Part shown: positions 1 through 64,000 of the stretch, piece by piece
Layout: each line of letters begins with the position of its first letter
Numbering within the stretch: the first letter of the stretch is position 1
DNA from: a virus
Virus record (IMG/VR): IMGVR_UViG_3300028025_000097
Reading direction: 5' to 3' (one strand)
DNA length: 64,000 nt
Made by a program: the position numbers and the translations under genes
The notes under the pieces: generated by a model
The model's input: only the letters and a program-made list of their open reading frames with translations
Told to the model about the DNA's origin: nothing
Databases searched by the model: none

Positions 1-2
1 TC

Positions 3-704
3 CTTTTGCTGAGACGCAGTCAGACCGCGTTCCTTCAGCATACCCATCTCGACGACTTGCTTGATGCGAATCAAGTAGTCGCGGACAGACCGGAGACCTA
101 CGTCGATGTAGTGAGACCGGCTGATGAGCGCCTTGAAGTGCTCGCTGAGTCGGCTACCACCTTCGATGGCCATATCGAAGTCATAGTTGGTGATGAAGAT
201 GACAGAACCCTCGAACTCGAAGGACCAAGGCAACGGCGAACCGTCAGCATCGGTCATGCGAGTCTCGGCACCCCACATGATGCGGCGACGTTCAGTGGTG
301 TCGCACGCAGCCTTGAGAAGGTTAAGAGCGTCTGCGTCTTGGAAGACGGAGTCGCAGTCATCGAAGACGATGACGTCACCTTTGTGGCGATACTCGTAGA
401 GAGTCTTGTACAGGCCGGTCGGGCGGATGAAACCCTTGCAGATGGCCGCTTTCTTGCCGCTGTCGTCGTAGTCAGACACGACTTGCTCGACCGTGAAGGA
501 CTTGCCGAGGCCGGCAGGACCCGAGACGATCATCGCACGTGACTGGCCTTTGCAAGCCGACTGAGCCATGACACCGACGATCTCGAACATCTCCTTGAGA
601 CGGGCATCGATCTGCTCGTCAGTCTCGGTCACGATGGTGGTCATGACGCGAGGCGTGATAAGGTCGTTCTGTTTGGACTTGCGCTGATAAACTCCGCGAG
701 GCAT
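3..704 (-). CDS. AAA+/P-loop ATPase (runs off the left window edge; absent from ORF track)
   Basis: Manual translation from ATG at 704 (RBS AAGGAG upstream): MPRGVYQRKSKQ...MIVSGPAGLGKSFTV (Walker A)...VIVFDDCD (Walker B)...VIFITN; open to the edge. Confidence 0.85.
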   Translation of the reverse strand, partial: MPRGVYQRKSKQNDLITPRVMTTIVTETDEQIDARLKEMFEIVGVMAQSACKGQSRAMIVSGPAGLGKSFTVEQVVSDYDDSGKKAAICKGFIRPTGLYKTLYEYRHKGDVIVFDDCDSVFQDADALNLLKAACDTTERRRIMWGAETRMTDADGSPLPWSFEFEGSVIFITNYDFDMAIEGGSRLSEHFKALISRSHYIDVGLRSVRDYLIRIKQVVEMGMLKERGLTASQQK

Positions 705-733
705 TTGCTTACTCCTTGATTAACTATGAGTAT

Positions 734-762
734 ATTCTACGTATTTTACTAAAATAAGTAAA
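734..762 (-). promoter_or_regulatory. early sigma70-type promoter cassette copy A
   Basis: TTTACT-17 bp-TAGAAT; palindromic spacer TATTTT-AGT-AAAATA. Confidence 0.8.
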
Positions 763-1147
763 CAGCTAAACTCCCACAGTGGTCAGTCTCGACTTCTTGG
801 CCAGTCACCTTGGCCCAGGCCTTCAGGAACTTCTTACCGACGCCCAAGGTGACGTAATCATTTCCTTGCAAGCCCCACTCGGTGTACTCCACATCACGAC
901 CAGGCAGCCCAATTGAGTTGCAGAGCTTGCGGAAGTCAGCCAGCCATTTGCGATCGGTATAGATGTGCCCATGTTTCTCGGGGTTCCAGTCACTCTTCTT
1001 GAAAAAGGTCTTGATGACCCCGTATTCAAGTTCTTCATCCGTGTAGCAAATCTCGATACGCTTAATACCGACGTTGCGTTTCTCGCTTGACCAGAGACCA
1101 CCGCTTGTGCTGCAGATGGCGCCAGGGGTCTTGATGGTAGTCTTCAT
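749..1147 (-). CDS. hypothetical early protein
   Basis: ORF; likely start MKTTIK at 1147 after RBS AAGGA. Confidence 0.75.
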   Translation of the reverse strand: MKTTIKTPGAICSTSGGLWSSEKRNVGIKRIEICYTDEELEYGVIKTFFKKSDWNPEKHGHIYTDRKWLADFRKLCNSIGLPGRDVEYTEWGLQGNDYVTLGVGKKFLKAWAKVTGQEVETDHCGSLAVYLF

Positions 1148-1153
1148 GCTCGT

Positions 1154-1205
1154 TCCTTTATTCAACTGATGAGGCTATTCTACGTATTTTATCAAAATAA
1201 GTACA
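1154..1205 (-). promoter_or_regulatory. early promoter + RBS cassette copy B
   Basis: TGTACT-17-TAGAAT; 1154-1203 is identical to 3351-3400 (50 bp). Confidence 0.85.
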
Positions 1206-1208
1206 TGT

Positions 1209-1418
1209 CTAGACGTAGACAATTCGATGACCACGGCACCAGTCCTCCACCGAGTGGACCCAGCAAGAGACGTCGCTCGTGCCGATTTCGTCGACCTCGC
1301 CGACCATGTCCACCTGGAAGTCCACAGCGCTCTCGACCAAGTCGAGGCCATAGGTGTCCAGGAGGTCCACGCGGCCGGTGAGGATGCGGTGAATGATAGC
1401 GTTTTTGACTGCGTTCAT
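1209..1418 (-). CDS. hypothetical early protein
   Basis: ORF behind promoter cassette; contains EIGTSDVSCWV. Confidence 0.7.
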   Translation of the reverse strand: MNAVKNAIIHRILTGRVDLLDTYGLDLVESAVDFQVDMVGEVDEIGTSDVSCWVHSVEDWCRGHRIVYV

Positions 1419-1447
1419 GTTCATTCCTTTATTCATTTGATGTAGGT

Positions 1448-1476
1448 ATTCTACTTATTTTATTAAATAAAGTACA
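1448..1476 (-). promoter_or_regulatory. early promoter cassette copy C
   Basis: TGTACT-17-TAGAAT. Confidence 0.8.
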
Positions 1477-1550
1477 CTAGCCGCCAGGTGAAAAGGGGAT
1501 CAGTTCCTTAGCATTGTCCTTCCTCATCATCTCCCTGCATGGGAGAGACG

Positions 1551-1598
1551 CAAGTCATTGATTGTTCGTGCCAAAAGCCTTTATAAATCAATGACTTG
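1551..1598. repeat. 13-bp perfect inverted repeat; each arm matches the IHF consensus
   Basis: CAAGTCATTGATT (1551-1563) / AATCAATGACTTG (1586-1598); AATCAATGACTTG fits WATCAANNNNTTR. Confidence 0.7.
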
Positions 1599-1621
1599 TC
1601 TCAGTCGTTTTGCCAATCAAA

Positions 1622-2089
1622 TCAAAGACTTGTGGCCACGATGCTCTTTAGAGAGTTCACCCGGAACGACCGCCACGTCTTTTCTTCGGGCAAGAACACG
1701 GCGATGGACTCGCTCAGCTTCTTGACCGGTTTGCTTTCAACCTGCTCCACCTGAGGCAAAAGGTCAGGCTTCAGAGTACAGACCATCGTCCTCTCATCCC
1801 CGTTCACCTTGGTGAAGGTAACCTCGCATGGACCAGTCATGAGCTTCTGACGAATCTCCTCTCGACGGGCGACCAGGCCCCACGGGCAGTTGGACTCCCA
1901 GAGTTCATCGACCTGGGCCTCGAAGCCCAGTTCCTTGAGCTCGTTCATCTTGTCTGTCATGATTTTGACAGACTCCAGACCACGCTGCCATACACCATGG
2001 TCATCGCTATAGCTGTAGTACCAATCGTGGAGCGCCATGTGCTCCGCGAGGTCCTGTAGCATCATGTCAATCTCGGCCATCTTGCTCAT
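1622..2089 (-). CDS. two-domain protein with C-terminal SH3/Sm-like (WYL_2-type) beta-barrel
   Basis: C-terminus VTFTKVNGDERTMVCTL...WRSFRVNS resembles the phage WYL_2/SH3 barrel family; separate N-terminal HDWYYSYSDD domain. Confidence 0.65.
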   Translation of the reverse strand: MSKMAEIDMMLQDLAEHMALHDWYYSYSDDHGVWQRGLESVKIMTDKMNELKELGFEAQVDELWESNCPWGLVARREEIRQKLMTGPCEVTFTKVNGDERTMVCTLKPDLLPQVEQVESKPVKKLSESIAVFLPEEKTWRSFRVNSLKSIVATSL

Positions 2090-2103
2090 CTTCTCTTCTC
2101 CTT

Positions 2104-2346
2104 TTAGGTAAAGTCGTGGCCTTCACAGTAGGCCGCATTCTGAACGTTTTCCCAGGGATGATGCGATTTAACGCGGTCACGTTCACGCAGTTCGGTGGAC
2201 AGAGCGTACATCAGGCCTTCCAGTTCCTCGTTGGTCATCTCGCCCAGGTGGCAACCGATGGCGTACATCGCGATGGGGAGGTACTTGCTGGCATCGCCCT
2301 GGATGTCCATGATGCGAGCCGGTTCAAGAGTGTACTGTTTGCGCAT
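2104..2346 (-). CDS. hypothetical early protein
   Basis: ORF, start MRKQY after cassette RBS. Confidence 0.7.
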   Translation of the reverse strand: MRKQYTLEPARIMDIQGDASKYLPIAMYAIGCHLGEMTNEELEGLMYALSTELRERDRVKSHHPWENVQNAAYCEGHDFT

Positions 2347-2352
2347 GTTCAT

Positions 2353-2404
2353 TCCTTTATTCAATTGATGAGGCTATTCTACGTATTTTATCAAAATAAG
2401 TACA
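2353..2404 (-). promoter_or_regulatory. early promoter + RBS cassette copy D
   Basis: 49/50 identical to copies B/F; TGTACT-17-TAGAAT. Confidence 0.85.
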
Positions 2405-2408
2405 CAGC

Positions 2409-2915
2409 CTAGACGAGCTGCTCGAAGGTCAGCCCGAGCTGAGCGATGACCTTATCAGCCAACTCAGCCTCGCGGTCAAAGGCTTCCATTTCCCAGGGGA
2501 GGGCACGATAGGCCTTGTAGCTGCTGCCGACCTTGACGTGTTCACCGTTCCAGTACTGGTTCCAGTGACCAGAGGCAGCGCTCATCGTCGCAGTCAGACG
2601 ACCTTGGTGGTACTGCTCAGCGTGGACCAACTCGTGGGCCAGTGTCTGAATGGCCGTCTGCAGAGGCAATCGGCAATCCAGTTCTACCGTCTTCACCTTG
2701 TACCAGTATTGGCCGTGCTTCGTACGCTTACGAATGGCCGTCACTCGGAAGGTCGTATCCTCGTGGAAGTCCAAGAGACCGCGAAAGGCCGACTCAGTCT
2801 TCTGAATGAGCTCGGCAATCGGGTAGGCCGTCTTGGGAAAGTGGTACCAAGCAGAGGCGGACATCTTGATACGGGGGGAAGAGCTGAACAGCTTGTCGTG
2901 TTTGTCGCTAGTCAT
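2409..2915 (-). CDS. putative zinc metallopeptidase (HExxH)
   Basis: TLAHELVHAEQY...LPWEMEA. Confidence 0.7.
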   Translation of the reverse strand: MTSDKHDKLFSSSPRIKMSASAWYHFPKTAYPIAELIQKTESAFRGLLDFHEDTTFRVTAIRKRTKHGQYWYKVKTVELDCRLPLQTAIQTLAHELVHAEQYHQGRLTATMSAASGHWNQYWNGEHVKVGSSYKAYRALPWEMEAFDREAELADKVIAQLGLTFEQLV

Positions 2916-2944
2916 TTTGTATCACCTTTGTTCATCATGAAGTA

Positions 2945-2973
2945 ATTCTACATATTTTATCAAAATAAGTAAA
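2945..2973 (-). promoter_or_regulatory. early promoter cassette copy E
   Basis: TTTACT-TATTTTGATAAAATATG-TAGAAT. Confidence 0.8.
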
Positions 2974-2975
2974 TG

Positions 2976-3182
2976 CTAACCGTCAACTCGTTTGAAGTGG
3001 ACGACCTCGTACTCGGAGGTCGTGGAATTCCAGTGCGTCAAGATGGCCCGGCCTTGGTCTTCTTTTAATTGCTCGATTACGGCTTCCTTCTTGTCCGCAA
3101 AGTTGGGATTGTCCAAGAAGAACAAGTAGACCGTGGTCTCGAACTTAAAAGCACCAACTTGGCATAAGACTATCATATCCAT
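2976..3182 (-). CDS. hypothetical protein
   Basis: Likely start MDMIVL, TAATG-coupled to the upstream ORF. Confidence 0.6.
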   Translation of the reverse strand: MDMIVLCQVGAFKFETTVYLFFLDNPNFADKKEAVIEQLKEDQGRAILTHWNSTTSEYEVVHFKRVDG

Positions 3183-3343
3183 TACGCGTACTCCATCCAT
3201 TCTTGTTGGTCATCCCACTGGCGGCAGAGGTCGTTCTCGGCCTGGTGCATGGCGCAAAGCTCGTCCCAAGTGTAGAGACGGTCACCGGCGCGCTCGTACT
3301 CCAAGAAGTAGTCCATGATTTCGCTAAAGTGCATGCGTTCCAT
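3182..3343 (-). CDS. small acidic early protein, 53 aa (not in ORF track)
   Basis: AAGGAG RBS; MERMHFSEIMDYFLEYERAGDRLYTWDELCAMHQAENDLCRQWDDQQEWMEYA*. Confidence 0.7.
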   Translation of the reverse strand: MERMHFSEIMDYFLEYERAGDRLYTWDELCAMHQAENDLCRQWDDQQEWMEYA

Positions 3344-3350
3344 GATGTTC

Positions 3351-3402
3351 TCCTTTATTCAACTGATGAGGCTATTCTACGTATTTTATCAAAATAAGTA
3401 AA
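3351..3402 (-). promoter_or_regulatory. early promoter + RBS cassette copy F
   Basis: TTTACT-17-TAGAAT; identical to 1154-1203. Confidence 0.85.
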
Positions 3403-3408
3403 CTGGCC

Positions 3409-3597
3409 CTAGTAGCCTCGGCCACCAAGTTCACGGTCAAGGGCCATTTCGGCCTGGCGCTCGAGATTCTGAATGGTGTGCCTGAGTTCAGTGCGATACT
3501 TCATCAGGTCCTTCACCTTGGCATCGGCTTGGAGAAGCTCTTTGTATAGATCGTCTAGTCTCTCCTGGAGATCCTCATAGCTCTGCGCGGAGCTCAT
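3409..3597 (-). CDS. hypothetical coiled-coil protein
   Basis: ORF, ATGA-coupled to the upstream ORF; heptad-like Leu pattern. Confidence 0.65.
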   Translation of the reverse strand: MSSAQSYEDLQERLDDLYKELLQADAKVKDLMKYRTELRHTIQNLERQAEMALDRELGGRGY

Positions 3598-3719
3598 CGC
3601 GCTTCTCCTTTGTGTTTCGTCTTACGGTTGTACTTGGTGCGGTCCCGCTGCACTTTGTGGCGAAAAAGGTTGCCGGTGCAATACAGTTCAGTCGCTCGGA
3701 GGCGTTTTGGCTTGGTCAT
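3594..3719 (-). CDS. 41-aa highly basic peptide, ArfA-like (not in ORF track)
   Basis: MTKPKRLRATELYCTGNLFRHKVQRDRTKYNRKTKHKGEAR*; GGAG RBS; first gene after promoter G. Confidence 0.6.
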   Translation of the reverse strand: MTKPKRLRATELYCTGNLFRHKVQRDRTKYNRKTKHKGEAR

Positions 3720-3746
3720 GGTCATCTCCATATTCATTATGGAGCC

Positions 3747-3775
3747 ATTCTATATATTTTATCAAAATAAGTACA
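3747..3775 (-). promoter_or_regulatory. early promoter cassette copy G
   Basis: TGTACT-TATTTTGATAAAATATA-TAGAAT. Confidence 0.8.
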
Positions 3776-3782
3776 TTAGGCC

Positions 3783-4016
3783 CTAGCTTCCACCCCAATG
3801 AGTTGCCACAAGACCAACTGGTGTCTTGTCATTTCTTGAGAGCTTCAAGACTTTGTATTCGCCTTTGGAGATGGCCATGTCGAATTCTTCTGCATATCCT
3901 TTATAAGCAAATTGATGCACGAAGATCTCACGACAATGCTCGAGCGACTTGGCCTTGATACAGACCATGCCTGCCCAATAATCAGACAAGACTTCTTCGA
4001 TGATATAGAGGTTCAT
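3783..4016 (-). CDS. hypothetical protein
   Basis: ORF with GGAG RBS, ends in WGGS. Confidence 0.7.
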   Translation of the reverse strand: MNLYIIEEVLSDYWAGMVCIKAKSLEHCREIFVHQFAYKGYAEEFDMAISKGEYKVLKLSRNDKTPVGLVATHWGGS

Positions 4017-4044
4017 AATATATTATCTCCCGTAGGGGCATGCG

Positions 4045-4139
4045 CGAGGGTACTTTTGCCCGGGTTTAGGTGTGAGGTGATACGAGGGTACTTTTGCCCG
4101 GGTTTAGGTGTGAGGTGATACGAGGGTACTTTCTCCCGG
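4045..4139. repeat. 38-bp tandem direct repeat (2 perfect copies + partial third)
   Basis: CGAGGGTACTTTTGCCCGGGTTTAGGTGTGAGGTGATA at 4045 and 4083; degenerate copy at 4121. Confidence 0.95.
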
Positions 4140-4442
4140 AGACCATAGCTTTCTTACTCGTTCCCATTCTTTACGGTCGCAATCATGACCAAGAGGAAGC
4201 CAAGCAGCCTGCGGATTGTGCATCCGTTCCCTGTCATCATTTCCAAATTCTTCTTCAAGTTCCCGTTGAATAAGAGCCTTAACATTAGGTGGAAACTTAT
4301 CCCAGTTAGCAATAAGCCAATCAGCACATTCGCCAACGATGTAAGTCATTCGACCGAGGCAGTAACGAAAAGCGGAAGTTGCCATCAGCCCATTCATGCC
4401 CCATGCTTCTTCGAGAGTCAATTCTGGTTTAATTTTTTTCAC
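4104..4442 (-). CDS. hypothetical phage protein
   Basis: AFRYCLGRMTY motif; GGAGG RBS. Confidence 0.7.
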   Translation of the reverse strand: MKKIKPELTLEEAWGMNGLMATSAFRYCLGRMTYIVGECADWLIANWDKFPPNVKALIQRELEEEFGNDDRERMHNPQAAWLPLGHDCDRKEWERVRKLWSPGESTLVSPHT

Positions 4443-4445
4443 TTT

Positions 4446-4664
4446 TTATCCTCCTTCAATTCCAAAGTGTTCTTTAATTAAAGAGACACAATAATCATGA
4501 GATCTTGGATGAATGTCTCTTGTGTCGTGTTCAAGAACGTCAATACATCCCTGCAAAATCAACTCAGCGAACTTTTCCGCAAAAGATACAGGATGCCCAA
4601 AATCTGGACTTACCGCAGTAGCATCCCAAGCCCGTTCAGCAAGTTTATAAATTCGTTCATTCAT
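4446..4664 (-). CDS. small protein, MNERI...KFAELI..EC...HFG paralog family
   Basis: MNERIYKLAERA...KFAELILQGC...IKEHFGIE. Confidence 0.75.
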   Translation of the reverse strand: MNERIYKLAERAWDATAVSPDFGHPVSFAEKFAELILQGCIDVLEHDTRDIHPRSHDYCVSLIKEHFGIEGG

Positions 4665-4939
4665 TATTTAATTCCAAAATGTTCTTTTAGTTCATCACAA
4701 GCCATTTTACTTTGTTCTTCACAATTGTTTAAGATGCCCATTCGAGTAATACGGGTAATACTTTCTTGAATAATCAACTCAGAGAACTTTGCATAGGCTG
4801 CTCTACATTCCTCAGAACTCATTGCCCTAGGATACGGTCTTCCATTCCAATCAACGTATAACTCAGCCTGTACAGCCAATTCTAGAATTCGGTTGTTCAT
4901 TTCTGCCCCCTTCCAATTGTATAACTGAACTTCATTCAT
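4664..4939 (-). CDS. small protein, same paralog family (alternative start at 4900)
   Basis: MNNRILELAVQA...KFSELIIQES...LKEHFGIK. Confidence 0.75.
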   Translation of the reverse strand: MNEVQLYNWKGAEMNNRILELAVQAELYVDWNGRPYPRAMSSEECRAAYAKFSELIIQESITRITRMGILNNCEEQSKMACDELKEHFGIK

Positions 4940-4948
4940 TCTTCCTCC

Positions 4949-5185
4949 TTAATGCCAGATATGCTTTACACCGATGCAAAGATTTCCTTCTTTGCTATTA
5001 CGATGACGAGCAGCAGAAGTAAAGCTGTCACCCTCACCGCACTTGTCAATGGTGCGGAGCAAATCGCGGAAAGTTGCACCGATAAGATCCCGAGAAGAAG
5101 CTCTCCCTTCAAGGATCAGTTCACCATCCTTGAATACTCGGCAACCATATTCGGTGCCGAGCCAAGTAACTTTTGTAGTGTACAT
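4949..5185 (-). CDS. hypothetical protein
   Basis: ORF with GAGGA RBS behind promoter H. Confidence 0.7.
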   Translation of the reverse strand: MYTTKVTWLGTEYGCRVFKDGELILEGRASSRDLIGATFRDLLRTIDKCGEGDSFTSAARHRNSKEGNLCIGVKHIWH

Positions 5186-5215
5186 AATAAGATCCTCGTT
5201 TCAATTTATAAGTCA

Positions 5216-5244
5216 ATTATAATCTATAAATTAAAATAAGTAAA
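5216..5244 (-). promoter_or_regulatory. early promoter copy H
   Basis: TTTACT-17-TATAAT. Confidence 0.75.
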
Positions 5245-5249
5245 CAACT

Positions 5250-5657
5250 TTATTCTTGCCCAACATCTTCAACACGATGGCAAGTGTTACACCGAGTCTT
5301 CAACCAGCTATTATCTTCAATGACCTTGCCTTTGTCACCACAAATTTCACAGATACGCCTACTCATGGATTCAGCCATTGTGATCAGTCCGAGGATATAT
5401 TCATCTCCACCGTCAATATAGAACCTAAGCTCACCAAACTTTTCTTTGACTTGCATAACGACGACTTGAGGAGCATCACCGCCTCGACCATATACTATAT
5501 GATTCTGAATGTGACCGCATAGAAAGTTGATAAGATCATACCATCCATCGCCACAGTCAAACCCCCAACACATAGCAGTTTCTTGGGGAGAACCGTTTCT
5601 CTGAGCAAAGAGTACAGGATACTTTTCGCACAGTTGTTTATCTAGTTCTGGACTCAT
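5250..5657 (-). CDS. conserved phage hypothetical protein with C-terminal Cys motif
   Basis: GFDCGDGW, QVKEKFGELRFY, CEICG...C..CH. Confidence 0.75.
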   Translation of the reverse strand: MSPELDKQLCEKYPVLFAQRNGSPQETAMCWGFDCGDGWYDLINFLCGHIQNHIVYGRGGDAPQVVVMQVKEKFGELRFYIDGGDEYILGLITMAESMSRRICEICGDKGKVIEDNSWLKTRCNTCHRVEDVGQE

Positions 5658-5887
5658 TCTTCAATTCCAAAATGTTGTTTTAAAAGATTAGGATATTCAC
5701 TGGCAGGAATTCTATGATCTATAAAATCTTGAATAACTATGCCGCATTCCTGCACAATCAATTGAGCAAAATCTATGACCTCTTGTTGATCTGCATAACC
5801 TGAGACAAAGTAGTTTGGAGGAGTTTCGTTGTCAATGTAATTTAAGAGATGTGCCTTGAGTCCAAATTCAATAATTCGTTTGTTCAT
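5654..5887 (-). CDS. small protein, MNERI paralog family
   Basis: MNKRIIEF...FAQLIVQEC...LKQHFGIEE. Confidence 0.75.
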   Translation of the reverse strand: MNKRIIEFGLKAHLLNYIDNETPPNYFVSGYADQQEVIDFAQLIVQECGIVIQDFIDHRIPASEYPNLLKQHFGIEE

Positions 5888-6096
5888 CGTAATTCCTTTA
5901 ACACTTCTGCAAATGTAAATGATCGACCAGTAGTATAAACAATGTCAAAACTATCATTCACAATGTATTTCCGATTTCGGTTGCAATTTACATATTCGCC
6001 TCGATCATCATCAATATAAACCTGTCGCATCTGGGTGAAGGTATGATCCACATTACCATCAACGACGACTCGGGTAGTAATTTTGCGTTTGGTCAT
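5884..6096 (-). CDS. hypothetical protein
   Basis: ORF with ATGA overlaps on both sides. Confidence 0.65.
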   Translation of the reverse strand: MTKRKITTRVVVDGNVDHTFTQMRQVYIDDDRGEYVNCNRNRKYIVNDSFDIVYTTGRSFTFAEVLKELR

Positions 6097-6329
6097 CCCT
6101 TCCCCCTTGCGCGGATTGCATCACCATAGGTTCCGCCACCTTCACATAAGATATGATCGACTAATTGAGCGCACGCTTCGCGCTCGGTGGCGAAGACCAG
6201 CGCGGCGAAGCGTTCAAGGTCTGCTTCAATGCCAGTAAAAACAAGCTCAGGTTTGTAGTTAAAAAATTCGTCGCGGTCTACATCGAACCCCGCCTCCTGC
6301 GCCAGCCGAACCATATCTTTACTATTCAT
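6093..6329 (-). CDS. small protein related to the paralog family, EREAC...AIRARG tail
   Basis: MNSKDMVRLAQEAGF...LERFAALV..EREACAQLV...AIRARG. Confidence 0.7.
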   Translation of the reverse strand: MNSKDMVRLAQEAGFDVDRDEFFNYKPELVFTGIEADLERFAALVFATEREACAQLVDHILCEGGGTYGDAIRARGKG

Positions 6330-6850
6330 TTGTGTTCCCCCCTTGCGCGAATTGCATCGACCATTCTGTCTGCATCGACCCCTCGCCACATATCCTGCAC
6401 CAGTCGGCAAATTGCCTCACGCTCGTTCTCTCGTTCTTCTTTCAGTCTATCAGCAAACTTTTCTGCAAGAGCATCAAAGAATACCTTAGCACTCTCTTCA
6501 GCATCTCCTTCAAACATCATCACGCCACTATTGAAGTCAAGTCTTCCAATCCGGCGACCATCAATGTGAAACTCAACATTATAATCTGGTTTGAATTTGT
6601 ATTGTGTAATAGACCGGCGACCATCAATGTGAAACTCAACATTATAATCTGGTTTCAATTTGTATTGTGTAATAGAAAGGGATTTAGTATTGGTTTCTGT
6701 AATTTCTTTCATAGATTCTTTGCCTTTATTCTGTTCTTCCATCCAGCGAACAGCCATCGTAAAGATATCGAGTTCGCTTAGACGATACCGAGGAGAGCTA
6801 GCAAGACGCTTAAATGCTTCTAAGATTTCTTCTTTGGATAGTTCTTTCAT
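6326..6850 (-). CDS. hypothetical protein with internal 21-aa duplication and EREAI...AIRARG tail
   Basis: SITQYK(L/F)KPDYNVEFHIDGRR x2. Confidence 0.65.
   Translation of the reverse strand: MKELSKEEILEAFKRLASSPRYRLSELDIFTMAVRWMEEQNKGKESMKEITETNTKSLSITQYKLKPDYNVEFHIDGRRSITQYKFKPDYNVEFHIDGRRIGRLDFNSGVMMFEGDAEESAKVFFDALAEKFADRLKEERENEREAICRLVQDMWRGVDADRMVDAIRARGEHK
6551..6676. repeat. 63-bp in-frame tandem duplication
   Basis: 6551-6613 vs 6614-6676, one mismatch. Confidence 0.95.
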
Positions 6851-7059
6851 TTTTTGATACCAAATCGATTCACACGCAACCATTCTAACTGATTAGCAGC
6901 TTCATCGTGTCCGTGGAAAAAAAGATTGTCAATGCACTCTTGAATGATCAACTCAACAAATCGTTCAGTTTGTTGCCACGCTTCTTCGGTAGCCATTCCT
7001 AATGCATAGGATTTTATTCCGGCTTGAATTGCGAGGTCTTCAATTTTTTGTCTTGTCAT
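6847..7059 (-). CDS. small protein, MNERI paralog family
   Basis: IEDLAIQAGI...RFVELIIQEC...RFGIKK. Confidence 0.75.
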   Translation of the reverse strand: MTRQKIEDLAIQAGIKSYALGMATEEAWQQTERFVELIIQECIDNLFFHGHDEAANQLEWLRVNRFGIKK

Positions 7060-7298
7060 TTTTTGTGTAATACCTCGGTTAACCGATCAATGACCAACTG
7101 TAAATCTTCTCTTGTTAGATACAGGTCAATTTCACCATCGTCTTCTGGAAAGTCCGAGCTTTCGTTTAGGATAAGCTCGAATGCTTTTCCATCGTCCCAA
7201 ACATCCCTAATCAATAAATTAACATAACTGTTATCTGCATCATACACGAGCTTTGAAAATATGGTCATCCGAGGTGGTGTTTTCATTATGTATCTCAT
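7056..7298 (-). CDS. hypothetical protein
   Basis: ORF in tightly coupled array. Confidence 0.6.
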   Translation of the reverse strand: MRYIMKTPPRMTIFSKLVYDADNSYVNLLIRDVWDDGKAFELILNESSDFPEDDGEIDLYLTREDLQLVIDRLTEVLHKK

Positions 7299-7504
7299 TA
7301 TGAACCTGCTACTTTATCTAAGAATAACCGGAGTACCATTTCTTCAAACAATTCCTCGTTCCTCGTTAACTTGTAAACGTTTAGCAAATGCTTGTCGCCC
7401 ATCTCAGAAATTTTCATTCGTTTCCCGTCTCGTGTTCTCCACCATCCGGGTTCAAGATCATCCTCGTCATACCCATCATACCCTTGATCTTCAATCCAAC
7501 TCAT
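7298..7504 (-). CDS. hypothetical protein
   Basis: WRTRDGKRMKISEMGDKHLLN, a common small phage protein pattern. Confidence 0.65.
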   Translation of the reverse strand: MSWIEDQGYDGYDEDDLEPGWWRTRDGKRMKISEMGDKHLLNVYKLTRNEELFEEMVLRLFLDKVAGS

Positions 7505-7689
7505 TATGAACCTCTCAGTCTAAAGATTTCTTTACAGAGTTTTTGATTCAACTCAGACACCTTGAGTTCCAGTTCTTCAATCCTGTTAGCGGCTTCTGCA
7601 ATACAAGCATTTGCCACTCCATCATCAGACTGTACATCCTCTGATAAGATACGAAGAGCTTTGATGAGGGTGTTAGATTTAGTTTTCAT
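7504..7689 (-). CDS. hypothetical protein
   Basis: SDDGVANACIAEAANRIEEL. Confidence 0.65.
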   Translation of the reverse strand: MKTKSNTLIKALRILSEDVQSDDGVANACIAEAANRIEELELKVSELNQKLCKEIFRLRGS

Positions 7690-7915
7690 CTCGCATCCAA
7701 CGAGGTTCAAACCAATTGAGAGTCGTCTTCATACCCAAAATATGGTTTTCAATTTCGACAATATCTTTTTCTTTGTCGCTTGTAAAGACGCCAAAGGAAT
7801 TGTCATTTCGATTACGATTGTCCAGTTCCATTTCCAACAATGCGATACTGTCTTTGAGTTCATCAACTACAATTTGACTTACTTGGTCTTCAAACAATGT
7901 GATTGTCACTTCCAT
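7679..7915 (-). CDS. hypothetical protein
   Basis: ORF with GGAGA RBS. Confidence 0.65.
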   Translation of the reverse strand: MEVTITLFEDQVSQIVVDELKDSIALLEMELDNRNRNDNSFGVFTSDKEKDIVEIENHILGMKTTLNWFEPRWMRDEN

Positions 7916-7924
7916 TTTAATCTC

Positions 7925-8287
7925 CTATTCGTTACAGATACCGCAGCAATCAGAGTCGCCACAGAGAGGGTCTAGTTCTTGATGAATCTTAGAAAGCTCT
8001 TCTAAAGCTTCTTCTTTGTAATCAATCTTCTTGACAAACTCAAACTTCTTCTCATCAGACCAATCTCTAAGATAATGGTTATCCTCATCAAAGAGCTTCA
8101 GGTATTCGTCATCATCAATTTCACGAACAGACGATATCACTTCATCGACATGATACTGAGAGAATTCATCAAAGTTAGTATCATGAAGGCGCATCACGAC
8201 TTCATCGGTGGCGTGAGTCGCTTCCTTAGCTTCTACAACATAACGCATCCGAAAGATGCTAACAGTCTCAACCATGTACTTGTTCAT
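7925..8287 (-). CDS. conserved hypothetical phage protein
   Basis: KYMVETVSIFRMRYVVEA...EFSQYH; C-terminal CGDSDCCGIC. Confidence 0.7.
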   Translation of the reverse strand: MNKYMVETVSIFRMRYVVEAKEATHATDEVVMRLHDTNFDEFSQYHVDEVISSVREIDDDEYLKLFDEDNHYLRDWSDEKKFEFVKKIDYKEEALEELSKIHQELDPLCGDSDCCGICNE

Positions 8288-8454
8288 ATGCCAATTACCT
8301 CATTTTCTTGTTCATTAAGCAATTTGTCTTTAATATGTAGATGCCAACGAACTCGTGAATCCCAATCAAGGCGAACACGAGCAGCAGTAATAAGAATCAC
8401 CAGGGTAACGACTAAGTCTACCCAGGCAATTAGCCAAGTCTTAAAGTTGTTCAT
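8284..8454 (-). CDS. small membrane-associated hypothetical protein
   Basis: MNNFKTWLIAWVDLVVTLVILITAA hydrophobic stretch. Confidence 0.5.
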   Translation of the reverse strand: MNNFKTWLIAWVDLVVTLVILITAARVRLDWDSRVRWHLHIKDKLLNEQENEVIGI

Positions 8455-8671
8455 CTTCTTCTTGTTCCCAGTAACGGCAATAGAAATGATCGCCAAAAGA
8501 TTCAATAAGACTTTGAGGATAGCCACACTCAATCAACCAATCATTAAATGCAGTTGTATTAGTTCCTGTTTGACGAGCATACTTAAGCTTTTCCATTACT
8601 TCTTCTGGAACTGGGCGAGGAAATCCATATTTCCAACCGCTCGGCGGATCACATATCGTTACTTTAGCCAT
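8441..8671 (-). CDS. conserved hypothetical phage protein
   Basis: DPPSGWKYGFP...WLIECGYP. Confidence 0.7.
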   Translation of the reverse strand: MAKVTICDPPSGWKYGFPRPVPEEVMEKLKYARQTGTNTTAFNDWLIECGYPQSLIESFGDHFYCRYWEQEEDEQL

Positions 8672-8699
8672 CTTAAACCTTTCATATTAATAAGTAAAT

Positions 8700-8905
8700 A
8701 GGTGCTGGTTACAGTATCCAGCGTCATCACAGTCTGATTGCCTCACTGACGTGAGTAGCTGTATGACTGATTGGTTGAAGACGTGTGGTTTAAGAATGTA
8801 AGATGTAGAGGGCGGGCGATCAACTCCGACAAGACTCTTTCATCTGCCTACATTCTACCTGGGGAATTCTCCGCGTCACCAATACACCACAAGGTCTTGG
8901 TGCGT
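8700..8905 (-). ncRNA. candidate structured non-coding RNA downstream of the hammerhead
   Basis: No credible ORF; stems 8878-8883/8770-8775, 8847-8856/8793-8802, 8763-8767/8723-8727, 8751-8755/8742-8746, 8718-8722/8704-8708. Confidence 0.55.
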
Positions 8906-8961
8906 GTCCTTGACGGGACGTCCCTGTCCCGTTTCGACCATTCAGGTCTCATCAGAAGGAC
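8906..8961 (-). ncRNA. hammerhead ribozyme (type I)
   Basis: Minus-strand RNA GUCCUU-CUGAUGA-GACC(UGAAU)GGUC-GAAA-CGGGAC(AGGGAC)GUCCCG-UC^AAGGAC: full catalytic core and three perfect stems; predicted cleavage between 8912 and 8911. Confidence 0.92.
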
Positions 8962-9899
8962 TATGCAGCTTCGGCCATCTTCACCGCAAGTTCAAGAGCA
9001 TCGGCCTTGACCTTCTTGCCTTGACCAAACCAAGCGGAAGTCAGTCGATTATCCTGACTGCGACCAAGCTTGTGGTCAATCATGTAGGTGACGGCGTTAA
9101 AAGCAGACCACCAGCTACCTTCAGCAAAGTTAGCACCAGGCTGAGTGTGTACTACATCAAGAGCTTTAGAAGCAGAGATGCTCATCTCCTTCTTCTTCTC
9201 AGGACCACCGGTCACAGGGAAGACAGTCTTGAAGTACTCGACCAGCTTAGGATCAGTGTAGCGACGACCGCCAAGGAACTCAGCCATCTCACGGTACATG
9301 ATCAGCTTTTCCTTAGCCACTCCCAGGGTTTCTTTTACCATGTCACCATCAAACTGGCGACGATGAGAGACCTTCACAAAGTTCTTACTCGCAGTATTCA
9401 GACTCAGAGTAAGAGTGTTGTTGCACACTACTCGAATCGGAGTGAAGCGAACGTCAATGCTCCAACCATAACGATGCGGATTGCTAAAGAGCAAGTAGCT
9501 ATCGACCTGGTCACCCTTAAAGAGTTCGAAGCCATCATTCACCTTGGCAAGAGCCCACACCAACTGACCATCACGAAGACTGCCAGCAGTGTGCATCTCC
9601 ATGTCGCCATTAGCCACAAAGTCGTGGAAGAACTCGAACGCTTCATGATTCTGAAGCACATTCCAATCATCAGACACTACGTCCAAGATGGAGTCATCAG
9701 AGTCGCGAACAAGAGCAGAACGGCCGACCGCAACACGTTCACCCGCCACTTCAGCGTAAGCAGGAACCTTACGAACCGTCCAATCGAGACCAGCCTTTTC
9801 AAGCATCTGCGTAGGATGCAGATCAGACGGAACACGAACACCAAGACCATGCCAAGGCACTTCACCAGCGTAAGCCATCGTTTCAACCATATGAGCCAT
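8961..9899 (-). CDS. DUF932 family phage/plasmid protein
   Basis: MAYAGEVPWHGLG...AGLDWTV...TAGSLRDG...TPIRVVCNNTL. Confidence 0.85.
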   Translation of the reverse strand: MAHMVETMAYAGEVPWHGLGVRVPSDLHPTQMLEKAGLDWTVRKVPAYAEVAGERVAVGRSALVRDSDDSILDVVSDDWNVLQNHEAFEFFHDFVANGDMEMHTAGSLRDGQLVWALAKVNDGFELFKGDQVDSYLLFSNPHRYGWSIDVRFTPIRVVCNNTLTLSLNTASKNFVKVSHRRQFDGDMVKETLGVAKEKLIMYREMAEFLGGRRYTDPKLVEYFKTVFPVTGGPEKKKEMSISASKALDVVHTQPGANFAEGSWWSAFNAVTYMIDHKLGRSQDNRLTSAWFGQGKKVKADALELAVKMAEAA

Positions 9900-9934
9900 G
9901 ATTTATATCCTCGTTTATTTCAATTTACAGTAGA

Positions 9935-9963
9935 ATTATATAGTATTTACTAAATTAAGTACA
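9935..9963 (-). promoter_or_regulatory. early promoter copy I
   Basis: TGTACT-17-TATAAT upstream of DUF932. Confidence 0.75.
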
Positions 9964-10185
9964 CAGCGCCTGCATAATTTCTTTGAGCTCTTCTCCCTTT
10001 ACATTCACAAAAGTTCTACGCTTCTTGATGAATGTAGAGGGAGACAGGCGCATGAGCTCATTGAATCCCTTACGCTTGTATGCCACAAGCCGGCCATTCT
10101 CAAGAATATACGTGTGATTGGGGTAGGTCCAATCGCTCGTGGTCTCCTTGAGGACTTCAATCTTCTTCGTGTCGCTTTTCATCAT
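9955..10185 (-). CDS. hypothetical protein
   Basis: LKETT..W.YPNHTYIL pattern. Confidence 0.7.
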   Translation of the reverse strand: MMKSDTKKIEVLKETTSDWTYPNHTYILENGRLVAYKRKGFNELMRLSPSTFIKKRRTFVNVKGEELKEIMQALCT

Positions 10186-10191
10186 AAGGTA

Positions 10192-10220
10192 ATTCTATAT
10201 ATTTTATAAAATAAAGTACA
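10192..10220 (-). promoter_or_regulatory. early promoter copy J
   Basis: TGTACT-17-TAGAAT. Confidence 0.75.
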
Positions 10221-10225
10221 CAGCC

Positions 10226-10444
10226 TCAAGCAACTTTGTTTTTAGTTTGTTCAAGCATTAAGATGACAGCGTTGAGATGGGTTTCAACGATCTTTTTTTC
10301 GATCATGACAAGAACATTCTCGTACGGCCACTCGAGTTGAAAAGGACAACCCGATGCCCAGTTACGAGTCTGCAAATACTTACGATAGATCTTCAGATGT
10401 TCTTTGTCGTAAGGATTGAACTTGTGCTTGAAGTAGTTTTGCAT
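10226..10444 (-). CDS. conserved hypothetical phage protein
   Basis: FNPYDKEHL...WASGCPFQLEWPY; GGAGG RBS. Confidence 0.7.
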   Translation of the reverse strand: MQNYFKHKFNPYDKEHLKIYRKYLQTRNWASGCPFQLEWPYENVLVMIEKKIVETHLNAVILMLEQTKNKVA

Positions 10445-10467
10445 ATTGCCTCCGTTAGTATGGAGAC

Positions 10468-10496
10468 ATTATGTTATATTTACAAAAATAAGTACA
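10468..10496 (-). promoter_or_regulatory. early promoter copy K
   Basis: TGTACT-17-CATAAT. Confidence 0.65.
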
Positions 10497-10826
10497 CTAC
10501 TGAATTTGAGAAGAAGTGGGAGGGAGACCAGAAGACAAGCCAAGGAATCCAGTGCTACTGTCAGACACAGACTTAGATGGCTTAGGCTTCTTCTTAGGAG
10601 GAGGATCAGATTTAGGAAGAGGAGTAGCATTACGAGAAGGAGTAGGCTCGTTGGGGTCTTGCTCCTCTGCTACTCCTGTGCTCGTAGTAGTTCCAGGTAA
10701 TTCGGGTACGAATGCTGGCCAATCAGATTCTCTTGCTTGAGAAGGTTGCTTGGCTTTCCCCCGCCTGATCGTACGTACACGACGAGGGTGCTTTACCTCG
10801 GAGATATACTGAAGAAAAGACTTCAC
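10497..10826 (-). CDS. putative internal head protein (capsid-targeting-like N-terminus), low complexity
   Basis: MKSFLQYISE resembles T4 IP targeting peptide MKTYQEFIAE. Confidence 0.55.
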   Translation of the reverse strand: MKSFLQYISEVKHPRRVRTIRRGKAKQPSQARESDWPAFVPELPGTTTSTGVAEEQDPNEPTPSRNATPLPKSDPPPKKKPKPSKSVSDSSTGFLGLSSGLPPTSSQIQ

Positions 10827-11347
10827 TTGATTGGACTTGTCTTCTTTGTTGGTCTAGCAGCAGGGGTTTTTGCTTTTGCTACTGGAGTTGTTGGCTTACC
10901 AGCAGATTTTCTAGCAGCTAAGCGAGCCTTATCAGCATCAGTCATCTTCTTTGCTGGCTTTGGTCGATCCATACCGCCTGAAGTAGCTTTATACACAGCA
11001 GACAGCTGTTTGCCTTGCTTCATTTTTTGAAGCTGCAACTTCTTAGCGGCAGCTTGATCCATGGCAGCGCTTTTAGCTTTGACTTTATTTACTGCACCAA
11101 CAACTTTGTTCTTAACGCGAGCAGCTGCACCAGCAATGCCAGCATGAACTACTTTAAAAGGCTGAGCAATTTTGCCACCGACGCGCTTAACTGTGTCACC
11201 GATACCAAATAGTTCAGCAATAAGCTCATCAGTTTGTTCTTCTGTCAGCGCTTGTTCTTGTACCGTTTCTGCAAGAGCTTCAATAATCTCTTCATCTATC
11301 TGTTTGACATAAGAACGTTCTACGAACTGTGCAAATGATTTAGCCAT
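10823..11347 (-). CDS. putative internal head protein, Lys/Ala-rich
   Basis: MAKSFAQFVE N-terminus, acidic leader then basic domain; late promoter upstream. Confidence 0.6.
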   Translation of the reverse strand: MAKSFAQFVERSYVKQIDEEIIEALAETVQEQALTEEQTDELIAELFGIGDTVKRVGGKIAQPFKVVHAGIAGAAARVKNKVVGAVNKVKAKSAAMDQAAAKKLQLQKMKQGKQLSAVYKATSGGMDRPKPAKKMTDADKARLAARKSAGKPTTPVAKAKTPAARPTKKTSPIK

Positions 11348-11378
11348 GAATATGCTCCGAGCGGGTTGTTGATATACA

Positions 11379-11386
11379 TATTTATA
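11379..11386 (-). promoter_or_regulatory. T4-type late promoter
   Basis: TATAAATA on minus strand. Confidence 0.75.
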
Positions 11387-11419
11387 ATTGTTACACGTGA
11401 ATACCTAAAGCCTACAAGA

Positions 11420-11427
11420 TATAAATA
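11420..11427 (+). promoter_or_regulatory. T4-type late promoter for curli-like/cyclase operon
   Basis: TATAAATA 12 bp before ATG 11440. Confidence 0.75.
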
Positions 11428-11439
11428 TAAACAAAAACT

Positions 11440-11718
11440 ATGGATTTTTTCAAACTAGTTACAGATCTTGGATTCCCTATAGCAGCTGCAATCATATGTG
11501 GCTACTTTGTATTCTTGACATTGAGATTCATTCTCGATGACGTGTCAGGTGCAATCAAAGGACTATCTGGAATCATCGGTGCATTAAATAATCGTGTTAA
11601 GACAATGAATCATGATGTCATTCGTATTGATACATTAATCTCTAATGCTCTTGGCATTAAACCTGATATTGATAGAATTGCTCGCTCTGACGGCAAGGAA
11701 GATACGAGGAAAGATTAA
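11440..11718 (+). CDS. single-TM coiled-coil membrane protein (YvrJ/holin-like GFPI motif)
   Basis: LGFPIAAAIICGYFVFL then coiled coil; paralog of 11899..12177. Confidence 0.65.
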   Translation: MDFFKLVTDLGFPIAAAIICGYFVFLTLRFILDDVSGAIKGLSGIIGALNNRVKTMNHDVIRIDTLISNALGIKPDIDRIARSDGKEDTRKD

Positions 11719-11735
11719 CAATATCAGGAGGCGCT

Positions 11736-11906
11736 ATGCGTTATGTCGACTATTACTGGGATTTGTCTGAAACTGTCATGTCCCCAGATCCCGAATTAAA
11801 CACCAATGAACTTCAATGGAAAGTTGGAGATCTTTGGACCGTGCTTGAAGTAAATGGTAAGAAGTTTCTTAAAAAAATTGCCAATGCTCCATTAACCGAT
11901 GGATGA
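11736..11906 (+). CDS. hypothetical protein, 56 aa (not in ORF track)
   Basis: AGGAGG RBS; MRYVDYYWDLSETVMSPDPELNTNELQWKVGDLWTVLEVNGKKFLKKIANAPLTDG*. Confidence 0.7.
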   Translation: MRYVDYYWDLSETVMSPDPELNTNELQWKVGDLWTVLEVNGKKFLKKIANAPLTDG

Positions 11907-12177
11907 TATAGCGGATCTAGTCAATAAATACGGGTTTCCTATTATCTCTGCCGCTGGTTGCGGATATATGATATTTTATGTGTGGAAATGGGCAACTGAA
12001 ACTGTTAAACCAGTCTTATCAGATGCTCAGACAACTCTGATTGCTCTCATCGATCGTGTTCGAATGCTTGACAATGATCTTATACGTCTTAATCAAAAAG
12101 TCAACGTAGCTTTGATGATAAGGGAAAAAGATGTTGCTAAGAATAAGTCTGACACTTCTTCTGATAACGACAAATAG
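11899..12177 (+). CDS. single-TM coiled-coil membrane protein (YvrJ/holin-like)
   Basis: YGFPIISAAGCGYMIFYVW...LIDRVRMLDNDLIRL. Confidence 0.65.
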   Translation: MDDIADLVNKYGFPIISAAGCGYMIFYVWKWATETVKPVLSDAQTTLIALIDRVRMLDNDLIRLNQKVNVALMIREKDVAKNKSDTSSDNDK

Positions 12178-12571
12178 TCTTGCCACAGAATTAGGCTTCT
12201 CGTTTAAGTCTCCTTCGTTCTCTGGTATAGGCTATTCATCTCATATTCAAACAATAGAGAACACTGAGAACTCAAGAAAAGAAGCTATCAAGTCAAAGCA
12301 TCAGGCTGAGATTGATAAAGCTGCTGCTGACTATAAGAACACAAATCTTCAGAAATTCTTGAATAACTTTGAATCAAGGGTCTATGCTCAGTTGTCTACT
12401 CAGTTAGTCAATTCATTGTTTGGTGAGAATCCTAAAGAGAAAGGAACAATTGAGCTTGAGGGTAATACCATCAACTACATCAAGACTGGTGATACGATAA
12501 GTCTTACTGTTCGAGCAGAAGACGGAAGCGTGACTCAGATTGAGATTCCAGTCGGGCAGTTTAAATTCTGA
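12131..12571 (+). CDS. csgF: curli assembly component CsgF-like
   Basis: Signal peptide, mature N-terminus TELGFSFKSPSFSG resembling CsgF F-x-N-P-x-F-G-G; C-terminal G..T.I.IP; directly before csgG. Confidence 0.75.
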   Translation: MLLRISLTLLLITTNSLATELGFSFKSPSFSGIGYSSHIQTIENTENSRKEAIKSKHQAEIDKAAADYKNTNLQKFLNNFESRVYAQLSTQLVNSLFGENPKEKGTIELEGNTINYIKTGDTISLTVRAEDGSVTQIEIPVGQFKF

Positions 12572-13338
12572 TGAAGTGGTTATGGATAGTAATCATAATG
12601 TCTTTATCAGGCTGTGCTTTCCCTGTGTATCCACTAAAGTATACACACGATGAGCCAAAGGTTCTTAAGCCAACATATACTAAGATGATTCCTGAGCCTA
12701 AGAACGGTAAAGTCATTGTAGCTGTTTATTCATTTGCTGATAAGACTGGTCAACGTAAAGACAGTGGTATGGTTGCTAAGTTATCTTCTGCTGTGACTCA
12801 AGGTGCAGAGTCTATATTGATCAAGTCATTGCAAGAAGTAGGTGACAGACATTGGTTTAGAGTGGTAGAAAGAGTTGGGCTTGACAATCTATTAAAAGAA
12901 CGTCAACTCATTCGTTCGTCAAGAGAAGAAGTAAAAGATGATTCCGAATTAAGACCCATCATATATGCTGGAATGTTGATTGAGGGTTCTATTGTAGCTT
13001 ATGATACAAATGTAAAGACAGGTGGTATGGGTGCAAGATGGTTAGGAGTAGGACCAAGTACCCAATACCAAGAAGATTTAGTGACGGTCTCAATTAGAGC
13101 AATCTCTGTTCAGACCGGTGAAATACTGATGACGATCAATGCACAGAAGTCTGTACTCAGTGTTGCAACGAATGTCTCTACTTTTAAGTTTTTAGAACAA
13201 GGCACCGCCAATCTTGAAGCAGAAGTAGGTGTCACATCAAACGAACCGGGACTCTATTGTTTACAGAGAGCAATCGAAACAGCAGTAGAAGAAATGGTAT
13301 ACGAAGGAAAGAAACTCGGAGTCTGGGACTTCAAATAG
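12571..13338 (+). CDS. csgG: curli secretion pore CsgG-like lipoprotein
   Basis: Lipobox LSGC; VAVYSFADKTGQRK, SAVTQG, WFRVVER.GLDNLLKERQLIR, EGSIVAYDTN. Confidence 0.9.
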   Translation: MKWLWIVIIMSLSGCAFPVYPLKYTHDEPKVLKPTYTKMIPEPKNGKVIVAVYSFADKTGQRKDSGMVAKLSSAVTQGAESILIKSLQEVGDRHWFRVVERVGLDNLLKERQLIRSSREEVKDDSELRPIIYAGMLIEGSIVAYDTNVKTGGMGARWLGVGPSTQYQEDLVTVSIRAISVQTGEILMTINAQKSVLSVATNVSTFKFLEQGTANLEAEVGVTSNEPGLYCLQRAIETAVEEMVYEGKKLGVWDFK

Positions 13339-13348
13339 GGAGAAAGAG

Positions 13349-14053
13349 ATGAAAAGGTCTATCGCATTGATTATGTCAATGATGATATCTTATATGGCGT
13401 TTGCTGTAGACAGTGGAGGCAATTCTGTCTATATCGATCAAACAAATGCTGACAACTCAACAGTTACAATTACACAGACTGGTTCTGGTAACAATATTGG
13501 TGATCCTGATGATGGTGTTACACCAGCATTTGTTATGGATGGTAACAACCTAGATATTACTATGACTCAAAATGGCATGAACAACGACATCGTAGGTAAC
13601 CTTATTGGTGGAGACACAACTGCTGTCATTACTCAAGACGGTAGCTTAAACTACCTTAAGACCACTCAAGGTTCTTTTGGTACACTCAATGGCAATCTAC
13701 ATCTAACGTTTACTGGTGATTCTAATTCAACTGAGCTTAATTTTGCATCGACAAACAATACCTCTAACTATGATTACAATATGACAGTCACTGGTGATAG
13801 TAATGATATCACAAGCACGATGAACAGTAAGTATATCGACAATGATATCGCCATTACTGGTGATACTAACATTATTACAACCACACAGATTGGGTATAAC
13901 GGAACTGCTTCTGTTCACGGTCATAAGATTGACTTCAATCTAATTGGTTCTAATAACACATTCGATATTCTCCAAAATGGTGTAACAACACATGACACGA
14001 TTGTCCTTAACTTTACTGGTGACAATAGTACTGTCAACATTACTCAGCACTAA
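13349..14053 (+). CDS. secreted curlin-repeat-like beta-solenoid protein
   Basis: Signal peptide; repeated I/T-x-Q/T-G-D/S-x-N units, Asn/Thr/Gly rich; follows csgG. Confidence 0.65.
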   Translation: MKRSIALIMSMMISYMAFAVDSGGNSVYIDQTNADNSTVTITQTGSGNNIGDPDDGVTPAFVMDGNNLDITMTQNGMNNDIVGNLIGGDTTAVITQDGSLNYLKTTQGSFGTLNGNLHLTFTGDSNSTELNFASTNNTSNYDYNMTVTGDSNDITSTMNSKYIDNDIAITGDTNIITTTQIGYNGTASVHGHKIDFNLIGSNNTFDILQNGVTTHDTIVLNFTGDNSTVNITQH

Positions 14054-15041
14054 TTCTTTTGCTGGTATAGGGTCAGTTACTGAAGAAAAGGGTCTCGGCA
14101 ATATTGTTCGTGATAAGACCGATATTGCCGCTGCCCTTGATGTTCCCGTAAATAATTTAGACAATCTTATTACAGGAAACGGAGTCGTCGGTGTTACTTT
14201 TAAAGATGACACCAAAGTAAGAGTCACTGAACATTCTAAGCTCTTGATCGACGACTTCGTTTATGATTCAAATAAAAAAGGAGCAGGGAAACTCGCTCTT
14301 AAAGTTGCCATTGGAACCGTAAGATATGCATCAGGCAACATAGCACACGAAAACAATAACTCTGTCAATATAAAGACTCCTACTGCTACAATTGCTGTTC
14401 GTGGTACTGCTTTCACAATGACGGTAGACGAGGTAGGGCAGTCATTAGTCGTTCTTCTTCCAAATATAGACGGTTCTGTAGGCTCTATTGAAGTCGCTAC
14501 TGCAATGGGAATCGTCAGTCTTAGTATGCCGTTTCAGGCAACCTTTACATCAAGTAGCGAAGTGAAACCATTGAATCCAGTTCAGCTTAATCTAAGTGAA
14601 TCTGCTATAAATAATATGTTAATAGTAAGCCCTCCAAAAGAAATCTTGGATAAGTTGATCAAAGAAGCAGATGACCGATCTGGTGCTTCTCTTGAATTTG
14701 ATGGACTTGATGTCAATGAATTAGATCAAGACGTATTCAAAAAAGATGAATTAGCATTTAACGAACTTGATGTCAATTCATTGGATTCAGATTTCCTTAC
14801 GAATGAATTAGATAATGCATTGACTGCGACTTTCAGTAAGGGATACAATTCCTCCACTCAGGTTTATGTCATCGATAAGAATACATTTTGGTGGATTCAA
14901 AGAATGGTTAAAGACAACATTACGATGTATGTCAACAAAGAAAGAGGATATAACATTACGATGATACAAGGAACTACTATTGTATCATTGAAGACTGATG
15001 ATTCAACAACTAACAACATCTTCATAAAGCAGACACAATGA
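13992..15041 (+). CDS. FecR-domain secreted protein
   Basis: Signal peptide; TGNG..GVTFKDDTKVRVTEHSKLLIDDFVYD, IKTPTATIAVRGTAF. Confidence 0.85.
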   Translation: MTRLSLTLLVTIVLSTLLSTNSFAGIGSVTEEKGLGNIVRDKTDIAAALDVPVNNLDNLITGNGVVGVTFKDDTKVRVTEHSKLLIDDFVYDSNKKGAGKLALKVAIGTVRYASGNIAHENNNSVNIKTPTATIAVRGTAFTMTVDEVGQSLVVLLPNIDGSVGSIEVATAMGIVSLSMPFQATFTSSSEVKPLNPVQLNLSESAINNMLIVSPPKEILDKLIKEADDRSGASLEFDGLDVNELDQDVFKKDELAFNELDVNSLDSDFLTNELDNALTATFSKGYNSSTQVYVIDKNTFWWIQRMVKDNITMYVNKERGYNITMIQGTTIVSLKTDDSTTNNIFIKQTQ

Positions 15042-17056
15042 AATATATCAAAAAGATTTTACTCTCGCCTTGGACTGCATTATTCACTCTGACTTTAGTC
15101 CTCTTCATTCGTTCACAAGATCCAGCATTTCTACAGTCTATTCGATTAAGATACTTCGATACACTTATCACTTCAAAGCAAGCACATCAATCTGAAAGTA
15201 TCAACGTAGTTAATATCGATGATGATACTATCAAGCAATTTGGTCAGTTTCCTTTCCCCAGAGACAAGTATGCTCAGATCATAGAGAATCTATTCAAGCA
15301 CAATGCAGGTCTTGTAGTCTTTAACATCTATATGCCTGATGCCGATAGATTTGGTAAGGATGGTGCGTTTGCTAACAGAATGTCGGTACAAGCTTTTCCT
15401 GTCGTCTTTCCTCAAATGGCAGGAACATCTAAATCCAGTTATGAACCATTTCGGCCCGGTGTCTCAGAGATTGGTGATTCTGCGACAGACTATACGATTC
15501 AATATGAAGCAATAGAACCTAATGTACAAGAGATTAATAATGTAGCGAAAGCAGTAGGAGTGGCAAATGTATTACCAGAAATTGATGGTGTTGTTAGGCG
15601 TGTTCCTATGGTCGTCTCAAGTGGAGGCAAGTTATATCCATCAATTGGACTTGAAACTCTGCGACTTGCCAGCGGAGACCCTAGCTTTCAGGTCAAATCA
15701 AATGCAGGAATCGAGGCTCTACGAATCCCAAGTTATGGAAAAATCACAACAGACTCTATCGGAAGAATCTGGGTGGATTGGTCTTCCAAACCAAATGAGT
15801 TTTCGTATAGTAAATTACCAGAAGATTTTGGACAGTCAATCGTTATTGTCGGAGTCACAGCAAAGGGACTCAATAATCCAATCGCAACTGCCGTGGGTGA
15901 ACAATTTCCTCATTACCTTCAAGCTTCCGTATTAGACACTCTTATCTCTGGTACAAATATCAGTCGTCCTGTTTGGGCTGATGGCGCTGAGATGTTGTTC
16001 TCTGTTCTAATAGTAATCATATCGTTATTCTTGATGCGCTTTATGATTGCTGGATATGTGTTTCCTCTTATAGCAATCGCAGGAATATACTATGGCTCTA
16101 AATACTATTTCATCAAAGAATCTTTGTTACTTGATGCTATCTTTCCAATCAGTGCTCTTCTTCTTTGTTTTATGCACGCTTATGTGGTGAAATTCATCTC
16201 TGAATGGCATCAAAAGCAGCAAGTCAAGAAGCAGTTTGGTACTTATCTATCGCCTGCATTGGTCGAGAAATTACAAAAGAATCCAGATCTATTGAAGCTC
16301 GGTGGTGAATCTAAAGAGCTATCGATTATGTTCACAGACGTTCGTGGGTTTACTGCGATCTCTGAGCATTACGGCGCAGACGTTCAAGGTCTAACTTCTA
16401 TTATGAATCGATATATGACGGCAATGACAGAGAAGATCATAGAGAACAATGGTACGCTTGATAAGTATATTGGTGACGCTCAGATGGCATTTTGGAATGC
16501 TCCTCTGGATGATCCACAACATGCCAAAAATGCAGTAAGAACAGCAATACAAATGATGGAGAGTTTAGATGAATTTAATCGACAAATTGAGCCTGAAGGT
16601 ATTCCTGCTTTTGGAATGGGTTTGGGTATTAACACTGGGACTGTTGTCGTTGGCAATATGGGTAGCGTTCAGCGTTTTGATTATACCTGTCTCGGTGATT
16701 CTGTCAATCTTGCTTCAAGGTTGGAAGGTCAATCCAAACCGTATGGAGTTCGAATTATATTGGGACCAATTACAGCGGAACAAGTCAAAGACGAATTCAA
16801 AATAGTAGAATTAGATTGCATTGCTGTTAAAGGTAAGAAGTTAGGCGTTAAGATTTACACACTTGGAGAAGAACCAATGCAAGAGAAATTCCTTTCAGAA
16901 TACTATGCAGGTAATTGGGATGAAGCTACGTTGATAGCTGAAGAAGCTGCTCGTAAGAATAAAGAGCTTAAGAAGTACTATGAAGCAATGATCGATCGCA
17001 TGAAAGAAGGTAAACCAGAAGACTGGGATGGCACTTATAGAGCAACATCAAAATAA
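15038..17056 (+). CDS. CHASE2-domain class III adenylate cyclase
   Basis: N-terminal TM + CHASE2 (VVNIDD..GQFPFPR, DGVVRRVP), 3 TMs, catalytic FTDVRGFT, DKYIGDA (Lys = ATP), GDSVNLASRLEG, VKGK. Confidence 0.92.
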   Translation: MKYIKKILLSPWTALFTLTLVLFIRSQDPAFLQSIRLRYFDTLITSKQAHQSESINVVNIDDDTIKQFGQFPFPRDKYAQIIENLFKHNAGLVVFNIYMPDADRFGKDGAFANRMSVQAFPVVFPQMAGTSKSSYEPFRPGVSEIGDSATDYTIQYEAIEPNVQEINNVAKAVGVANVLPEIDGVVRRVPMVVSSGGKLYPSIGLETLRLASGDPSFQVKSNAGIEALRIPSYGKITTDSIGRIWVDWSSKPNEFSYSKLPEDFGQSIVIVGVTAKGLNNPIATAVGEQFPHYLQASVLDTLISGTNISRPVWADGAEMLFSVLIVIISLFLMRFMIAGYVFPLIAIAGIYYGSKYYFIKESLLLDAIFPISALLLCFMHAYVVKFISEWHQKQQVKKQFGTYLSPALVEKLQKNPDLLKLGGESKELSIMFTDVRGFTAISEHYGADVQGLTSIMNRYMTAMTEKIIENNGTLDKYIGDAQMAFWNAPLDDPQHAKNAVRTAIQMMESLDEFNRQIEPEGIPAFGMGLGINTGTVVVGNMGSVQRFDYTCLGDSVNLASRLEGQSKPYGVRIILGPITAEQVKDEFKIVELDCIAVKGKKLGVKIYTLGEEPMQEKFLSEYYAGNWDEATLIAEEAARKNKELKKYYEAMIDRMKEGKPEDWDGTYRATSK

Positions 17057-17065
17057 GGAAAACGA

Positions 17066-17281
17066 ATGGATAACCTAAAACCATATGCTTGTGTAAAGCA
17101 ATGGTTTGCAATGGGTGATCATGTAGCAGTTGAGTTTGACGGTGAAAAGCACGCAATACAAACTTTAGAAGGAAGAGTAAAAGTAGAACCCGGTGATTTT
17201 ATCATCGGACCGGGTTCTCAAAACGAATATTGGCCTATTAGTAACGATATCTTTAAGAAGAAATATTGTTTAGGCTTTTAG
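17066..17281 (+). CDS. small PGDYG-like phage protein
   Basis: IQTLEG...PGDFIIG...EYWPI...IF.K.Y. Confidence 0.65.
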   Translation: MDNLKPYACVKQWFAMGDHVAVEFDGEKHAIQTLEGRVKVEPGDFIIGPGSQNEYWPISNDIFKKKYCLGF

Positions 17282-17457
17282 TCGCCTGAATCAGTATTCA
17301 CAACATGCTTGACCGACATTCTCTTTTTATTGTATTCATAAGAAGTTTCAGCTTCGCAAAACAACTTTCGAGTAAGTGCTCGATGAACGTCGTCCTGTAT
17401 GTTGCTTAACATAATCTTAGTCAATTTATTCATCTTATAGTTTCCATCAAATTTCAT
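17278..17457 (-). CDS. hypothetical protein
   Basis: Likely start MKFDGNYK after AAGGA. Confidence 0.6.
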   Translation of the reverse strand: MKFDGNYKMNKLTKIMLSNIQDDVHRALTRKLFCEAETSYEYNKKRMSVKHVVNTDSGD

Positions 17458-17467
17458 AATATTTCCT

Positions 17468-18301
17468 TTAAAATTGAAGATCGTGTGGGTCATCAGTAGC
17501 TAACTGAATCGGTAAATAATCCCAATGTTCTTTTAGAACTGGAGTAAAATTAGTAGGTGAACGACGAATAAAGTATTTTGGCACTTTCATCTGAAGTTGA
17601 TCTACCAAATTTACGAAAAACGAGTCTATACCAATAAAACATGCGCTATTCTCGATAATCGTCGTCCAATCGAAGATATTATCAGTCAAACCAGTAATTT
17701 CGATTAGCTTAGCGTTTTTTAATCCTATGCCTGCTACAAATGCGCCGATATCTAGTTCATATTTAATACGACCCATAGCGCCTGATGTATGATAGACTAC
17801 ATATGGTTTAGTATCCCAAATAAGACGATCATATAGTTCTTTTTCTTGTTTTTTATTGCGACGAATATCTAGATTCCATTTCTCTTCAAATGGCACATTC
17901 GTTGCAGCATACTTAAACTGATCAAATGTTGTATGAAATGATAAACCAAGATTCTTAGCTCGAATAGGAACTGGATCAATCAATCGAGATGGAAGTCCTA
18001 TTTTCTTAAAATGTAAGATCTCTTCATACGGAAAACTTACTATCTCATGGCATCCAGCATCTAACAGCATTTGTCGTGGCGTTTCAAACCAATATGGATT
18101 TCGAATATTACTTTGAATGGTTTTCTCTTCTACTTTCAAAGGTAGAAACGTTACATAAGGAGCAGCATAACTAAAAGCCTTATGAAATGCTTCATCAATT
18201 ACCCAATAAACATCATGACCTTGGTTATAAAAGTACTTTGCGATAGGAAGAGCAATCAGTGCATCACCTGCTCCTCGTAGTTGAATGATACCTAAATTCA
18301 T
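17468..18301 (-). CDS. glycosyltransferase family 9 (heptosyltransferase)-like
   Basis: RGAGDALIALP N-terminal motif; FIGIDS C-terminal motif. Confidence 0.7.
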   Translation of the reverse strand: MNLGIIQLRGAGDALIALPIAKYFYNQGHDVYWVIDEAFHKAFSYAAPYVTFLPLKVEEKTIQSNIRNPYWFETPRQMLLDAGCHEIVSFPYEEILHFKKIGLPSRLIDPVPIRAKNLGLSFHTTFDQFKYAATNVPFEEKWNLDIRRNKKQEKELYDRLIWDTKPYVVYHTSGAMGRIKYELDIGAFVAGIGLKNAKLIEITGLTDNIFDWTTIIENSACFIGIDSFFVNLVDQLQMKVPKYFIRRSPTNFTPVLKEHWDYLPIQLATDDPHDLQF

Positions 18302-19050
18302 TATAAAACCTCTTCAATTTCCTTGAGTGATGGTGAATAAACTCCAGTGTGCCTTACTGTAATAGAACTTGCAACATTAGCATATATGATACTATCTTCG
18401 ATGCTCTTTGTTTGTAGGTATCTATACACGAGAGCAGAGAAGAAAGTATCACCCGCTCCACACACATCATATACTTCTACATGTTTAGTTTTGTATAGAT
18501 TACCTTTATATGATGCGCCTAGATCACCCAGAGTAGTGATGAGATGCTCGTTTGGATACGAAGTGGCATCATCGAATTCTTTTTGATTGATCTTTACGAT
18601 CATACCTTCATATCGAGCAAGGTCTTTCTTCTTCGTATCTATGAAGATCGGACCATCATAGTTTCTTTTGACATATTGAATAGTGTCTTCTGTAACAGAA
18701 CCTTTGTCATAGTCTGATATTACGATGGCATCCCAAGTGCTATATCCATTATGAAGAGTAGGCACTACTAATGGGTCACGAGCAGGATCTTCGTCTAGGC
18801 GCATGATATGCTGTGAAGTTTTCATATCGATGAATCGAGTCTTCGTAGATCTACCAGTCGTGATAAAAACTACTTCACACCCCAATCGTTCTAGGTTATG
18901 CCATACGTTTGCTGCCATACCATGTCGTTCTTCTTTATGAAGAAGATCTAGAACTGGAACTGGGGCTTCGGGGCTGATACGTTTGACATCGCCGTAATAA
19001 TAGACATCACGACAGTTATCACCAAGCAAAAGAATATATGGAGTCTTCAT
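18301..19050 (-). CDS. PfkB-family heptose-7-phosphate kinase (HldA/RfaE domain I)
   Basis: RISPEAPVPV, GMAANV, ISDYDKG, DVCGAGDTF. Confidence 0.88.
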   Translation of the reverse strand: MKTPYILLLGDNCRDVYYYGDVKRISPEAPVPVLDLLHKEERHGMAANVWHNLERLGCEVVFITTGRSTKTRFIDMKTSQHIMRLDEDPARDPLVVPTLHNGYSTWDAIVISDYDKGSVTEDTIQYVKRNYDGPIFIDTKKKDLARYEGMIVKINQKEFDDATSYPNEHLITTLGDLGASYKGNLYKTKHVEVYDVCGAGDTFFSALVYRYLQTKSIEDSIIYANVASSITVRHTGVYSPSLKEIEEVL

Positions 19051-19637
19051 AGTTTTCGTAGGATGATTTCAATACATGATTCGATACAAGGATGGAGGGT
19101 TTGATCCTGCGGAAGATAGCCTTCATAATAAAAGTCTCGAATAACTTCGATCTTTTCTACCACTGCCTCAGTTCCACAGCATTCATTCAAGAAATCTAGT
19201 ACATAGATGTTTTCGGGCGCAATGACATTCTTCATACTAAACGTAACTTTATGATCCGTATTGTAGATACTTGGCCAATTGCCCTGTTCATACATCTCAC
19301 GATCAGGAATAGTGATGATTAAATACCCATTGCTTTTACATACACGAATCCAGTTCTTTAGCGCAACACGAGGATCTACCATGTGTTCTAAACAATGACT
19401 AGATGTAACAAAATCGTATTCGTTATCTGATACGCTTTCTAGATATTGAGCATCGCCATCTGGAAGATCCCATGGTCTTACATCTTGAATACCACGAAAT
19501 ACATGGCGAAGGCGGCCAAGATTGTCGTCACCACAACCAATGTCAATTCCTTTTCCAATGAAGTATCGATTATGAAAGTTACCATCATCAAATCGACGCT
19601 TAGCTGCTTTACTTTGTTCAAACATATTATACCTCAC
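19047..19637 (-). CDS. class I SAM-dependent methyltransferase
   Basis: GIDIGCG, YDFVTSSHCLEH, W.RV.K.NGYLIITIPD. Confidence 0.85.
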   Translation of the reverse strand: MRYNMFEQSKAAKRRFDDGNFHNRYFIGKGIDIGCGDDNLGRLRHVFRGIQDVRPWDLPDGDAQYLESVSDNEYDFVTSSHCLEHMVDPRVALKNWIRVCKSNGYLIITIPDREMYEQGNWPSIYNTDHKVTFSMKNVIAPENIYVLDFLNECCGTEAVVEKIEVIRDFYYEGYLPQDQTLHPCIESCIEIILRKL

Positions 19638-19951
19638 TCATCAACAAACCATACATCTCCGCCCGACACAAATCTTGAAGTATCTTCTTCAAAACTATGC
19701 GGAACTATATAATCATCTTCTACTTTTTCTTGGACTTCTGGATCGCTTAAGGGTCTAAATCCTTGTCGAGAATTACGTTGACCCTTTATCCATTTATTTA
19801 TTTCACCCTCTTCAGTCTCGTAAAACTTTTTGCCGCCGATTGACTTTTTCTTTTTGTCTTCTTCAGACCATGTTCTACTATTGGCGCATGAAATAGAGCA
19901 AAACTTACGTGTAAAATTATGCTCTACTCCACACTTAGGACAAGTCTTCAT
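19634..19951 (-). CDS. zinc-finger protein (homing-endonuclease-like N-terminus, no nuclease domain seen)
   Basis: CPKC...FCSISCANSR. Confidence 0.55.
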   Translation of the reverse strand: MKTCPKCGVEHNFTRKFCSISCANSRTWSEEDKKKKSIGGKKFYETEEGEINKWIKGQRNSRQGFRPLSDPEVQEKVEDDYIVPHSFEEDTSRFVSGGDVWFVDE

Positions 19952-20136
19952 TAGTCGATAAAAGGATGAAGGTTTTTATTTTCTGATAGCAATGACTTGA
20001 GAAAGGCGTTTTCGTCGAGGGTCTTAATCAAAGACTTTTCAACGGTTTTATACTGATTATGCAGATTTTGATATAGCATCTCCAAAGTATTAAAGTTATC
20101 CGTTTCATAGTAATTTTGTTGCTTATACATAGACAT
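19951..20136 (-). CDS. hypothetical coiled-coil protein
   Basis: AGGAG RBS; late promoter at 20168-20175. Confidence 0.6.
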   Translation of the reverse strand: MSMYKQQNYYETDNFNTLEMLYQNLHNQYKTVEKSLIKTLDENAFLKSLLSENKNLHPFID

Positions 20137-20167
20137 CTCCTATCGTTAAGCGGTTAATAAGAAATTT

Positions 20168-20175
20168 TATTTATA
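20168..20175 (-). promoter_or_regulatory. T4-type late promoter
   Basis: TATAAATA ahead of the glyco-gene run. Confidence 0.6.
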
Positions 20176-20443
20176 AAAGTCTGTATAGACCTATGCTATC
20201 AATAGTCATTAATAGCACGTAGTTCATGAGCATGCCAAACGATTGACGAGTGTACGCAGTCCAAGCGTACATCCCGCAACCCATAATCCAAAAAGGATAC
20301 ATGACCATAAGAGGCGGATCGGGGACTGTTGCTGCCATAGTAATGGCGCAACTGATGCTAATACACCAAGCCAAAAACTCAATACAAAAGCGAAAAGGGT
20401 AAGATTTAAAATCATCAATAATCCATCGTATAGTTTTATTCAT
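20171..20443 (-). CDS. small multi-TM membrane protein
   Basis: Three hydrophobic segments. Confidence 0.65.
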   Translation of the reverse strand: MNKTIRWIIDDFKSYPFRFCIEFLAWCISISCAITMAATVPDPPLMVMYPFWIMGCGMYAWTAYTRQSFGMLMNYVLLMTIDSIGLYRLL

Positions 20444-20460
20444 ATTTAATTTGTAAACTT

Positions 20461-20709
20461 TTACTCTTCCCAGCCTAATGCTTTAACACATTTCTTTCTA
20501 CCATGCTTATGTGTAAGAATATGAGTAATAGCCTGATCTTTACTTGTCAATCCTGTCTTATCTACAGGAATTCTAGTAAGACTAGCAGCATGGCTTCTTA
20601 GATCTTTAAGAGACATCTTCTTTAAACCTGCATGCTCTTTTCTAATCTGATCTAAATGCCATTCCTCACCGCTTTGGTGTTCTTCAACAAAATCATTAAA
20701 CGATTTCAT
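20461..20709 (-). CDS. putative internal head protein
   Basis: MKSFNDFVEE capsid-targeting-like N-terminus. Confidence 0.5.
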   Translation of the reverse strand: MKSFNDFVEEHQSGEEWHLDQIRKEHAGLKKMSLKDLRSHAASLTRIPVDKTGLTSKDQAITHILTHKHGRKKCVKALGWEE

Positions 20710-20726
20710 CTACTTTCCTTTTTATT

Positions 20727-20800
20727 TGGCATCCGTGTAAGGATTTGAACCTCAACTAACTATTTTGGAGACAGTTGTGCTGCCATTACACCACACGGAT
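20727..20800 (-). tRNA. trnW: tRNA-Trp(CCA)
   Basis: Acceptor AUCCGUG/CACGGAU, anticodon loop CUCCAAA, GGUUCAAAUCC T arm, encoded CCA. Confidence 0.92.
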
Positions 20801-20806
20801 ATTTGA

Positions 20807-20881
20807 TGGCTCCTCCCCTCCGAATCGAACGGAGCTCACAAGGATTAACAGTCCTGCCGCACACCGTGTGCGTTGAGAGGA
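20807..20881 (-). tRNA. trnN: tRNA-Asn(GTT)
   Basis: Acceptor UCCUCUC/GGGAGGA, anticodon loop CUGUUAA, T arm CUCCG-UUCGAUU-CGGAG, encoded CCA. Confidence 0.88.
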
Positions 20882-20892
20882 ATATTCTTTAT

Positions 20893-21339
20893 TTACGTAT
20901 TATATTGTGTTATAAAATTATTGTACAACACTTCTTCCATTTCGTATGCTTCCAATTCCCATGGTGCAGAGGTGTACATTTCATATTCATTCTCTACTAT
21001 ATATGCTTCGCCTTTCCAATGCATTTGGTTTTTCTTAAACTGCAATTGATTTTTTCTGTATTGCTTTAAGTGTACCATTTCATGAGCAAGAGTTCTAAGT
21101 CTTTCTTCTTGACTAAGCTTTGTTGCTATTTCAATATAGAAATTTTTTGGATAATAATTGGTTTCTGGTAAGCACCATCCATGGATATTCATGTTTGCTG
21201 GTGCTTTCATAAACGACAATATAATATCTAAATATCCTGGATCTTTCTTGAAGAGTTGAGTGCAATAAAATATTGTAGCATCTTTATATAATTGCTTTTG
21301 CTTTTTTTCCTTTATGCCTTCAATCTCTATCTCAATCAT
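20893..21339 (-). CDS. putative zinc metallopeptidase (HExxH), paralog of 2409..2915
   Basis: TLAHEMVHLKQY...APWELEA. Confidence 0.7.
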   Translation of the reverse strand: MIEIEIEGIKEKKQKQLYKDATIFYCTQLFKKDPGYLDIILSFMKAPANMNIHGWCLPETNYYPKNFYIEIATKLSQEERLRTLAHEMVHLKQYRKNQLQFKKNQMHWKGEAYIVENEYEMYTSAPWELEAYEMEEVLYNNFITQYNT

Positions 21340-21919
21340 AGAGACCCATCACTTGAGATTCCATTGTCAATAGATCTAAAATGCCATGTGAATACCATTT
21401 TGGAATTTCACGATTAGTCCATCGAGCAAATCCATTCTTCTTCATGATATAGTACATGCGATAAGCATTTACTGCACCATGAGTCTTACACTCTTCTGGC
21501 ATGGCCTGAGGAGGTTCCTCAATTAACAGACTCTTGATTGGAATATTACGAGGAAGTCTCGACAAAGCAAATTCAAGTTCACCAGTCTTATGTTGCTTGC
21601 CATAACGATGAGTGTATTCTTTCAGCAAATACTTCCACATCGTAAGCAACCAAGTATAATGACTTGCATCCTGTCGAACCCAGACTGCAGAAGGATGATT
21701 GACATGAGATGCCTTATAGATCATACTATCGATATGATCATTCAACTTCCAACGCTTGATCTTACGACCAGAGCTGTTGTCAATATATTCTTTACCATCA
21801 AGCATTCGATGAGCGGTCGACATCAATTGAGCATATTCGATGATCATCTTAACGACATGCTTATCGCAATGGTATTCTGCGCACTGTTGCGGCTCGTATG
21901 ATAAGAAAAAGATGTTCAT
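21332..21919 (-). CDS. pyrimidine-dimer DNA glycosylase / endonuclease V-like
   Basis: MNIFFL...HCDKHVVKM..E.AQL.STAH, HVNHPS, PQAMP, AYR.YY. Confidence 0.75.
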   Translation of the reverse strand: MNIFFLSYEPQQCAEYHCDKHVVKMIIEYAQLMSTAHRMLDGKEYIDNSSGRKIKRWKLNDHIDSMIYKASHVNHPSAVWVRQDASHYTWLLTMWKYLLKEYTHRYGKQHKTGELEFALSRLPRNIPIKSLLIEEPPQAMPEECKTHGAVNAYRMYYIMKKNGFARWTNREIPKWYSHGILDLLTMESQVMGLYD

Positions 21920-21946
21920 AAAATTCCTATAATGTATGTTACGTCT

Positions 21947-21975
21947 ATTATACTATATTTTTATATTTAAGTAAA
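21947..21975 (-). promoter_or_regulatory. early/middle sigma70-type promoter
   Basis: TTTACT-17-TATAAT. Confidence 0.65.
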
Positions 21976-23346
21976 ATCTTCAAACAAAGTTTTATCAAAT
22001 TTCTTTTTCATAGGCGATACATTAGAAGTATCACGACTCTCATCAATGATGTCTTGCTGTGCTGCCTGTTCTACATTATATAGCTTCATCTTAGCTCTAT
22101 CAACGCCAATCACAAACTTCTTATACATATTTGGATCACTATAACGATTTTTCAACTGTTTAACCATCAACTGATTTAGACCATTGAGTTGTTCACCAGT
22201 GATGATGGCAAACATGAAGTCTGCAGTTGCTGGTAGACCAAACGATTCAGAGGTATCTTCAAGACCAACATCAGAGTTACTGTAACCACTCCGATTTGTT
22301 TGTGTAGCCGAAATGATTGGCACATTGAACTCCACTGCAAGACCACGAAGTTCTTCTGCAATTGCCTTTACGTATGTATATGAATTGAAGTTGGTACCTG
22401 TCTTCAATCTTGCAGATGAGCAGATATTCAAATAATCAATATAAACGATATCTGGTACAAAGTTCTTCTTGATCTTCAATTCATTAAACAGATATCGAAA
22501 GTTAGATGAACTTGCAGATGCAGTAGGATATTCTTTTACAATCAACTTACCAACAGTCTTTTCTTTTGCACGATTGATTTTACGTTCATAGACATCTCTT
22601 GGCATTTCTGCCAACTCATCCATCGTTACGTTTAGAATATTTGCATCGATACGCTCAGCGATCTTCTCTTCAGACATTTCAAGGGTAATATACAACACAT
22701 TGATGCCGCTCATCAGATTGGCTGATGCACAATGGCACATAAACATTGACTTACCAACACCAGTACCTGCAAGTACGATGTTCAATGTTTTAGGCGATAA
22801 TCCACCTTTAGTGATTTTATTAAAGTACTCGAGATCAAAGGGAATCTTGGATTCCTTACGATGATACATCGCATATCGATCTTCCCAATCATCAAGTAAG
22901 TTATGACCAATATGCGTATCAAAGGAAACTGCCAGAGCATCAGACAAGAGCTGAGGGATAGATCCCTTTGAGATTTCAGCCTTCTCATCAGACATCAACT
23001 TAATAGACTTAGAAATTGCATTGAACAGAGCTTGGTCTTGACAGAACTTCTCTGTCTGATCAAGCAACCAATTTACTTTGGTATTTGGGTCAGAACTTAA
23101 GTTCTCGATAGTATTAGTACTATCTTTGAACTGTTGTTCGTTCAGATCTTTACGATTACTTAGATCGATGACCAACGCCTCCTTCGAGGGGAAAGCGTTG
23201 TACTTCTTTAGATACTCATCGATTAGATTGAAGATTACTCGATCATTTACATCCTTAAAATATTCATCTTTGATGAAAGGGATAGCTCTGCGACCATAGT
23301 CTTCATTAAAGAGTAGACTAGATAGAATCGTCTTCTCGATCGTCAT
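21967..23346 (-). CDS. gp41: replicative DNA helicase
   Basis: [34 protein letters not shown]. Confidence 0.95.
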
Positions 23347-24373
23347 TCAATTCTCCTACACTGTAAGTACCATAACTGTATTCTTTCTTTGCACACTCAT
23401 CTAAGCGCTGCAGCATCTCATCAGTAAAGTACTTCTCTGGATTGTTATTGATTTCTTTACCAAACAATTTGGTACCGTCTGGTAATTCATAACGAGTAGT
23501 AACCTTTTTGATGATGTCATACTTTTCAGCTAGCTCAAGTAGACCATAATACTTATCTAGACCTTTATCATAAGATAGACGTACTTCTACTTGGCTATTT
23601 TCTTTTGATAGGCGTGACTTGTACATTTTAACTTTAACGATGTTACCAACAACATCAGTGCCTTCTTTATCTTTCTTCTTAGAAAGCATGGCAATTGTAG
23701 AAGCAGCGTATTTGAGCCCCGAACCACCTGAGATTTCATTTGTAGGCACATATGCACCGACTGCTGCATAGACATGATTGGTCAAAATCAAAGGTACCTT
23801 AACTTTAGCAAGCTTAAGAGTAAGCACTCTAAATGTGGCTTTGATAATTTGAGCCTTTGTCATATCTCGTGTTTCTTTGCCTTCAGATGTGTCTTCCATT
23901 TCTTTTGTAGAAGACAATAGTCCTAATGAATCAAGAACCATCATGAAAGGAGGACGCTTATCTCCAGACTTTTCATAGTATTCAAGAGTCTTGAGCGCAT
24001 GAGTCCTAAACTTCTGAATGGTATCCATTTCGGCAACGATTACTCGTTTGGTATCGATGCCTCGCTGTTCCATCATTGACTTAGTAACCGCAGCTTCAGT
24101 GTCATAATACATAACACCAGCTTCTGGATTAGCATCTAAGAACGCTTTGACGATGCCGAGTACGAAGAAAGTTTTTCCTGTAGCAGATTCACCGGCAAAA
24201 GCAGTAATTTTATTATTTGGCACACCACCAAAAAGACTGCCGCTAAGCACAGCGTTGAGAATATAAGAACCAGTATCAATGCATCCACTATATTCTGCAG
24301 AACCTTGACCATCAGCGGCGATTCGAGTATCTTCATCTTTGAGTGTCTCCACTAGATTTTTGAAAAATGACAT
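23318..24373 (-). CDS. uvsX: RecA-like recombinase UvsX
   Basis: [32 protein letters not shown]. Confidence 0.95.
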
Positions 24374-24432
24374 ATATTTCCTTTCAGTTTCACTTATAAT
24401 GATTATACAGTATGTGTTTAATTAAATATACC

Positions 24433-27003
24433 CTAAGCAAAGAAATCTTCTAAACTCGTTGAAGTATTTTCTTCTGCTGTCCAACCAATCTTTTCGATAA
24501 TACCATTCAACGGTTCAATAAAAGCTTTTTCAAATTGGGTATGATAGTCGATATGCCGGTGAAGTTCAAACTCTTTAGGCAATTCACCTGGGCATGATAT
24601 GACTGACATACCATATTTATTAGGCGTAAGGTAACAGAACTTAATCTTTTCACCGTCCATGATATATTGATACTTTTTCTCCATGGTTTTTGCACGAATG
24701 ATATGGTTGTAACACAGAGCACCTCTTACTTGAATAGGAGTACCTTTTGCATAGACGTCTTGCTTACGAGAATACTTATTCATACCGTTACACCCACGAG
24801 GAAAGGCAATCTGTTCGAATGAAAGAGTGAAGAATTCGTCCTTGAATTTCTTCACGAACTCGATGAGTGCCTTATTGTCTTGAGTCATGATAATCTTAAG
24901 AGCTTTCTTAATAGACTCTCTACACGACAGAGGAGTAGAAGACTTAACAGCTTCAATGCCCATAATCTTGAGTTTAGGTTCAGCATAGCGCACTCCTTCG
25001 GAATCGTGTACGTTTAAGATGTATCGTTTCTTGGCAGTCCAGATACCTTTGTCAGCAATCGACTCACGCTTCATCTTCATCTTCTGATCATAGGCATTCG
25101 TATAAGTTGCAAGTTTAGCATAAGATGCATCGATAAAGGGTTCAAGCTTTTCACGACATACTTTATTCAAATACTCTACGATCTTTGTAGTATCCTTCTC
25201 GCCAGGAAACACATGATCGACCAATCCACTTAGGTTGATATAGATGGAATCTGTGTCTGATGCAATAATATAGTCTTTATCCGTTTTAAGAATGTTATTG
25301 AGATACTTATTCATCTCATTTTCGATCCATCGAATGGATACCTGACCTGCAAGAGTGATGCATTCTGCCAAAGCGATCTGATAGTATCGAAAGAACTTAT
25401 TGCCTAGTGCGCCATAAGCTGAGTTCAACATGATCTTGAAAGCCATCTGAAGATTGTTGTATCGCGCGATCTGCTTTTCAAGTTCAAACGTCTTGTTCTT
25501 CTGATATTCCTTCTGAGCCTCGATCATCTTCTTCTTGTAGATCGTACGCTTATTATAATACATCTCCATTAGTTCTGGCAAGAAACCTTGCTTATCACGA
25601 CGAAAGATACAACGATTAGGAGTCTTGATAAGATCTGTATCCCATTCATCTGCTTCACCAGCAAGGAATCGATCTACATCCTTTTGACCAGAGATTTGAC
25701 CATAATACGTTTCAGGTGAGATGTTGTACTGCATGATAAGGTGAGGATATAGGCTATTCAAGTCGAATGAGCATACCCAATCATGGATACCAACCTGAGG
25801 TACTTTTACATATGCACCTGCAAATGATGTCTCAAATCCATCATCGTTTTGAATACCACCTTCAGATAAGTTTTCTAAAGAACCAATCATAGCATAAGGA
25901 ATATCTGGAATGCTTTCCTTTGGAGTTACTACGATATTACGTTCAAGCAAGAAGTTATGACTGATGATGTCCCATAGTTTTACTACACCAAAGGTATCAG
26001 CATAGTTAACTTTTGCGGCATATGCCATAGCGAATACAAGCTCGATCAGCTTAAGCTTATCTTCAAGTCTTTCAATCAGATCTACGTCTTTGATATTGTA
26101 ATCGATGAATAGTTGGAAGTTGTTCTTATACAACTCATGTAGATTACCATATTCAGAGTAGTCTAACTTCTTTTCTCCGAGTTCGACCATGGCGATATGA
26201 TCTAACTTATACGATTCCTGATTAGAATAAGTGAACTTCTTATAGAGCTGAATGTAATCAAGAGTGGTGATACCCATGATGTCATATACATTAAAATGGC
26301 CATTGGCTTTACCACGACTGACATGCTTTTCATTGACGATACCCCATGGAGACAGACGTTTCATGTTGTCTTCACCAAGGACTTTGGTCAATCGATTGAC
26401 TAGATATGGAATATCGAATGATTCAATGTTCCAACCAGTGATCACATCAGGATCCATGATCCGCCATGCACGAAGGAACTGCTCAAGAAGATTGGCTTCG
26501 TCTTTACACTTGATATACTTTACGTTCTCGTCAGAGTTCTTATACTCACCACAACCAAAGACTATCATCTGTCCTTTGAACTTGATACCAATAGCTGTGA
26601 CTTCTTTGTCTGCTAGTTCAGGTCTTGGGAATCCATCATCTGATGCTACCTCGATATCGAAATAAAGGATCTTGATCTTGTCAACGTCATATTCAACTTC
26701 ATTACGAAAGTTATCAAATAACCAAAGATAGTTGAAAGAACGAGGACTTTGACCATGGACAGTAAAGTTATCTACATCTTTATATTTTTCTGCGAACTCT
26801 TTCGCTTCATAGATAGAATCGAAATCAAACTTTTCGACTGTGACGTCTTGGAGAGTCTTATAGACTGATGTGCTATCCGCTTTCTTGGATTCGACAAAGA
26901 GATATGGCTTGTATCGAATCTTACGCTGCACAGCTTTGCCATTCTCATACCCGCGATAAAGGATGTTATCTCCGCGTTGGATGACTGAGGTATAGAATTT
27001 CAT
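24433..27003 (-). CDS. gp43: family B DNA polymerase
   Basis: FDIEV exonuclease motif, SFDLNSLYPH, KIMLNSAYG, SDTDS; start MKFYTS after AAGGA. Confidence 0.97.
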   Translation of the reverse strand: MKFYTSVIQRGDNILYRGYENGKAVQRKIRYKPYLFVESKKADSTSVYKTLQDVTVEKFDFDSIYEAKEFAEKYKDVDNFTVHGQSPRSFNYLWLFDNFRNEVEYDVDKIKILYFDIEVASDDGFPRPELADKEVTAIGIKFKGQMIVFGCGEYKNSDENVKYIKCKDEANLLEQFLRAWRIMDPDVITGWNIESFDIPYLVNRLTKVLGEDNMKRLSPWGIVNEKHVSRGKANGHFNVYDIMGITTLDYIQLYKKFTYSNQESYKLDHIAMVELGEKKLDYSEYGNLHELYKNNFQLFIDYNIKDVDLIERLEDKLKLIELVFAMAYAAKVNYADTFGVVKLWDIISHNFLLERNIVVTPKESIPDIPYAMIGSLENLSEGGIQNDDGFETSFAGAYVKVPQVGIHDWVCSFDLNSLYPHLIMQYNISPETYYGQISGQKDVDRFLAGEADEWDTDLIKTPNRCIFRRDKQGFLPELMEMYYNKRTIYKKKMIEAQKEYQKNKTFELEKQIARYNNLQMAFKIMLNSAYGALGNKFFRYYQIALAECITLAGQVSIRWIENEMNKYLNNILKTDKDYIIASDTDSIYINLSGLVDHVFPGEKDTTKIVEYLNKVCREKLEPFIDASYAKLATYTNAYDQKMKMKRESIADKGIWTAKKRYILNVHDSEGVRYAEPKLKIMGIEAVKSSTPLSCRESIKKALKIIMTQDNKALIEFVKKFKDEFFTLSFEQIAFPRGCNGMNKYSRKQDVYAKGTPIQVRGALCYNHIIRAKTMEKKYQYIMDGEKIKFCYLTPNKYGMSVISCPGELPKEFELHRHIDYHTQFEKAFIEPLNGIIEKIGWTAEENTSTSLEDFFA

Positions 27004-27014
27004 AACATTATCCT

Positions 27015-27022
27015 TATAAATA
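27015..27022 (+). promoter_or_regulatory. T4-type late promoter for endolysin
   Basis: TATAAATA within the gp43 leader. Confidence 0.7.
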
Positions 27023-27040
27023 CATTCAGGGTACACGTTG

Positions 27041-27069
27041 ATTGTACCATAATAAAACAAATAAAAACA
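27041..27069 (-). promoter_or_regulatory. putative gp43 promoter (extended -10)
   Basis: TGTTTT-17-TACAAT with TG extension. Confidence 0.5.
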
Positions 27070-27087
27070 CTATTTAAGGGGTCTCGC

Positions 27088-27705
27088 ATGAGTTTAAAAG
27101 ATTTTCAAAGTAAGATTGGTGTAACGGCTGATGGCGCATGGGGTCCGGGGACGCTTAAGGCTGCTGTAGAATTCTTGAAGATGCCTAAAGTGCGCGCTGC
27201 TCATTTCTTTGCTCAAACTTCTCATGAAAGTGGTGGCTTTAAATCTCTTTCAGAAAACCTAAACTATAGTGCTGACGGTCTTGTAAAGATCTTCCGTAAA
27301 TATTTCCCTGATGTTGCCGCTGCTACTCCTTATGCCAGAAATCCAGAAAAGATTGCCAATAAGGTATATGGTGGTCGTATGGGTAATGGTGATGAGGCCT
27401 CAGGTGAAGGTTTCAAGTATCGCGGTCGTGGCGCCATTCAGTTAACTGGTAAAGATAACTACGCTGCATTCGCCAAAGCAATCGATCGTCCTGATGTGCT
27501 TACTAATCCAGACATTGTTTCTGGTGAGCTTGCATTTGAATCTGCTATGTTCTTCTTTGATAAGAATAAGCTTTGGGACATTTGTGATAAAGGTATCAAT
27601 GATGAAACCATTACAGCTCTTACAAAGAGAATCAATGGTGGTACAATTGGTTTAGAAGATCGTAAGAAACATACTTACGAGTATGCTAAACTTCTAGGAG
27701 TTTAA
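27088..27705 (+). CDS. endolysin, glycoside hydrolase family 19 with short PG-binding-like N-terminus
   Basis: ADGAWGPGT; AHFFAQTSHESGGF, ENLNYS, YRGRGAIQLTGKDNY, TKRINGG. Confidence 0.9.
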   Translation: MSLKDFQSKIGVTADGAWGPGTLKAAVEFLKMPKVRAAHFFAQTSHESGGFKSLSENLNYSADGLVKIFRKYFPDVAAATPYARNPEKIANKVYGGRMGNGDEASGEGFKYRGRGAIQLTGKDNYAAFAKAIDRPDVLTNPDIVSGELAFESAMFFFDKNKLWDICDKGINDETITALTKRINGGTIGLEDRKKHTYEYAKLLGV

Positions 27706-27707
27706 TG

Positions 27708-27736
27708 AAAAGGGGAGCAAAGGCTCCCCTTCTCTT
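27708..27736. terminator. intrinsic terminator, probably bidirectional
   Basis: AAAAGGGGAGC-AAAG-GCTCCCCTTCTC between convergent genes. Confidence 0.75.
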
Positions 27737-27743
27737 ATCTGTC

Positions 27744-27836
27744 TTAATGAATCGTTTTGATTACATAACTTAGCATTGCTGCACAATTAAATACAATCAA
27801 TAAAGTTAAAACAATATTATTTTTGATTAAGCTCAT
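27744..27836 (-). CDS. 30-aa single-TM peptide (not in ORF track)
   Basis: MSLIKNNIVLTLLIVFNCAAMLSYVIKTIH*; GGAGG RBS, ATGA overlap with hsp20 stop. Confidence 0.5.
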   Translation of the reverse strand: MSLIKNNIVLTLLIVFNCAAMLSYVIKTIH

Positions 27837-28306
27837 TTTTCCTCCGCAAGAAACTGTTTAGTAGTAGTTGGTTCTTTAATCTCGATCTTCTTGGGTTTCT
27901 TATGCTCAGGAATAATACGCTCCAGAATAATCTGAAGAATTCCGTTTAGCATCTCAGCGCCCTTAATTTCGATGGAATCGTTTAGAGAGAATGTTCGCGT
28001 AAAAGCACGAGTGCTGATACCTTTATAAAGATATGGGTTAGTTTCATCGTTATTAGATTTACCTGTAACGATTAACTTATCTTCGACAAACTCAATTTCG
28101 ATATCAGAACGACCAAAACCAGCTACTGCAAGCTCGATTGCGTACTTATTCTCATCGATTTTCTTGATGTTGTACGGAGGATAATGGGGAATGCTCTTTG
28201 TGAAGTCGTCATGAAGTTTTGAAGCTTCATTGAAAACGTGATCAAAGCCAACAAAGAACGAATTGAAGGCGTCCCAATTTTTTGGGACAAAGTATGTCTT
28301 AGTCAT
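27833..28306 (-). CDS. hsp20: small heat shock protein (IbpA-like)
   Basis: YPPYNI, IELAVAGF, YLYKGISTRAFTRTF, NGILQI.LERIIPE. Confidence 0.93.
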   Translation of the reverse strand: MTKTYFVPKNWDAFNSFFVGFDHVFNEASKLHDDFTKSIPHYPPYNIKKIDENKYAIELAVAGFGRSDIEIEFVEDKLIVTGKSNNDETNPYLYKGISTRAFTRTFSLNDSIEIKGAEMLNGILQIILERIIPEHKKPKKIEIKEPTTTKQFLAEEK

Positions 28307-28390
28307 AAGACCTCCTGTTAAGCAAGGTTAATAAATTGGCAGTTTATACGCTACTGCCAAACGCGCCACCCCGAAGGCATGGCAATCTCA
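28304..28390 (-). promoter_or_regulatory. ROSE-like RNA thermometer in hsp20 5' UTR
   Basis: Three hairpins; the last is ACC-UUGCU-UAAC-AGGA-GGU, sequestering the SD. Confidence 0.6.
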
Positions 28391-28395
28391 AAATC

Positions 28396-28403
28396 TATTT
28401 ATA
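28396..28403 (-). promoter_or_regulatory. T4-type late promoter (hsp20)
   Basis: TATAAATA. Confidence 0.7.
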
Positions 28404-28799
28404 TTACTTTCTTCTTCCGATGTTATATTTAGCGACTAGTTCCCAATCATCTTTCTCTTTATGAGAGATGATCTTGATCTGACTGATAGGAGCCATTAGT
28501 TCTGCAATATATTCTGGACGTACAACCTTAAGTAAACCCCATTGCTCTAGTAGAGTAGCAATGGTGTTCCTTCTAGACATATCATCTTCAGAGAAATTAG
28601 ATGGCTTACCGTCTAACATAAACAATTCTTTAAAATGCACGATATAATACTTTCCCTGCTTATGCAGGATATGACACGATTGATAAAGAGTATTATCTTT
28701 CTTCGATGCTACACCAATACGGGTCAATGTTTCTTTTATTTTAAGGAAATCTTCTTGTTCTAAGAGACTCACCTCAACTAGGGAATCAACTACACTCAT
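28404..28799 (-). CDS. regA: translational repressor RegA
   Basis: DFLKIKETLTRIGVAS, LYQSCHILHKQGKYYIVHFKELF. Confidence 0.96.
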   Translation of the reverse strand: MSVVDSLVEVSLLEQEDFLKIKETLTRIGVASKKDNTLYQSCHILHKQGKYYIVHFKELFMLDGKPSNFSEDDMSRRNTIATLLEQWGLLKVVRPEYIAELMAPISQIKIISHKEKDDWELVAKYNIGRRK

Positions 28800-29191
28800 T
28801 TTTTTATCACTCCGCCTTTTTGTAATTTATTTTTTAGCAGATCCAATTCTTCTTTATTTATAATTGATAGGATTTCTGCGGCGCGAGTGTAGTTGCATTG
28901 ATAATATTGGGTTATAGCTTCAATATCTTTATCTTCGGCTTTTTTAGACCATTTACTAAACCTTTTCTTTTTAGGAATACCATTTAGATAATATTCAAAT
29001 TGTAGTTTATTGTCTACATGAGCATACTGATTGATTTCATTTGCATATAGAATAGTATCAACAAAATAAGATAATGATTTATTGACCATGAAAGGAGTAT
29101 ATCCCTTCTCTGCCAACTCGTCATTTTCAGTTCCTACCATTAGGTTCTTCTTCGTATCATTGATAGCATTTACGAAGTCGAACGGGTTCAT
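28796..29191 (-). CDS. gp62: clamp loader small subunit
   Basis: Y.PFMVNKSLS, ANEIN, KRFSKW; synteny. Confidence 0.9.
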   Translation of the reverse strand: MNPFDFVNAINDTKKNLMVGTENDELAEKGYTPFMVNKSLSYFVDTILYANEINQYAHVDNKLQFEYYLNGIPKKKRFSKWSKKAEDKDIEAITQYYQCNYTRAAEILSIINKEELDLLKNKLQKGGVIKK

Positions 29192-30129
29192 ACAAATTCA
29201 CACTCTGTCATGATCATAGTCAAACATGCTACAGTATTGATTTCAGGATCAGCAACGAATGCAGCTTTGAACTGATAGTCACCAATGATCAACACCAACT
29301 GAGGGATAGATGCAGGTTTAATGTGCTGAATAGCATTGTCGTAGATCTTGCGAAATAAGACATGAGATTCAATATCACTATTCTCGCCTACCCACTTTCG
29401 CATGTTGCTAAACGACTTAGCCTTCAGATAACCAAATAGGTTCTTAAAGCTTTCATCGCCTAGATTGGCAAGGATACCACTATCGATCTTACCTGTAGCA
29501 GAATAGCGTTGAAGTTCATTTAGTACTCGTCTCCAATCTGGAAAGTACTTGCTAATGACTTCGGCGACTGCACCATCATCATACTGAACCTTTTCAGTGT
29601 CAAGGATATTCTTGATGCGCTTCATGAACTGAGAAGCTAACTTAGCTTTCTCATTATTAGGAAGCTTAAAGTCAATGACTGTGCATCGACTATGAAGCGG
29701 TTCAATAATCTTGTTCTTGAAGTTACATGTAAGGATAAATCCACAGTTCTTTGAGAACTCTTCCATGAAGTTTCTCAAAGCAGGTTGAGTACTATTTGGA
29801 TTTAGATAGTCTGCTTCGTCTAAGATAACATACTTTCTTCCACCCATCAATGACATAGAAGAAGCAAACTGGCTGATATCTACACGAAGAGTATCGATGT
29901 TACCATTCATCGATCCATTGATAATCATATAATCGCAATTGAGTTGCTCAAGCATGGCTCGAGCCACAGTGGTTTTACCCACTCCAGCTCGGCCAGTCAA
30001 GAGCATATTTGGAATTGTACCTTTATCTACGAATTGCTGGAAAGTATTCTTCAAATCAGTAGGAAGAATGCACTGCTCAATCGTTTTAGGACGATAAAGC
30101 TGGGACCACAAAAAATCATCACGAACCAT
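29188..30129 (-). CDS. gp44: clamp loader large subunit
   Basis: YRP, GRAGVGKTT, LDEADYL, QPALRNFMEEFS, HSRC. Confidence 0.95.
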   Translation of the reverse strand: MVRDDFLWSQLYRPKTIEQCILPTDLKNTFQQFVDKGTIPNMLLTGRAGVGKTTVARAMLEQLNCDYMIINGSMNGNIDTLRVDISQFASSMSLMGGRKYVILDEADYLNPNSTQPALRNFMEEFSKNCGFILTCNFKNKIIEPLHSRCTVIDFKLPNNEKAKLASQFMKRIKNILDTEKVQYDDGAVAEVISKYFPDWRRVLNELQRYSATGKIDSGILANLGDESFKNLFGYLKAKSFSNMRKWVGENSDIESHVLFRKIYDNAIQHIKPASIPQLVLIIGDYQFKAAFVADPEINTVACLTMIMTECEFV

Positions 30130-30148
30130 AATATAAAACTCCAATCAA

Positions 30149-30388
30149 TTAAATAACAACAGATTCGTATAAGGTCTGAAATTCCTCCATTTCCATTACT
30201 TCTTCAGTAAATGAGTTGTTATGATACACCTTAGCCATCTTACGAAGAATTCGTTTATTCATATTAAACTTTTCAGAGGCATCTGTAATAGCTTCTTTTT
30301 GAAACTCCTTCTCAGACTTCACACGAAGCATAGAGTTAGAAAGTTCATCAAGAACACTTTTCAGTGCCTTCTTATCAACATCAATCAT
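30149..30388 (-). CDS. DsbA-like dsDNA-binding protein
   Basis: ELSNSMLR...RKMAKVYH...F.EE..E...LYE resembles T4 DsbA. Confidence 0.65.
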   Translation of the reverse strand: MIDVDKKALKSVLDELSNSMLRVKSEKEFQKEAITDASEKFNMNKRILRKMAKVYHNNSFTEEVMEMEEFQTLYESVVI

Positions 30389-30390
30389 TA

Positions 30391-31050
30391 TTAATCCTCG
30401 TAGGTAGAAGTAGATTCAGTAGTAATCCAATACTGTACACCATCATCAGACACAAAGTGGCCGATACCCTTAGCGACAAATACGTCATAAGACTTACTCA
30501 TCATCTTAAGATTGTTGCAAGAGAAGATGATCTTAAACGTCTTACTGGTTTCCTTTACTTCGAGCTCAAACGTATTGTTTGAAGAATTCTTAGAATCCAT
30601 AGCTCGAAGGAGTAGACGACCATCTTCACCTACAAGAGCAATTTCTGGCAACTGAAGGACACTCGAAGCCCTCATTAGATTTTGAAGATTATCAGCAGTC
30701 AAATTAAACTCTACATATGACTCACCTACCTTGATGTCCTTATTCGGAGGAAGGATCATCGTGATAGGATCAGCATAGATAAAGTTTACGCTCTTACGAC
30801 CATCAGTAACCTTCACATAGTTATCACAAAGAAGGAGTTCTGGATCATCGAACAGAGACAGAACTCCTAGAAAACGATTCAAATCAAAGATGCCAAAGTC
30901 CTTTTCAATCGTCTCGTCAATCTGAGCTCGAGCCATTACCGTTTTAATCGGTGAAATGGTCGATAGTACATTACCAGTATTGAACATGATAGACGGATTG
31001 ATAGAGCTAAAGTTCTTTAGAATCTGAATCGTTTTTGCACTTAGTTTCAT
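30391..31050 (-). CDS. gp45: sliding clamp
   Basis: MKLSAKTIQILKNFSSINPSI, FGIFDLNRFL; synteny. Confidence 0.93.
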   Translation of the reverse strand: MKLSAKTIQILKNFSSINPSIMFNTGNVLSTISPIKTVMARAQIDETIEKDFGIFDLNRFLGVLSLFDDPELLLCDNYVKVTDGRKSVNFIYADPITMILPPNKDIKVGESYVEFNLTADNLQNLMRASSVLQLPEIALVGEDGRLLLRAMDSKNSSNNTFELEVKETSKTFKIIFSCNNLKMMSKSYDVFVAKGIGHFVSDDGVQYWITTESTSTYED

Positions 31051-31058
31051 AATAAACC

Positions 31059-31916
31059 TCACTTACCCTTTTTATGTGAATAGCTAGCATCAGCAGTAGC
31101 TGCAGCACCGATCGATGCTAGATCTGCAAGAGATCCACCAAAGATGTAAGTACCAACGTGTTGCAACTGCATCCAAGGACAGAACCATACCTGACCGCCC
31201 ATCTTCTGAACGTTATAACAGAACATGTAGTCTTCTGATAGGTAACGCTTAGAGACTGGATCGATGATACAATCAAAGAATGCCATAATCTCACGACTAC
31301 CATCAAAGTGTTCAGTACGAACATGATCAGGCTTATAAGAAAGCTCAGGAAATGCTTCTTGATATTTCTCAAACGTACGGCGACGAATCATCATGAATCC
31401 AGTACCAATTTCAGATACTTCAACTGGTTCACCAATTGGGATCTGAGCTTGACCAGACTTAGGATTGAACACATAATCACCGACATATTTTTCTAGATTA
31501 TTTGGATTATCGTCAGCAACACCTTTATCTACGGCGAGCTTAATCTTTTCCCAAGAGATGCACTTCTTAGGATATGGACCACCGATAACGTCGTATGGAC
31601 TTGCATCGTCTTGAATAGCAAGAAGCGCAATAACGTCATTTGGATTGAATCCAATATCACTGTCAATGAACATCAAGTGAGTCGCGCCTGAACGCATAAA
31701 CTCGTCAGCACAATAGTTGCGTGCTCGAGTAATCAGAGATTCGTTGAATAGGAAGTACAGCTGAAGAGGAATACCGTATTGGGTACAGATAGCTGATAGA
31801 TCGGCGACTGAACGGGCAAACATGCCTGTGCACTGACCACCATACATGGGCACCGCTAGGAATAGCTTACGCGTTCTTAGAACTTCTACAGGAACTTTTA
31901 CTTGAAAATTAGACAT
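31059..31916 (-). CDS. GT-A fold glycosyltransferase-like protein
   Basis: ESLITRARN, THLMFIDSDI (DxD), GTGFMMI, YLSEDY.FC; own late promoter. Confidence 0.7.
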   Translation of the reverse strand: MSNFQVKVPVEVLRTRKLFLAVPMYGGQCTGMFARSVADLSAICTQYGIPLQLYFLFNESLITRARNYCADEFMRSGATHLMFIDSDIGFNPNDVIALLAIQDDASPYDVIGGPYPKKCISWEKIKLAVDKGVADDNPNNLEKYVGDYVFNPKSGQAQIPIGEPVEVSEIGTGFMMIRRRTFEKYQEAFPELSYKPDHVRTEHFDGSREIMAFFDCIIDPVSKRYLSEDYMFCYNVQKMGGQVWFCPWMQLQHVGTYIFGGSLADLASIGAAATADASYSHKKGK

Positions 31917-31979
31917 ATTTCACTCCAATGTTATAAGGACATTCATTCAAGACATGATGAAGCATCATTCTACTACACA

Positions 31980-31987
31980 TATTTATA
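31980..31987 (-). promoter_or_regulatory. T4-type late promoter
   Basis: TATAAATA. Confidence 0.65.
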
Positions 31988-31995
31988 TATGTACA

Positions 31996-32301
31996 TCATA
32001 CCAGTTCAGGTATATTTAAACGCATATCTTTTTCTTTTTGTTCTTGGGAATCTTGGACATACATCTCAATGATTGCATAATGGATGATCTTCATCAGATC
32101 CTTTCGATTGTAACCTCCCTTCTTACCGTATCGTTTAGCGTACTTCATGATGTTACCCATACAAAAACCAGTGCCATGACCAGCATCAATGATCATATCA
32201 GTCGCCTGATATTTGCCGCTATAGTGTTCGTTATAAGTTGCATCGATATATTTCATTACTGTATCGATAGAATTTTTTTCATTATATTTGTATGTAATCA
32301 C
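31996..32301 (-). CDS. DUF3310 family protein (T7 gp1.7-like putative nucleotide kinase)
   Basis: HY...GFCMGNIMKYAKRYGKK...DLMK..HY. Confidence 0.75.
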   Translation of the reverse strand: MITYKYNEKNSIDTVMKYIDATYNEHYSGKYQATDMIIDAGHGTGFCMGNIMKYAKRYGKKGGYNRKDLMKIIHYAIIEMYVQDSQEQKEKDMRLNIPELV

Positions 32302-33359
32302 GAGAAGAAATCCTCCAATGTTGTTGCCTGCTGTGTATTGTTATATTCTTTACCTTGCCAATGCGGGTAAAACTCTCGAGAAAGATGAACTGACTTAGGC
32401 TTTTCCATGAATGAAAAATCTAGTTCACCGTTCTGATTGATCATGTGCTTGGTCCATTCAAAGAGCTTTACATCATCTGTCTGTTGTTTCTTACATTCAT
32501 CGATGAATATGCTTCTTATCCTATCGCGATCTTTCCATGAACCATAAAATGGAGTGCCTTTATACCAACCAGTCTTAGGAATAGGACGACTCTCATTCTC
32601 AATAGGGAGAGGTTCATATATCTGTGCAGGAATATTGAATTGCTTCACTGCATCGAAGTAATTCTTAACTAGATCTCGAGTAGCTTTATCAGAATTACTT
32701 TGACGACAAAGATGATGACGAATATCAATGTTGCCAAAGTAAAATTCTAGTTGCTTAAATTCATACTGATTACTATAGATGAATTTGTCTAGACCTTCTT
32801 TGAGAGCTCCAAACAAGGTTTTGAACGGCACTGAGTTGACCATCCATCCGGGTCGATACATGCAGATAGCATGACTATCGCCACATGAGATCTTATCATA
32901 TGTCTTGATAAGATTAGGATCTACTACTTCTGCGCTATCCTGAATACGCTTCAGATTATCCCAATCAACTTGATACCAACGAGGATCTATGTCTTCTTGT
33001 TTATCTTTATCCGTCAGAATACGCATGCGTTCTTGAAGCATTGCATGGTAATCAGGAAAGTCGATACATATAGAATACACTTTGCCTTTAAAGTGCGAGA
33101 ACTCTTTGAAGTTATCCACATTAGCATACTCTTTCAATCCACCAAAAAGATTGAGAGTTCCACCCCAATCATTACCGTGATAGACATATATCGTATCATA
33201 GTCATGAACGTTCTTTAGATTGCCAGACATCGCAACATCGATGTCTACACCAGACTGCTTTATTTGATCGGCATAAATGATGCCTTGTGCTGCACGATGA
33301 CTACTAATACTCTTTGAGATAGGAGTAAAAGGACTCATCAATAAACATTTATTGCGCAT
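32298..33359 (-). CDS. hypothetical protein with SGNH/GDSL-hydrolase-like C-terminal domain
   Basis: GDSHA (block I), YFGNIDIR (block III-like), SVHL (block V-like). Confidence 0.5.
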   Translation of the reverse strand: MRNKCLLMSPFTPISKSISSHRAAQGIIYADQIKQSGVDIDVAMSGNLKNVHDYDTIYVYHGNDWGGTLNLFGGLKEYANVDNFKEFSHFKGKVYSICIDFPDYHAMLQERMRILTDKDKQEDIDPRWYQVDWDNLKRIQDSAEVVDPNLIKTYDKISCGDSHAICMYRPGWMVNSVPFKTLFGALKEGLDKFIYSNQYEFKQLEFYFGNIDIRHHLCRQSNSDKATRDLVKNYFDAVKQFNIPAQIYEPLPIENESRPIPKTGWYKGTPFYGSWKDRDRIRSIFIDECKKQQTDDVKLFEWTKHMINQNGELDFSFMEKPKSVHLSREFYPHWQGKEYNNTQQATTLEDFFS

Positions 33360-34227
33360 GCTTATCCCACTTAACGTTTGAATTTATTCTGTCGTAAATA
33401 GTTTGATCTTGTAATCTCGGTTCCGTCCCGACATTCCAGAAGATTATATCACGTCCACTATATTTAGGTACATACTTCCAGGCCTTTCCATCGTAGGTAT
33501 TTACAGTAGGAAATGGTGGCAGATTCTCTGGCCTCTCTACATCCTGAAAGTCCAAAGGCTCTGATATAACTTGAGCTCTTCCAAGTTCACCTGCCTTTAG
33601 GTTTCGTGCAACTGCCACGCAATTAAACTTTGCTTTTGGCCATGCGATCTGAAGTGCTCTTGACAATACACCAGTAGAGATAGCGACATATACTTCTTCT
33701 GGTGCTGGAATCTTACTTGCAACCTTTACTATGCCTGCAGTAACCAGTTCATGTCTCAATCCAAGAGGAACAAAGAATGCGCCATTTTCTTTTGCCCAAT
33801 CTGCAGCTGCTTTATTTAAATTTGGCATAGCAGCGATACGTTTGAACATAGGAATAGCACCGCGTTCTATACAACATGCTTGATGTAATGAAATTTTCTT
33901 TGATGCAGGCATAAACAATACCACTTTCTTATTGTGGCGATTTGCTACATCTAAAAGAGATACACCAGCAAGACCTACACGAGGTTGAGAATATACGATA
34001 GTATCTGAGGGACAGCGTGATATGAGAAGATCTCCGCCTCTTACCTTTGTTCCTGTAATCAAATCATCTCTGACTACTCTGATGCCTTCATGCTCTACGA
34101 TGACTGGTGCAGGATTAGGATCTTCCCATCCTTCTGCCAATGACAAATAGTATTCCTTTGCCGCTTCAAGACCATAGAGACCAACATCTTTGTTGACCCC
34201 ATCAATTACATGATTATCGTGTGACAT
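33349..34227 (-). CDS. PLP-dependent enzyme, fold type II
   Basis: VRDDLITGTKVRG (PLP lysine), VAISTGV, YDGKAW, FWNVG. Confidence 0.8.
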   Translation of the reverse strand: MSHDNHVIDGVNKDVGLYGLEAAKEYYLSLAEGWEDPNPAPVIVEHEGIRVVRDDLITGTKVRGGDLLISRCPSDTIVYSQPRVGLAGVSLLDVANRHNKKVVLFMPASKKISLHQACCIERGAIPMFKRIAAMPNLNKAAADWAKENGAFFVPLGLRHELVTAGIVKVASKIPAPEEVYVAISTGVLSRALQIAWPKAKFNCVAVARNLKAGELGRAQVISEPLDFQDVERPENLPPFPTVNTYDGKAWKYVPKYSGRDIIFWNVGTEPRLQDQTIYDRINSNVKWDKHAQ

Positions 34228-35209
34228 CGTATTTCCCAGTTTTCAGTGACCAATTACTTGGGTAAACCCAATCATAAGGAATTTGCTTAGTCTGCTTCTT
34301 AGTTCCAAACCTCATAGCCATATATTTAAAGTGCATACACAATTTATCTTCTAGGTTTAGATACATATGTGTCGTAATAGGGTTACTCTTATGTTGAGCA
34401 AGATAATCCATCATCTCTACTAACTGATGTCCTTGCTTATTCGTAGGCACGTACTTACCATCTTCATCGACCTCATACTTACACTTACCCATCAAGTTAG
34501 GACCATCAAAGATCTGCTGAAGTCCGTCAAAGAATCCTGTGCCTCCATGCAAAAAACTATTTGGGTCTACCCATTCTGGATGAGACATAGCTACATGGCG
34601 AGATGCGTTCTTACATGGATACATGGCATTCCTAAAACCTTGTTCCTTTACGAAATGCTCGTTTAGAAGCTTAGTAAACTCCATCATAGAATACGGTCTG
34701 TCTTTTGTTCCTAACAATTTAGACAGAGGTTCAGCAGCTCGTTCTGGAACGGTTGCTAACCAGTTATGTACTTTTGTATCTTTAGGATAATAGATCTGAA
34801 ATAGGTCTGAACGCGAATGACGATGATCCTCAAACCGAGTAAGCATCGCAGCTGCACCACCATCTCTCCATGTAATGTATGTTTGCCAGTGTTCATTACT
34901 AAATGAGAACAATAGGCATGCAGTCATGATTCTCAATGGATCGTCGATGACCTTCATCTCATCTACAAATGGGCATTCATGCCAGTGCAAACGATGAGAT
35001 AACTGTTGATAGTTTTGTCTAAGCATAGAATCTTCTCGTTCATCATATGCTCTGCAAAACTCAAAGAACTTTTCAACTCTTTCTTCGAGAGTCCAATCTC
35101 TCATCCAACTATGAACTGGTTTACTCTTATGGTCGAGATCTACGTTTACAAGTGCCTTATAGGCGATATCCTTTGATGTATCTGTAAGTAGTGCTTCAAG
35201 ATTATTCAT
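34214..35209 (-). CDS. aGPT-Pplase-like amino-acid:DNA transferase (HhH glycosylase fold)
   Basis: EDSMLR, GGTGFFDGL, NLEDKLCMHFKY parallel the D.IL / GPGA..GL / E..LCE..KY family motifs. Confidence 0.6.
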   Translation of the reverse strand: MNNLEALLTDTSKDIAYKALVNVDLDHKSKPVHSWMRDWTLEERVEKFFEFCRAYDEREDSMLRQNYQQLSHRLHWHECPFVDEMKVIDDPLRIMTACLLFSFSNEHWQTYITWRDGGAAAMLTRFEDHRHSRSDLFQIYYPKDTKVHNWLATVPERAAEPLSKLLGTKDRPYSMMEFTKLLNEHFVKEQGFRNAMYPCKNASRHVAMSHPEWVDPNSFLHGGTGFFDGLQQIFDGPNLMGKCKYEVDEDGKYVPTNKQGHQLVEMMDYLAQHKSNPITTHMYLNLEDKLCMHFKYMAMRFGTKKQTKQIPYDWVYPSNWSLKTGKYDVTR

Positions 35210-36375
35210 AGAGCGGCGACCATTTGTTTGTACTGATCTACAGTCAATCCTGCTTGTTTAAGAATAGCGTCATCAGAAGGATGAGACTTCATACCATTAA
35301 ACGTCTTAACGATGCCAAGATCTAACATGGCTTTCTGACGTCCATATGGATGATCTTTGATCTTACAGCTAGACCATACTGCATCAAAATCTAAATGATC
35401 ATATGCGGCACCAGGACGAACATAGTTTTCTACCCATCGAATGAAATCGCAGCATACGTCTTCAGCATTATAAGGCAATGATCCAGTGTCTTCGTAGATC
35501 TTTGTCATGACTGCATCCAAGAACTGTTCTTGTTGCATCTTCTTTACTGGCTTTGCGAGATAAGAAATACACTCTACAGCATTAGTACCGTAATAAAACA
35601 TGCTTTCTTTATTGACATATTGAGGATACCAATCAGCAACGTCTGCGACGACAGCTGCATATTGAAACCTATACGCATTTATGCCATTTCGTTTGTTCCA
35701 ATTCAACATGAATTCACCAAGTTCACGAAGATCTTTCTTCGATCCACTTGATTCTAACCATTCAGCCATCTCTCGAGCAAGGTGAGGAGCAAACTCAGTT
35801 AGATAATAGTCTCCGCTACGCTTATATCCAGATCCCGCTGGTGGTTTAGGAAAGCTAGGAAACTGATAGCCAATTGAAGTATAAAATGGTTGTGGATAAT
35901 GATTGACGAGTTTAGTCATCTCTTCAATAGTTTTACACTGATAGAGATGCAATAGAAGTGTGTTATGATACCCAGATGGTTTGGTCGAGTAATTGATAGC
36001 ACTACCAGTTACTCTATGAAGAATAAAGATGTACAACCATTCTGGTAATTTAAAGTCAGAGTGTTTACCAGTCCATGATTTAGCTACCATATCTCGTTGT
36101 CGTGTATGAACGCCTGCTTGCATCTTACGCCAATATGGATGTTGATCTGTCCATCCGTAAAAGCAATCATTAACAATCTGAGAGAATCCAGCATACTTAC
36201 GTTCAACTACATCATATAGATGCACATGATGAAGCAGCTCATCGCCCATATTAGATTCTTCATGAGCCATCATGCCATATGGTTCATCGTCTGCTACATT
36301 ACACTTGATCTGTTGATCTAATGCAAGCTTATAATATCTGACGTATTCATCGTAATATTGAGTAGGTTCAATCAT
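35206..36375 (-). CDS. aGPT-Pplase-like amino-acid:DNA transferase (HhH glycosylase fold)
   Basis: DELLHHVHLYDVVER, FQYAAVVAD, YGTNAVECI, AEDVCCDFIRW. Confidence 0.6.
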   Translation of the reverse strand: MIEPTQYYDEYVRYYKLALDQQIKCNVADDEPYGMMAHEESNMGDELLHHVHLYDVVERKYAGFSQIVNDCFYGWTDQHPYWRKMQAGVHTRQRDMVAKSWTGKHSDFKLPEWLYIFILHRVTGSAINYSTKPSGYHNTLLLHLYQCKTIEEMTKLVNHYPQPFYTSIGYQFPSFPKPPAGSGYKRSGDYYLTEFAPHLAREMAEWLESSGSKKDLRELGEFMLNWNKRNGINAYRFQYAAVVADVADWYPQYVNKESMFYYGTNAVECISYLAKPVKKMQQEQFLDAVMTKIYEDTGSLPYNAEDVCCDFIRWVENYVRPGAAYDHLDFDAVWSSCKIKDHPYGRQKAMLDLGIVKTFNGMKSHPSDDAILKQAGLTVDQYKQMVAAL

Positions 36376-36785
36376 AGTATATCTTTTAGTCTTTGAATTA
36401 TATCTTGATGACGCTGCGGGTCATTTAGATTACGATTACGAGGAGAAGGATGATCAATCATCATATGATTAATTTTGTACTTCTTAAGTACACGACTTAC
36501 AAATCCACCTAAAGCAACCACTACTCGCTTATTGCTTGTTCTTTCAAACAAGAGATTGCAATCTACGTCATCAATATTAAGCGAATTGATCTTATCAGGA
36601 ATTACATTATGGAAGTCCCATTCATATATTCCTGCAGAATTACACCACTTCTTTAAAGTGTTGAATGATCCGTTTGAGAAAGGTTCTGTTTTAGTAGAAG
36701 GACAAATGCCAATAAAAATGATTTCATCTGATCGTTTATGATCAGGCATGAAATCCACCATATCACGCAAGCCAGACTTTATCAT
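36372..36785 (-). CDS. uracil-DNA glycosylase superfamily protein (minimal)
   Basis: IFIGICPS, VVALG, HPSPRN. Confidence 0.7.
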   Translation of the reverse strand: MIKSGLRDMVDFMPDHKRSDEIIFIGICPSTKTEPFSNGSFNTLKKWCNSAGIYEWDFHNVIPDKINSLNIDDVDCNLLFERTSNKRVVVALGGFVSRVLKKYKINHMMIDHPSPRNRNLNDPQRHQDIIQRLKDIL

Positions 36786-37230
36786 ACCAATTTACACTCA
36801 CGCCCGCTTCTTTAAACATGCTATAAGATTGTTCGCCAGATACTTTCCACTTTTCAGGGATATCAGCTTTCATTATCTCTGGAGTATATATGACTACTCT
36901 TTTAATACCAACTTGGATAACGCCTTTAGCACACTCCGAACAAACAGGTAAGCCATAAACGTAAAGAGTAGCTCCATTCAAACTTACTCCGTTGAGTGTA
37001 GCATTATAGATACAATTCATTTCAGCATGAACTACATATTTATACTTCTCTTCACGATCATTTAAACGTGCTGATGTATCATCAATACCACGAGGAAAAC
37101 CATTGTATCCTTGGGATAGAATCTGTCCTCTTATACCAGTAGTGATAGATCCAACTTTAATAGATGGATCCTTAGACCACGTTGAGATATGACGCGCTAA
37201 CTCGCTATACTTCATGTCCCAGTTTGTCAT
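36763..37230 (-). CDS. cd: dCMP deaminase
   Basis: SKDPS, GYNGFPRG, HAEMN, PVCSEC. Confidence 0.93.
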   Translation of the reverse strand: MTNWDMKYSELARHISTWSKDPSIKVGSITTGIRGQILSQGYNGFPRGIDDTSARLNDREEKYKYVVHAEMNCIYNATLNGVSLNGATLYVYGLPVCSECAKGVIQVGIKRVVIYTPEIMKADIPEKWKVSGEQSYSMFKEAGVSVNWYDKVWLA

Positions 37231-37883
37231 TTGATTAACCCAAAATGTCTTTCATATACGTGCAACGACCCGACATTCCAGACAATATTGCCTAGTTGAA
37301 GTGCTAGATCATCACATAGCTGAAGAGCAACATACTGCTGCCACGCGAAGTCATTTTTATATCCGAACACCACATCATTAGATCTCATGTTTACGATAGC
37401 ATGTAAGCGATCATAACGAATCAAATACTGAACGGTATTGGTGCACATAAAGTCATTCATGCCAAGGAATTTATAATCATAGTGCATGAATGGACGAGTG
37501 TAAATCATCACAGCCCGACGAGAATTGGGATTCTGTTGTAGTTCCTTTAATACATTCTCGTACTGATTACCGTTTTCCTGGCTATAGATGCACCAACCAT
37601 AGTTAGAATTAATATAACCATGTTCATCTGCTACTTGTTTCCAAATTTCAGGTGCACCACCAGGAATATCATGTACACTTAATGACTGCGATTTATACCA
37701 CTCGAGTTCACGAGCAACATAATCAGTATTCACTGTGCCAAAGATCGACGGTTCATCAGCGATAAACTGTGCACCAGCCAATTCAAGAGTCTTAACGCCA
37801 GTCTTATCGATTACAAAATCTTCAGACCTAAGAGCAAGATTAAAATATTCACGAATAGAACTAACAGTATTGTGTCGCATCAT
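37227..37883 (-). CDS. gp42: dCMP hydroxymethylase (T4 gp42-like)
   Basis: DKTGVKT, RELEWYKS, INSNYGW, DFMCTNTVQYLIR, NMRSNDVVFGYKNDFAWQ (Asp at the dCMP-specificity position), WNVGSLHVY. Confidence 0.9.
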   Translation of the reverse strand: MMRHNTVSSIREYFNLALRSEDFVIDKTGVKTLELAGAQFIADEPSIFGTVNTDYVARELEWYKSQSLSVHDIPGGAPEIWKQVADEHGYINSNYGWCIYSQENGNQYENVLKELQQNPNSRRAVMIYTRPFMHYDYKFLGMNDFMCTNTVQYLIRYDRLHAIVNMRSNDVVFGYKNDFAWQQYVALQLCDDLALQLGNIVWNVGSLHVYERHFGLIK

Positions 37884-38307
37884 CTACCATTCCTTTAATA
37901 GCAAGTGCTGTATCAGTACCAACATAAACATTATCAGAAACTTGCGCAAATGTCTCTGGCCAGAGACGCTCTGTTTCTGTTACTTTCTTATTGAGGAAGT
38001 TACGAGTTGGATCTTGACCTTCCATCTTGCCTCGCATATAAGACACGAAGAATGAACCATAGTTAATAAGATCGATAGCAGAATCTTCTAAACTTTCGAA
38101 GTTAGGTTTATAGTTCTTATCATTTTCCATAGCTTCCATAACAGAGTACATGCGAAGCACTTTGCTATGAATCAAATCCAGAATAGTGGCACAACCATGT
38201 GGATAGTACTGTGCTTGCTTAATGCGTGATTCTGCATTCTGATAGTCATTAGACTTTTTGTTTTGAATAGCTGCTGCTTCTTCAAGAGCTTTAAGAGATT
38301 CTTTCAT
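37861..38307 (-). CDS. nucleotide-modification-associated domain 1 (Nmad1/DUF1599-like)
   Basis: KKSNDY, K..R, ESLEDSAIDLINY. Confidence 0.7.
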   Translation of the reverse strand: MKESLKALEEAAAIQNKKSNDYQNAESRIKQAQYYPHGCATILDLIHSKVLRMYSVMEAMENDKNYKPNFESLEDSAIDLINYGSFFVSYMRGKMEGQDPTRNFLNKKVTETERLWPETFAQVSDNVYVGTDTALAIKGMVDDATQYC

Positions 38308-38312
38308 ATATT

Positions 38313-38819
38313 TTATCCTTTCACTCGATAATAATAACCATCGTATTTAGATTCTTGTAGATTTTTTAATACGTGATCAGCACTTTCTAACTTAAGGTAT
38401 TCAAATGTAATTTTATCATCAACTTCTAATGGTCTAAGAGGCCTATTCATATGATAGAATGCGAAGTGTGTCAAATTATTATTTTCAAATGCCTTTTTCA
38501 TCCAAGGAATATTGCGTATTTTTTCCTTTGGAATACTATAGTATTTAGTATTGACACATTTTACATCTATTTTATATTCATGTACACAGAAATCATGTAC
38601 TTTATCATAAGATTTTTCTACTAATTTTCTTTGAATTAAAGTATATTCTAATAAAGTGTAGTCTGCATCTATCATTCTTTCTTCAAGAGTTCTTCCACAT
38701 GGTAAAAGAAGTTCAACTTGAGCATCACGATATTCTATAAAGTCTTGATCTACTATAACTTCTCCTAAAGATTCAACTGACTCTCTAAGATAAGAATCTA
38801 GTTCACGCATTTTCATCAA
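38313..38819 (-). CDS. hypothetical protein, possible PD-(D/E)xK nuclease
   Basis: HDF...IDVK; noticeably AT-rich gene. Confidence 0.45.
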   Translation of the reverse strand: MMKMRELDSYLRESVESLGEVIVDQDFIEYRDAQVELLLPCGRTLEERMIDADYTLLEYTLIQRKLVEKSYDKVHDFCVHEYKIDVKCVNTKYYSIPKEKIRNIPWMKKAFENNNLTHFAFYHMNRPLRPLEVDDKITFEYLKLESADHVLKNLQESKYDGYYYRVKG

Positions 38820-39213
38820 ACAGCATTCCTAATAGACCAACATTATCTTTATGACTCGGGGCAATCCAACCTTCTGGTTTAATGAGATCTGGAAGACCAA
38901 GAGGATTTGGACGACTTGGTTTGATTCCAACCATCTTATTCATATTAGCTTTATGTACTTCATCCCAAGCAAGACGAGCGTCTACATCAAACAAATCAAG
39001 TGTACCAATAGCAACTACGCAAAGATCAATTAAAGCATCTACTACATCATCTGCGGTTTCAGCTGTACTTAGTTCATTCATTTCTTCTTCAAGAAACTTG
39101 ATACGAAACTCTAAGAACTTATTTAGCTTTTCTTTATCAAAAGCTTGAACTTTATCAAATACACCATACTTTTCGTGCATGATCATAATATCATGCGCCC
39201 AATTGTTACTCAT
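38803..39213 (-). CDS. MazG-like NTP pyrophosphohydrolase
   Basis: FLEEEMNE, VDALIDL, WDEVHKANM.K, KPEGW. Confidence 0.85.
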   Translation of the reverse strand: MSNNWAHDIMIMHEKYGVFDKVQAFDKEKLNKFLEFRIKFLEEEMNELSTAETADDVVDALIDLCVVAIGTLDLFDVDARLAWDEVHKANMNKMVGIKPSRPNPLGLPDLIKPEGWIAPSHKDNVGLLGMLFDENA

Positions 39214-39228
39214 AATTTATCTCCACAA

Positions 39229-39573
39229 TTAAGAACAGTGTTTTCTAGTCATCTTCCAGCATGAACACATCTTACACATTTTATCTGGATCTTGTACAAA
39301 ACATTCCGGTGATCCATACTGAATGTATTCATCTTTACCTTTCACTTTAGGTTTAGGTTTAGGTTTAGGATCTTCTTCATTCACGTATTGTAGTTTTACT
39401 CGACCATCATGACCATGAATTTCTATGATATGATCTTTACAATCAAAGAAAGCCATACCAGTTATCTTTTTGTAATTAGCGTTTAGCCAATTTAAAGCAC
39501 AACGACCATCAGTAAAGATTACACCTTCAGCAACGATTATATCATTATCCTGTATTAAATTAAACAGTTTCAT
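39229..39573 (-). CDS. hypothetical protein
   Basis: VAEGVIFTDG...IHGHDG; PK repeat; Cys-rich tail. Confidence 0.65.
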   Translation of the reverse strand: MKLFNLIQDNDIIVAEGVIFTDGRCALNWLNANYKKITGMAFFDCKDHIIEIHGHDGRVKLQYVNEEDPKPKPKPKVKGKDEYIQYGSPECFVQDPDKMCKMCSCWKMTRKHCS

Positions 39574-40112
39574 AGTGCTAACTTCGCTGGTTTTTGACGT
39601 TTCTGAACTTTAAGAGCTTGTCGCTTTGCGCGATCTAACAATGCTTTGTTTGCTCTCTGTGTAAAGTTGATTCCTTCAAGGTGATCCATCTCATGGAGAA
39701 AACATCGAGCTGTCATTCCTACAAATTGTTGGGTAGTTGTTTCTCCAAATGCATTCGTAAAACGAGCTTTAACAAACATAGGACGCTTGATCTTTACATA
39801 CATAAATGGATATGAAAGGCATCCTTCATCTAGATTAACTTCCTCAGGAGAAACTTCGATTATACGCGGGTTATAGCATACTATAGCTTCTTCTGCTCGC
39901 ATCACGAACACTCTCCATGGAAGTCCTACTTGATTTGCTGATAGCCCCATGCCTGAGTTATGATTCATGGTTGCTATCAAGCAATTAGCCAGATAAACGG
40001 GAGGTAAAGGAGGATTCTCGAAATCAAACCGTTTAGTAGGTTCAAATAGAATAGGATGAGTATTTGGTACTAAAGGTAGTATGTCGTGAGTCAGTAATGT
40101 TTCTTCTGTCAT
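39570..40112 (-). CDS. def: peptide deformylase
   Basis: GMGLSANQ, EGCLS, HEMDH. Confidence 0.93.
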   Translation of the reverse strand: MTEETLLTHDILPLVPNTHPILFEPTKRFDFENPPLPPVYLANCLIATMNHNSGMGLSANQVGLPWRVFVMRAEEAIVCYNPRIIEVSPEEVNLDEGCLSYPFMYVKIKRPMFVKARFTNAFGETTTQQFVGMTARCFLHEMDHLEGINFTQRANKALLDRAKRQALKVQKRQKPAKLAL

Positions 40113-40126
40113 GTTTTATCTCAATA

Positions 40127-41842
40127 TCATGCAGCAATACGGCTGAAATTTTTATGTTTTTCGAATTTAATCACGGAATGGAACTTATCATAGAGCGCAT
40201 CACCTTTATGACTAATGATGAATACATTCGTATCAGATGCCAAGGATTGCAAGATCTTTAAGAATTCTTCTGTTCCCGAATTATCAAGTGAAGAATCAAA
40301 AATTTCATCCATTATAAGCAAATTAGTACTAGCGCTATTGCGCAACTTTGATATGGCTCTCCAAGTAAATAGTAGTGCCAAATCGATACGTAGTTTTTCG
40401 CCTTCTGAAAAAGATTGGTAACTAAATTCATCTCTAAACCTCGATTTAATTTTCTCTTCAAAGCTCTCATTAAGTTCAAAGTTAACAAAAAAGTCCATAG
40501 ATGCTAAATATTTATTGATCAGCTTATTCATAACTGGAATATACTGCTTAATGATTTTAGTCTTGATTCCGGTGTCTTTTAATAGGTTAGCAGCGATATC
40601 ATGCAATAACTTCTGTTCGACTAAGTGATTCTTTTTGCTAATGTTCTCTGTTAATTCTGCTGACAATACTTCTAGTTGGTTGCCATCAACGTCAATCTTA
40701 GACGTCTGTGATTCAATCGACTTAATACTATTAACGTGTGATTGCATGATATTTTCAATCAATCGGATCTGATGGATATATTCATCTATTCCATGATTAT
40801 TGGCATCAATCTCTGCTTGTATTTCTTCAATCTCTCGCATACGATCATAGCACTTACTCTTTTCTTCTTTGAGTTTAACGAGTGCTTCTTCTAATTCTGT
40901 TTGCTGATCATGGCGAGTAGAGATTCTATCTTGCTTAAAATCAACTTGTAATTCTTGTTTACAAGTTGGACAGTTATCATTATCATGATAGAATCCAATT
41001 TCTTTTTCAATCTTCTTACGCTTATCATGGATCTGATATTCTAGATCATCAAGTTTCTTAAGTTTACTCGTCATCTTAGATTGATCAGCGATTTTTTCTC
41101 TTAGACCAGTATTTTGATTTTGTGTCTGTTTTTGAAGATCTACCCATTTATAATAGTCTTTCTGAGCGACTTCCATCTTTGCTTTGTATTCTGCAATCAG
41201 TTCATCGTTGTTTTGTTTAAGCTTTTCGATGTTCTGTTTATATAATTCAATCTTCTGTTCCGTAAGACGAATCTGCATATCAGTTCTAGTAATATCGTCT
41301 CTGTTCTGTTGCATCTTGCCTTTAAGCAGTACGTTCATGGTAGAGAAGATCTGAATGTCAAGCAAGTCTTCAATCACTTCACGACGATGTGCTGCAGGCA
41401 ATTGCATAAATGGAGTAAACGAAGCTGATCCAAGAACTACGATCTGAGAAAAAGATTTATGATTCAGTTTAAGGATCTGTTTCTCAAACATCTCTTGATA
41501 ATCTTTCATCTCAGCATTTTGATTGATCATCTTTCCGCTTTGATAGACTTCAAAGACATTAGGCTTCATTCCGCGTACGATCTTATACGAATGCTTGCCA
41601 ATATCAAACATAAGTTCAACTAAAAGATTTTTTCCATTAATAGAATTCATAAGCTGTGGCTTATTGATCTTTCGAAATGGTTTACCATATAGACCATAAG
41701 ATAACGCATCTAGAATGGTGGACTTACCAGCGCCATTATCTCCTACGATCAATGTAGTCTTTGAGCGTGAAAGATCAATTTCAGTAAAGGAATTTCCTGT
41801 CGACAGAAAATTTTTCCAGCGCAGGGTCTTAAAAATAATCAT
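40127..41842 (-). CDS. gp46: recombination endonuclease ATPase subunit (SbcC/Rad50-like)
   Basis: GDNGAGKS, CPTC zinc hook, FSEGEK, MDEIFDSSLD. Confidence 0.95.
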   Translation of the reverse strand: MIIFKTLRWKNFLSTGNSFTEIDLSRSKTTLIVGDNGAGKSTILDALSYGLYGKPFRKINKPQLMNSINGKNLLVELMFDIGKHSYKIVRGMKPNVFEVYQSGKMINQNAEMKDYQEMFEKQILKLNHKSFSQIVVLGSASFTPFMQLPAAHRREVIEDLLDIQIFSTMNVLLKGKMQQNRDDITRTDMQIRLTEQKIELYKQNIEKLKQNNDELIAEYKAKMEVAQKDYYKWVDLQKQTQNQNTGLREKIADQSKMTSKLKKLDDLEYQIHDKRKKIEKEIGFYHDNDNCPTCKQELQVDFKQDRISTRHDQQTELEEALVKLKEEKSKCYDRMREIEEIQAEIDANNHGIDEYIHQIRLIENIMQSHVNSIKSIESQTSKIDVDGNQLEVLSAELTENISKKNHLVEQKLLHDIAANLLKDTGIKTKIIKQYIPVMNKLINKYLASMDFFVNFELNESFEEKIKSRFRDEFSYQSFSEGEKLRIDLALLFTWRAISKLRNSASTNLLIMDEIFDSSLDNSGTEEFLKILQSLASDTNVFIISHKGDALYDKFHSVIKFEKHKNFSRIAA

Positions 41843-42429
41843 ACTAAATCTATATCCGTATTAAAAGCTACGCTTATTCTTACGTCATCACTATTATTTA
41901 ATTGCACACTATGCTCTAACCACGAGGGAAAAATTATAAGTCTACCAACTTTTGGTTCATAGTTAATAGTAGAATGCGTGGCATACGTGCTCGTATTTGT
42001 AAACGAATTCCACCAAAAATTTGTGAATGATGATGGGTGTTCGAATACTATCTTACCACAGTTTTCAGATATTTGTACATAGTAGGCAGCAGAAAAAAAC
42101 GAAGTAGGATGATTATGCCTTATGTTACTATTTCCTTTGCGATTCAAGTTTAACCAAAAATTACTCATGAATACTTGCATATTTGGCTTGATGCCGAGTT
42201 CTGTAGCCGCTTCACGTGCTTTGAGTTCTACAATTTGACCAAGTTTAAGTAGCTCTTCATTCTCGCAATCGTTTAAATGAAAATCATTACTCTGCCAACC
42301 ACCATAATTTGAAAGGATTCTTCCTTCATTCTTTTTAGATAACTTAGTCGCGTACTTGACAATCTTTTTGTTGTCAATTTCATCGAGATCAAAGAACCAT
42401 ATAGGAGTAGGAAACCAATATTCTACCAT
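41839..42429 (-). CDS. putative 2OG-Fe(II) oxygenase (TIGR02466-like)
   Basis: SNYGGWQS, HNH, SAAYY, IFPSWLEHSV, RISVAFN. Confidence 0.8.
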   Translation of the reverse strand: MVEYWFPTPIWFFDLDEIDNKKIVKYATKLSKKNEGRILSNYGGWQSNDFHLNDCENEELLKLGQIVELKAREAATELGIKPNMQVFMSNFWLNLNRKGNSNIRHNHPTSFFSAAYYVQISENCGKIVFEHPSSFTNFWWNSFTNTSTYATHSTINYEPKVGRLIIFPSWLEHSVQLNNSDDVRISVAFNTDIDLV

Positions 42430-42430
42430 A

Positions 42431-43495
42431 TTATTCCACCGCTAGAGCTTCATCATATAGCTCTTTTAATAGTTTAGATAAATCTTTGTGGTTTTCTTTG
42501 TTTGAAATCTGTGTTACAAACTTATTCAACATAGATAGTGTATCTTCTGCTTCTCCAACAATATCATCATCGATCTCAAGATTAAGATTAAGATGATCTT
42601 CTACTGACTGAAGATCTGATACTCCAGCTTTTTCAAGCTTCTCTATGAATAGATCGTATACATGAGGATTCGTCTTGTTTTTGACAATCACTTTTACAAT
42701 ACAGTTCTTGTACATAGAAAAGTCTTGATTCATCACATATTCGATAGTTTGATCAACATCATTATAAAAGATTTTATGGAATACTTTATTAGGATTTTCT
42801 ATAAACGTAAGTTCACGCGTATGCGTATCGAAGATATGAAATCCTCGGGGATCATCATAATCTGACCAAGTCATCTCATAAGGCGCACCCAAATAGTGAA
42901 TGTTTCCACGACTTGACTTATGATGAAAATGACCAGAGCAAACTACATCAAACTTATCAAATAATTTGGCATCAAAACCGTGATCATTTGGCATGCCTTT
43001 ATACATCTCAAATCCAGCAAGTTCAAGATGTCCAAATAATACTTGAGCATCTGTCTTCTCAATGGCATCCATACAATTCTGATAATTACCAGAACAAATC
43101 CAAGGCATAAATAGAATCTTACAACCATCAATACTAAATTCTGCAGGACCATGATAATAATTAAAGTGGGCATTATCACGATATAATACATTCATCGAAT
43201 TGATTTCGTTTGTATTCTTAAAATACGTGTCATGATTACCAATGATTGCATGTAAGAACAACTTATTCTTATAGATTGGTTCAATAAAGTCTTCATCGAG
43301 ACGTTTGGCTGTTACAAAATTTATATACTTACGACGATCTACAATATCACCTAAATGCACGATGTAATTTATTCCATGTTCTTCTAAATATGGAAAGAAT
43401 ACTTCTTTATAGAACTTTGAAATATGTTCAGCAAATATTGGACTATCGTTACGACAACCCCAATGAGTGTCAGTAATTAATGCAATTTGTGTCAT
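42431..43495 (-). CDS. gp47: recombination endonuclease nuclease subunit (SbcD/Mre11-like)
   Basis: TDTHWG, HLGD, GNHD, GHLE, SGHFH. Confidence 0.95.
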   Translation of the reverse strand: MTQIALITDTHWGCRNDSPIFAEHISKFYKEVFFPYLEEHGINYIVHLGDIVDRRKYINFVTAKRLDEDFIEPIYKNKLFLHAIIGNHDTYFKNTNEINSMNVLYRDNAHFNYYHGPAEFSIDGCKILFMPWICSGNYQNCMDAIEKTDAQVLFGHLELAGFEMYKGMPNDHGFDAKLFDKFDVVCSGHFHHKSSRGNIHYLGAPYEMTWSDYDDPRGFHIFDTHTRELTFIENPNKVFHKIFYNDVDQTIEYVMNQDFSMYKNCIVKVIVKNKTNPHVYDLFIEKLEKAGVSDLQSVEDHLNLNLEIDDDIVGEAEDTLSMLNKFVTQISNKENHKDLSKLLKELYDEALAVE

Positions 43496-44076
43496 AGACT
43501 ATTTTCTCCAAGAATTTCTTCTTTGAGTTCATTAATATCTTCTTCAATAAAGTGTTCTATGCCAATTTTTTCTTTGTCTTTCTTTTTCTTGACAATAGTT
43601 TCTTCGTATGATCTGACAAATTCATTCATGTGTTGATTTTCAAAATGAGATTGCTCTACATATTCATTCCATTCGCTTTGTTCCATATGTTCATTATGGA
43701 TCATTGAATTTTGAATTAGTTTATGTTTCGTATATAGATGACGTTTCTCTTTGGTAATACGCCGTACAAATGCAAAGTAAATGATTTGTGTAATATATGC
43801 AAATGGATTACTAGATTTCGCTGGATCAAAATTATCAATATACATCAAGCAATTTTCAATGCCATCTCCGATCATCTCTTCTTTGAACGGATAGTTCATA
43901 AAATTAGGACGATTACAGAGTTTTTTAGCAATTAAAAGAATACACTCACCTACGTAATCAGAAATCCTAGGCTTCTGTGTTCCTTCAGCTTTGGCTTTTT
44001 TTACAAGTCCATGATGTATAGTTAACTCTTCGAGTAACTTTTTATTGTCTACGTAGTGAGCATTTCTTAGTTGCAT
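43492..44076 (-). CDS. gp55: late-transcription sigma factor
   Basis: HYVDNK, RPNF.NY, EMIGDGIENC, NPFAYITQI. Confidence 0.95.
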   Translation of the reverse strand: MQLRNAHYVDNKKLLEELTIHHGLVKKAKAEGTQKPRISDYVGECILLIAKKLCNRPNFMNYPFKEEMIGDGIENCLMYIDNFDPAKSSNPFAYITQIIYFAFVRRITKEKRHLYTKHKLIQNSMIHNEHMEQSEWNEYVEQSHFENQHMNEFVRSYEETIVKKKKDKEKIGIEHFIEEDINELKEEILGENSL

Positions 44077-44522
44077 TAGTGCACCTTTGTGGTTTTCTTT
44101 GCCTTAAGATTTTTAAAGTCTTTAGTTTCTTTCATTTCATCCAATTGTTTTTCGAGCATAGTATCAAATGCAGGATTAGATAGTGCAGTATCAATAAACG
44201 TAGATGCAAGATCTACTTCTTGTATTGTGATTTTATCTAAGACTTCATCATGATACTTCATGAGTGTTTTATAGTACTTAGCGAGTTCTAAACGAGGAGC
44301 ATATGTTGCAACGATATGAGCTCGACGAACCTTCATGATAGGTGATTTGGCAAGAAGATTATATCTACGTAAAAAGATCATTGTAGTACCATCAGGATTT
44401 GGTATAGAAATAATGATCATTGGATGACCGATCTCAATTAACTGATCGGTGACTTTACTTTCATCTACCATACAAATAACGTCTTGACCAGTAGTCAACT
44501 TTAATACTGTAAAGTTATTCAT
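44076..44522 (-). CDS. conserved hypothetical protein (Sm-like N-terminus)
   Basis: LKLTTGQDVI; position between uvsW and gp55. Confidence 0.7.
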   Translation of the reverse strand: MNNFTVLKLTTGQDVICMVDESKVTDQLIEIGHPMIIISIPNPDGTTMIFLRRYNLLAKSPIMKVRRAHIVATYAPRLELAKYYKTLMKYHDEVLDKITIQEVDLASTFIDTALSNPAFDTMLEKQLDEMKETKDFKNLKAKKTTKVH

Positions 44523-45970
44523 TTCAATTTTACCGTGTAAATTTTATTCTCAAACTTTTCTTCATTGTAGATTTTCATACGCTCGATGAAGTGCATCAAT
44601 GTATGGTTCTTCTTTGAATTCATGGACATATCATCTGCTATGTCAAACAATGTACACTCTTCTTTGTTTTCTCCAAGTCTTAGGCCACGACCAATAGACT
44701 GAAGGTTGCGTATCCTTGACTTCGAGGGGGAGGCGAAGATGATGTTATGAAGATTACGAATGTTGATGCCTGTGCTGAACGTACCATAAGATGCTATAAT
44801 CACTGCGTTCTGGTCCATCTCAACCAACCTTCTGATGTTCTCACGATCTTCGCCTTCCACCCCTCCATGAACGAAATACACTGGACGACCTTCTTGGATT
44901 TCCTTTTGCATGTCGTTGTATAGTATTCTACCATGTTTCTCAATATATTGAAACAGTAAAAGCGTATTTCCTTTCAAAGATAAGATTAAATTTCGAATAA
45001 ACTTGTTCCTCTGTTCACATGAAACGATATAATCCATCTCGTCTTGGTACTTCTTCTTTAAAATATCCTTGCACACAGGATCTGGATGTCTTAGAACGAT
45101 ACACTTGATCTTGAAAGCAGACAAGTGCTTCTGATCTATAAGTTCTTTTGTAGTGGTGACCTTCTTGACCGGTCCAAACAGACCTTCGAGCACCAACTTA
45201 TGAGTCTGGGCACCATCAAGAGTACCTGTAAATCCAAATCTGTATTGGCAATCTACCAACTTCTCCATGATAGAAGTCAACGATTTGGCTTTAAAGAGAT
45301 GTGCTTCGTCGCCGATGACTACATCAAACCTATCAAACCAAGATTTAGGCATCTTGTAGATAGACTGCCATGTAGTGATGGTTATTGGTTTGTCTACGTC
45401 CTTTTCTTCTCCTGAATAGATCCTATGACAATGCTTTTCAGAGTCATATCCATAAGATTGGAAGTCAGTATACATCTGATGGACAAGAGAAGTAGTAGGA
45501 ACGATAAGAAGAGTACGAGCACTAAACCATCTGCTGATCAGATAGATGATGAATGATTTACCAGATGCAGTGGGAGACAAGAGGACAGCTCGACGATTGC
45601 GAACTGCATAAACAAATGCGTCTACTTGATAGTCTCTTGGTTGAAATGGGAGAGCAAGAGATGAGATGAAGTCTTGTGCTTCTTTGAGAGAGAACTCATC
45701 AGCACTGAAGTCGGTTAGGTACTCTATTTGATATTCACGTTCTTCACAGAACTTCTCGAGATACCCGTTTAGTCCTCCATATAACACTTGGCCACGCACA
45801 TTAAATATGTGCACATCTCCATTCCACATACCAGACCTATACTGAGGCATAAACTGGTAACCAGGAACTTTGAAAGTGAAAAACGAATCGATCTCCTTGG
45901 CCAACCAAGGTTCACAATGGATTCTGTTGTATACTTCATTTAGTTTCTCTACGCGTACTACATCCATCAC
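44519..45970 (-). CDS. uvsW: SF2 helicase UvsW
   Basis: PTASGKS, DEAH, TGT, QSIGRGLR. Confidence 0.95.
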   Translation of the reverse strand: MMDVVRVEKLNEVYNRIHCEPWLAKEIDSFFTFKVPGYQFMPQYRSGMWNGDVHIFNVRGQVLYGGLNGYLEKFCEEREYQIEYLTDFSADEFSLKEAQDFISSLALPFQPRDYQVDAFVYAVRNRRAVLLSPTASGKSFIIYLISRWFSARTLLIVPTTSLVHQMYTDFQSYGYDSEKHCHRIYSGEEKDVDKPITITTWQSIYKMPKSWFDRFDVVIGDEAHLFKAKSLTSIMEKLVDCQYRFGFTGTLDGAQTHKLVLEGLFGPVKKVTTTKELIDQKHLSAFKIKCIVLRHPDPVCKDILKKKYQDEMDYIVSCEQRNKFIRNLILSLKGNTLLLFQYIEKHGRILYNDMQKEIQEGRPVYFVHGGVEGEDRENIRRLVEMDQNAVIIASYGTFSTGINIRNLHNIIFASPSKSRIRNLQSIGRGLRLGENKEECTLFDIADDMSMNSKKNHTLMHFIERMKIYNEEKFENKIYTVKLK

Positions 45971-46401
45971 ACACCATTCATAAATTTAGCCCAATCAATC
46001 GCATTCTTTATCTGGTAATTACGGTTATTCAAAGCTTTGATGATGTTCTCAAGCAGATTGATCTTTTCTTTCTGGTACTCGATCTTAAGCTGAGAGTTAT
46101 GAATATCTGTATCACCTTCTAAGTATATATTCAGATCAGTTTTTAGCACTTTGAGAGTAAAAGGATTCCATCCGTTCTCTTTCAGTTCTTCTTGGCTAAG
46201 CGTGCCATTATAGTATTCATGCTTAGTCTTATATAAGACCTTGTATTGGTATTCAAGTTTCTTAAGTAGAAGCCTTTCCTCAGAGTACATCTTGAAGTAG
46301 GTCGAATGATACTGAGCTATCTTTAGACTTTCTTCGCCTAGTTCAGATCTATCAATCTGACTATCTTTTTCCCAAAGAGATTGAATCTCTTCTAATTTCA
46401 T
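45967..46401 (-). CDS. uvsY: recombination mediator UvsY
   Basis: W.KDS.ID, EYYNG, RNYQIKNAIDW. Confidence 0.9.
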   Translation of the reverse strand: MKLEEIQSLWEKDSQIDRSELGEESLKIAQYHSTYFKMYSEERLLLKKLEYQYKVLYKTKHEYYNGTLSQEELKENGWNPFTLKVLKTDLNIYLEGDTDIHNSQLKIEYQKEKINLLENIIKALNNRNYQIKNAIDWAKFMNGV

Positions 46402-46439
46402 GATTAAATCCTATATCAATATTATTCAGGATACCATAG

Positions 46440-46468
46440 ATTATACTACAGTAGAATTAAATTGTAAA
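46440..46468 (-). promoter_or_regulatory. sigma70-type promoter for uvsY operon
   Basis: TTTACA-17-TATAAT. Confidence 0.65.
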
Positions 46469-46471
46469 TGC

Positions 46472-47008
46472 CTAGACAGCAGAAATAGTGTAGCGAAGGT
46501 AAGAAAAGGTTGCGGTGGCTTCCACAGAGATTACATCAGACATCTTTGTATCGAATGAAAAGCCAGATAGATTGATAGGAGCTAAGTCAAAGAAATGCAC
46601 TTGCACGATAGGATTCATTACGGAATTCATGATAAAAAGCGTACCATCTGATTTTATTTGACCCGGTTTGGTGAATCGATTTGAGTTTGTAGAGTCAGGA
46701 CCAGTACCTATATATTGATCAAATTTTTCTGGGAAACCCAGGCCAATCATCCAGTTATGAAGTTCAAGATAATTAGACATGTCTTCATCGACCCGAAAGG
46801 TTACTTGTAACTTTTCAAAAGTTAATTGCTCACCAGAAAATGGAATATTAACAAAAGGAGTTTGCACCACAGCTTCAGGCAAACTTATTCCAGGTAAATT
46901 CACGGATTGTACGAACCAATTCATATTAGGAGTTTTCTTAATTAAGAATTTGAATCCTAATGGTGAAAGAAAGTTCTTGTTTGAAGGTTGATTATCTACG
47001 GCTGACAT
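46472..47008 (-). CDS. gp3: tail tube terminator / tail completion protein
   Basis: NFLSPLGFKF, NLPGI, FRVDEDMSNY; synteny. Confidence 0.8.
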   Translation of the reverse strand: MSAVDNQPSNKNFLSPLGFKFLIKKTPNMNWFVQSVNLPGISLPEAVVQTPFVNIPFSGEQLTFEKLQVTFRVDEDMSNYLELHNWMIGLGFPEKFDQYIGTGPDSTNSNRFTKPGQIKSDGTLFIMNSVMNPIVQVHFFDLAPINLSGFSFDTKMSDVISVEATATFSYLRYTISAV

Positions 47009-47034
47009 AAGATCTCCTTTTTCATTATTTATGC

Positions 47035-47063
47035 AAAAAAATAGGAGAGCGGGGCTCTCCTAT
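47035..47063 (-). terminator. intrinsic terminator (second after gp23)
   Basis: AUAGGAGAGC-CCC-GCUCUCCUAU followed by U run. Confidence 0.75.
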
Positions 47064-47090
47064 AATTTTAAGTCTTTATTCTTATTCTAA

Positions 47091-47121
47091 GAAAAGAGGG
47101 GACATTGCGTCCCCTCTTTTT
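47091..47121 (-). terminator. intrinsic terminator after gp23
   Basis: GAGGGGAC-GCAAU-GUCCCCUC-UUUU. Confidence 0.85.
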
Positions 47122-47137
47122 GACTATCTCGTCTCAA

Positions 47138-48493
47138 TTACATGATGTTATTGACGAGAATACGACGATAGTATAGGTTTGTATCCTGTACTAGGCGACC
47201 GCTGTTTGCAGGAGTTGTGGCGTTGCCAGCTTCTGCAAATGGGTTGGCTACCATGCCGTAGCGTGTCTTGAAGCCAATCTTTGGCTGGAAGCTATTCTGA
47301 TCGACTGCACGAACCATCTGGAGTGGAACGTATGGGCAATAGAATAGACCGGCATCGAATGGGCTGGAACCCTTATAACCAGTTGTTAGATAGTTACCAG
47401 TTGTATATGGGTCGATGTATACACGAATACGACCATTGAGTACACCAGCGAAGGTGTTACCTGTATCGTCAACGTTTAGGTTGTTGCTGTTTAGAGCAGG
47501 AGCGTAATCAAGAACACCAGCCATCTGAAGAGCAGAAGCTACGTCGCTTGAGCAGATGAGGATGTTGCCCTTGCCACGACGTGTGTCTTTGGCAATTTGG
47601 TTACATTCACGTTCAACCTGGAACATTAGGCCCTTGAACTTTTCAACTGACCAACGGCCGTTGGAGTCTGTATCAAGGTCGAATACACCGGCTGTGGTTG
47701 TACCAGTATTGGCACCGCGTACAGCTGTAATGTTGATTGTGCGGATTACTTCACGATTGATTTCAGCTAGAATTTCGGCGGAAAGAATATTGGATAGTTC
47801 TGTTTCAGCATCTAGACCATGAATAGCCTTAAGATCCTGAGCGAGTTCCATTGAGTATTCAGCCTTTAGAGCGCGGCTTAGAGCAGTTACTGTTACCTTC
47901 TCGATACTGAATGCCATTTCAGGAATTGCAGGATGAGAAGTAGTACCTAGAGCTTCGGCGTTGGCTAGTGGTAGACCAATACCCATATTGTAAAGGGCAT
48001 TACTAACGTTGCTGTTAGCAGAAGGAACTGTACCGACTTGACCGTTACCGAAGGCAGCTGTGTTAGGTACTCTTGGTGAAGAGAATGAAGTATTCGCTTC
48101 GTTATAAAGTGCTTCTGCACTGGTCTGATCTGTGTAGCGAGCGCGCATTGCAAAGATTAGACCTGTTGGGCCAGTCATTGGCTGTACACCGCAGATGTCA
48201 TAAGCAATGAGGTTAGGCATTGAACGACGAACGAGTGAAATCAAGACTGGATCAAACGTATCAATTGCACCATCAGCTGCAGTTGAAGATGAAGCGCCCA
48301 TTGAGTTTGTTGGAGCAGCTTCGCCAAGAAGATGCTGATAACCCATCTGGCGACCAGCTTCGCGAAGAGCGTTCTCTGTGTTTTCTAGAATGACTGCCGT
48401 AACTGCACGACGATGAGTGTCGGCAATCTTTGGTAGGTCAGGATGCTGTAGGACTGGGGCCCACTTTCTTTGTGCTTCTTCAGTTAGAATCAT
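47138..48493 (-). CDS. gp23: major capsid protein
   Basis: LVRRSMPNLIAYDICGVQPMTGPTGLIFAMR, RALKAEYS.ELAQDLKAIHGLDAE, FQPKIGFKTRYG. Confidence 0.98.
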   Translation of the reverse strand: MILTEEAQRKWAPVLQHPDLPKIADTHRRAVTAVILENTENALREAGRQMGYQHLLGEAAPTNSMGASSSTAADGAIDTFDPVLISLVRRSMPNLIAYDICGVQPMTGPTGLIFAMRARYTDQTSAEALYNEANTSFSSPRVPNTAAFGNGQVGTVPSANSNVSNALYNMGIGLPLANAEALGTTSHPAIPEMAFSIEKVTVTALSRALKAEYSMELAQDLKAIHGLDAETELSNILSAEILAEINREVIRTINITAVRGANTGTTTAGVFDLDTDSNGRWSVEKFKGLMFQVERECNQIAKDTRRGKGNILICSSDVASALQMAGVLDYAPALNSNNLNVDDTGNTFAGVLNGRIRVYIDPYTTGNYLTTGYKGSSPFDAGLFYCPYVPLQMVRAVDQNSFQPKIGFKTRYGMVANPFAEAGNATTPANSGRLVQDTNLYYRRILVNNIM

Positions 48494-48535
48494 TGGTTTC
48501 TCCTTTGTTAGCAATCAATTATCTTGCTATTTTAC

Positions 48536-48543
48536 TATTTATA
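48536..48543 (-). promoter_or_regulatory. T4-type late promoter (gp23)
   Basis: TATAAATA. Confidence 0.8.
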
Positions 48544-48556
48544 AAACGAATGTTTT

Positions 48557-49579
48557 TTACTTAACAGTGTTTCTGCTAATGGCTTTCATATAGTGGGCCA
48601 TAGGACCTCTTGTTACCGGCATTTCTTCTTCACCTTCAAAAGATTCTTCAAGAAGACCCGAGGTTCTCTTCTCTGCCTTAGCAGTGCCGAAGTAATTCTC
48701 TTTGATGATCTGAAGCTTTTTCTTATAGTTAGAAAGATCGTCGTACTCTACACCTTCCGTTAGCTTCTTGAACTTCTCAACCTGAGTAGCTACTAGGCCT
48801 TCTGAGATTTCGTTGAAAACTTCTTCAGTGTTCATTTCGTTGATTGAAGCAGCAAGTTCGATATTTTCGTTAACAGCTTCGTTCAACTGATCTTCGAGTT
48901 CTTGTACGCGAGCAGATAGCTCTTCTACGACGTCAAATCTTTCGTTAGGAACGTCAATATAGTGCTCGGCAAATAGATTCTTTAGGCCTTCAATAAATTC
49001 TTCTGTGATTTCTGACTTAAGTGCAGATTCAACAGCAATTTCATTGGTTTCCATCCACTGTTCTGTAACATAGTTTAGATATTCGTCAAGCTTAGCAGCA
49101 AGACCTTCTAGATCCTGAATTGACTGCTCTTCGATTTCTTCGAGCTTGGCATTAAGTGCAGCTTCATATTCTTCTTCTAGAGCAGCGACGATTTCAACAA
49201 CGCGCTCGCTAACTGCGGCTTCGAAGATCGTGCCGGCTTTTTCTTTGAATTCTTCAGAGAGATCTTCTCCGTCGAACATTACGTCGATGTGTTCTTTCAT
49301 ACCCGTTCCTTTAGTGGCAACAGAAGCTCTGTTCTTGGCAGAAGCATCGCCTGTTGGCTTTGTATTGGTTTCTGCATCTGTGTCTTCTACACCAGGATTG
49401 TTAGGATCTACGATCTTAACTGGAGCAAGATCGCCCTGAGCTTTACTATTGCCGGGGGCCTTAGCACGAACGCCGGTTGGATCAGCAGCCTTAGAAGTAC
49501 CAGTGGCACCGCCACCGACTTCTGAAGCTTCATCTAACTCAACGTCTTTCATTTTTCTAATGGTTTCTGTAAGATTCAT
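48557..49579 (-). CDS. gp22: prohead core scaffold protein
   Basis: LSEEFKEKA.TIFEAAV, YLNYV.EQWM, LKNLFAEHYI. Confidence 0.92.
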   Translation of the reverse strand: MNLTETIRKMKDVELDEASEVGGGATGTSKAADPTGVRAKAPGNSKAQGDLAPVKIVDPNNPGVEDTDAETNTKPTGDASAKNRASVATKGTGMKEHIDVMFDGEDLSEEFKEKAGTIFEAAVSERVVEIVAALEEEYEAALNAKLEEIEEQSIQDLEGLAAKLDEYLNYVTEQWMETNEIAVESALKSEITEEFIEGLKNLFAEHYIDVPNERFDVVEELSARVQELEDQLNEAVNENIELAASINEMNTEEVFNEISEGLVATQVEKFKKLTEGVEYDDLSNYKKKLQIIKENYFGTAKAEKRTSGLLEESFEGEEEMPVTRGPMAHYMKAISRNTVK

Positions 49580-49624
49580 CTAGAAACTCCTTCTAAAAAT
49601 TATGTTTGATATATTTATTAAAAC

Positions 49625-50284
49625 TTATTTTTTAACCAATTCGTTGAGAAAGCTAGCAAATACACTAAGCTTTGCTTCATCGAGATTCTTTGATGAAGTT
49701 CTTTTAATCGTTCTCTTCATCTCTTCAAGCTTTTGTGCTTTAAGAAGACCGTTATCCCATACCCATTCTACACCTTCCATGATGCCACGAACGAATGCAT
49801 CTGGAGCAGAAGGATCGGCCACGATATCGGCAGCTGTAGCTAGATGAAAGTCATCTTGTACTTCCATAAAGCCTTGCTTATTTTCTTTGATAGAACCCAT
49901 ACCGCGAGTAGATACGCCTAAAGAAGCTCCTTCATCCATAAGATTCTTCACAATATTACCCATAGGAGTATCCATGATCTTAGCACGACCATAGAAATTG
50001 TTTCCATCTTGACGAAGTTCTTTGATCATATGAGATACACGATCAAGATTGATTGATGGACCTTGAGGATGACCTAATTCTCCGTATGCACGATTCTGTT
50101 GAACAGATTCCTTCATATAGCGTTCTGCTTCTTTCTGAAGGATCGACACTGGGTACATACGACCGTTACGATTCTGAATATTACCTTGCATGAAGATGCC
50201 TTCGATAAAGTAATCTTTCTTTCCAGATTCTTTGGCTTCTGTAACGTAACGGACATTTTCCATTTGTTCGCAGATTAATTTCAT
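49625..50284 (-). CDS. gp21: prohead protease
   Basis: NRNGRMYP, GELGHP, GVSTRGMGS, DIVADPSAPDA. Confidence 0.95.
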   Translation of the reverse strand: MKLICEQMENVRYVTEAKESGKKDYFIEGIFMQGNIQNRNGRMYPVSILQKEAERYMKESVQQNRAYGELGHPQGPSINLDRVSHMIKELRQDGNNFYGRAKIMDTPMGNIVKNLMDEGASLGVSTRGMGSIKENKQGFMEVQDDFHLATAADIVADPSAPDAFVRGIMEGVEWVWDNGLLKAQKLEEMKRTIKRTSSKNLDEAKLSVFASFLNELVKK

Positions 50285-50299
50285 TTGATGAATCCTTGC

Positions 50300-50713
50300 T
50301 TATCGATCTACAGTTGGTGTTTTTTGAAATTCAATCATCAAATAACCAGTAGTGCTATTGATTAAACCGATCGAGCAATTAGCGGTTGTGTTTTTAATCA
50401 ATGATGCACCACTGCCTGCAAAATCTATATAGCCAGTACCATCTAATACTAGTACAGTGTTGCCTGTTTGAAAACTTACATTTGCAACACTACTGTTACC
50501 TGTGCCGCGATTGACGATCCAATAAGAATTGCCGCCGCTAGCTGTTGAACCCCACCAAACTTGCGTGATTGCAGCACCAGTAATAGTTTCATATACAGTG
50601 CTATTACCAAACGCAATATTACTTACAGATGAATTGCCTGCAATAACAATACAATCGTTGCCCGTTACATGAACGACCGCGGATGCACCTGATCTATTAA
50701 TCATAGTAGGCAT
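50300..50713 (-). CDS. hypothetical virion-module protein
   Basis: ORF between prohead core genes and gp21. Confidence 0.7.
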   Translation of the reverse strand: MPTMINRSGASAVVHVTGNDCIVIAGNSSVSNIAFGNSTVYETITGAAITQVWWGSTASGGNSYWIVNRGTGNSSVANVSFQTGNTVLVLDGTGYIDFAGSGASLIKNTTANCSIGLINSTTGYLMIEFQKTPTVDR

Positions 50714-50715
50714 AA

Positions 50716-51717
50716 TTAATCACCTCTCTTAGCAGAATAATATGCGGCTAAAGCTTGTTTCATACGTTCTTTTTTAGACTTGCCAGCAAACTTGGGATTT
50801 TTCGAATGAACAAAATCTGAAATATAAGCTCCTGCACCCATTGAAGGTTTTAGAACTTCATCTACTTGAACTTCTTCTTTACGAAGCATCTTGAAGTCTT
50901 CAGCGTCTATTTTGCCATTTTTATTTGCATCAATTTTATGCTGATTGCCAACTAATGGCTTAGCTGATGGATCTTTGACTCCATAATTCTTTAGGCGATT
51001 AAAAAGCTTTTCAGTTGGGCTCTTTTTTCTTCTTGCTTCATAAATTTGTTCATCAGAATACTTATCTACAAGCTTATCTAGTTCAGGATTATGTTCTTCT
51101 TTTTGAACTTTATTAGCAGCAGTTTTAATCATCTTAATGCGTTTAACATATGCTTGACCAGCTCTATCTGGATCGCCATGTTTAGCGATCATATCCATAG
51201 CATCTGCTTTTGATGGTGCAGAAACTCCAGCTTTTTGTAGATGACGAAGAAATCTAAAATGAGATGCGTGTGAATCTTCATTAACTTCTTCTATTTCTTC
51301 ATTCGTAGCGGCATATCGCTTTTTAATCTTCGAAGCCAAGTTCTTATGACCGTATTGTTTTCCTAATTTATTCATCATGTCGTCAATACGTTTACTTTTA
51401 TTAGACTTCGTCTCTGACGGGCCAGATGGTTTATATTCGTTTTCTGGATCAAACGGACTATATTCTTGATAATCTTCATAAACCTTTTCGTCTTCATCTG
51501 GGTTATAACCATGATCAGGCGAACGCTCTATCGTCTTAACATTTGTAGCCTTAAAGACATCATCTTTATTGCCATTGCGATCATCTGTTTTTTGAACTAC
51601 ATGCTTTTGTTTGAAGCGAAGTTCATCAGTGCTCTTAGGAGCATAACCATCTTTTGTATCTGGCTTTTCTAAAGCTTTCTTTTTGGCTCTATCTAAAAGT
51701 TCAGTTAGATTAATCAT
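50716..51717 (-). CDS. putative prohead core/internal protein with EF-hand-like loop
   Basis: Modules separated by acidic L/V-x-E sites; DANKNGKIDAED. Confidence 0.6.
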   Translation of the reverse strand: MINLTELLDRAKKKALEKPDTKDGYAPKSTDELRFKQKHVVQKTDDRNGNKDDVFKATNVKTIERSPDHGYNPDEDEKVYEDYQEYSPFDPENEYKPSGPSETKSNKSKRIDDMMNKLGKQYGHKNLASKIKKRYAATNEEIEEVNEDSHASHFRFLRHLQKAGVSAPSKADAMDMIAKHGDPDRAGQAYVKRIKMIKTAANKVQKEEHNPELDKLVDKYSDEQIYEARRKKSPTEKLFNRLKNYGVKDPSAKPLVGNQHKIDANKNGKIDAEDFKMLRKEEVQVDEVLKPSMGAGAYISDFVHSKNPKFAGKSKKERMKQALAAYYSAKRGD

Positions 51718-52021
51718 CTGATTCTCCGTCTTCTTGTTCTTCTGTGTCTTCGTCTTCTAATTCGATTTCTTCTGTATCGAGTTCTTCGACATCGATATCC
51801 ATATCATCTAATGCCTGTTGTAGTTCATCTTCATCATATTCTTCGTCATCTTCAGTTTCGTCAGCAGGATCATTAAACATACGTTGAGCAAGTTCTTCTT
51901 TTTTTGCTGCTAAAGCATCAACAGCGCGCTGACTCAATAGCTTATCTAAAGAAGCAGCAAAATCGATAGGTTGATTTTCATTTGCATATTTAACTAGATC
52001 AAACACTTCTACATCAGCCAT
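51710..52021 (-). CDS. acidic prohead core protein (gp67-like)
   Basis: Directly downstream of portal; very acidic C-terminus. Confidence 0.65.
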   Translation of the reverse strand: MADVEVFDLVKYANENQPIDFAASLDKLLSQRAVDALAAKKEELAQRMFNDPADETEDDEEYDEDELQQALDDMDIDVEELDTEEIELEDEDTEEQEDGESDD

Positions 52022-52033
52022 ACTTAATTCCTT

Positions 52034-52041
52034 TATTTATA
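52034..52041 (-). promoter_or_regulatory. T4-type late promoter
   Basis: TATAAATA. Confidence 0.7.
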
Positions 52042-52043
52042 AT

Positions 52044-53603
52044 CTATTTATTTGTTGGTTTAGCGCCGTTTTCTATTGCTTGTTGTTGCGCCGCCGCGTC
52101 TTCAGGTGACACTATAATACCTTGTTCAGTTTCGCCTTCTATCTGAGTATTGATCTCTTCAATATCTTCATCGGTTTGACGAAGTACATTTTTTCGAACC
52201 CATTCGGATGAATAGTATTTACCAACATATGCATCAACTAAATTAAGCGCATTTAGACGATCGTTAAGCACTTCAAGATCTTTAAGTTCAGAATAATGAT
52301 TATCTTTAGCAAAATTAAATCTAATATTATCACTAAGTTGATTCCAATCTTCTGGAGTAATTATCTTCTTTAAGATGAGCTGCTTTTCTAAAGCTTGTAG
52401 GAATAATTGTGAGAAACGAGTCTGAAGACGAGTGATCATCTTAGAGAACTTAACTTCATCTCGTGTAATCTCAGTAGCACGACCTAAATTGTATGTTTGC
52501 TCTGGTTCAATACGATTGATTGGTATGTTCAACGCTTTATATAAGTTACGTTGGAAATACTTAACGTCTTCTAATTGACCTAAGTTTTGACCAGGTGGTA
52601 GAGTTTGGATTTCTGTACCTTTACCGCCTTCACGACGAGGTAGCCAGAAATCCTCTAACATGGTCATGAACTTTCGATCATCACGTACTTCACCTGAAGC
52701 AGAGTCATAAACTACTCTGTTCTTGAATCGAGCCATAATATCACGAAGATACTGTTCAGCTTTCATCTTAGGCAAGTTACCTACATCGATATAGAATATG
52801 CGACGCTCAGGTGCACGAGAAATGCGATAAATCAACGTAGCATCTTCAAGAGTTCTTAATTGATTTAGCGGCTTAATTGCTTTATGCAATGCACCTAAAA
52901 CCAACTGGTTGTTTTTATCAGTTATACCCGATGTTACATGAAGTATAGCATCTGCAGAAATTTTTACGCCAGATGTGCCAGTAGCAGTAGTTGTTTGGGC
53001 AATATTCTGAGCAAATCCTTTTTCATTATAGATGAAGTATTCAGATTGCTTTTGCGTAACGACTATGTTAGAATTAGGTATTGGCTTTCTTTTGACTTCA
53101 CGTACTTTTCGAATCTTACGTGGATCCACATATCTGAATTCTTTGATACCATTTTCTGGTTTGGCATCGTCAATGACCACATGATAGTATAATCTACCAT
53201 CTACATACCAACGTCTAAAGATGTCATAGCTATGCGTATGCATCTCGAACAATTGAAGGATAGATTTAAATTCTTGAATGATGACGTTCTTGATATTATC
53301 AGAAAGATCTGTCTTATCAAGGTTTAGTTCTATGACGTCGACGTCAGTATCGATGATAATAGCTTCATTGACAATATCATCGATAGCTGAGTCAAGTTCT
53401 GCATGTAGAGACATCTCACGATATTTCGTAACGAGTTCAGCTTCGGTACGAGCAGATCCTTCAAGATCTACATAGGTACCATAAGTACCACCCGCTGCCA
53501 CGACCATCGCGCCATCGTCTTGAACAAGAGGAGCAAAAGACTCGTTGTTACTCTTGTCTTCGTCCTTCTTGCGTTTAAATTCGAATCCGAAAAGACTTGC
53601 CAT
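52044..53603 (-). CDS. gp20: portal protein
   Basis: WYVDGR, IYRISRAPERRIFYIDVGNLPK, EDFWLPRREGGKGTEI. Confidence 0.97.
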   Translation of the reverse strand: MASLFGFEFKRKKDEDKSNNESFAPLVQDDGAMVVAAGGTYGTYVDLEGSARTEAELVTKYREMSLHAELDSAIDDIVNEAIIIDTDVDVIELNLDKTDLSDNIKNVIIQEFKSILQLFEMHTHSYDIFRRWYVDGRLYYHVVIDDAKPENGIKEFRYVDPRKIRKVREVKRKPIPNSNIVVTQKQSEYFIYNEKGFAQNIAQTTTATGTSGVKISADAILHVTSGITDKNNQLVLGALHKAIKPLNQLRTLEDATLIYRISRAPERRIFYIDVGNLPKMKAEQYLRDIMARFKNRVVYDSASGEVRDDRKFMTMLEDFWLPRREGGKGTEIQTLPPGQNLGQLEDVKYFQRNLYKALNIPINRIEPEQTYNLGRATEITRDEVKFSKMITRLQTRFSQLFLQALEKQLILKKIITPEDWNQLSDNIRFNFAKDNHYSELKDLEVLNDRLNALNLVDAYVGKYYSSEWVRKNVLRQTDEDIEEINTQIEGETEQGIIVSPEDAAAQQQAIENGAKPTNK

Positions 53604-53620
53604 ATTATATTATCTCACTT

Positions 53621-53647
53621 AAAAACGGGGGAGTGGAAGCTCCCCCG
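53621..53647 (-). terminator. intrinsic terminator after gp19
   Basis: CGGGGGAG-CUUCCA-CUCCCCCG-UUUUU. Confidence 0.85.
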
Positions 53648-53653
53648 ATATTA

Positions 53654-54205
53654 TTAAAGTCCGCCTGCGTTGCCAGTGATTCCACCGGAAACTTCCCAAT
53701 AGTCGACTGCAAAAGTAACTTGGAATCTTTCGATTTCATTTTGTGATGCCCATGAAAGTGGAATATCACTTATTAATATTGGATAGATTCCGTTGTACTG
53801 ATATGTACGAATAGGCACGCCAGTCTTTGAATACTGAACGACCTGAGCTTGTGACTTATAAAGCAAAGGAGAAGCAGAACCAAAAGATCTGATGTTTCCT
53901 TGGAAAGTATTGATCTTATTTGACCATTCTTCCATTGCATTACGAATCAAGAAGTCTTCGTCGTTGATGATCGTCACGTTCCAATCAGCGTATGTGCGAT
54001 CACCCGCGAGTTTAATCATTCTTCCAAAATATGGAACTTGTACCATACCAAGTTCTGCTTGTGGAATACCTGTGGCTTCACACATGAAAGGAACTTTGAT
54101 ATCGGCTACAGAATTTGCTGGATTCTGTATCGTTACTTGAAAGAGCGCTGGGCGCGCTCCATCAAATAACATTTGACTTTTAATTTCATTAATATTAAAG
54201 GCCAT
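53654..54205 (-). CDS. gp19: tail tube protein
   Basis: GARPALF, AGDRTYADW.VTI.NDEDF.IR. Confidence 0.93.
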   Translation of the reverse strand: MAFNINEIKSQMLFDGARPALFQVTIQNPANSVADIKVPFMCEATGIPQAELGMVQVPYFGRMIKLAGDRTYADWNVTIINDEDFLIRNAMEEWSNKINTFQGNIRSFGSASPLLYKSQAQVVQYSKTGVPIRTYQYNGIYPILISDIPLSWASQNEIERFQVTFAVDYWEVSGGITGNAGGL

Positions 54206-54236
54206 GTAAATTCTCCTCGTTAGTTAAACCTATTTA

Positions 54237-56330
54237 TTAGAAATTTCCAACAACTTCGCTAAATTCAACACCAGTTCTAACTGCTACGAAGTTCAACTGA
54301 ATGAAGTTAATGCTGCGGGCGGGTTTAACGTAGATGTCTCCTATAAATTCGTTGCGATCAATAACATCACCTGTATTGTTTGTTTCATCACAAACAACCT
54401 TGAAGTCATAGATGCCGCGACGACCTTGAACGTCTCTTAGGAAAGGTTCAACTAAGTTTCTAAACTGAGCTCTTGTAAAGTCATCATTGAACTCGAATAG
54501 CGTAAACTTTGCAGCTGTTGCAATTGCCTTTTCAAGAACGATGAATAGACGACGAACGTTAATACGATCGAATGCGCTTGGTTTACCAAGAACCGTTTTA
54601 TCGCCAAATAGTACTGTGCCTTGACCCGGGAAAATACAGACTGGATTGACATCGCTCTTATAGAGGATATCACGATCTGCTTTAGCAGGATTATAAGCAA
54701 GCTTGATGATGTTCTTGATCTGACCACGATTGAAGCCAGCTGGCGAGTACCAAGGATCTCGTACGTTATCTGTACGAACAGCGAGACCAGCGATATCGCC
54801 ATTTAATGGAATATAACGATATACGTCATTATATTTGTCATATTGATACTTATAACCAGAATCCATGACAGCATAAGAAGTAGATGTTAGAGCATTACGG
54901 AAACCTACGACGTCTGTGACTTCTGTCTTACCAACGTTATTTACGACGTCATCTTTGTCTGGCGAAATAAAGACTACGCAATCTTTACGCGATTCTGCAA
55001 TATTGTTAATTAGATAATTTGCTAATTGTGCAGTATTTGAAGCTCCGCGAGATTTACCTTGAAGAATCAATGATACATCAATATCTTCGGCTGATTTGAA
55101 TAAATCGTATCCGCGTGTAAGATCACCGATTGCAACAGTACTTTCAGTGGCGCCATCTGAACCAGTTACAAACGATAGAGTTACTGGATTTGAGTTTGTT
55201 GAATTAACTATATTTACGGCAGTATTACCAATAGCACCAGAACGATGATTAATCCACCAGATATAATTTGAATTCTGATTGAGTACTTCTTTATAATATA
55301 GTGTGGCACCATCTTCTGTCTTAGCATCTGTAGCTCTTGAAAGACCTCTAAAGGTTTCAAGAATTGTGCCAGGAACACCAGTAAACTTGCCATCTTCATC
55401 GGCAACTACTACATGAACTTCGTCGACAGCTGAGCTATTACCGAATTTCTTGGTATAAACTGAAGTGCCAGGAGCCTTATCTACTGCGTTATAATATTCC
55501 CAATTTCTTACAATTGTATTTGAATAATAGTTGGTTGAAAGCGTATAGTTAGCATCTAAGTTAAATACTGCAGTTGTATTTCCTGCGGCATATGCTGCGC
55601 TGGCGATACTAGTAATACGAAGACCTTGTGTACCAATCGTAGCATTACCTGCTTGTAGAATAGAGCCTACTATAAATGTATTGCTTATAACTATATCCAA
55701 AGCACCTTGAACTGCTGCTGAGCTATCAGCATTACCCCAAAATCCTGCCGTATTACCTATAAAAACTGTAGCCTGATTGGATCCAACCGTAAATAAAATA
55801 CCGGCATTTGATATCTTAGTACTATCGAGGACTAAACTGCTATTAGATAAAAACATATTTAAATTAGAACCGTATGCATTTACAGAATCGCATACAGAAA
55901 CTTTAAGCGAATTACCAAGGGCTCCAGGATATTTTGCAGCGTATAGTACATCTGTATCTGGGTTAGATAACAGATCGTAATCGTCATCATTCTTGATAAG
56001 AATTGTATTTGCATAAGCACCAGTATTTGCTACAGCAGTAAGGACACCTGTAACGCCAGTAGTGTCAGTAGTGTTAGCAGCACGACTTACATAAAGCTTA
56101 TTGCCATATGCAAGGAAGTTTGCAGCTGTAAAAAATGTTTCTGGATTAGTGCTGTCTGGCTTGCCGAAGCGAGCAGCAAGCTTGTCTTCTGAATCTACAA
56201 GGATGGCTTTACCGATTGGACCCCAACGGAAAACGCCGGCAATCGCACCTTCTGTGGTGGATACCGCAGGAACTATAGTGGTTAAGTCAATTTCAGATAC
56301 ATTGACTCCAGGGCTGACTTGAAATGGCAT
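54237..56330 (-). CDS. gp18: tail sheath protein
   Basis: SPGVNVSEIDLT, PWYSPAG.NRG, FDRINVRRLF, KPARSINFI.LNF. Confidence 0.96.
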   Translation of the reverse strand: MPFQVSPGVNVSEIDLTTIVPAVSTTEGAIAGVFRWGPIGKAILVDSEDKLAARFGKPDSTNPETFFTAANFLAYGNKLYVSRAANTTDTTGVTGVLTAVANTGAYANTILIKNDDDYDLLSNPDTDVLYAAKYPGALGNSLKVSVCDSVNAYGSNLNMFLSNSSLVLDSTKISNAGILFTVGSNQATVFIGNTAGFWGNADSSAAVQGALDIVISNTFIVGSILQAGNATIGTQGLRITSIASAAYAAGNTTAVFNLDANYTLSTNYYSNTIVRNWEYYNAVDKAPGTSVYTKKFGNSSAVDEVHVVVADEDGKFTGVPGTILETFRGLSRATDAKTEDGATLYYKEVLNQNSNYIWWINHRSGAIGNTAVNIVNSTNSNPVTLSFVTGSDGATESTVAIGDLTRGYDLFKSAEDIDVSLILQGKSRGASNTAQLANYLINNIAESRKDCVVFISPDKDDVVNNVGKTEVTDVVGFRNALTSTSYAVMDSGYKYQYDKYNDVYRYIPLNGDIAGLAVRTDNVRDPWYSPAGFNRGQIKNIIKLAYNPAKADRDILYKSDVNPVCIFPGQGTVLFGDKTVLGKPSAFDRINVRRLFIVLEKAIATAAKFTLFEFNDDFTRAQFRNLVEPFLRDVQGRRGIYDFKVVCDETNNTGDVIDRNEFIGDIYVKPARSINFIQLNFVAVRTGVEFSEVVGNF

Positions 56331-56404
56331 GGTTTATTCTCCCTTACGAAAACGTTTAGCAGATTTATGTGTATATGCTATGTTCTATTTATTATTTTAT
56401 GTTT

Positions 56405-58396
<1,992 letters not shown>

Positions 58397-58400
<4 letters not shown>

Positions 58401-59233
58401 GTTATTGTATCCGATATCCCATCAAAATCTATTATGTATCCATAGTTATCATCGGCATCTATCAAAGAAATATCTACACTTGCCGATGCATTTGCAGTAG
58501 GAGAGCCATTTGCTAGTAGACCGGGAGTTATGGTTATTCTTTCAGAGATAGGAGTTCCTACAGCTTCATCTGCTGAAGTATCACCAGGTGGAACATATAG
58601 GTTAGTGTAGGTTCTCTTGATAACTCCGCTCTTTCTGATTGGTCCAAATAACTGAGCTTTCAGCGTAAATCCCAATGAATATACTATAGCACGACGATTT
58701 ATAAAATCACCTTCATAAGTATCTTGTAAACTCGTAGTGTTTAATATAACCGGAACATCTACTTTCAAACCTAAATCAGGAATCATATTTAATGTCATAG
58801 TCCATTGCGGCGTAAAATATGGTAATATCTGTTCTACGATTCGCGTAGCATCATCATTAGTCTTCGCCATAATATCAAGAGTTATACCTAAATTATATGG
58901 CACGGGTTGGTATTGGTATAATAATTGAGATGTATTAGATGAACTCTGTTTTACATTTCTATTTAACGTATTAAGCTTGCGTTCTGGATCATATGAAATG
59001 TTGACGAGTTCAAAAGCCATGCGAGGAAGCACCATAGCAAATGGACGCGTTAAATCTGGATCGCCTTCTGATCTCGCTAGAAACTTTTCTTTTGGGCCAT
59101 AAGACAATGGCACCTTCATCGTTTGAATAGTTTCATTACTTGAATTTACGCGATTAATGTGAATATCATTAAAAAGCGTGCCAAAAGCAACTATGTACTT
59201 TTTTATAGCGCCATGATAGAATGTATTAAACAT
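58397..59233 (-). CDS. gp15: tail sheath stabilizer/terminator
   Basis: FGTLFNDI, VPLSYGPKEKF, LPRMAFE, EQILPYF.P. Confidence 0.92.
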
Positions 59234-59234
59234 C

Positions 59235-59963
59235 TTAATAATTTCCTTCTGAGAATGGATTTGCCTCAGAGAAATCTAATATATTATCAGCTTCTGTTTC
59301 AACCTCAGTATTATCTTCAAAAGAATCTCCGACCTGAGTAACGAAGTTAAATTGTTCTTGAACAAGATCATATCCATCTTCATCCTGAAGAACATATGAA
59401 TCTTCTGTAAGCATACGATAATTAGAGAAGTCAAACGAATATTGCTCTTCTTTAGAATCAATTTCTGGAATACCAGTATTAAGTTTTTCGTTTGAGTATT
59501 CCCAAAGTTCACATACCAAATCAAACGTTTGTAGAGAACCTAGTTGATAGAATATAGCTTCATGTTCAACGAATTTAATTATAAAGATTTTTTTATTTAA
59601 TGGCAAATAGATAATATCGCCTTCTCGAGGTCTGGCTAATTCATCTACATTACCAATCTCATCAAAGAAAGTTCTACGAGCTATTGTAAACGTTATCTGA
59701 TCTCTGATTTGAAGATTAAACTTAGATAAGAAATCGCCTTCTCCTTGAAATCCAGACACATCTTTGATGTACATATCAATAAAAAACGATTGATTATATT
59801 CTGGTACGCTGTCTTCACCATCAATCTCGTCTTTATTTTTCAACTGCCTTGGAATATAATACACGTCATGTCCATATATTTGTATGGATTCAATGATAAG
59901 ATTCTCGATCAAGTTCTGTTCCATAGAACTTGTGAAGTTATTGAAGAATACTGAAGTTGCCAT
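59235..59963 (-). CDS. gp14: neck protein
   Basis: ESIQIYG.DVYYIPR, RPREGD.IY, FYQLG, DFSE.NPF. Confidence 0.92.
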   Translation of the reverse strand: MATSVFFNNFTSSMEQNLIENLIIESIQIYGHDVYYIPRQLKNKDEIDGEDSVPEYNQSFFIDMYIKDVSGFQGEGDFLSKFNLQIRDQITFTIARRTFFDEIGNVDELARPREGDIIYLPLNKKIFIIKFVEHEAIFYQLGSLQTFDLVCELWEYSNEKLNTGIPEIDSKEEQYSFDFSNYRMLTEDSYVLQDEDGYDLVQEQFNFVTQVGDSFEDNTEVETEADNILDFSEANPFSEGNY

Positions 59964-59991
59964 TAGATTATATTTTTCTTTATTGGGGTAA

Positions 59992-60732
59992 CTAACCTAC
60001 CATATCCATAACGGGTAATGAATAACTGCTAATCATCTTATCTTCTAAGTCTGTAATTTCAGCAACAGCATCATTATAAATCTTTTCACCATTAAACGTT
60101 AATCCACCGGGAAGCTGCATACCAGTAAACTTAGTTAGATTAGAACCCCATTGACGTTTAATCAGAGCGGTTGCATATCTCATTAGCCATTGATCTTTCC
60201 AGACGTCAACATATTCATTTGGATCTATGATCTGATAAGCTTCAACAAGTAGATATTCATTTGAGAGTGAGTTCCAATCCATGTCGATATACAATCGATT
60301 CATGTGGCGATTGTAACGAAGAAGTTGCTTACCTACTAACATTTCAGAAATCAGCGAAAGATGCTCCATGACCATGTAATAAGGAACCATCGATACAGAT
60401 GTAAGCGTATATAGATCGTTTAATGCAATCTGATAACGAATATTAAAGAGGTCATCGGAACGAATAGATGGATCGGCAATATTGAAAAGATTCACTGCTC
60501 CGATTACATTGTCTGGAACTGTAATATACTTATTAGTCTTATCAGTATCTGTGACTAAATGCTTATAATAGATCTTCTCTGTGCCATCAAAATGATAGTC
60601 CCAATAATAACGAAGAGCATCATCAACACGATCTTCTACCTGATCTTCATCGACGTTGATTTCGATGACAGGTTTGCCTAGTCGTCTTAGACAATATTCT
60701 TTAAATGCAGCACGAGTAGTTGGAACAGCCAT
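59992..60732 (-). CDS. gp13: neck protein
   Basis: YCLRRLG.PVIEINV, K.QWG.NL.KF.G.QLPGG. Confidence 0.92.
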   Translation of the reverse strand: MAVPTTRAAFKEYCLRRLGKPVIEINVDEDQVEDRVDDALRYYWDYHFDGTEKIYYKHLVTDTDKTNKYITVPDNVIGAVNLFNIADPSIRSDDLFNIRYQIALNDLYTLTSVSMVPYYMVMEHLSLISEMLVGKQLLRYNRHMNRLYIDMDWNSLSNEYLLVEAYQIIDPNEYVDVWKDQWLMRYATALIKRQWGSNLTKFTGMQLPGGLTFNGEKIYNDAVAEITDLEDKMISSYSLPVMDMVG

Positions 60733-60768
60733 ACATTTCTCCGAGATTTATAGAATATTTATGTAGCG

Positions 60769-61098
60769 TTATCGAGTTACTTCTGGAGTAACCGTGACTA
60801 TTCCTTCTTGGACTCTTGTTACTATCGCAGCATTACTCGTGATCTCACAATCATAAACATATCTGCCATATGAAATATTGGCAGTAGCATTAGCAGAAAG
60901 AGAAAGCGTCACAGTACCAGAATTGGCAACTGTGACCACAAACGATGTAGAGTTTGTAGATGAGTAGTGTCTACGCATCTGAGCAGCACCAGTGTAATTG
61001 GTCAAATTCATAACATCACCGTTTGAATCTTTAACTGTGATGGTGTTACTGAATGTAGCGCCTTGATCTATAACTAGGTTTGCTTTTGTCGATGCCAT
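60769..61098 (-). CDS. virion structural protein (Ig-like, tail-fibre associated)
   Basis: NLVIDQGATF, GRYVYD, RVQEG.VTVTPEVT; late promoter at 61133-61140. Confidence 0.7.
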   Translation of the reverse strand: MASTKANLVIDQGATFSNTITVKDSNGDVMNLTNYTGAAQMRRHYSSTNSTSFVVTVANSGTVTLSLSANATANISYGRYVYDCEITSNAAIVTRVQEGIVTVTPEVTR

Positions 61099-61124
61099 AT
61101 TTAATCCAGAAAGTTTGGTTTCTT

Positions 61125-61826
61125 CTATTTATTATTTATAGAGTACCAGTTTCTATCTAATTTAGTATCAGCATTTACTATTGGAAAACTAAGAGAGATT
61201 CTTTTTTTAAGTGGAAAGCATTCATGATACTGATGTTTAGGTACATAGATCATATCACCCGGACCTATTTCACATTCAAACTGCACATCTAAATCCTTGC
61301 CATTCACATTGTATTCAAAGTTACAATCTTTGGCGTGCTGTTTATAGACTTTCCAATGACACTTACCGGTTTGATGTAGAATTATGTTATCGGCATTATC
61401 ATAATGTGCTTTGAATGATTTGCTTTTCTTTAATCCACAGTAGGCATGTACATCTACCGCCGTTTGTGGCATGATAGTTTCTATCATGGAACATATATCA
61501 TTCACTCTTTTAGTTATCTTAGATGCACCAAGAATGACCAAACTTTGACCAGCATTGATTTGTTCAAATACAAATTGTGGATCTGGTCTTGGAGTAGATG
61601 ACCATGTTGAAGTAAAAAGAGGAATGAATATTTTTGATTGAGTCTTCCTATCGATCAGCTCAACGCATTCTGGAGTGATGCGATAGGTATCATTTAAAAT
61701 TTGTTCAATATGTGTCCAATCAACTAATGTGTTGTCTAGAACACGCTCAGAATAAAATGCTTGGTCACTTTCATCTTTAATTTTCTTGATTAGAGCATCA
61801 AGAAAAACAAATTCTCTATAATTCAT
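61125..61826 (-). CDS. JmjC/cupin-4 family oxygenase
   Basis: SFKAHYD, G..HWKVY, PGDMIYVPK..YH. Confidence 0.8.
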   Translation of the reverse strand: MNYREFVFLDALIKKIKDESDQAFYSERVLDNTLVDWTHIEQILNDTYRITPECVELIDRKTQSKIFIPLFTSTWSSTPRPDPQFVFEQINAGQSLVILGASKITKRVNDICSMIETIMPQTAVDVHAYCGLKKSKSFKAHYDNADNIILHQTGKCHWKVYKQHAKDCNFEYNVNGKDLDVQFECEIGPGDMIYVPKHQYHECFPLKKRISLSFPIVNADTKLDRNWYSINNK

Positions 61827-61832
61827 AATAAT

Positions 61833-62441
61833 TTATTTTAAAAATGCTATTACAGCGTCTTTCTCTATAGCTTCTATTGTTATTTCTTTGTCTGAAGATG
61901 CCACTAACCATTCATTACTATTTTTAATTTTTCCATTGATGCTAATAGAACCATCTGCAACATAAAAATGACTGTCTTTTGTAACATTAAATTTATAAGG
62001 TTTATTTGGTGTCAATAAACTTGAGTCATATACATTAGGATAAGGCCATTCATTGACTTCGTTTAAATGTTGTGTGAATTCTGGACCAAATTTAGTTACT
62101 TGATGAAAACAGAGATAAGAACTACCTTCTTCTAACGCAGTATACTTGTAAGGGTGGTCTTTACTATATGGAGTAACTCTATCTTGTAAATAGAATATTT
62201 CTCTTTTAGAAAAATCACCCACATCTGCATGGTGCTTATCACCTTTTCTCAAGATTAGACCATCTAATGAATTTCCAGATACTTCTGGATATAGATATTC
62301 TACTAAAAAAGATCCTTTAATAATAACCAAACCTAACCAATAATGAAAAACTTCAAACGGAATTATTACACAACTACTATTAAGAGGGTAAATGGTTTTT
62401 TGTGTATGCGGTAAGAATTTCATATTAGATTGGATCTGCAT
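61833..62441 (-). CDS. hypothetical cupin-like protein
   Basis: Beta-rich; YVADGSISING. Confidence 0.55.
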   Translation of the reverse strand: MQIQSNMKFLPHTQKTIYPLNSSCVIIPFEVFHYWLGLVIIKGSFLVEYLYPEVSGNSLDGLILRKGDKHHADVGDFSKREIFYLQDRVTPYSKDHPYKYTALEEGSSYLCFHQVTKFGPEFTQHLNEVNEWPYPNVYDSSLLTPNKPYKFNVTKDSHFYVADGSISINGKIKNSNEWLVASSDKEITIEAIEKDAVIAFLK

Positions 62442-62730
62442 CTATATTTTTAATCAAATGCCCATCTAAATTTAAAGTATCTTCAGAACTGACTGTTCCA
62501 GTCATATTAAAAAGCTCTGTTTTTATTCCAGATGAAATTGGAGAACACATCCATATATGCGTGTAATTGAGTGCATCATCATTAAGCCTTTTTACTAGAA
62601 CATCTTTATCTCCAGACCAAGGATATGTTACAGTATTTTCTCTGTTATTTTGATTTGTAAATTTAACTGTGATATCGCCTGTAATATCATTTACATCAAG
62701 TATTTGCCAAGTAACCGCTACAGTATCCAT
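62425..62730 (-). CDS. hypothetical protein (paralog of 62741..63037)
   Basis: VTW.I..V....GDI.VKFT...Y.W..DKD.....N.DA. Confidence 0.65.
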   Translation of the reverse strand: MDTVAVTWQILDVNDITGDITVKFTNQNNRENTVTYPWSGDKDVLVKRLNDDALNYTHIWMCSPISSGIKTELFNMTGTVSSEDTLNLDGHLIKNIDADPI

Positions 62731-62740
62731 TCAAACTCCT

Positions 62741-63037
62741 TTAATTAGTGGGATAAATCAATTGTGATGTATCATTTGTTTGATTATTTAATTCGCCATG
62801 TTCTGAAGATCCAGAAGAGTTAAGTAACTGCAATTTTGTTGATAAAAGAATCGAATTAAGTCTATTCCAATCTCTTGCAAAATGAATGGCATCATTATTT
62901 ATTGTCTGAATAAAAATATCTTTATCGTTATTCCACTTATATACTCGTTTACGAATATTTACACCATCTGTAAATTTAACAACGATATCACCTTGTTGTT
63001 GGTCAACTTTCGTTATTGTCCAAGTTACTTCTTTCAT
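62741..63037 (-). CDS. hypothetical protein (paralog of 62425..62730)
   Basis: Same pattern as its neighbour. Confidence 0.65.
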   Translation of the reverse strand: MKEVTWTITKVDQQQGDIVVKFTDGVNIRKRVYKWNNDKDIFIQTINNDAIHFARDWNRLNSILLSTKLQLLNSSGSSEHGELNNQTNDTSQLIYPTN

Positions 63038-63630
63038 TTAAATCTTGGTCCTGATATCCATACAACAAGCGTTCTTCTTGTTCCATGTGTTATTGGTGAT
63101 ACTCTATGCATAACATATGATGGAAATGCGTAGATCAAGCCTTTTTGTTTCTTACAAATCTCTGGAGTAGTTCCAGTCATAAGTTCTAAATCGCCACCTT
63201 CATATTCAGTAGGATCTGATAATTGTAAAACTAATGATAATTTTCTAGGAGCATTATCATTTGGTCCTTGATCCATATGCCAATCATAATGTTGTTTCTT
63301 ATTCGATTTCTTGTTATATTTATATGTGGTGTATTGAAAAGACTCACCAAAACCCCATAAATCTAACCCAAAAAATTTTCCATTTAACTGTCTAGCTATA
63401 TGCTGCAATTTATCAGCTAACCATCCTTCAGATTCTATCCATGAAATTGTAGAATTTCTGATATTTTCATTCATTTCACCTACACCAGTTCCTACATAAG
63501 CTGATTTAGGTTGTTGTCGTTCTCCCATATCGCATATAGCCGCAATCTCTTCATCGGTAAAACCATTTTCCCACCATGCAAATTGACAACAATTATATGC
63601 TAGATCTGGAGAGGGTAGAAACATTTTCAT
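63034..63630 (-). CDS. 2OG-Fe(II) oxygenase (prolyl-4-hydroxylase-like)
   Basis: YDWHMD, RKLSLVLQL..P.EYEGG, FPSYVMHRVSP...G.R. Confidence 0.88.
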   Translation of the reverse strand: MKMFLPSPDLAYNCCQFAWWENGFTDEEIAAICDMGERQQPKSAYVGTGVGEMNENIRNSTISWIESEGWLADKLQHIARQLNGKFFGLDLWGFGESFQYTTYKYNKKSNKKQHYDWHMDQGPNDNAPRKLSLVLQLSDPTEYEGGDLELMTGTTPEICKKQKGLIYAFPSYVMHRVSPITHGTRRTLVVWISGPRFK

Positions 63631-64000
63631 TTTCTTACCCACAATTCATCACGGTATAAACTTTCTTTTGTTTTCTTTTTTGCTCGTGTTTTTACTAAAA
63701 CTTCGAGTTCTTTATCAGTAAACGCATGATGATCATCTTTCATTTCAAAAGATTTTCTATGAATTGGTATAGCTTGAACTAAAGGTGTTCCTGCTGGTAG
63801 TATACCTTCAAAATTTGGCTTATTCCAAAAGAAAGGGAAGTTAATAAATTCTTCATATTTATCACAATCCACTAATCCTGACATACAAGTAAATCGTGGA
63901 TCTTGACGATTCAGCGGAGGAACAAAAAGAATAGACCAATCATCTGGTACTTTTATAGACCAGTAATTCATAAATTTAGTGGCAGGTTTAGGAAATGATG
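63627..64000 (-). CDS. hypothetical protein (DUF6065-like), 5' end beyond window
   Basis: Frame open to the edge; WSILF.PP.N, G.VD.D, INFPF, GTPL.Q.IP. Confidence 0.6.
   Translation of the reverse strand, partial: SFPKPATKFMNYWSIKVPDDWSILFVPPLNRQDPRFTCMSGLVDCDKYEEFINFPFFWNKPNFEGILPAGTPLVQAIPIHRKSFEMKDDHHAFTDKELEVLVKTRAKKKTKESLYRDELWVRK

Follow-up and report, generated by a model that had tools for sequence, protein, structure and literature searches.

The hammerhead ribozyme described here, on the minus strand of a 64,000-nt phage sequence (hereafter the window), likely frees a knotted RNA of ~128 nt. Two copies of this RNA would pair by the tips of their long arms, giving a stable, two-headed decoy or scaffold that works in trans; we give this composite reading a probability of about one half. 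Its parts are not equally firm. That cleavage matures the downstream RNA is very probable, and the trans-acting role as decoy or scaffold is a tentative proposal. The predicted cut likely serves the release of this RNA rather than ending the message of the neighbouring gene. By sequence comparison, the ribozyme is linked to the RNA domain that follows it, helix P1 and the knot of this domain covary, and the arm tip stays self-complementary while its sequence changes. The system is a known ribozyme with an uncatalogued, probably dimeric client RNA.

RESULTS

A type I hammerhead ribozyme 3′ to the DUF932 gene

The window derives from a T4-like myophage, as judged from its portal, major head, sheath and polymerase families. 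The preliminary description of this locus had recognized a canonical hammerhead, and the core segments CUGAUGA, GAAA and GUC, together with stems I (6 bp), II (4 bp) and III, are indeed all present on the minus strand (Table 1). Rfam search returned Hammerhead_1 (RF00163) at 35.0 bits (cut-off 34, E 5.3e-5). Among 17 homologues the hammerhead pairing was kept in 236/236 cells, and stems II and III covaried, with 31 double changes against 9.1 in shuffles. The minimum-energy fold is the hammerhead fold (z -2.45), and a strict hammerhead descriptor gave one match in the window against none in each of 200 dinucleotide shuffles. In the window copy stem I is open and stems II and III are closed, which is the type I layout. 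The element is thereby placed, from its sequence, among the RF00163 type I hammerheads and is predicted to self-cleave; the cut position 8912|8911 put forward earlier is the predicted site and agrees with the motif. We also considered the RAGATH-1 pseudoknot hammerhead (RF03152) and rejected it (24.2 vs 56.3 bits), stem II being a covarying 4-bp helix and not a very short one.

Table 1. Features of the ribozyme locus, given as positions in the window
Feature	Position	Strand	Basis or remark
DUF932 / TIGR03299 gene, 312 aa	8961..9899	-	PF06067 E 1.3e-38; TIGR03299 match
Early-promoter-like site 5′ of DUF932	9935..9963	-	1 of 15 repeated-motif matches; candidate only
Type I hammerhead ribozyme	8906..8961	-	RF00163 match, covariation, shuffle control; predicted cut after C8912
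Hammerhead stem I	8961-8956 with 8911-8906	-	6 bp
Hammerhead core CUGAUGA	8955-8949	-	
Hammerhead stem II	8948-8936	-	4 bp, 5-nt loop
Hammerhead GAAA	8935-8932	-	
Hammerhead stem III	8931-8914	-	6 bp and A15.1-U16.1 pair
Hammerhead GUC triplet	ends at C8912	-	
Predicted 128-nt 3′ product, pseudoknotted RNA starting AAGGAC	8784..8911	-	62 distinct modules; no Rfam match
Helix P1 enclosing loop ACCU-UGU-GGU-GUA	8904-8897 with 8882-8874	-	Covariation
Pseudoknot helix, loop with RNA 3′ end	8891-8886 with 8789-8784	-	Covariation
Probable 3-bp knot extension CCU/AGG	8894-8892 with 8860-8858	-	Near-invariant, one-sided changes only; candidate pairing
Variable hairpin P2	8872-8861	-	Constrained folds
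Long arm P3	8791..8857	-	Sequence variable, length conserved
Self-complementary hexamer UGAUCG, G.U ends, candidate kissing loop	8817..8822	-	Arm-tip palindrome survey
Second hairpin element 3′ of module	8700..8768	-	7/62 modules, all close relatives; fold z -1.73; outside conserved unit

An early promoter had likewise been proposed at 9935-9963. A repeated motif matches the window 15 times, 14 of them on the minus strand, and this site is among those matches, but it is absent from the list of a generic sigma-70 scan. Ten promoter-like copies of the motif, at 734-10220 (minus strand), head small-ORF cassettes. Elsewhere in the window, CsgF, CsgG, curlin-repeat, FecR and CHASE2/adenylate cyclase genes were found at 12131-17056 on the plus strand, opposite to the rest of the phage.

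The RNA data for this locus are assembled contigs of 8/24 RNA runs, a format that cannot show RNA ends. Contigs cover the DUF932 gene. In two studies they end at 8928 with no loose end, which, in this comparison of RNA runs alone, is at most a weak hint of an RNA end. The cut site is bridged by a single RNA-library contig, which counts against the cleavage-release reading, though its stem I carries two changes (at 8910 and 8907).

The ribozyme and the RNA 3′ to it form a conserved unit

We scanned viral and metagenome contigs with patterns and obtained 62 distinct modules, window included. Sixty-one of them, falling into 22 clusters (80% single linkage), were analysed further; L267, in which the knot was mis-parsed, was left out of the fold, covariation, palindrome and length analyses, and the module of L296 is cut by a contig end. 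We observed a tight linkage of the two parts in both directions. The hammerhead-only pattern detected 36 loci, of which 33 carried this same domain 3′ of the ribozyme and 3 were chance matches, and the domain-only pattern detected 58 loci, 20 of them true and all 20 with the ribozyme. No ribozyme-free copy was seen among the other 38 domain-pattern matches, the best of which by the domain model (24.4 bits, L200) was judged to be chance. Among metagenome matches, 48/54 had both parts, 3 were cut by contig ends and 3 were chance. Similarly, ribozyme-free copies were absent from 69 GTDB matches and from a relaxed scan of all collected loci (98 matches, 96 with the core and 2 cut by contig ends), these being patterns that would miss a ribozyme-free copy with a divergent core. 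Judged by these surveys, conservation extends to the hammerhead and the RNA of ~110-135 nt directly 3′ to it as one unit (the RNA being 8911-8784 in the window), not to the stop-codon overlap, and the hammerhead appears as the fixed front end of a small RNA in many unrelated lake and river phages.

Across the 61 modules the ribozyme core tolerates limited variation, with U, C or A at N7 and a cleavage triplet that is GUC in 44, GUA in 14, AUC in 2 and GUU in 1. Beside these, core variants with GUAA or GAUAA replacing GAAA and with long stem III inserts were noticed in L173, L175, L178, L293, L316, L324, L336 and L342. A stem III insert of ~40 nt is common to L188, L268 and L288, and its start also occurs 3′ of DUF932 in L067.

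The genomic settings are diverse. Module loci range from 37 to 57% GC and belong to T4-like and higher-GC phages. No neighbouring gene is common to them, the largest shared protein family being present in 9/28 loci, and no downstream gene is shared across module loci. tRNA genes lie within 1 kb of 22/62 modules, and 13 modules are followed by a tRNA that begins 2-20 nt past the knot. Nine of the 62 start 9-29 nt past a sigma-70-like -10 box (7/432 for background windows) with no gene in front; at these promoter-proximal modules the cut removes nothing but a brief leader plus the 5′ portion of the ribozyme. Four queries gave no convincing module match in cultured phages, and neither PaP3 1-6000 nor the T4 tRNA cluster contained a match.

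Several further observations concern single loci. A Betaproteobacteria-1 RNA (RF02932, 92.6 bits) lies ~190 nt past the module of a 55% GC phage (L337:1039-1154). In L166 and L303 the hammerhead is intact and the domain decayed, with P1 broken and the palindrome absent. In L008 and L067, tRNA-like ends were found 3′ of the DUF932 stop; they may resemble a two-piece tmRNA.

Anatomy of the downstream RNA

The predicted product measures 109-183 nt across the family and 128 nt in the window. It consists, in this order, of an AAGGAC(A) tail, P1 with the loop ACCU-NNN-GGU-GYA, P2, AGG, P3, AA and a last strand pairing into the P1 loop. In 17 cluster representatives, P1 was paired in 77/85 cells (53.3 in shuffles) and the knot in 58/66 variable cells (46.6 in shuffles). 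These counts were reached by 0/5000 shuffles, the 3′ strand of the knot having been chosen as the best-pairing AAC site and the shuffles ignoring relatedness. In an 18-row MAFFT alignment, 98% of cells were paired, with 36 double changes against 13.5. The CCU/AGG extension showed no compensatory change.

Neither in the window nor in 29 related loci did the domain reach the cut-off of any Rfam family. A second known ribozyme within it (HDV, twister, pistol, hatchet or hairpin) was rejected for lack of an Rfam match, and the strand orders of these ribozymes do not fit the domain. We found no description of a hammerhead plus knotted-RNA module in the literature. A 55-nt branch of two hairpins is inserted in the long arm of L002 and L294, beside the hexamer hairpin. 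The second hairpin element (8700-8768) was not found elsewhere in viral contigs.

The arm tip is self-complementary

A Watson-Crick palindromic hexamer was observed 22-30 nt before the 3′ strand of the knot in 18/22 clusters (47/61 modules), where 8% would be expected judging by the remaining RNA; this distance range was chosen after seeing the data. Allowing symmetric G.U pairs extended the count to 20/22 clusters (57/61 modules). Moreover, the palindrome falls in the apical loop of the predicted fold in 14/22 clusters versus 3.0 in shuffles. Sixteen different hexamers were picked among the 22 rows; hence self-complementarity is kept, not the sequence. The window hexamer, UGAUCG, is palindromic only as RNA and is weak (-4.8 kcal/mol); the relatives L156 and L283 carry UGAUCA at the arm tip. 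The four modules out of 61 without a hexamer at the set distance are L166, which is decayed, L158, where it lies at 34 nt, and L002 and L294, with the inserted branch.

Maintenance of a self-complementary tip at a fixed distance points to what is probably a kissing-loop homodimer, and the arm-tip palindrome resembles the HIV-1 dimer initiation loop. As a counterpoint, inverted-repeat mutation can yield palindromic hairpin centres in absence of selection for dimers. An arm-tip 16-mer was also met outside modules, between tRNA genes of other phages (L091:1501-1516 and L105:1501-1516), in a scan whose matches were mostly chance.

DISCUSSION

A model of RNA release

In the simplest scheme, transcription from 9963-9935 would run through DUF932, and self-cleavage after C8912 would generate the ~128-nt pseudoknotted RNA with a 5′-OH end, leaving the DUF932 mRNA with a 2′,3′-cyclic phosphate as a by-product. 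That cleavage gives a 5′-OH start to a downstream structured RNA had been suggested; with the cut itself a prediction, this suggestion is supported and now becomes the main point. The 5′-OH start and the 3′ knot would both protect the released RNA, as follows from the behaviour of RNase E and of 3′ exonucleases. Its 3′ end might be set by RNase P in tRNA arrays and by trimming in the window, where no terminator was found 3′ of the module; the product may thus stay joined to the downstream mRNA. Two copies would then pair through their self-complementary arm tips to form a homodimer that sets its two conserved cores a constant distance apart; that these cores bind a host protein or complex is a guess.

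One may go further and imagine a new class of self-maturing phage RNAs, in which the ribozyme is the built-in maturase of a pseudoknotted RNA free of protein. Dimerized by its kissing loop, this RNA would serve as a two-headed, ruler-like ligand and clamp a pair of identical host machines, such as ribosomal subunits gripped via the conserved AAGGA 5′ tail, or an enzyme of defence or decay that is itself a dimer. We present this extension as speculative and somewhat unlikely.

Alternative explanations

The preliminary description proposed that the ribozyme sets the 3′ end of the DUF932 mRNA, in a manner coupled to translation termination, and we now regard this as very improbable. The overlap itself is real: stem I opens with the G of the DUF932 UAG stop, and 11 modules preserve this exact overlap, with protein identities as low as 76%. 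UAG also terminates 11/11 module-bearing DUF932 genes versus 5/75 ribozyme-free relatives, a bias equally well explained by one insertion inherited in a clade. However, these 11 modules all belong to one sequence cluster. Among the 62 modules, another 2 overlap a different stop and 49 overlap none, and TAG opens 26/62 whether or not it is a stop codon. Seen from the gene, the ribozyme follows the DUF932 stop in only 4 of the best 80 of 310 DUF932 loci, which leaves the definition of the mRNA end unsupported as its purpose. Coupling to termination fares no better with only 13/62 hammerhead copies overlapping any stop codon; stem I and the core would lie under a ribosome positioned on the DUF932 stop, which would therefore delay, not trigger, cleavage. 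The stop-codon fusion is a local feature and not a conserved one.

Other schemes keep the conserved unit and change its role. A cis-acting cassette, with the hammerhead cutting long phage transcripts and the knot serving as a nuclease-blocking 5′ cap for downstream small ORFs and tRNA precursors, is unlikely. It agrees with the processing of polycistronic RNA proposed for phage hammerheads in the available text of PMC3088659 and PMC6765202, with the position of the module, always upstream of same-strand genes, and with the missing terminator in the window; yet it leaves the palindromic arm tip unexplained, and where the next tRNA lies within 20 nt (13 modules) RNase P would cut the element off. 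We consider quite improbable an allosteric ribozyme in which folding of the domain, ligand binding or dimerization controls cleavage, for instance by strand exchange between two CCU and two AGG segments of stem I and the knot. The 3′ strand of stem I is near-invariant (AAGGAC in 60/61 modules) while stems II and III vary freely, and the stem I triplets recur in the domain core. The near-invariance has, however, to be read with search patterns that favoured an AAGGAC-type stem I, and a contact with loop II may lie behind it; this loop is conserved, mostly as U-N-A-N-U, and no partner strand was identified for it. Furthermore, stem I was predicted with a probability of 0.8-0.97 with or without the domain, upstream coding RNA included and knots being outside the model, and no regulated gene class appeared among the neighbours. 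Hardly credible is a selfish mobile RNA, freed by the hammerhead, linked as a dimer by its palindrome in a retrovirus-like way and copied to new sites by borrowed enzymes: the same module does occupy varied sites in phages of different GC content, but it is single-copy in the window and in 5/5 records, has a single ribozyme, was found with RtcB in 0/5 records (all incomplete) and was not detected in GTDB genomes by pattern searches.

The available text of PMC6765202 treats the role of bacterial and phage self-cleaving ribozymes as an open question. If release of the knotted RNA is the function here, a hammerhead with one fixed client RNA would point to a concrete role, 5′-end maturation of a noncoding RNA. 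This client is small enough for in vitro synthesis, and its covarying palindrome allows a direct test of the homodimer.

Comparison with known systems

The ribozyme shares its core, three stems, open stem I, GUC triplet and intergenic setting with the type I hammerheads of phages and prophages (RF00163; PMC3088659, in its available text). It differs from the RF00163 hammerheads of phages and prophages in its stem I, which is short and near-invariant and has the same knotted domain 3′ to it in every case. Five module motifs had no match in 11 supplements of PMC3088659.

A likeness to the domain was seen in the COG2908 RNA motif (RF02939), which has the core loop ACCUUUcGGUGUA in its consensus too, likewise within a helix. 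This loop is present, exactly or nearly, in many module relatives, and the window differs at two loop bases. The best RF02939 match falls on the core loop of the module in 4/5 viral records, although its scores on modules (11.6-21.4 bits) stay below the cut-off of 58.7, with no match in the window. Unlike the module, RF02939 is a 45-nt cis-regulatory model without ribozyme, knot or arm, and the comparison is with the model and not with true members: none scored above cut-off in 151 genomes, and a COG2908 RNA pattern gave 4 matches, all chance, in three sets of 401. COG2908 RNA may be a fragment of a fold related to the module domain.

As to self-cleaving RNAs in phage tRNA arrays, the theta ribozymes come to mind, which in the accessible portion of PMC10879173 have an HDV-like fold and cut at the tRNA 3′ end, whereas the hammerhead cuts at least 40 nt into the module and starts a separate RNA. 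Identity with them was rejected on the grounds of the hammerhead core, the absence of an HDV-type Rfam match and the cut inside the module. The setting also recalls rnaC and rnaD of T4 (NC_000866), stable RNAs of 139 and 119 nt in a myophage tRNA cluster; the module model matched neither of them, neither is preceded by a hammerhead core, and both were discarded as members.

Finally, ROOL and GOLLD are, like the module, phage RNAs found near tRNA islands and of unknown function according to the part of PMC12286853 available. Module products are 109-183 nt and not >600 nt, and in absence of an Rfam match identity with ROOL or GOLLD was rejected. ROOL, GOLLD and OLE are five to seven times larger, and the same part of PMC12286853 describes no self-cleaving ribozyme for them. 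It does describe loops of OLE and GOLLD that switch palindromes, which supports their intermolecular kissing bridges, and the tip of the module likewise switches palindromes. The knotted RNA would correspond to ROOL and GOLLD, the oligomeric phage RNAs, at a much reduced size.

Follow-up and report, generated by a model that had tools for sequence, protein, structure and literature searches.

A phage operon combining a gp42-like hydroxymethylase, a BGT-N/SGNH chimera, HhH proteins and a PLP enzyme: a candidate pathway for cytosine hypermodification

Phages M6, ViI and PaMx11 are described as hypermodifying thymidine with a dUMP hydroxymethylase, the 5-HMUDK kinase, a clade-2 aGPT-Pplase/AADT and a PLP decarboxylase (PMC8989533). 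The operon analysed here resembles these systems in its predicted pre-replicative hydroxymethylpyrimidine, its probable fold-type II PLP enzyme and its helix-hairpin-helix (HhH) proteins with a conserved Glu/Cys, often a paralogous pair. It differs from them in its cytosine-type hydroxymethylase, in an SGNH chimera, in HhH proteins that lie outside PF18724 and have clade-1 spacing, and in that no kinase was found in the window or in near-complete relatives. With the T-even glucosyl-5-hydroxymethylcytosine (hmC) pathway, which uses gp56, gp42 and the alpha- and beta-glucosyltransferases, it shares gp42 (63% identity), a domain resembling the N-terminus of beta-glucosyltransferase (BGT) and a surrounding T4-like replication module, whereas here an SGNH domain replaces the UDP-glucose-binding half of BGT, the operon gives no T4 beta-glucosyltransferase match and a MazG-type enzyme is found, not gp56. 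The 5-carbamoyloxymethylcytosine pathway consists of a dCMP hydroxymethylase and a carbamoyltransferase and involves an O-acyl-type group on the hmC hydroxyl, as is predicted here, in a shared neighbourhood of thymidylate synthase (TS), deaminase and PRA-PH genes, but its enzyme has another fold, and the carbamoyl product is, in the available text of the source, the end point, without an HhH or PLP enzyme (PMC8670742). RB69 and DLP3, which make arabinosyl-5-hydroxycytosine, are described as T4-like, without T4 glucosyltransferases and with a TS homologue that carries the dCMP Asp, but their enzymes are flavin hydroxylases (PMC13326640); RB69 gp48 is identical to the protein encoded at 37227-37883 in 61 of 212 aligned residues (29%), and the present operon contains no arabinose genes. 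The closest cultured relatives of the chimera considered here are in the Aeromonas phages 44RR2.8t (ORF233c) and 25 (ORF225c), which have a BGT-N/SGNH protein with its triad as well as gene 42. In 44RR2.8t it is fused to an HhH domain of the inositol-cassette type. A search among 50,697 phage records gave no HhH_A or HhH_B match, and no PLP match for either of these two phages.

The window, a stretch of 64,000 nucleotides from the record of an uncultured T4-like phage (IMGVR_UViG_3300028025_000097), contains an operon of 11 ORFs, all on the minus strand, at 31996..39213. An earlier note on this DNA had described a single overlapping operon, and this is borne out, with nine of the ten gene junctions overlapping; from the DUF3310 gene to the MazG gene, the gaps are -4, -11, -14, -4, -4, -23, -4, -23, +5 and -17 bp. 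Chance does not account for the arrangement, as it recurs in 80 viral loci with identities of 62-100%. The features are as follows, including one gene next to the operon.

31059..31916, minus strand: phrog_1574 protein, possibly GT-A-like (phrog_1574 E 5.1e-62; Anp1 E 0.065)
31996..32301, minus strand: DUF3310 protein, accessory (PF11753 E 1.2e-10)
32298..33359, minus strand: chimeric protein, front domain like the N-terminus of T4 beta-glucosyltransferase, then an SGNH domain (Ser162, Glu319, His325; C-terminal TLEDFFS tail)
33349..34227, minus strand: fold-type II PLP enzyme, 292 aa, Lys61 (phrog_7093 'threonine dehydratase' E 4.7e-38)
34214..35209, minus strand: HhH_B, optional paralogue, Glu287-x3-Cys291 (35/56 loci)
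35206..36375, minus strand: HhH_A, core helix-hairpin-helix-fold protein, Glu305-x3-Cys309 (model pLDDT 90.9)
36372..36785, minus strand: UDG-superfamily protein, 137 aa, accessory (PF03167 26.3 bits, cut-off 24.3)
36763..37230, minus strand: dCMP deaminase, 155 aa, accessory (PF00383 E 1.8e-17; 20/44 loci)
37227..37883, minus strand: T4 gp42-like dCMP hydroxymethylase, 218 aa, Cys147 and Asp178 (T4 gp42, 1b49, E 3.8e-89)
37861..38307, minus strand: Nmad1-like small helical protein, 148 aa (DUF1599 E 0.11; phrog_18404, phrog_1485)
38313..38819, minus strand: ORF of 168 aa, accessory (17/44 loci)
38803..39213, minus strand: MazG/PRA-PH nucleotide pyrophosphatase, 136 aa (PF01503 E 5.3e-08; PHROG pyrophosphohydrolase families)

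We propose that the gp42-like enzyme leads to 5-hydroxymethylcytosine, which would be built into the phage DNA, and that the protein with the BGT-like front and SGNH back would O-acylate hmC behind the replication fork, replacing the kinase. An amino acid, introduced by the HhH cysteine enzyme, would then take the place of the acyloxy group; trimming of this adduct, probably a decarboxylation, would fall to the PLP enzyme. As a complete series from hmC through SGNH acyl activation and the HhH amino-acid swap to PLP trimming, this is put forward tentatively, with somewhat less than an even chance of being right throughout; that the virion DNA carries a hypermodified cytosine other than a glucosylated one seems quite probable. 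The overall reading of the earlier note, an amino acid attached to hmC and then decarboxylated or acylated, is retained as regards the gp42 type, the transferase-like HhH fold and the cytosine target, and is refined here with respect to the SGNH protein, the clade-1 spacing and the optional genes. If true, the pathway would produce a modified cytosine whose chemistry is so far undescribed, and the cultured Aeromonas phages with the SGNH family make it testable.

Library matches above the curated cut-offs agree with the labels DUF3310, UDG, dCMP deaminase, thymidylate-synthase fold and PRA-PH/MazG given earlier, whereas Nmad1 is a weak label and the 'possible nuclease' (38313-38819) has no relevant Pfam or PHROG match. 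In the 44 loci with at least 2.5 kb of upstream sequence, to which all counts out of 44 refer, the MazG/PRA-PH and Nmad1-like genes are each present in 32 and the UDG-like gene in 23; the DUF3310 gene is found in 42 of 56 loci. The relative G001, which is 99% complete, has no DUF3310 gene, and the 168-aa ORF is absent from both G001 and G005. Optional members of the operon are HhH_B, the deaminase and UDG-like genes, DUF3310 and the 'nuclease' ORF. It is likely that the MazG/PRA-PH protein acts as a dCTPase and that the deaminase feeds dTMP synthesis.

The TS-fold protein had been likened to T4 gp42 with a dCMP-type Asp, and indeed 134 of 212 aligned residues (63%) are identical. Its Cys147 and Asp178 align with gp42 Cys148 and Asp179, described as the catalytic and the specificity residue, respectively (PMC8670742). 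The specificity stretch reads RSNDVVFGYKND, with Asp178, and the Asn of the dUMP hydroxymethylases of thymidine hypermodification is not found at this site of the window enzyme. An acidic residue at the position of ThyA Leu143, given as the gp42 criterion and shared by 5hodCMP hydroxylases (PMC13326640), is also present (GMNDFMC here, GMSDFMC in T4), and the enzyme lies closer to gp42 (63%) than to the RB69 hydroxylase gp48 (29%). Going by the known biochemistry of gp42, the enzyme very likely yields hm-dCMP. Of 71 distinct TS-like proteins encoded at the loci, 70 have the dCMP-type Asp, the sole Asn belonging to the second, ordinary TS of 44RR2.8t, and two distant TS enzymes that adjoin the same cassette (L053 and L178) have Asp too. 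Because ThyX is encoded by four of the five large relative contigs, cytosine and not thymine is the likely target, as the earlier note had supposed, and on the residues and genes taken together we consider cytosine the most likely one. A known thymidine derivative would be the end product if the enzyme used dUMP or if the deaminase made hm-dUMP from hm-dCMP. The deaminase gene does overlap the TS-fold gene, both ThyX and a second TS are missing from G001, and 5hmU is the substrate of all proven transferases in the account given in PMC8989533. This outcome is nevertheless very improbable given the near-constant Asp, the frequency of ThyX and a deaminase in fewer than half of the loci (20 of 44); moreover, contigs with modified cytosine are described as carrying TS together with deaminase and PRA-PH genes (PMC8670742), and both 44RR2.8t and phage 25 have gene 42 plus an ordinary TS.

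The HhH fold, previously assigned to both 35206-36375 and 34214-35209, is supported for the former by the model and a fold search and for the latter by Atlas features and by profile homology to its neighbour: in the Atlas neighbours of HhH_B, 11-51% of the members have PF18723 or PF18724, and a deep HhH_A profile matches 13 of 14 HhH_B proteins at E<0.01. The top VIA fold match of HhH_A is 8z2m, which is PaMx11 gp46, an amino-acid:DNA transferase (Z 9.0, rmsd 4.0, 206 aligned residues, 8% identity in a helical protein), and its lead over a queuine salvage enzyme (DUF2419; Z 8.3 and 8.1) is within about 1 Z and hence a tie; an AGOG glycosylase is close by at Z 7.9. Glu-x3-Cys is present in all 99 distinct full-length HhH_A locus copies and in 56/56 HhH_B proteins, and its strict form is missing in four of seven SGNH-HhH_A fusions and in 21 of 70 distant relatives of at least 300 aa. 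A Cys and a nearby Glu are reported to be essential in M6 gp51 and ViI gp247, and clade 1 activity to be dispensable in M6 (PMC8989533). In its spacing the motif follows ViI gp160 (clade 1) and not gp247 (E-x4-C); the deep HhH_A profile reaches gp160 at E 0.018 among 44 targets, and hhalign against gp247 was not significant. Neither PF18724 nor PF18723 matched the two window proteins or any of 14 HhH_B proteins, and among 30 distant HhH_A relatives one reached PF18723, at E 0.01 and below the cut-off. The earlier assignment to aGPT-Pplase-type transferases thus agrees with the top fold match and the invariant Glu/Cys, but not with the PF18724 result or the spacing; both HhH proteins resemble amino-acid:DNA transferases but fall outside the clade-2 family as defined by Pfam, and HhH_A is a predicted group transferase. 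One might instead see in them glycosylases or hydrolases that repair deaminated hmC or attack unmodified host DNA, leaving only hmC or acyl-hmC in the phage. Ranks 2-12 of the HhH_A fold search are indeed taken by glycosylases (8-oxoguanine, AlkA and endonuclease III) and the queuine salvage hydrolase, and the UDG-like gene adjoins in 23 of 44 loci, but the top match is a transferase, Glu-x3-Cys is invariant in the locus copies, and a repair role leaves the PLP enzyme and the inositol supply swap described below unexplained. We regard it as improbable.

The absence of a 5-HMUDK kinase and of T4 glucosyltransferases noted earlier extends from the window to near-complete relatives. PF18748 was found in none of eight relative genomes or contigs (G001, G002, G004, G005-G008 and 44RR2.8t; three of those from IMG/VR are at least 90% complete), in a search whose positive control detected ViI at 1.6e-117 but missed ViI gp243 and whose sensitivity is therefore limited; phmmer with ViI gp67 and gp243 gave no match in G001 or G005. 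A gene overlooked by the earlier note, encoding the phrog_1574 protein, begins 79 bp downstream of the operon and is present in 36 of 56 loci. Its faint Anp1 glycosyltransferase match would allow this protein to glycosylate hmC, with the cassette only decorating that sugar, but G001 has the whole cassette without a phrog_1574 gene. This explanation is highly unlikely, and the protein is probably a frequent neighbour and not part of the core.

The label SGNH-like fits residues 147-335 of the chimera (32298-33359), which have an SGNH fold (Z 13.2, rmsd 3.1, 168 aligned), but passed over the N-terminal third, which resembles the acceptor-side domain of T4 beta-glucosyltransferase. Here, hhalign with BGT residues 1-101 gave a probability of 51.6 and an E-value of 1.5e-4, N70, F72 and D100 are in register, and the BGT-type Asp100 is kept in 93 of 120 relatives. 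The likeness is weak: PF09198 scores 18.3 bits against a cut-off of 27 and is weak in 10 of 26 relatives. In the fold search, the 50 matches listed are all filled by the SGNH domain and do not include BGT. A full GT-B BGT was rejected, as the UDP-glucose-binding C-terminal half is absent. SGNH blocks I (Ser), II (Gly), III (Asn) and V (His) are all present; in 120 relatives, Ser162 and His325 occur in 120, Gly184 in 119 and Asn210 in 107 (Ser in 13). The canonical block V Asp-x-x-His is replaced by Glu319-x5-His325, with Glu in 120/120, suggesting a variant Ser162/Glu319/His325 triad that all 120 relatives share. The fold matches include both transferases and hydrolases, with the O-acetyltransferases OatA and PatB at Z 10.4, and we predict that the chimera is an hmC O-acyltransferase.

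In the earlier note this protein was a late acylating add-on; instead, it is the most constant partner, lying next to HhH_A in 54 of 56 loci, and may supply the activation step that is missing. Seven metagenomic SGNH-HhH_A fusions, which are every protein above 600 aa among the 150 HhH_A relatives listed, have GDSH, block III and block V intact. The LEDFF tail of the chimera matches that of the polymerase, no other non-overlapping ORF of the window having such a tail, and occurs in 66 of 120 SGNH relatives compared with 0-2 in the other four families. Around a constant SGNH gene, both the type of HhH protein and the metabolic partner (PLP enzyme, inositol-phosphate synthase or symporter) vary: 7 of 48 SGNH loci have another HhH type in place of the HhH_A and PLP pair, accompanied in the loci scanned by inositol-phosphate synthase, and 44RR2.8t has a sodium:solute symporter at the equivalent place. 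One locus (L022) runs counter to an activator role: HhH_A, HhH_B and the PLP gene are there, with no SGNH or TS gene in 14.5 kb. The fusions, this constancy, the BGT-like domain and the polymerase-like tail suggest an activator role, and we lean slightly towards acylation being the activating step.

Phage 25 argues against this role. Alongside gp42 it carries an SGNH gene that is intact, and three profiles detect no HhH partner; the SGNH neighbours are a UDP-galactopyranose mutase and a glycosyltransferase-like ORF, neither of which requires an activation step. Because SGNH occurs here without an HhH partner, it can be argued that it is not solely an activator. The chimera might then place a stable acyl group on hmC, as an end product formed in parallel, or on whatever a different enzyme has attached, and the HhH protein would substitute hmC directly, via a C6 adduct. 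C5-methyltransferases catalyse direct thiol substitution of hmC. The OatA and PatB matches fit this alternative, as does an acetyltransferase as the final step described for PaMx11 (PMC8989533). We consider it rather unlikely, though the most serious of the rivals, as the BGT-like front domain points to the hydroxymethyl group itself, SGNH is fused to HhH_A seven times and to another HhH type in one further family, and the known transferases are described as requiring a leaving group (PMC8989533), with the kinase not found in the relatives.

That the incoming group would be an amino acid, and that the PLP enzyme (33349-34227) would decarboxylate it, is suggested solely by the parallel with ViI and M6. 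The PLP gene is present in 53 of 56 loci; the loci L071, L072, L074 and L075 have SGNH and HhH_A without a PLP gene alongside. The Schiff-base Lys61 is invariant (19/19), and the motif is found in 87 of 94. The fold-II label is indirect, through phrog_7093 and through relatives in cultured phages (30-33% identical) that score 40.1 and 46.3 bits with PALP (PF00291; cut-off 35); the window protein itself has no Pfam match. Acyl activation and HhH transfer could also stand with a PLP enzyme that acts on small molecules and makes the incoming nucleophile, either an amine or the product of a beta-replacement. The swap of the HhH_A and PLP pair brings along inositol-phosphate synthase, a supply enzyme, 44RR2.8t has its symporter at that place, and the PDB sequences nearest to the PLP enzyme are cysteine synthases. 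These last matches (E 0.05-0.14) are not significant, however, and we judge a supply role unlikely compared with trimming of the adduct on DNA. The similarity to ViI gp226 is weak (probability 11.4), but the motif order agrees with this decarboxylase, which is reported to act on DNA (PMC8989533), and in ZS04 and Mae-JY30 DNA methylase domains adjoin the PLP relatives or are fused to them.

The window belongs to the genome of a T4-like phage, with the polymerase, UvsX, helicase, clamp and loader at one side (these left-hand replication labels were assigned from translations and from homologues in G001, a 99% complete relative genome) and a gp46/47-like pair, UvsW, capsid, portal, sheath and terminase at the other. 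Between the clamp and the gp46-like genes lie the eleven genes that the earlier note had read as a single operon. All are indeed on the minus strand, and neighbouring genes overlap at nine of the ten junctions:

38803..39213, minus strand, MazG/PRA-PH protein
38313..38819, minus strand, 168-aa ORF
37861..38307, minus strand, Nmad1-like protein
37227..37883, minus strand, TS-fold, gp42-like enzyme
36763..37230, minus strand, deaminase
36372..36785, minus strand, UDG-superfamily protein
35206..36375, minus strand, HhH_A (Glu305, Cys309)
34214..35209, minus strand, HhH_B, an optional paralogue
33349..34227, minus strand, PLP enzyme (Lys61)
32298..33359, minus strand, SGNH chimera, a T4 beta-glucosyltransferase (BGT) N-terminal-like domain followed by an SGNH domain
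31996..32301, minus strand, DUF3310 protein

A search of IMG/VR with HhH_A gave 84 relatives from 85 pattern matches, 80 of which were kept (identity 62-100%), and 912 protein relatives were obtained from 2297 candidates. Where the sequence reaches 3.3 kb or more downstream (56 loci), SGNH is found in 54, PLP in 53, DUF3310 in 42, phrog_1574 in 36 and HhH_B in 35. Where it reaches 2.5 kb or more upstream (44 loci), TS occurs in 36, MazG and Nmad in 32 each, UDG in 23, the deaminase in 20 and the 168-aa ORF in 17. Locus counts were not collapsed to species and many loci are near-identical, so that all these figures describe gene order and not independent events. Among the exceptional loci, gp42 is located elsewhere on the contig in L011 and L013, no gp42 was found on the 47-kb contig of L077, SGNH and TS are both missing within 14.5 kb in L022, HhH_A is by itself on the 4.9-kb contig of L076, and L071, L072, L074 and L075 possess SGNH and HhH_A without PLP. 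On the partner counts and these exceptions, gp42, SGNH and HhH_A form the core of the cassette, usually joined by PLP. DUF3310, the 168-aa ORF and phrog_1574 were ruled out as core parts, as they are absent from G001. The phrog_1574 ORF (31059-31916), which adjoins the clamp gene at 30391-31062, carries a DSD motif, matches Anp1 faintly and is a possible GT-A glycosyltransferase. A peptide deformylase gene (39570-40112) is located between the operon and gp46 and is retained in many related loci.

Cytosine is very probably the target of the modification. The 218-aa TS-fold protein matches T4 dCMP hydroxymethylase with an E value of 3.8e-89, and is identical to T4 gp42 at 134 of 212 and to the 44RR2.8t gene 42 product at 124 of 217 aligned residues. 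RB69 gp48 produces 5-hydroxy-dCMP, according to PMC13326640, yet only 61 of 212 aligned residues are identical to the TS-fold protein, which makes a hydroxylase unlikely, and a 5-hydroxycytosine synthase was rejected on this comparison. The dCMP-specificity Asp proposed from the sequence corresponds to Asp178. Asp occupies this site in 70 of the 71 distinct TS-like proteins examined from the loci, and the one protein with Asn is the additional, ordinary TS of 44RR2.8t. ThyX was found in four of five large relative contigs (G005-G008 are positive). G001 (L089-L096), at 99% completeness, has a single TS-fold gene; neither ThyX nor a second TS was found in it, nor a recognisable dNMP kinase family. 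Deaminase and PRA-PH genes are usual TS neighbours in modified-cytosine contigs, as stated in PMC8670742. At L178:5986-11155 and L053:4668-9670, SGNH, HhH_A and PLP accompany TS enzymes that are distant (no more than about 30% identity) and still keep the dCMP Asp; in L178, a 317-aa ORF resembling a P-loop nucleotide kinase is also present.

The earlier note had seen neither a 5hmU-DNA kinase nor a T4 glucosyltransferase in the window, and this absence extends to the relatives. The kinase profile PF18748 had no match in G001, G002, G004, 44RR2.8t or G005-G008, and scored 1.6e-117 for its positive control, the thymidine-hypermodification phage ViI. As PF18748 detects one of the two ViI kinases, phmmer searches with ViI gp67 and gp243 were added; neither G001 nor G005 had a match at E 0.1, and the window had one, to the clamp (E 0.096). 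A Pfam scan of G001 (144 of 155 ORFs) revealed no HMUDK and no T4 glucosyltransferase family, and the GT1, GT2 and APS-kinase-like ORFs of this genome are remote from the cassette.

The model of the SGNH chimera (pLDDT 88.3) has an SGNH fold over residues 147-335 (Z 13.2). Nearly all of the 50 fold matches listed are SGNH proteins, including OatA and PatB, and BGT is not among these 50. Ser162, Glu319 and His325 are conserved in all 120 distinct relatives. Residues 3-101 align with residues 1-101 of T4 BGT (probability 51.6, E 1.5e-4), PF09198 is weakly matched by 10 of 26 family members, and a PDB sequence search from the SGNH alignment gave a chance match at most. In the BGT alignment, Asn70, Phe72 and Asp100 of BGT, which we take to act in base flipping and deprotonation of the hmC hydroxyl, are in register with the chimera, and they are conserved in 118-119, 117 and 93 of the 120 relatives, respectively. 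The chimera ends in TTLEDFFS and the polymerase in TSLEDFFA; no other such tail occurs among the non-overlapping ORFs of the window, and 66 of the 120 relatives possess it. By analogy with T4, we read the LEDFF tail as a putative clamp-binding motif. T4 alpha-GT co-purifies with gp45 (PMC13216743). The list of 150 HhH_A relatives includes seven proteins longer than 600 aa, each of which is an SGNH-HhH_A fusion; the SGNH motifs are intact in all seven, and four lack the strict Glu-Cys pattern of HhH_A. At L028:6737-7933, L167:6999-8186 and L188:6220-7470, and judging by size at many further loci, the ORF immediately after the SGNH gene is about 400 aa long and resembles a C5 cytosine methyltransferase, which is odd for an hmC genome.

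HhH_A and HhH_B have no Pfam or PHROG match, and tblastn found no relative in 50,697 phage records; in most clusters of Atlas neighbours, PF18723 or PF18724 is present on a minority of members (11-51%). The HhH_A model (pLDDT 90.9) best matches the glycinyltransferase gp46 of phage PaMx11 (8z2m; Z 9.0, rmsd 4.0, 206 aligned residues, 8% identity). Queuine salvage enzymes come next (Z 8.3 and 8.1), and then HhH glycosylases (at most 7.9). Because the top three are tied and HhH_A is helical, this search with a predicted structure establishes the superfamily, not the reaction. The pattern Glu-x3-Cys-x3-Arg/Lys is present in 99/99 HhH_A and 56/56 HhH_B locus copies; among the more distant HhH_A relatives of at least 300 aa, just 49 out of 70 have it. 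Its Glu-Cys spacing is that of ViI gp160 (clade 1), unlike that of ViI gp247. As described in PMC8989533, proven transferases need a Cys and a nearby Glu, and transfer in phage M6 was achieved with gp54 and gp51 alone. A deeper HhH_A profile detects 13 of 14 HhH_B proteins at E <0.01 and gp160 at E 0.018 (44 targets). Using hhalign, HhH_A and HhH_B gave no significant match to each other, to ViI gp247, to the 44RR2.8t C-domain or to the inositol-type alignment. The PF18723 search also missed G005 and G006, both HhH_A-positive, and is therefore blind to the HhH_A subfamily. Of the proposal that the HhH proteins are amino-acid:DNA transferases, the fold match to 8z2m and the Glu-Cys pair of the locus copies remain, and family membership does not: at best, HhH_A and HhH_B function like such transferases.

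Lys61 of the PLP enzyme is invariant. The motifs follow the order seen in ViI gp226, to which the enzyme has a weak profile match, and the nearest PDB sequences are cysteine synthases (E 0.05). By analogy only, the enzyme might decarboxylate a DNA adduct; that it instead makes the donor is a live alternative. In G001, the genome of which also contains the cassette, there are a saccharopine-dehydrogenase-fold ORF (L090:18428-19867), presumably homospermidine-synthase-like, and a RimK-like ligase (L090:8774-9664), and both could possibly supply an amine or amino acid. PLP relatives in Erythrobacter phage ZS04 (L218:2326-4764) and Microcystis phage Mae-JY30 (L219:4477-6795) pass the PALP cut-off; the PALP domain either interrupts an N6/N4 DNA methylase or adjoins one, an arrangement that may represent another, undescribed base modification. 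The Mae-JY30 locus adjoins genes annotated as ParB/sulfiredoxin.

The partners of the SGNH gene change. At least 582 SGNH-family stretches were confirmed among 600 in viral metagenomes. The SGNH-centred loci were drawn from the best 80 of 582 viral matches, which favours close relatives; 48 of them extend 3.5 kb upstream, and of these 37 carry HhH_A or HhH_B with PLP, seven another HhH type and four neither in view. The second HhH type passes the PF18723 cut-off and accompanies inositol-1-phosphate synthase: in L157:3247-5995, L167, L173, L175, L176, L181, L186 and L188, inositol-1-phosphate synthase cassettes replace HhH_A and PLP. Apart from L181, where none was seen, they include a PF18723-type HhH protein, and some also have an FkbM methyltransferase. 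In cultured phages, 40 near-full-length SGNH matches were found among 43 records, from Aeromonas phages and Stenotrophomonas phage IME13. In 44RR2.8t, ORF233c (795 aa) joins BGT-N/SGNH to an HhH domain of the inositol type (match to L175 at E 4.6e-37), and 19 records share this domain. A sodium:solute symporter adjoins this fusion (ORF234c and ORF233c, L081:7405-11385), and donor import may here stand in for donor synthesis. At the same genomic site, phage 25 (L088:2773-6044) encodes a stand-alone SGNH chimera, a UDP-galactopyranose mutase and a 358-aa ORF labelled glycosyltransferase-like by eye, to which Pfam gives no match; no HhH gene was found with the profiles tried. This locus suggests galactofuranosyl-hmC, possibly acylated.

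Taken together, the phage quite likely contains some non-glucose hypermodified cytosine. For its synthesis, we tentatively propose a chain that we rate a little below even. Hm-dCMP would be made and hmC carried into DNA, where the SGNH chimera would O-acylate it at the replication fork. The HhH_A Cys would then attack C6, the acyloxy group would leave and an amino acid would be captured, and the PLP enzyme would trim the adduct. We favour this acyl-activation chain because of the repeated SGNH-HhH fusions and the absent kinase. The main result against it is phage 25, with SGNH but no HhH, which favours a stable acyl decoration added by the chimera; we consider such a decoration in place of activation rather unlikely. 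More generally, there is perhaps an even chance that, in a widespread group of T4-like phages, a clamp-tethered half-glucosyltransferase/SGNH O-acyltransferase serves as a general hmC activator, and that exchangeable HhH cysteine enzymes install different non-sugar groups on cytosine. The group would then derive from an amino acid in this phage; other cassettes, probably with that of 44RR2.8t among them, would use a cyclitol.

The cassette is a predicted pyrimidine hypermodification system with an undescribed enzyme architecture. No description of it was found in a literature search that had most subscription journals outside its range, and Aeromonas, aGPT and SGNH do not occur in PMC13326640 or 10.1101/2023.12.21.572611. 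If correct, the proposal implies a base O-acyltransferase as a new class of DNA-acting enzyme, a way to activate a hydroxymethyl base without a kinase, and natural derivatives of cytosine that are new. It also bears on how the DNA of Aeromonas phages 44RR, 31 and 25 is modified and protected, a point that Petrov et al. 2010 (PMC2993671) did not settle; they report gene 42 but no glucosyltransferase in these phages. All three are in culture. The SGNH family is widespread in viral metagenomes. It may therefore play a part in evading restriction, CRISPR and glycosylase defences and in sequencing bias against such genomes, and it may be of use as a 5hmC labelling tool.

Two further features of the window lie apart from the cassette. 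Five genes on the plus strand (12131-17056), the last encoding a CHASE2-cyclase, resemble in order the CsgF, CsgG, curlin-repeat, FecR and CHASE2-cyclase module of G001, and the GC content is 0.50-0.52 over positions 1-4000, compared with 0.32-0.45 in the remainder.
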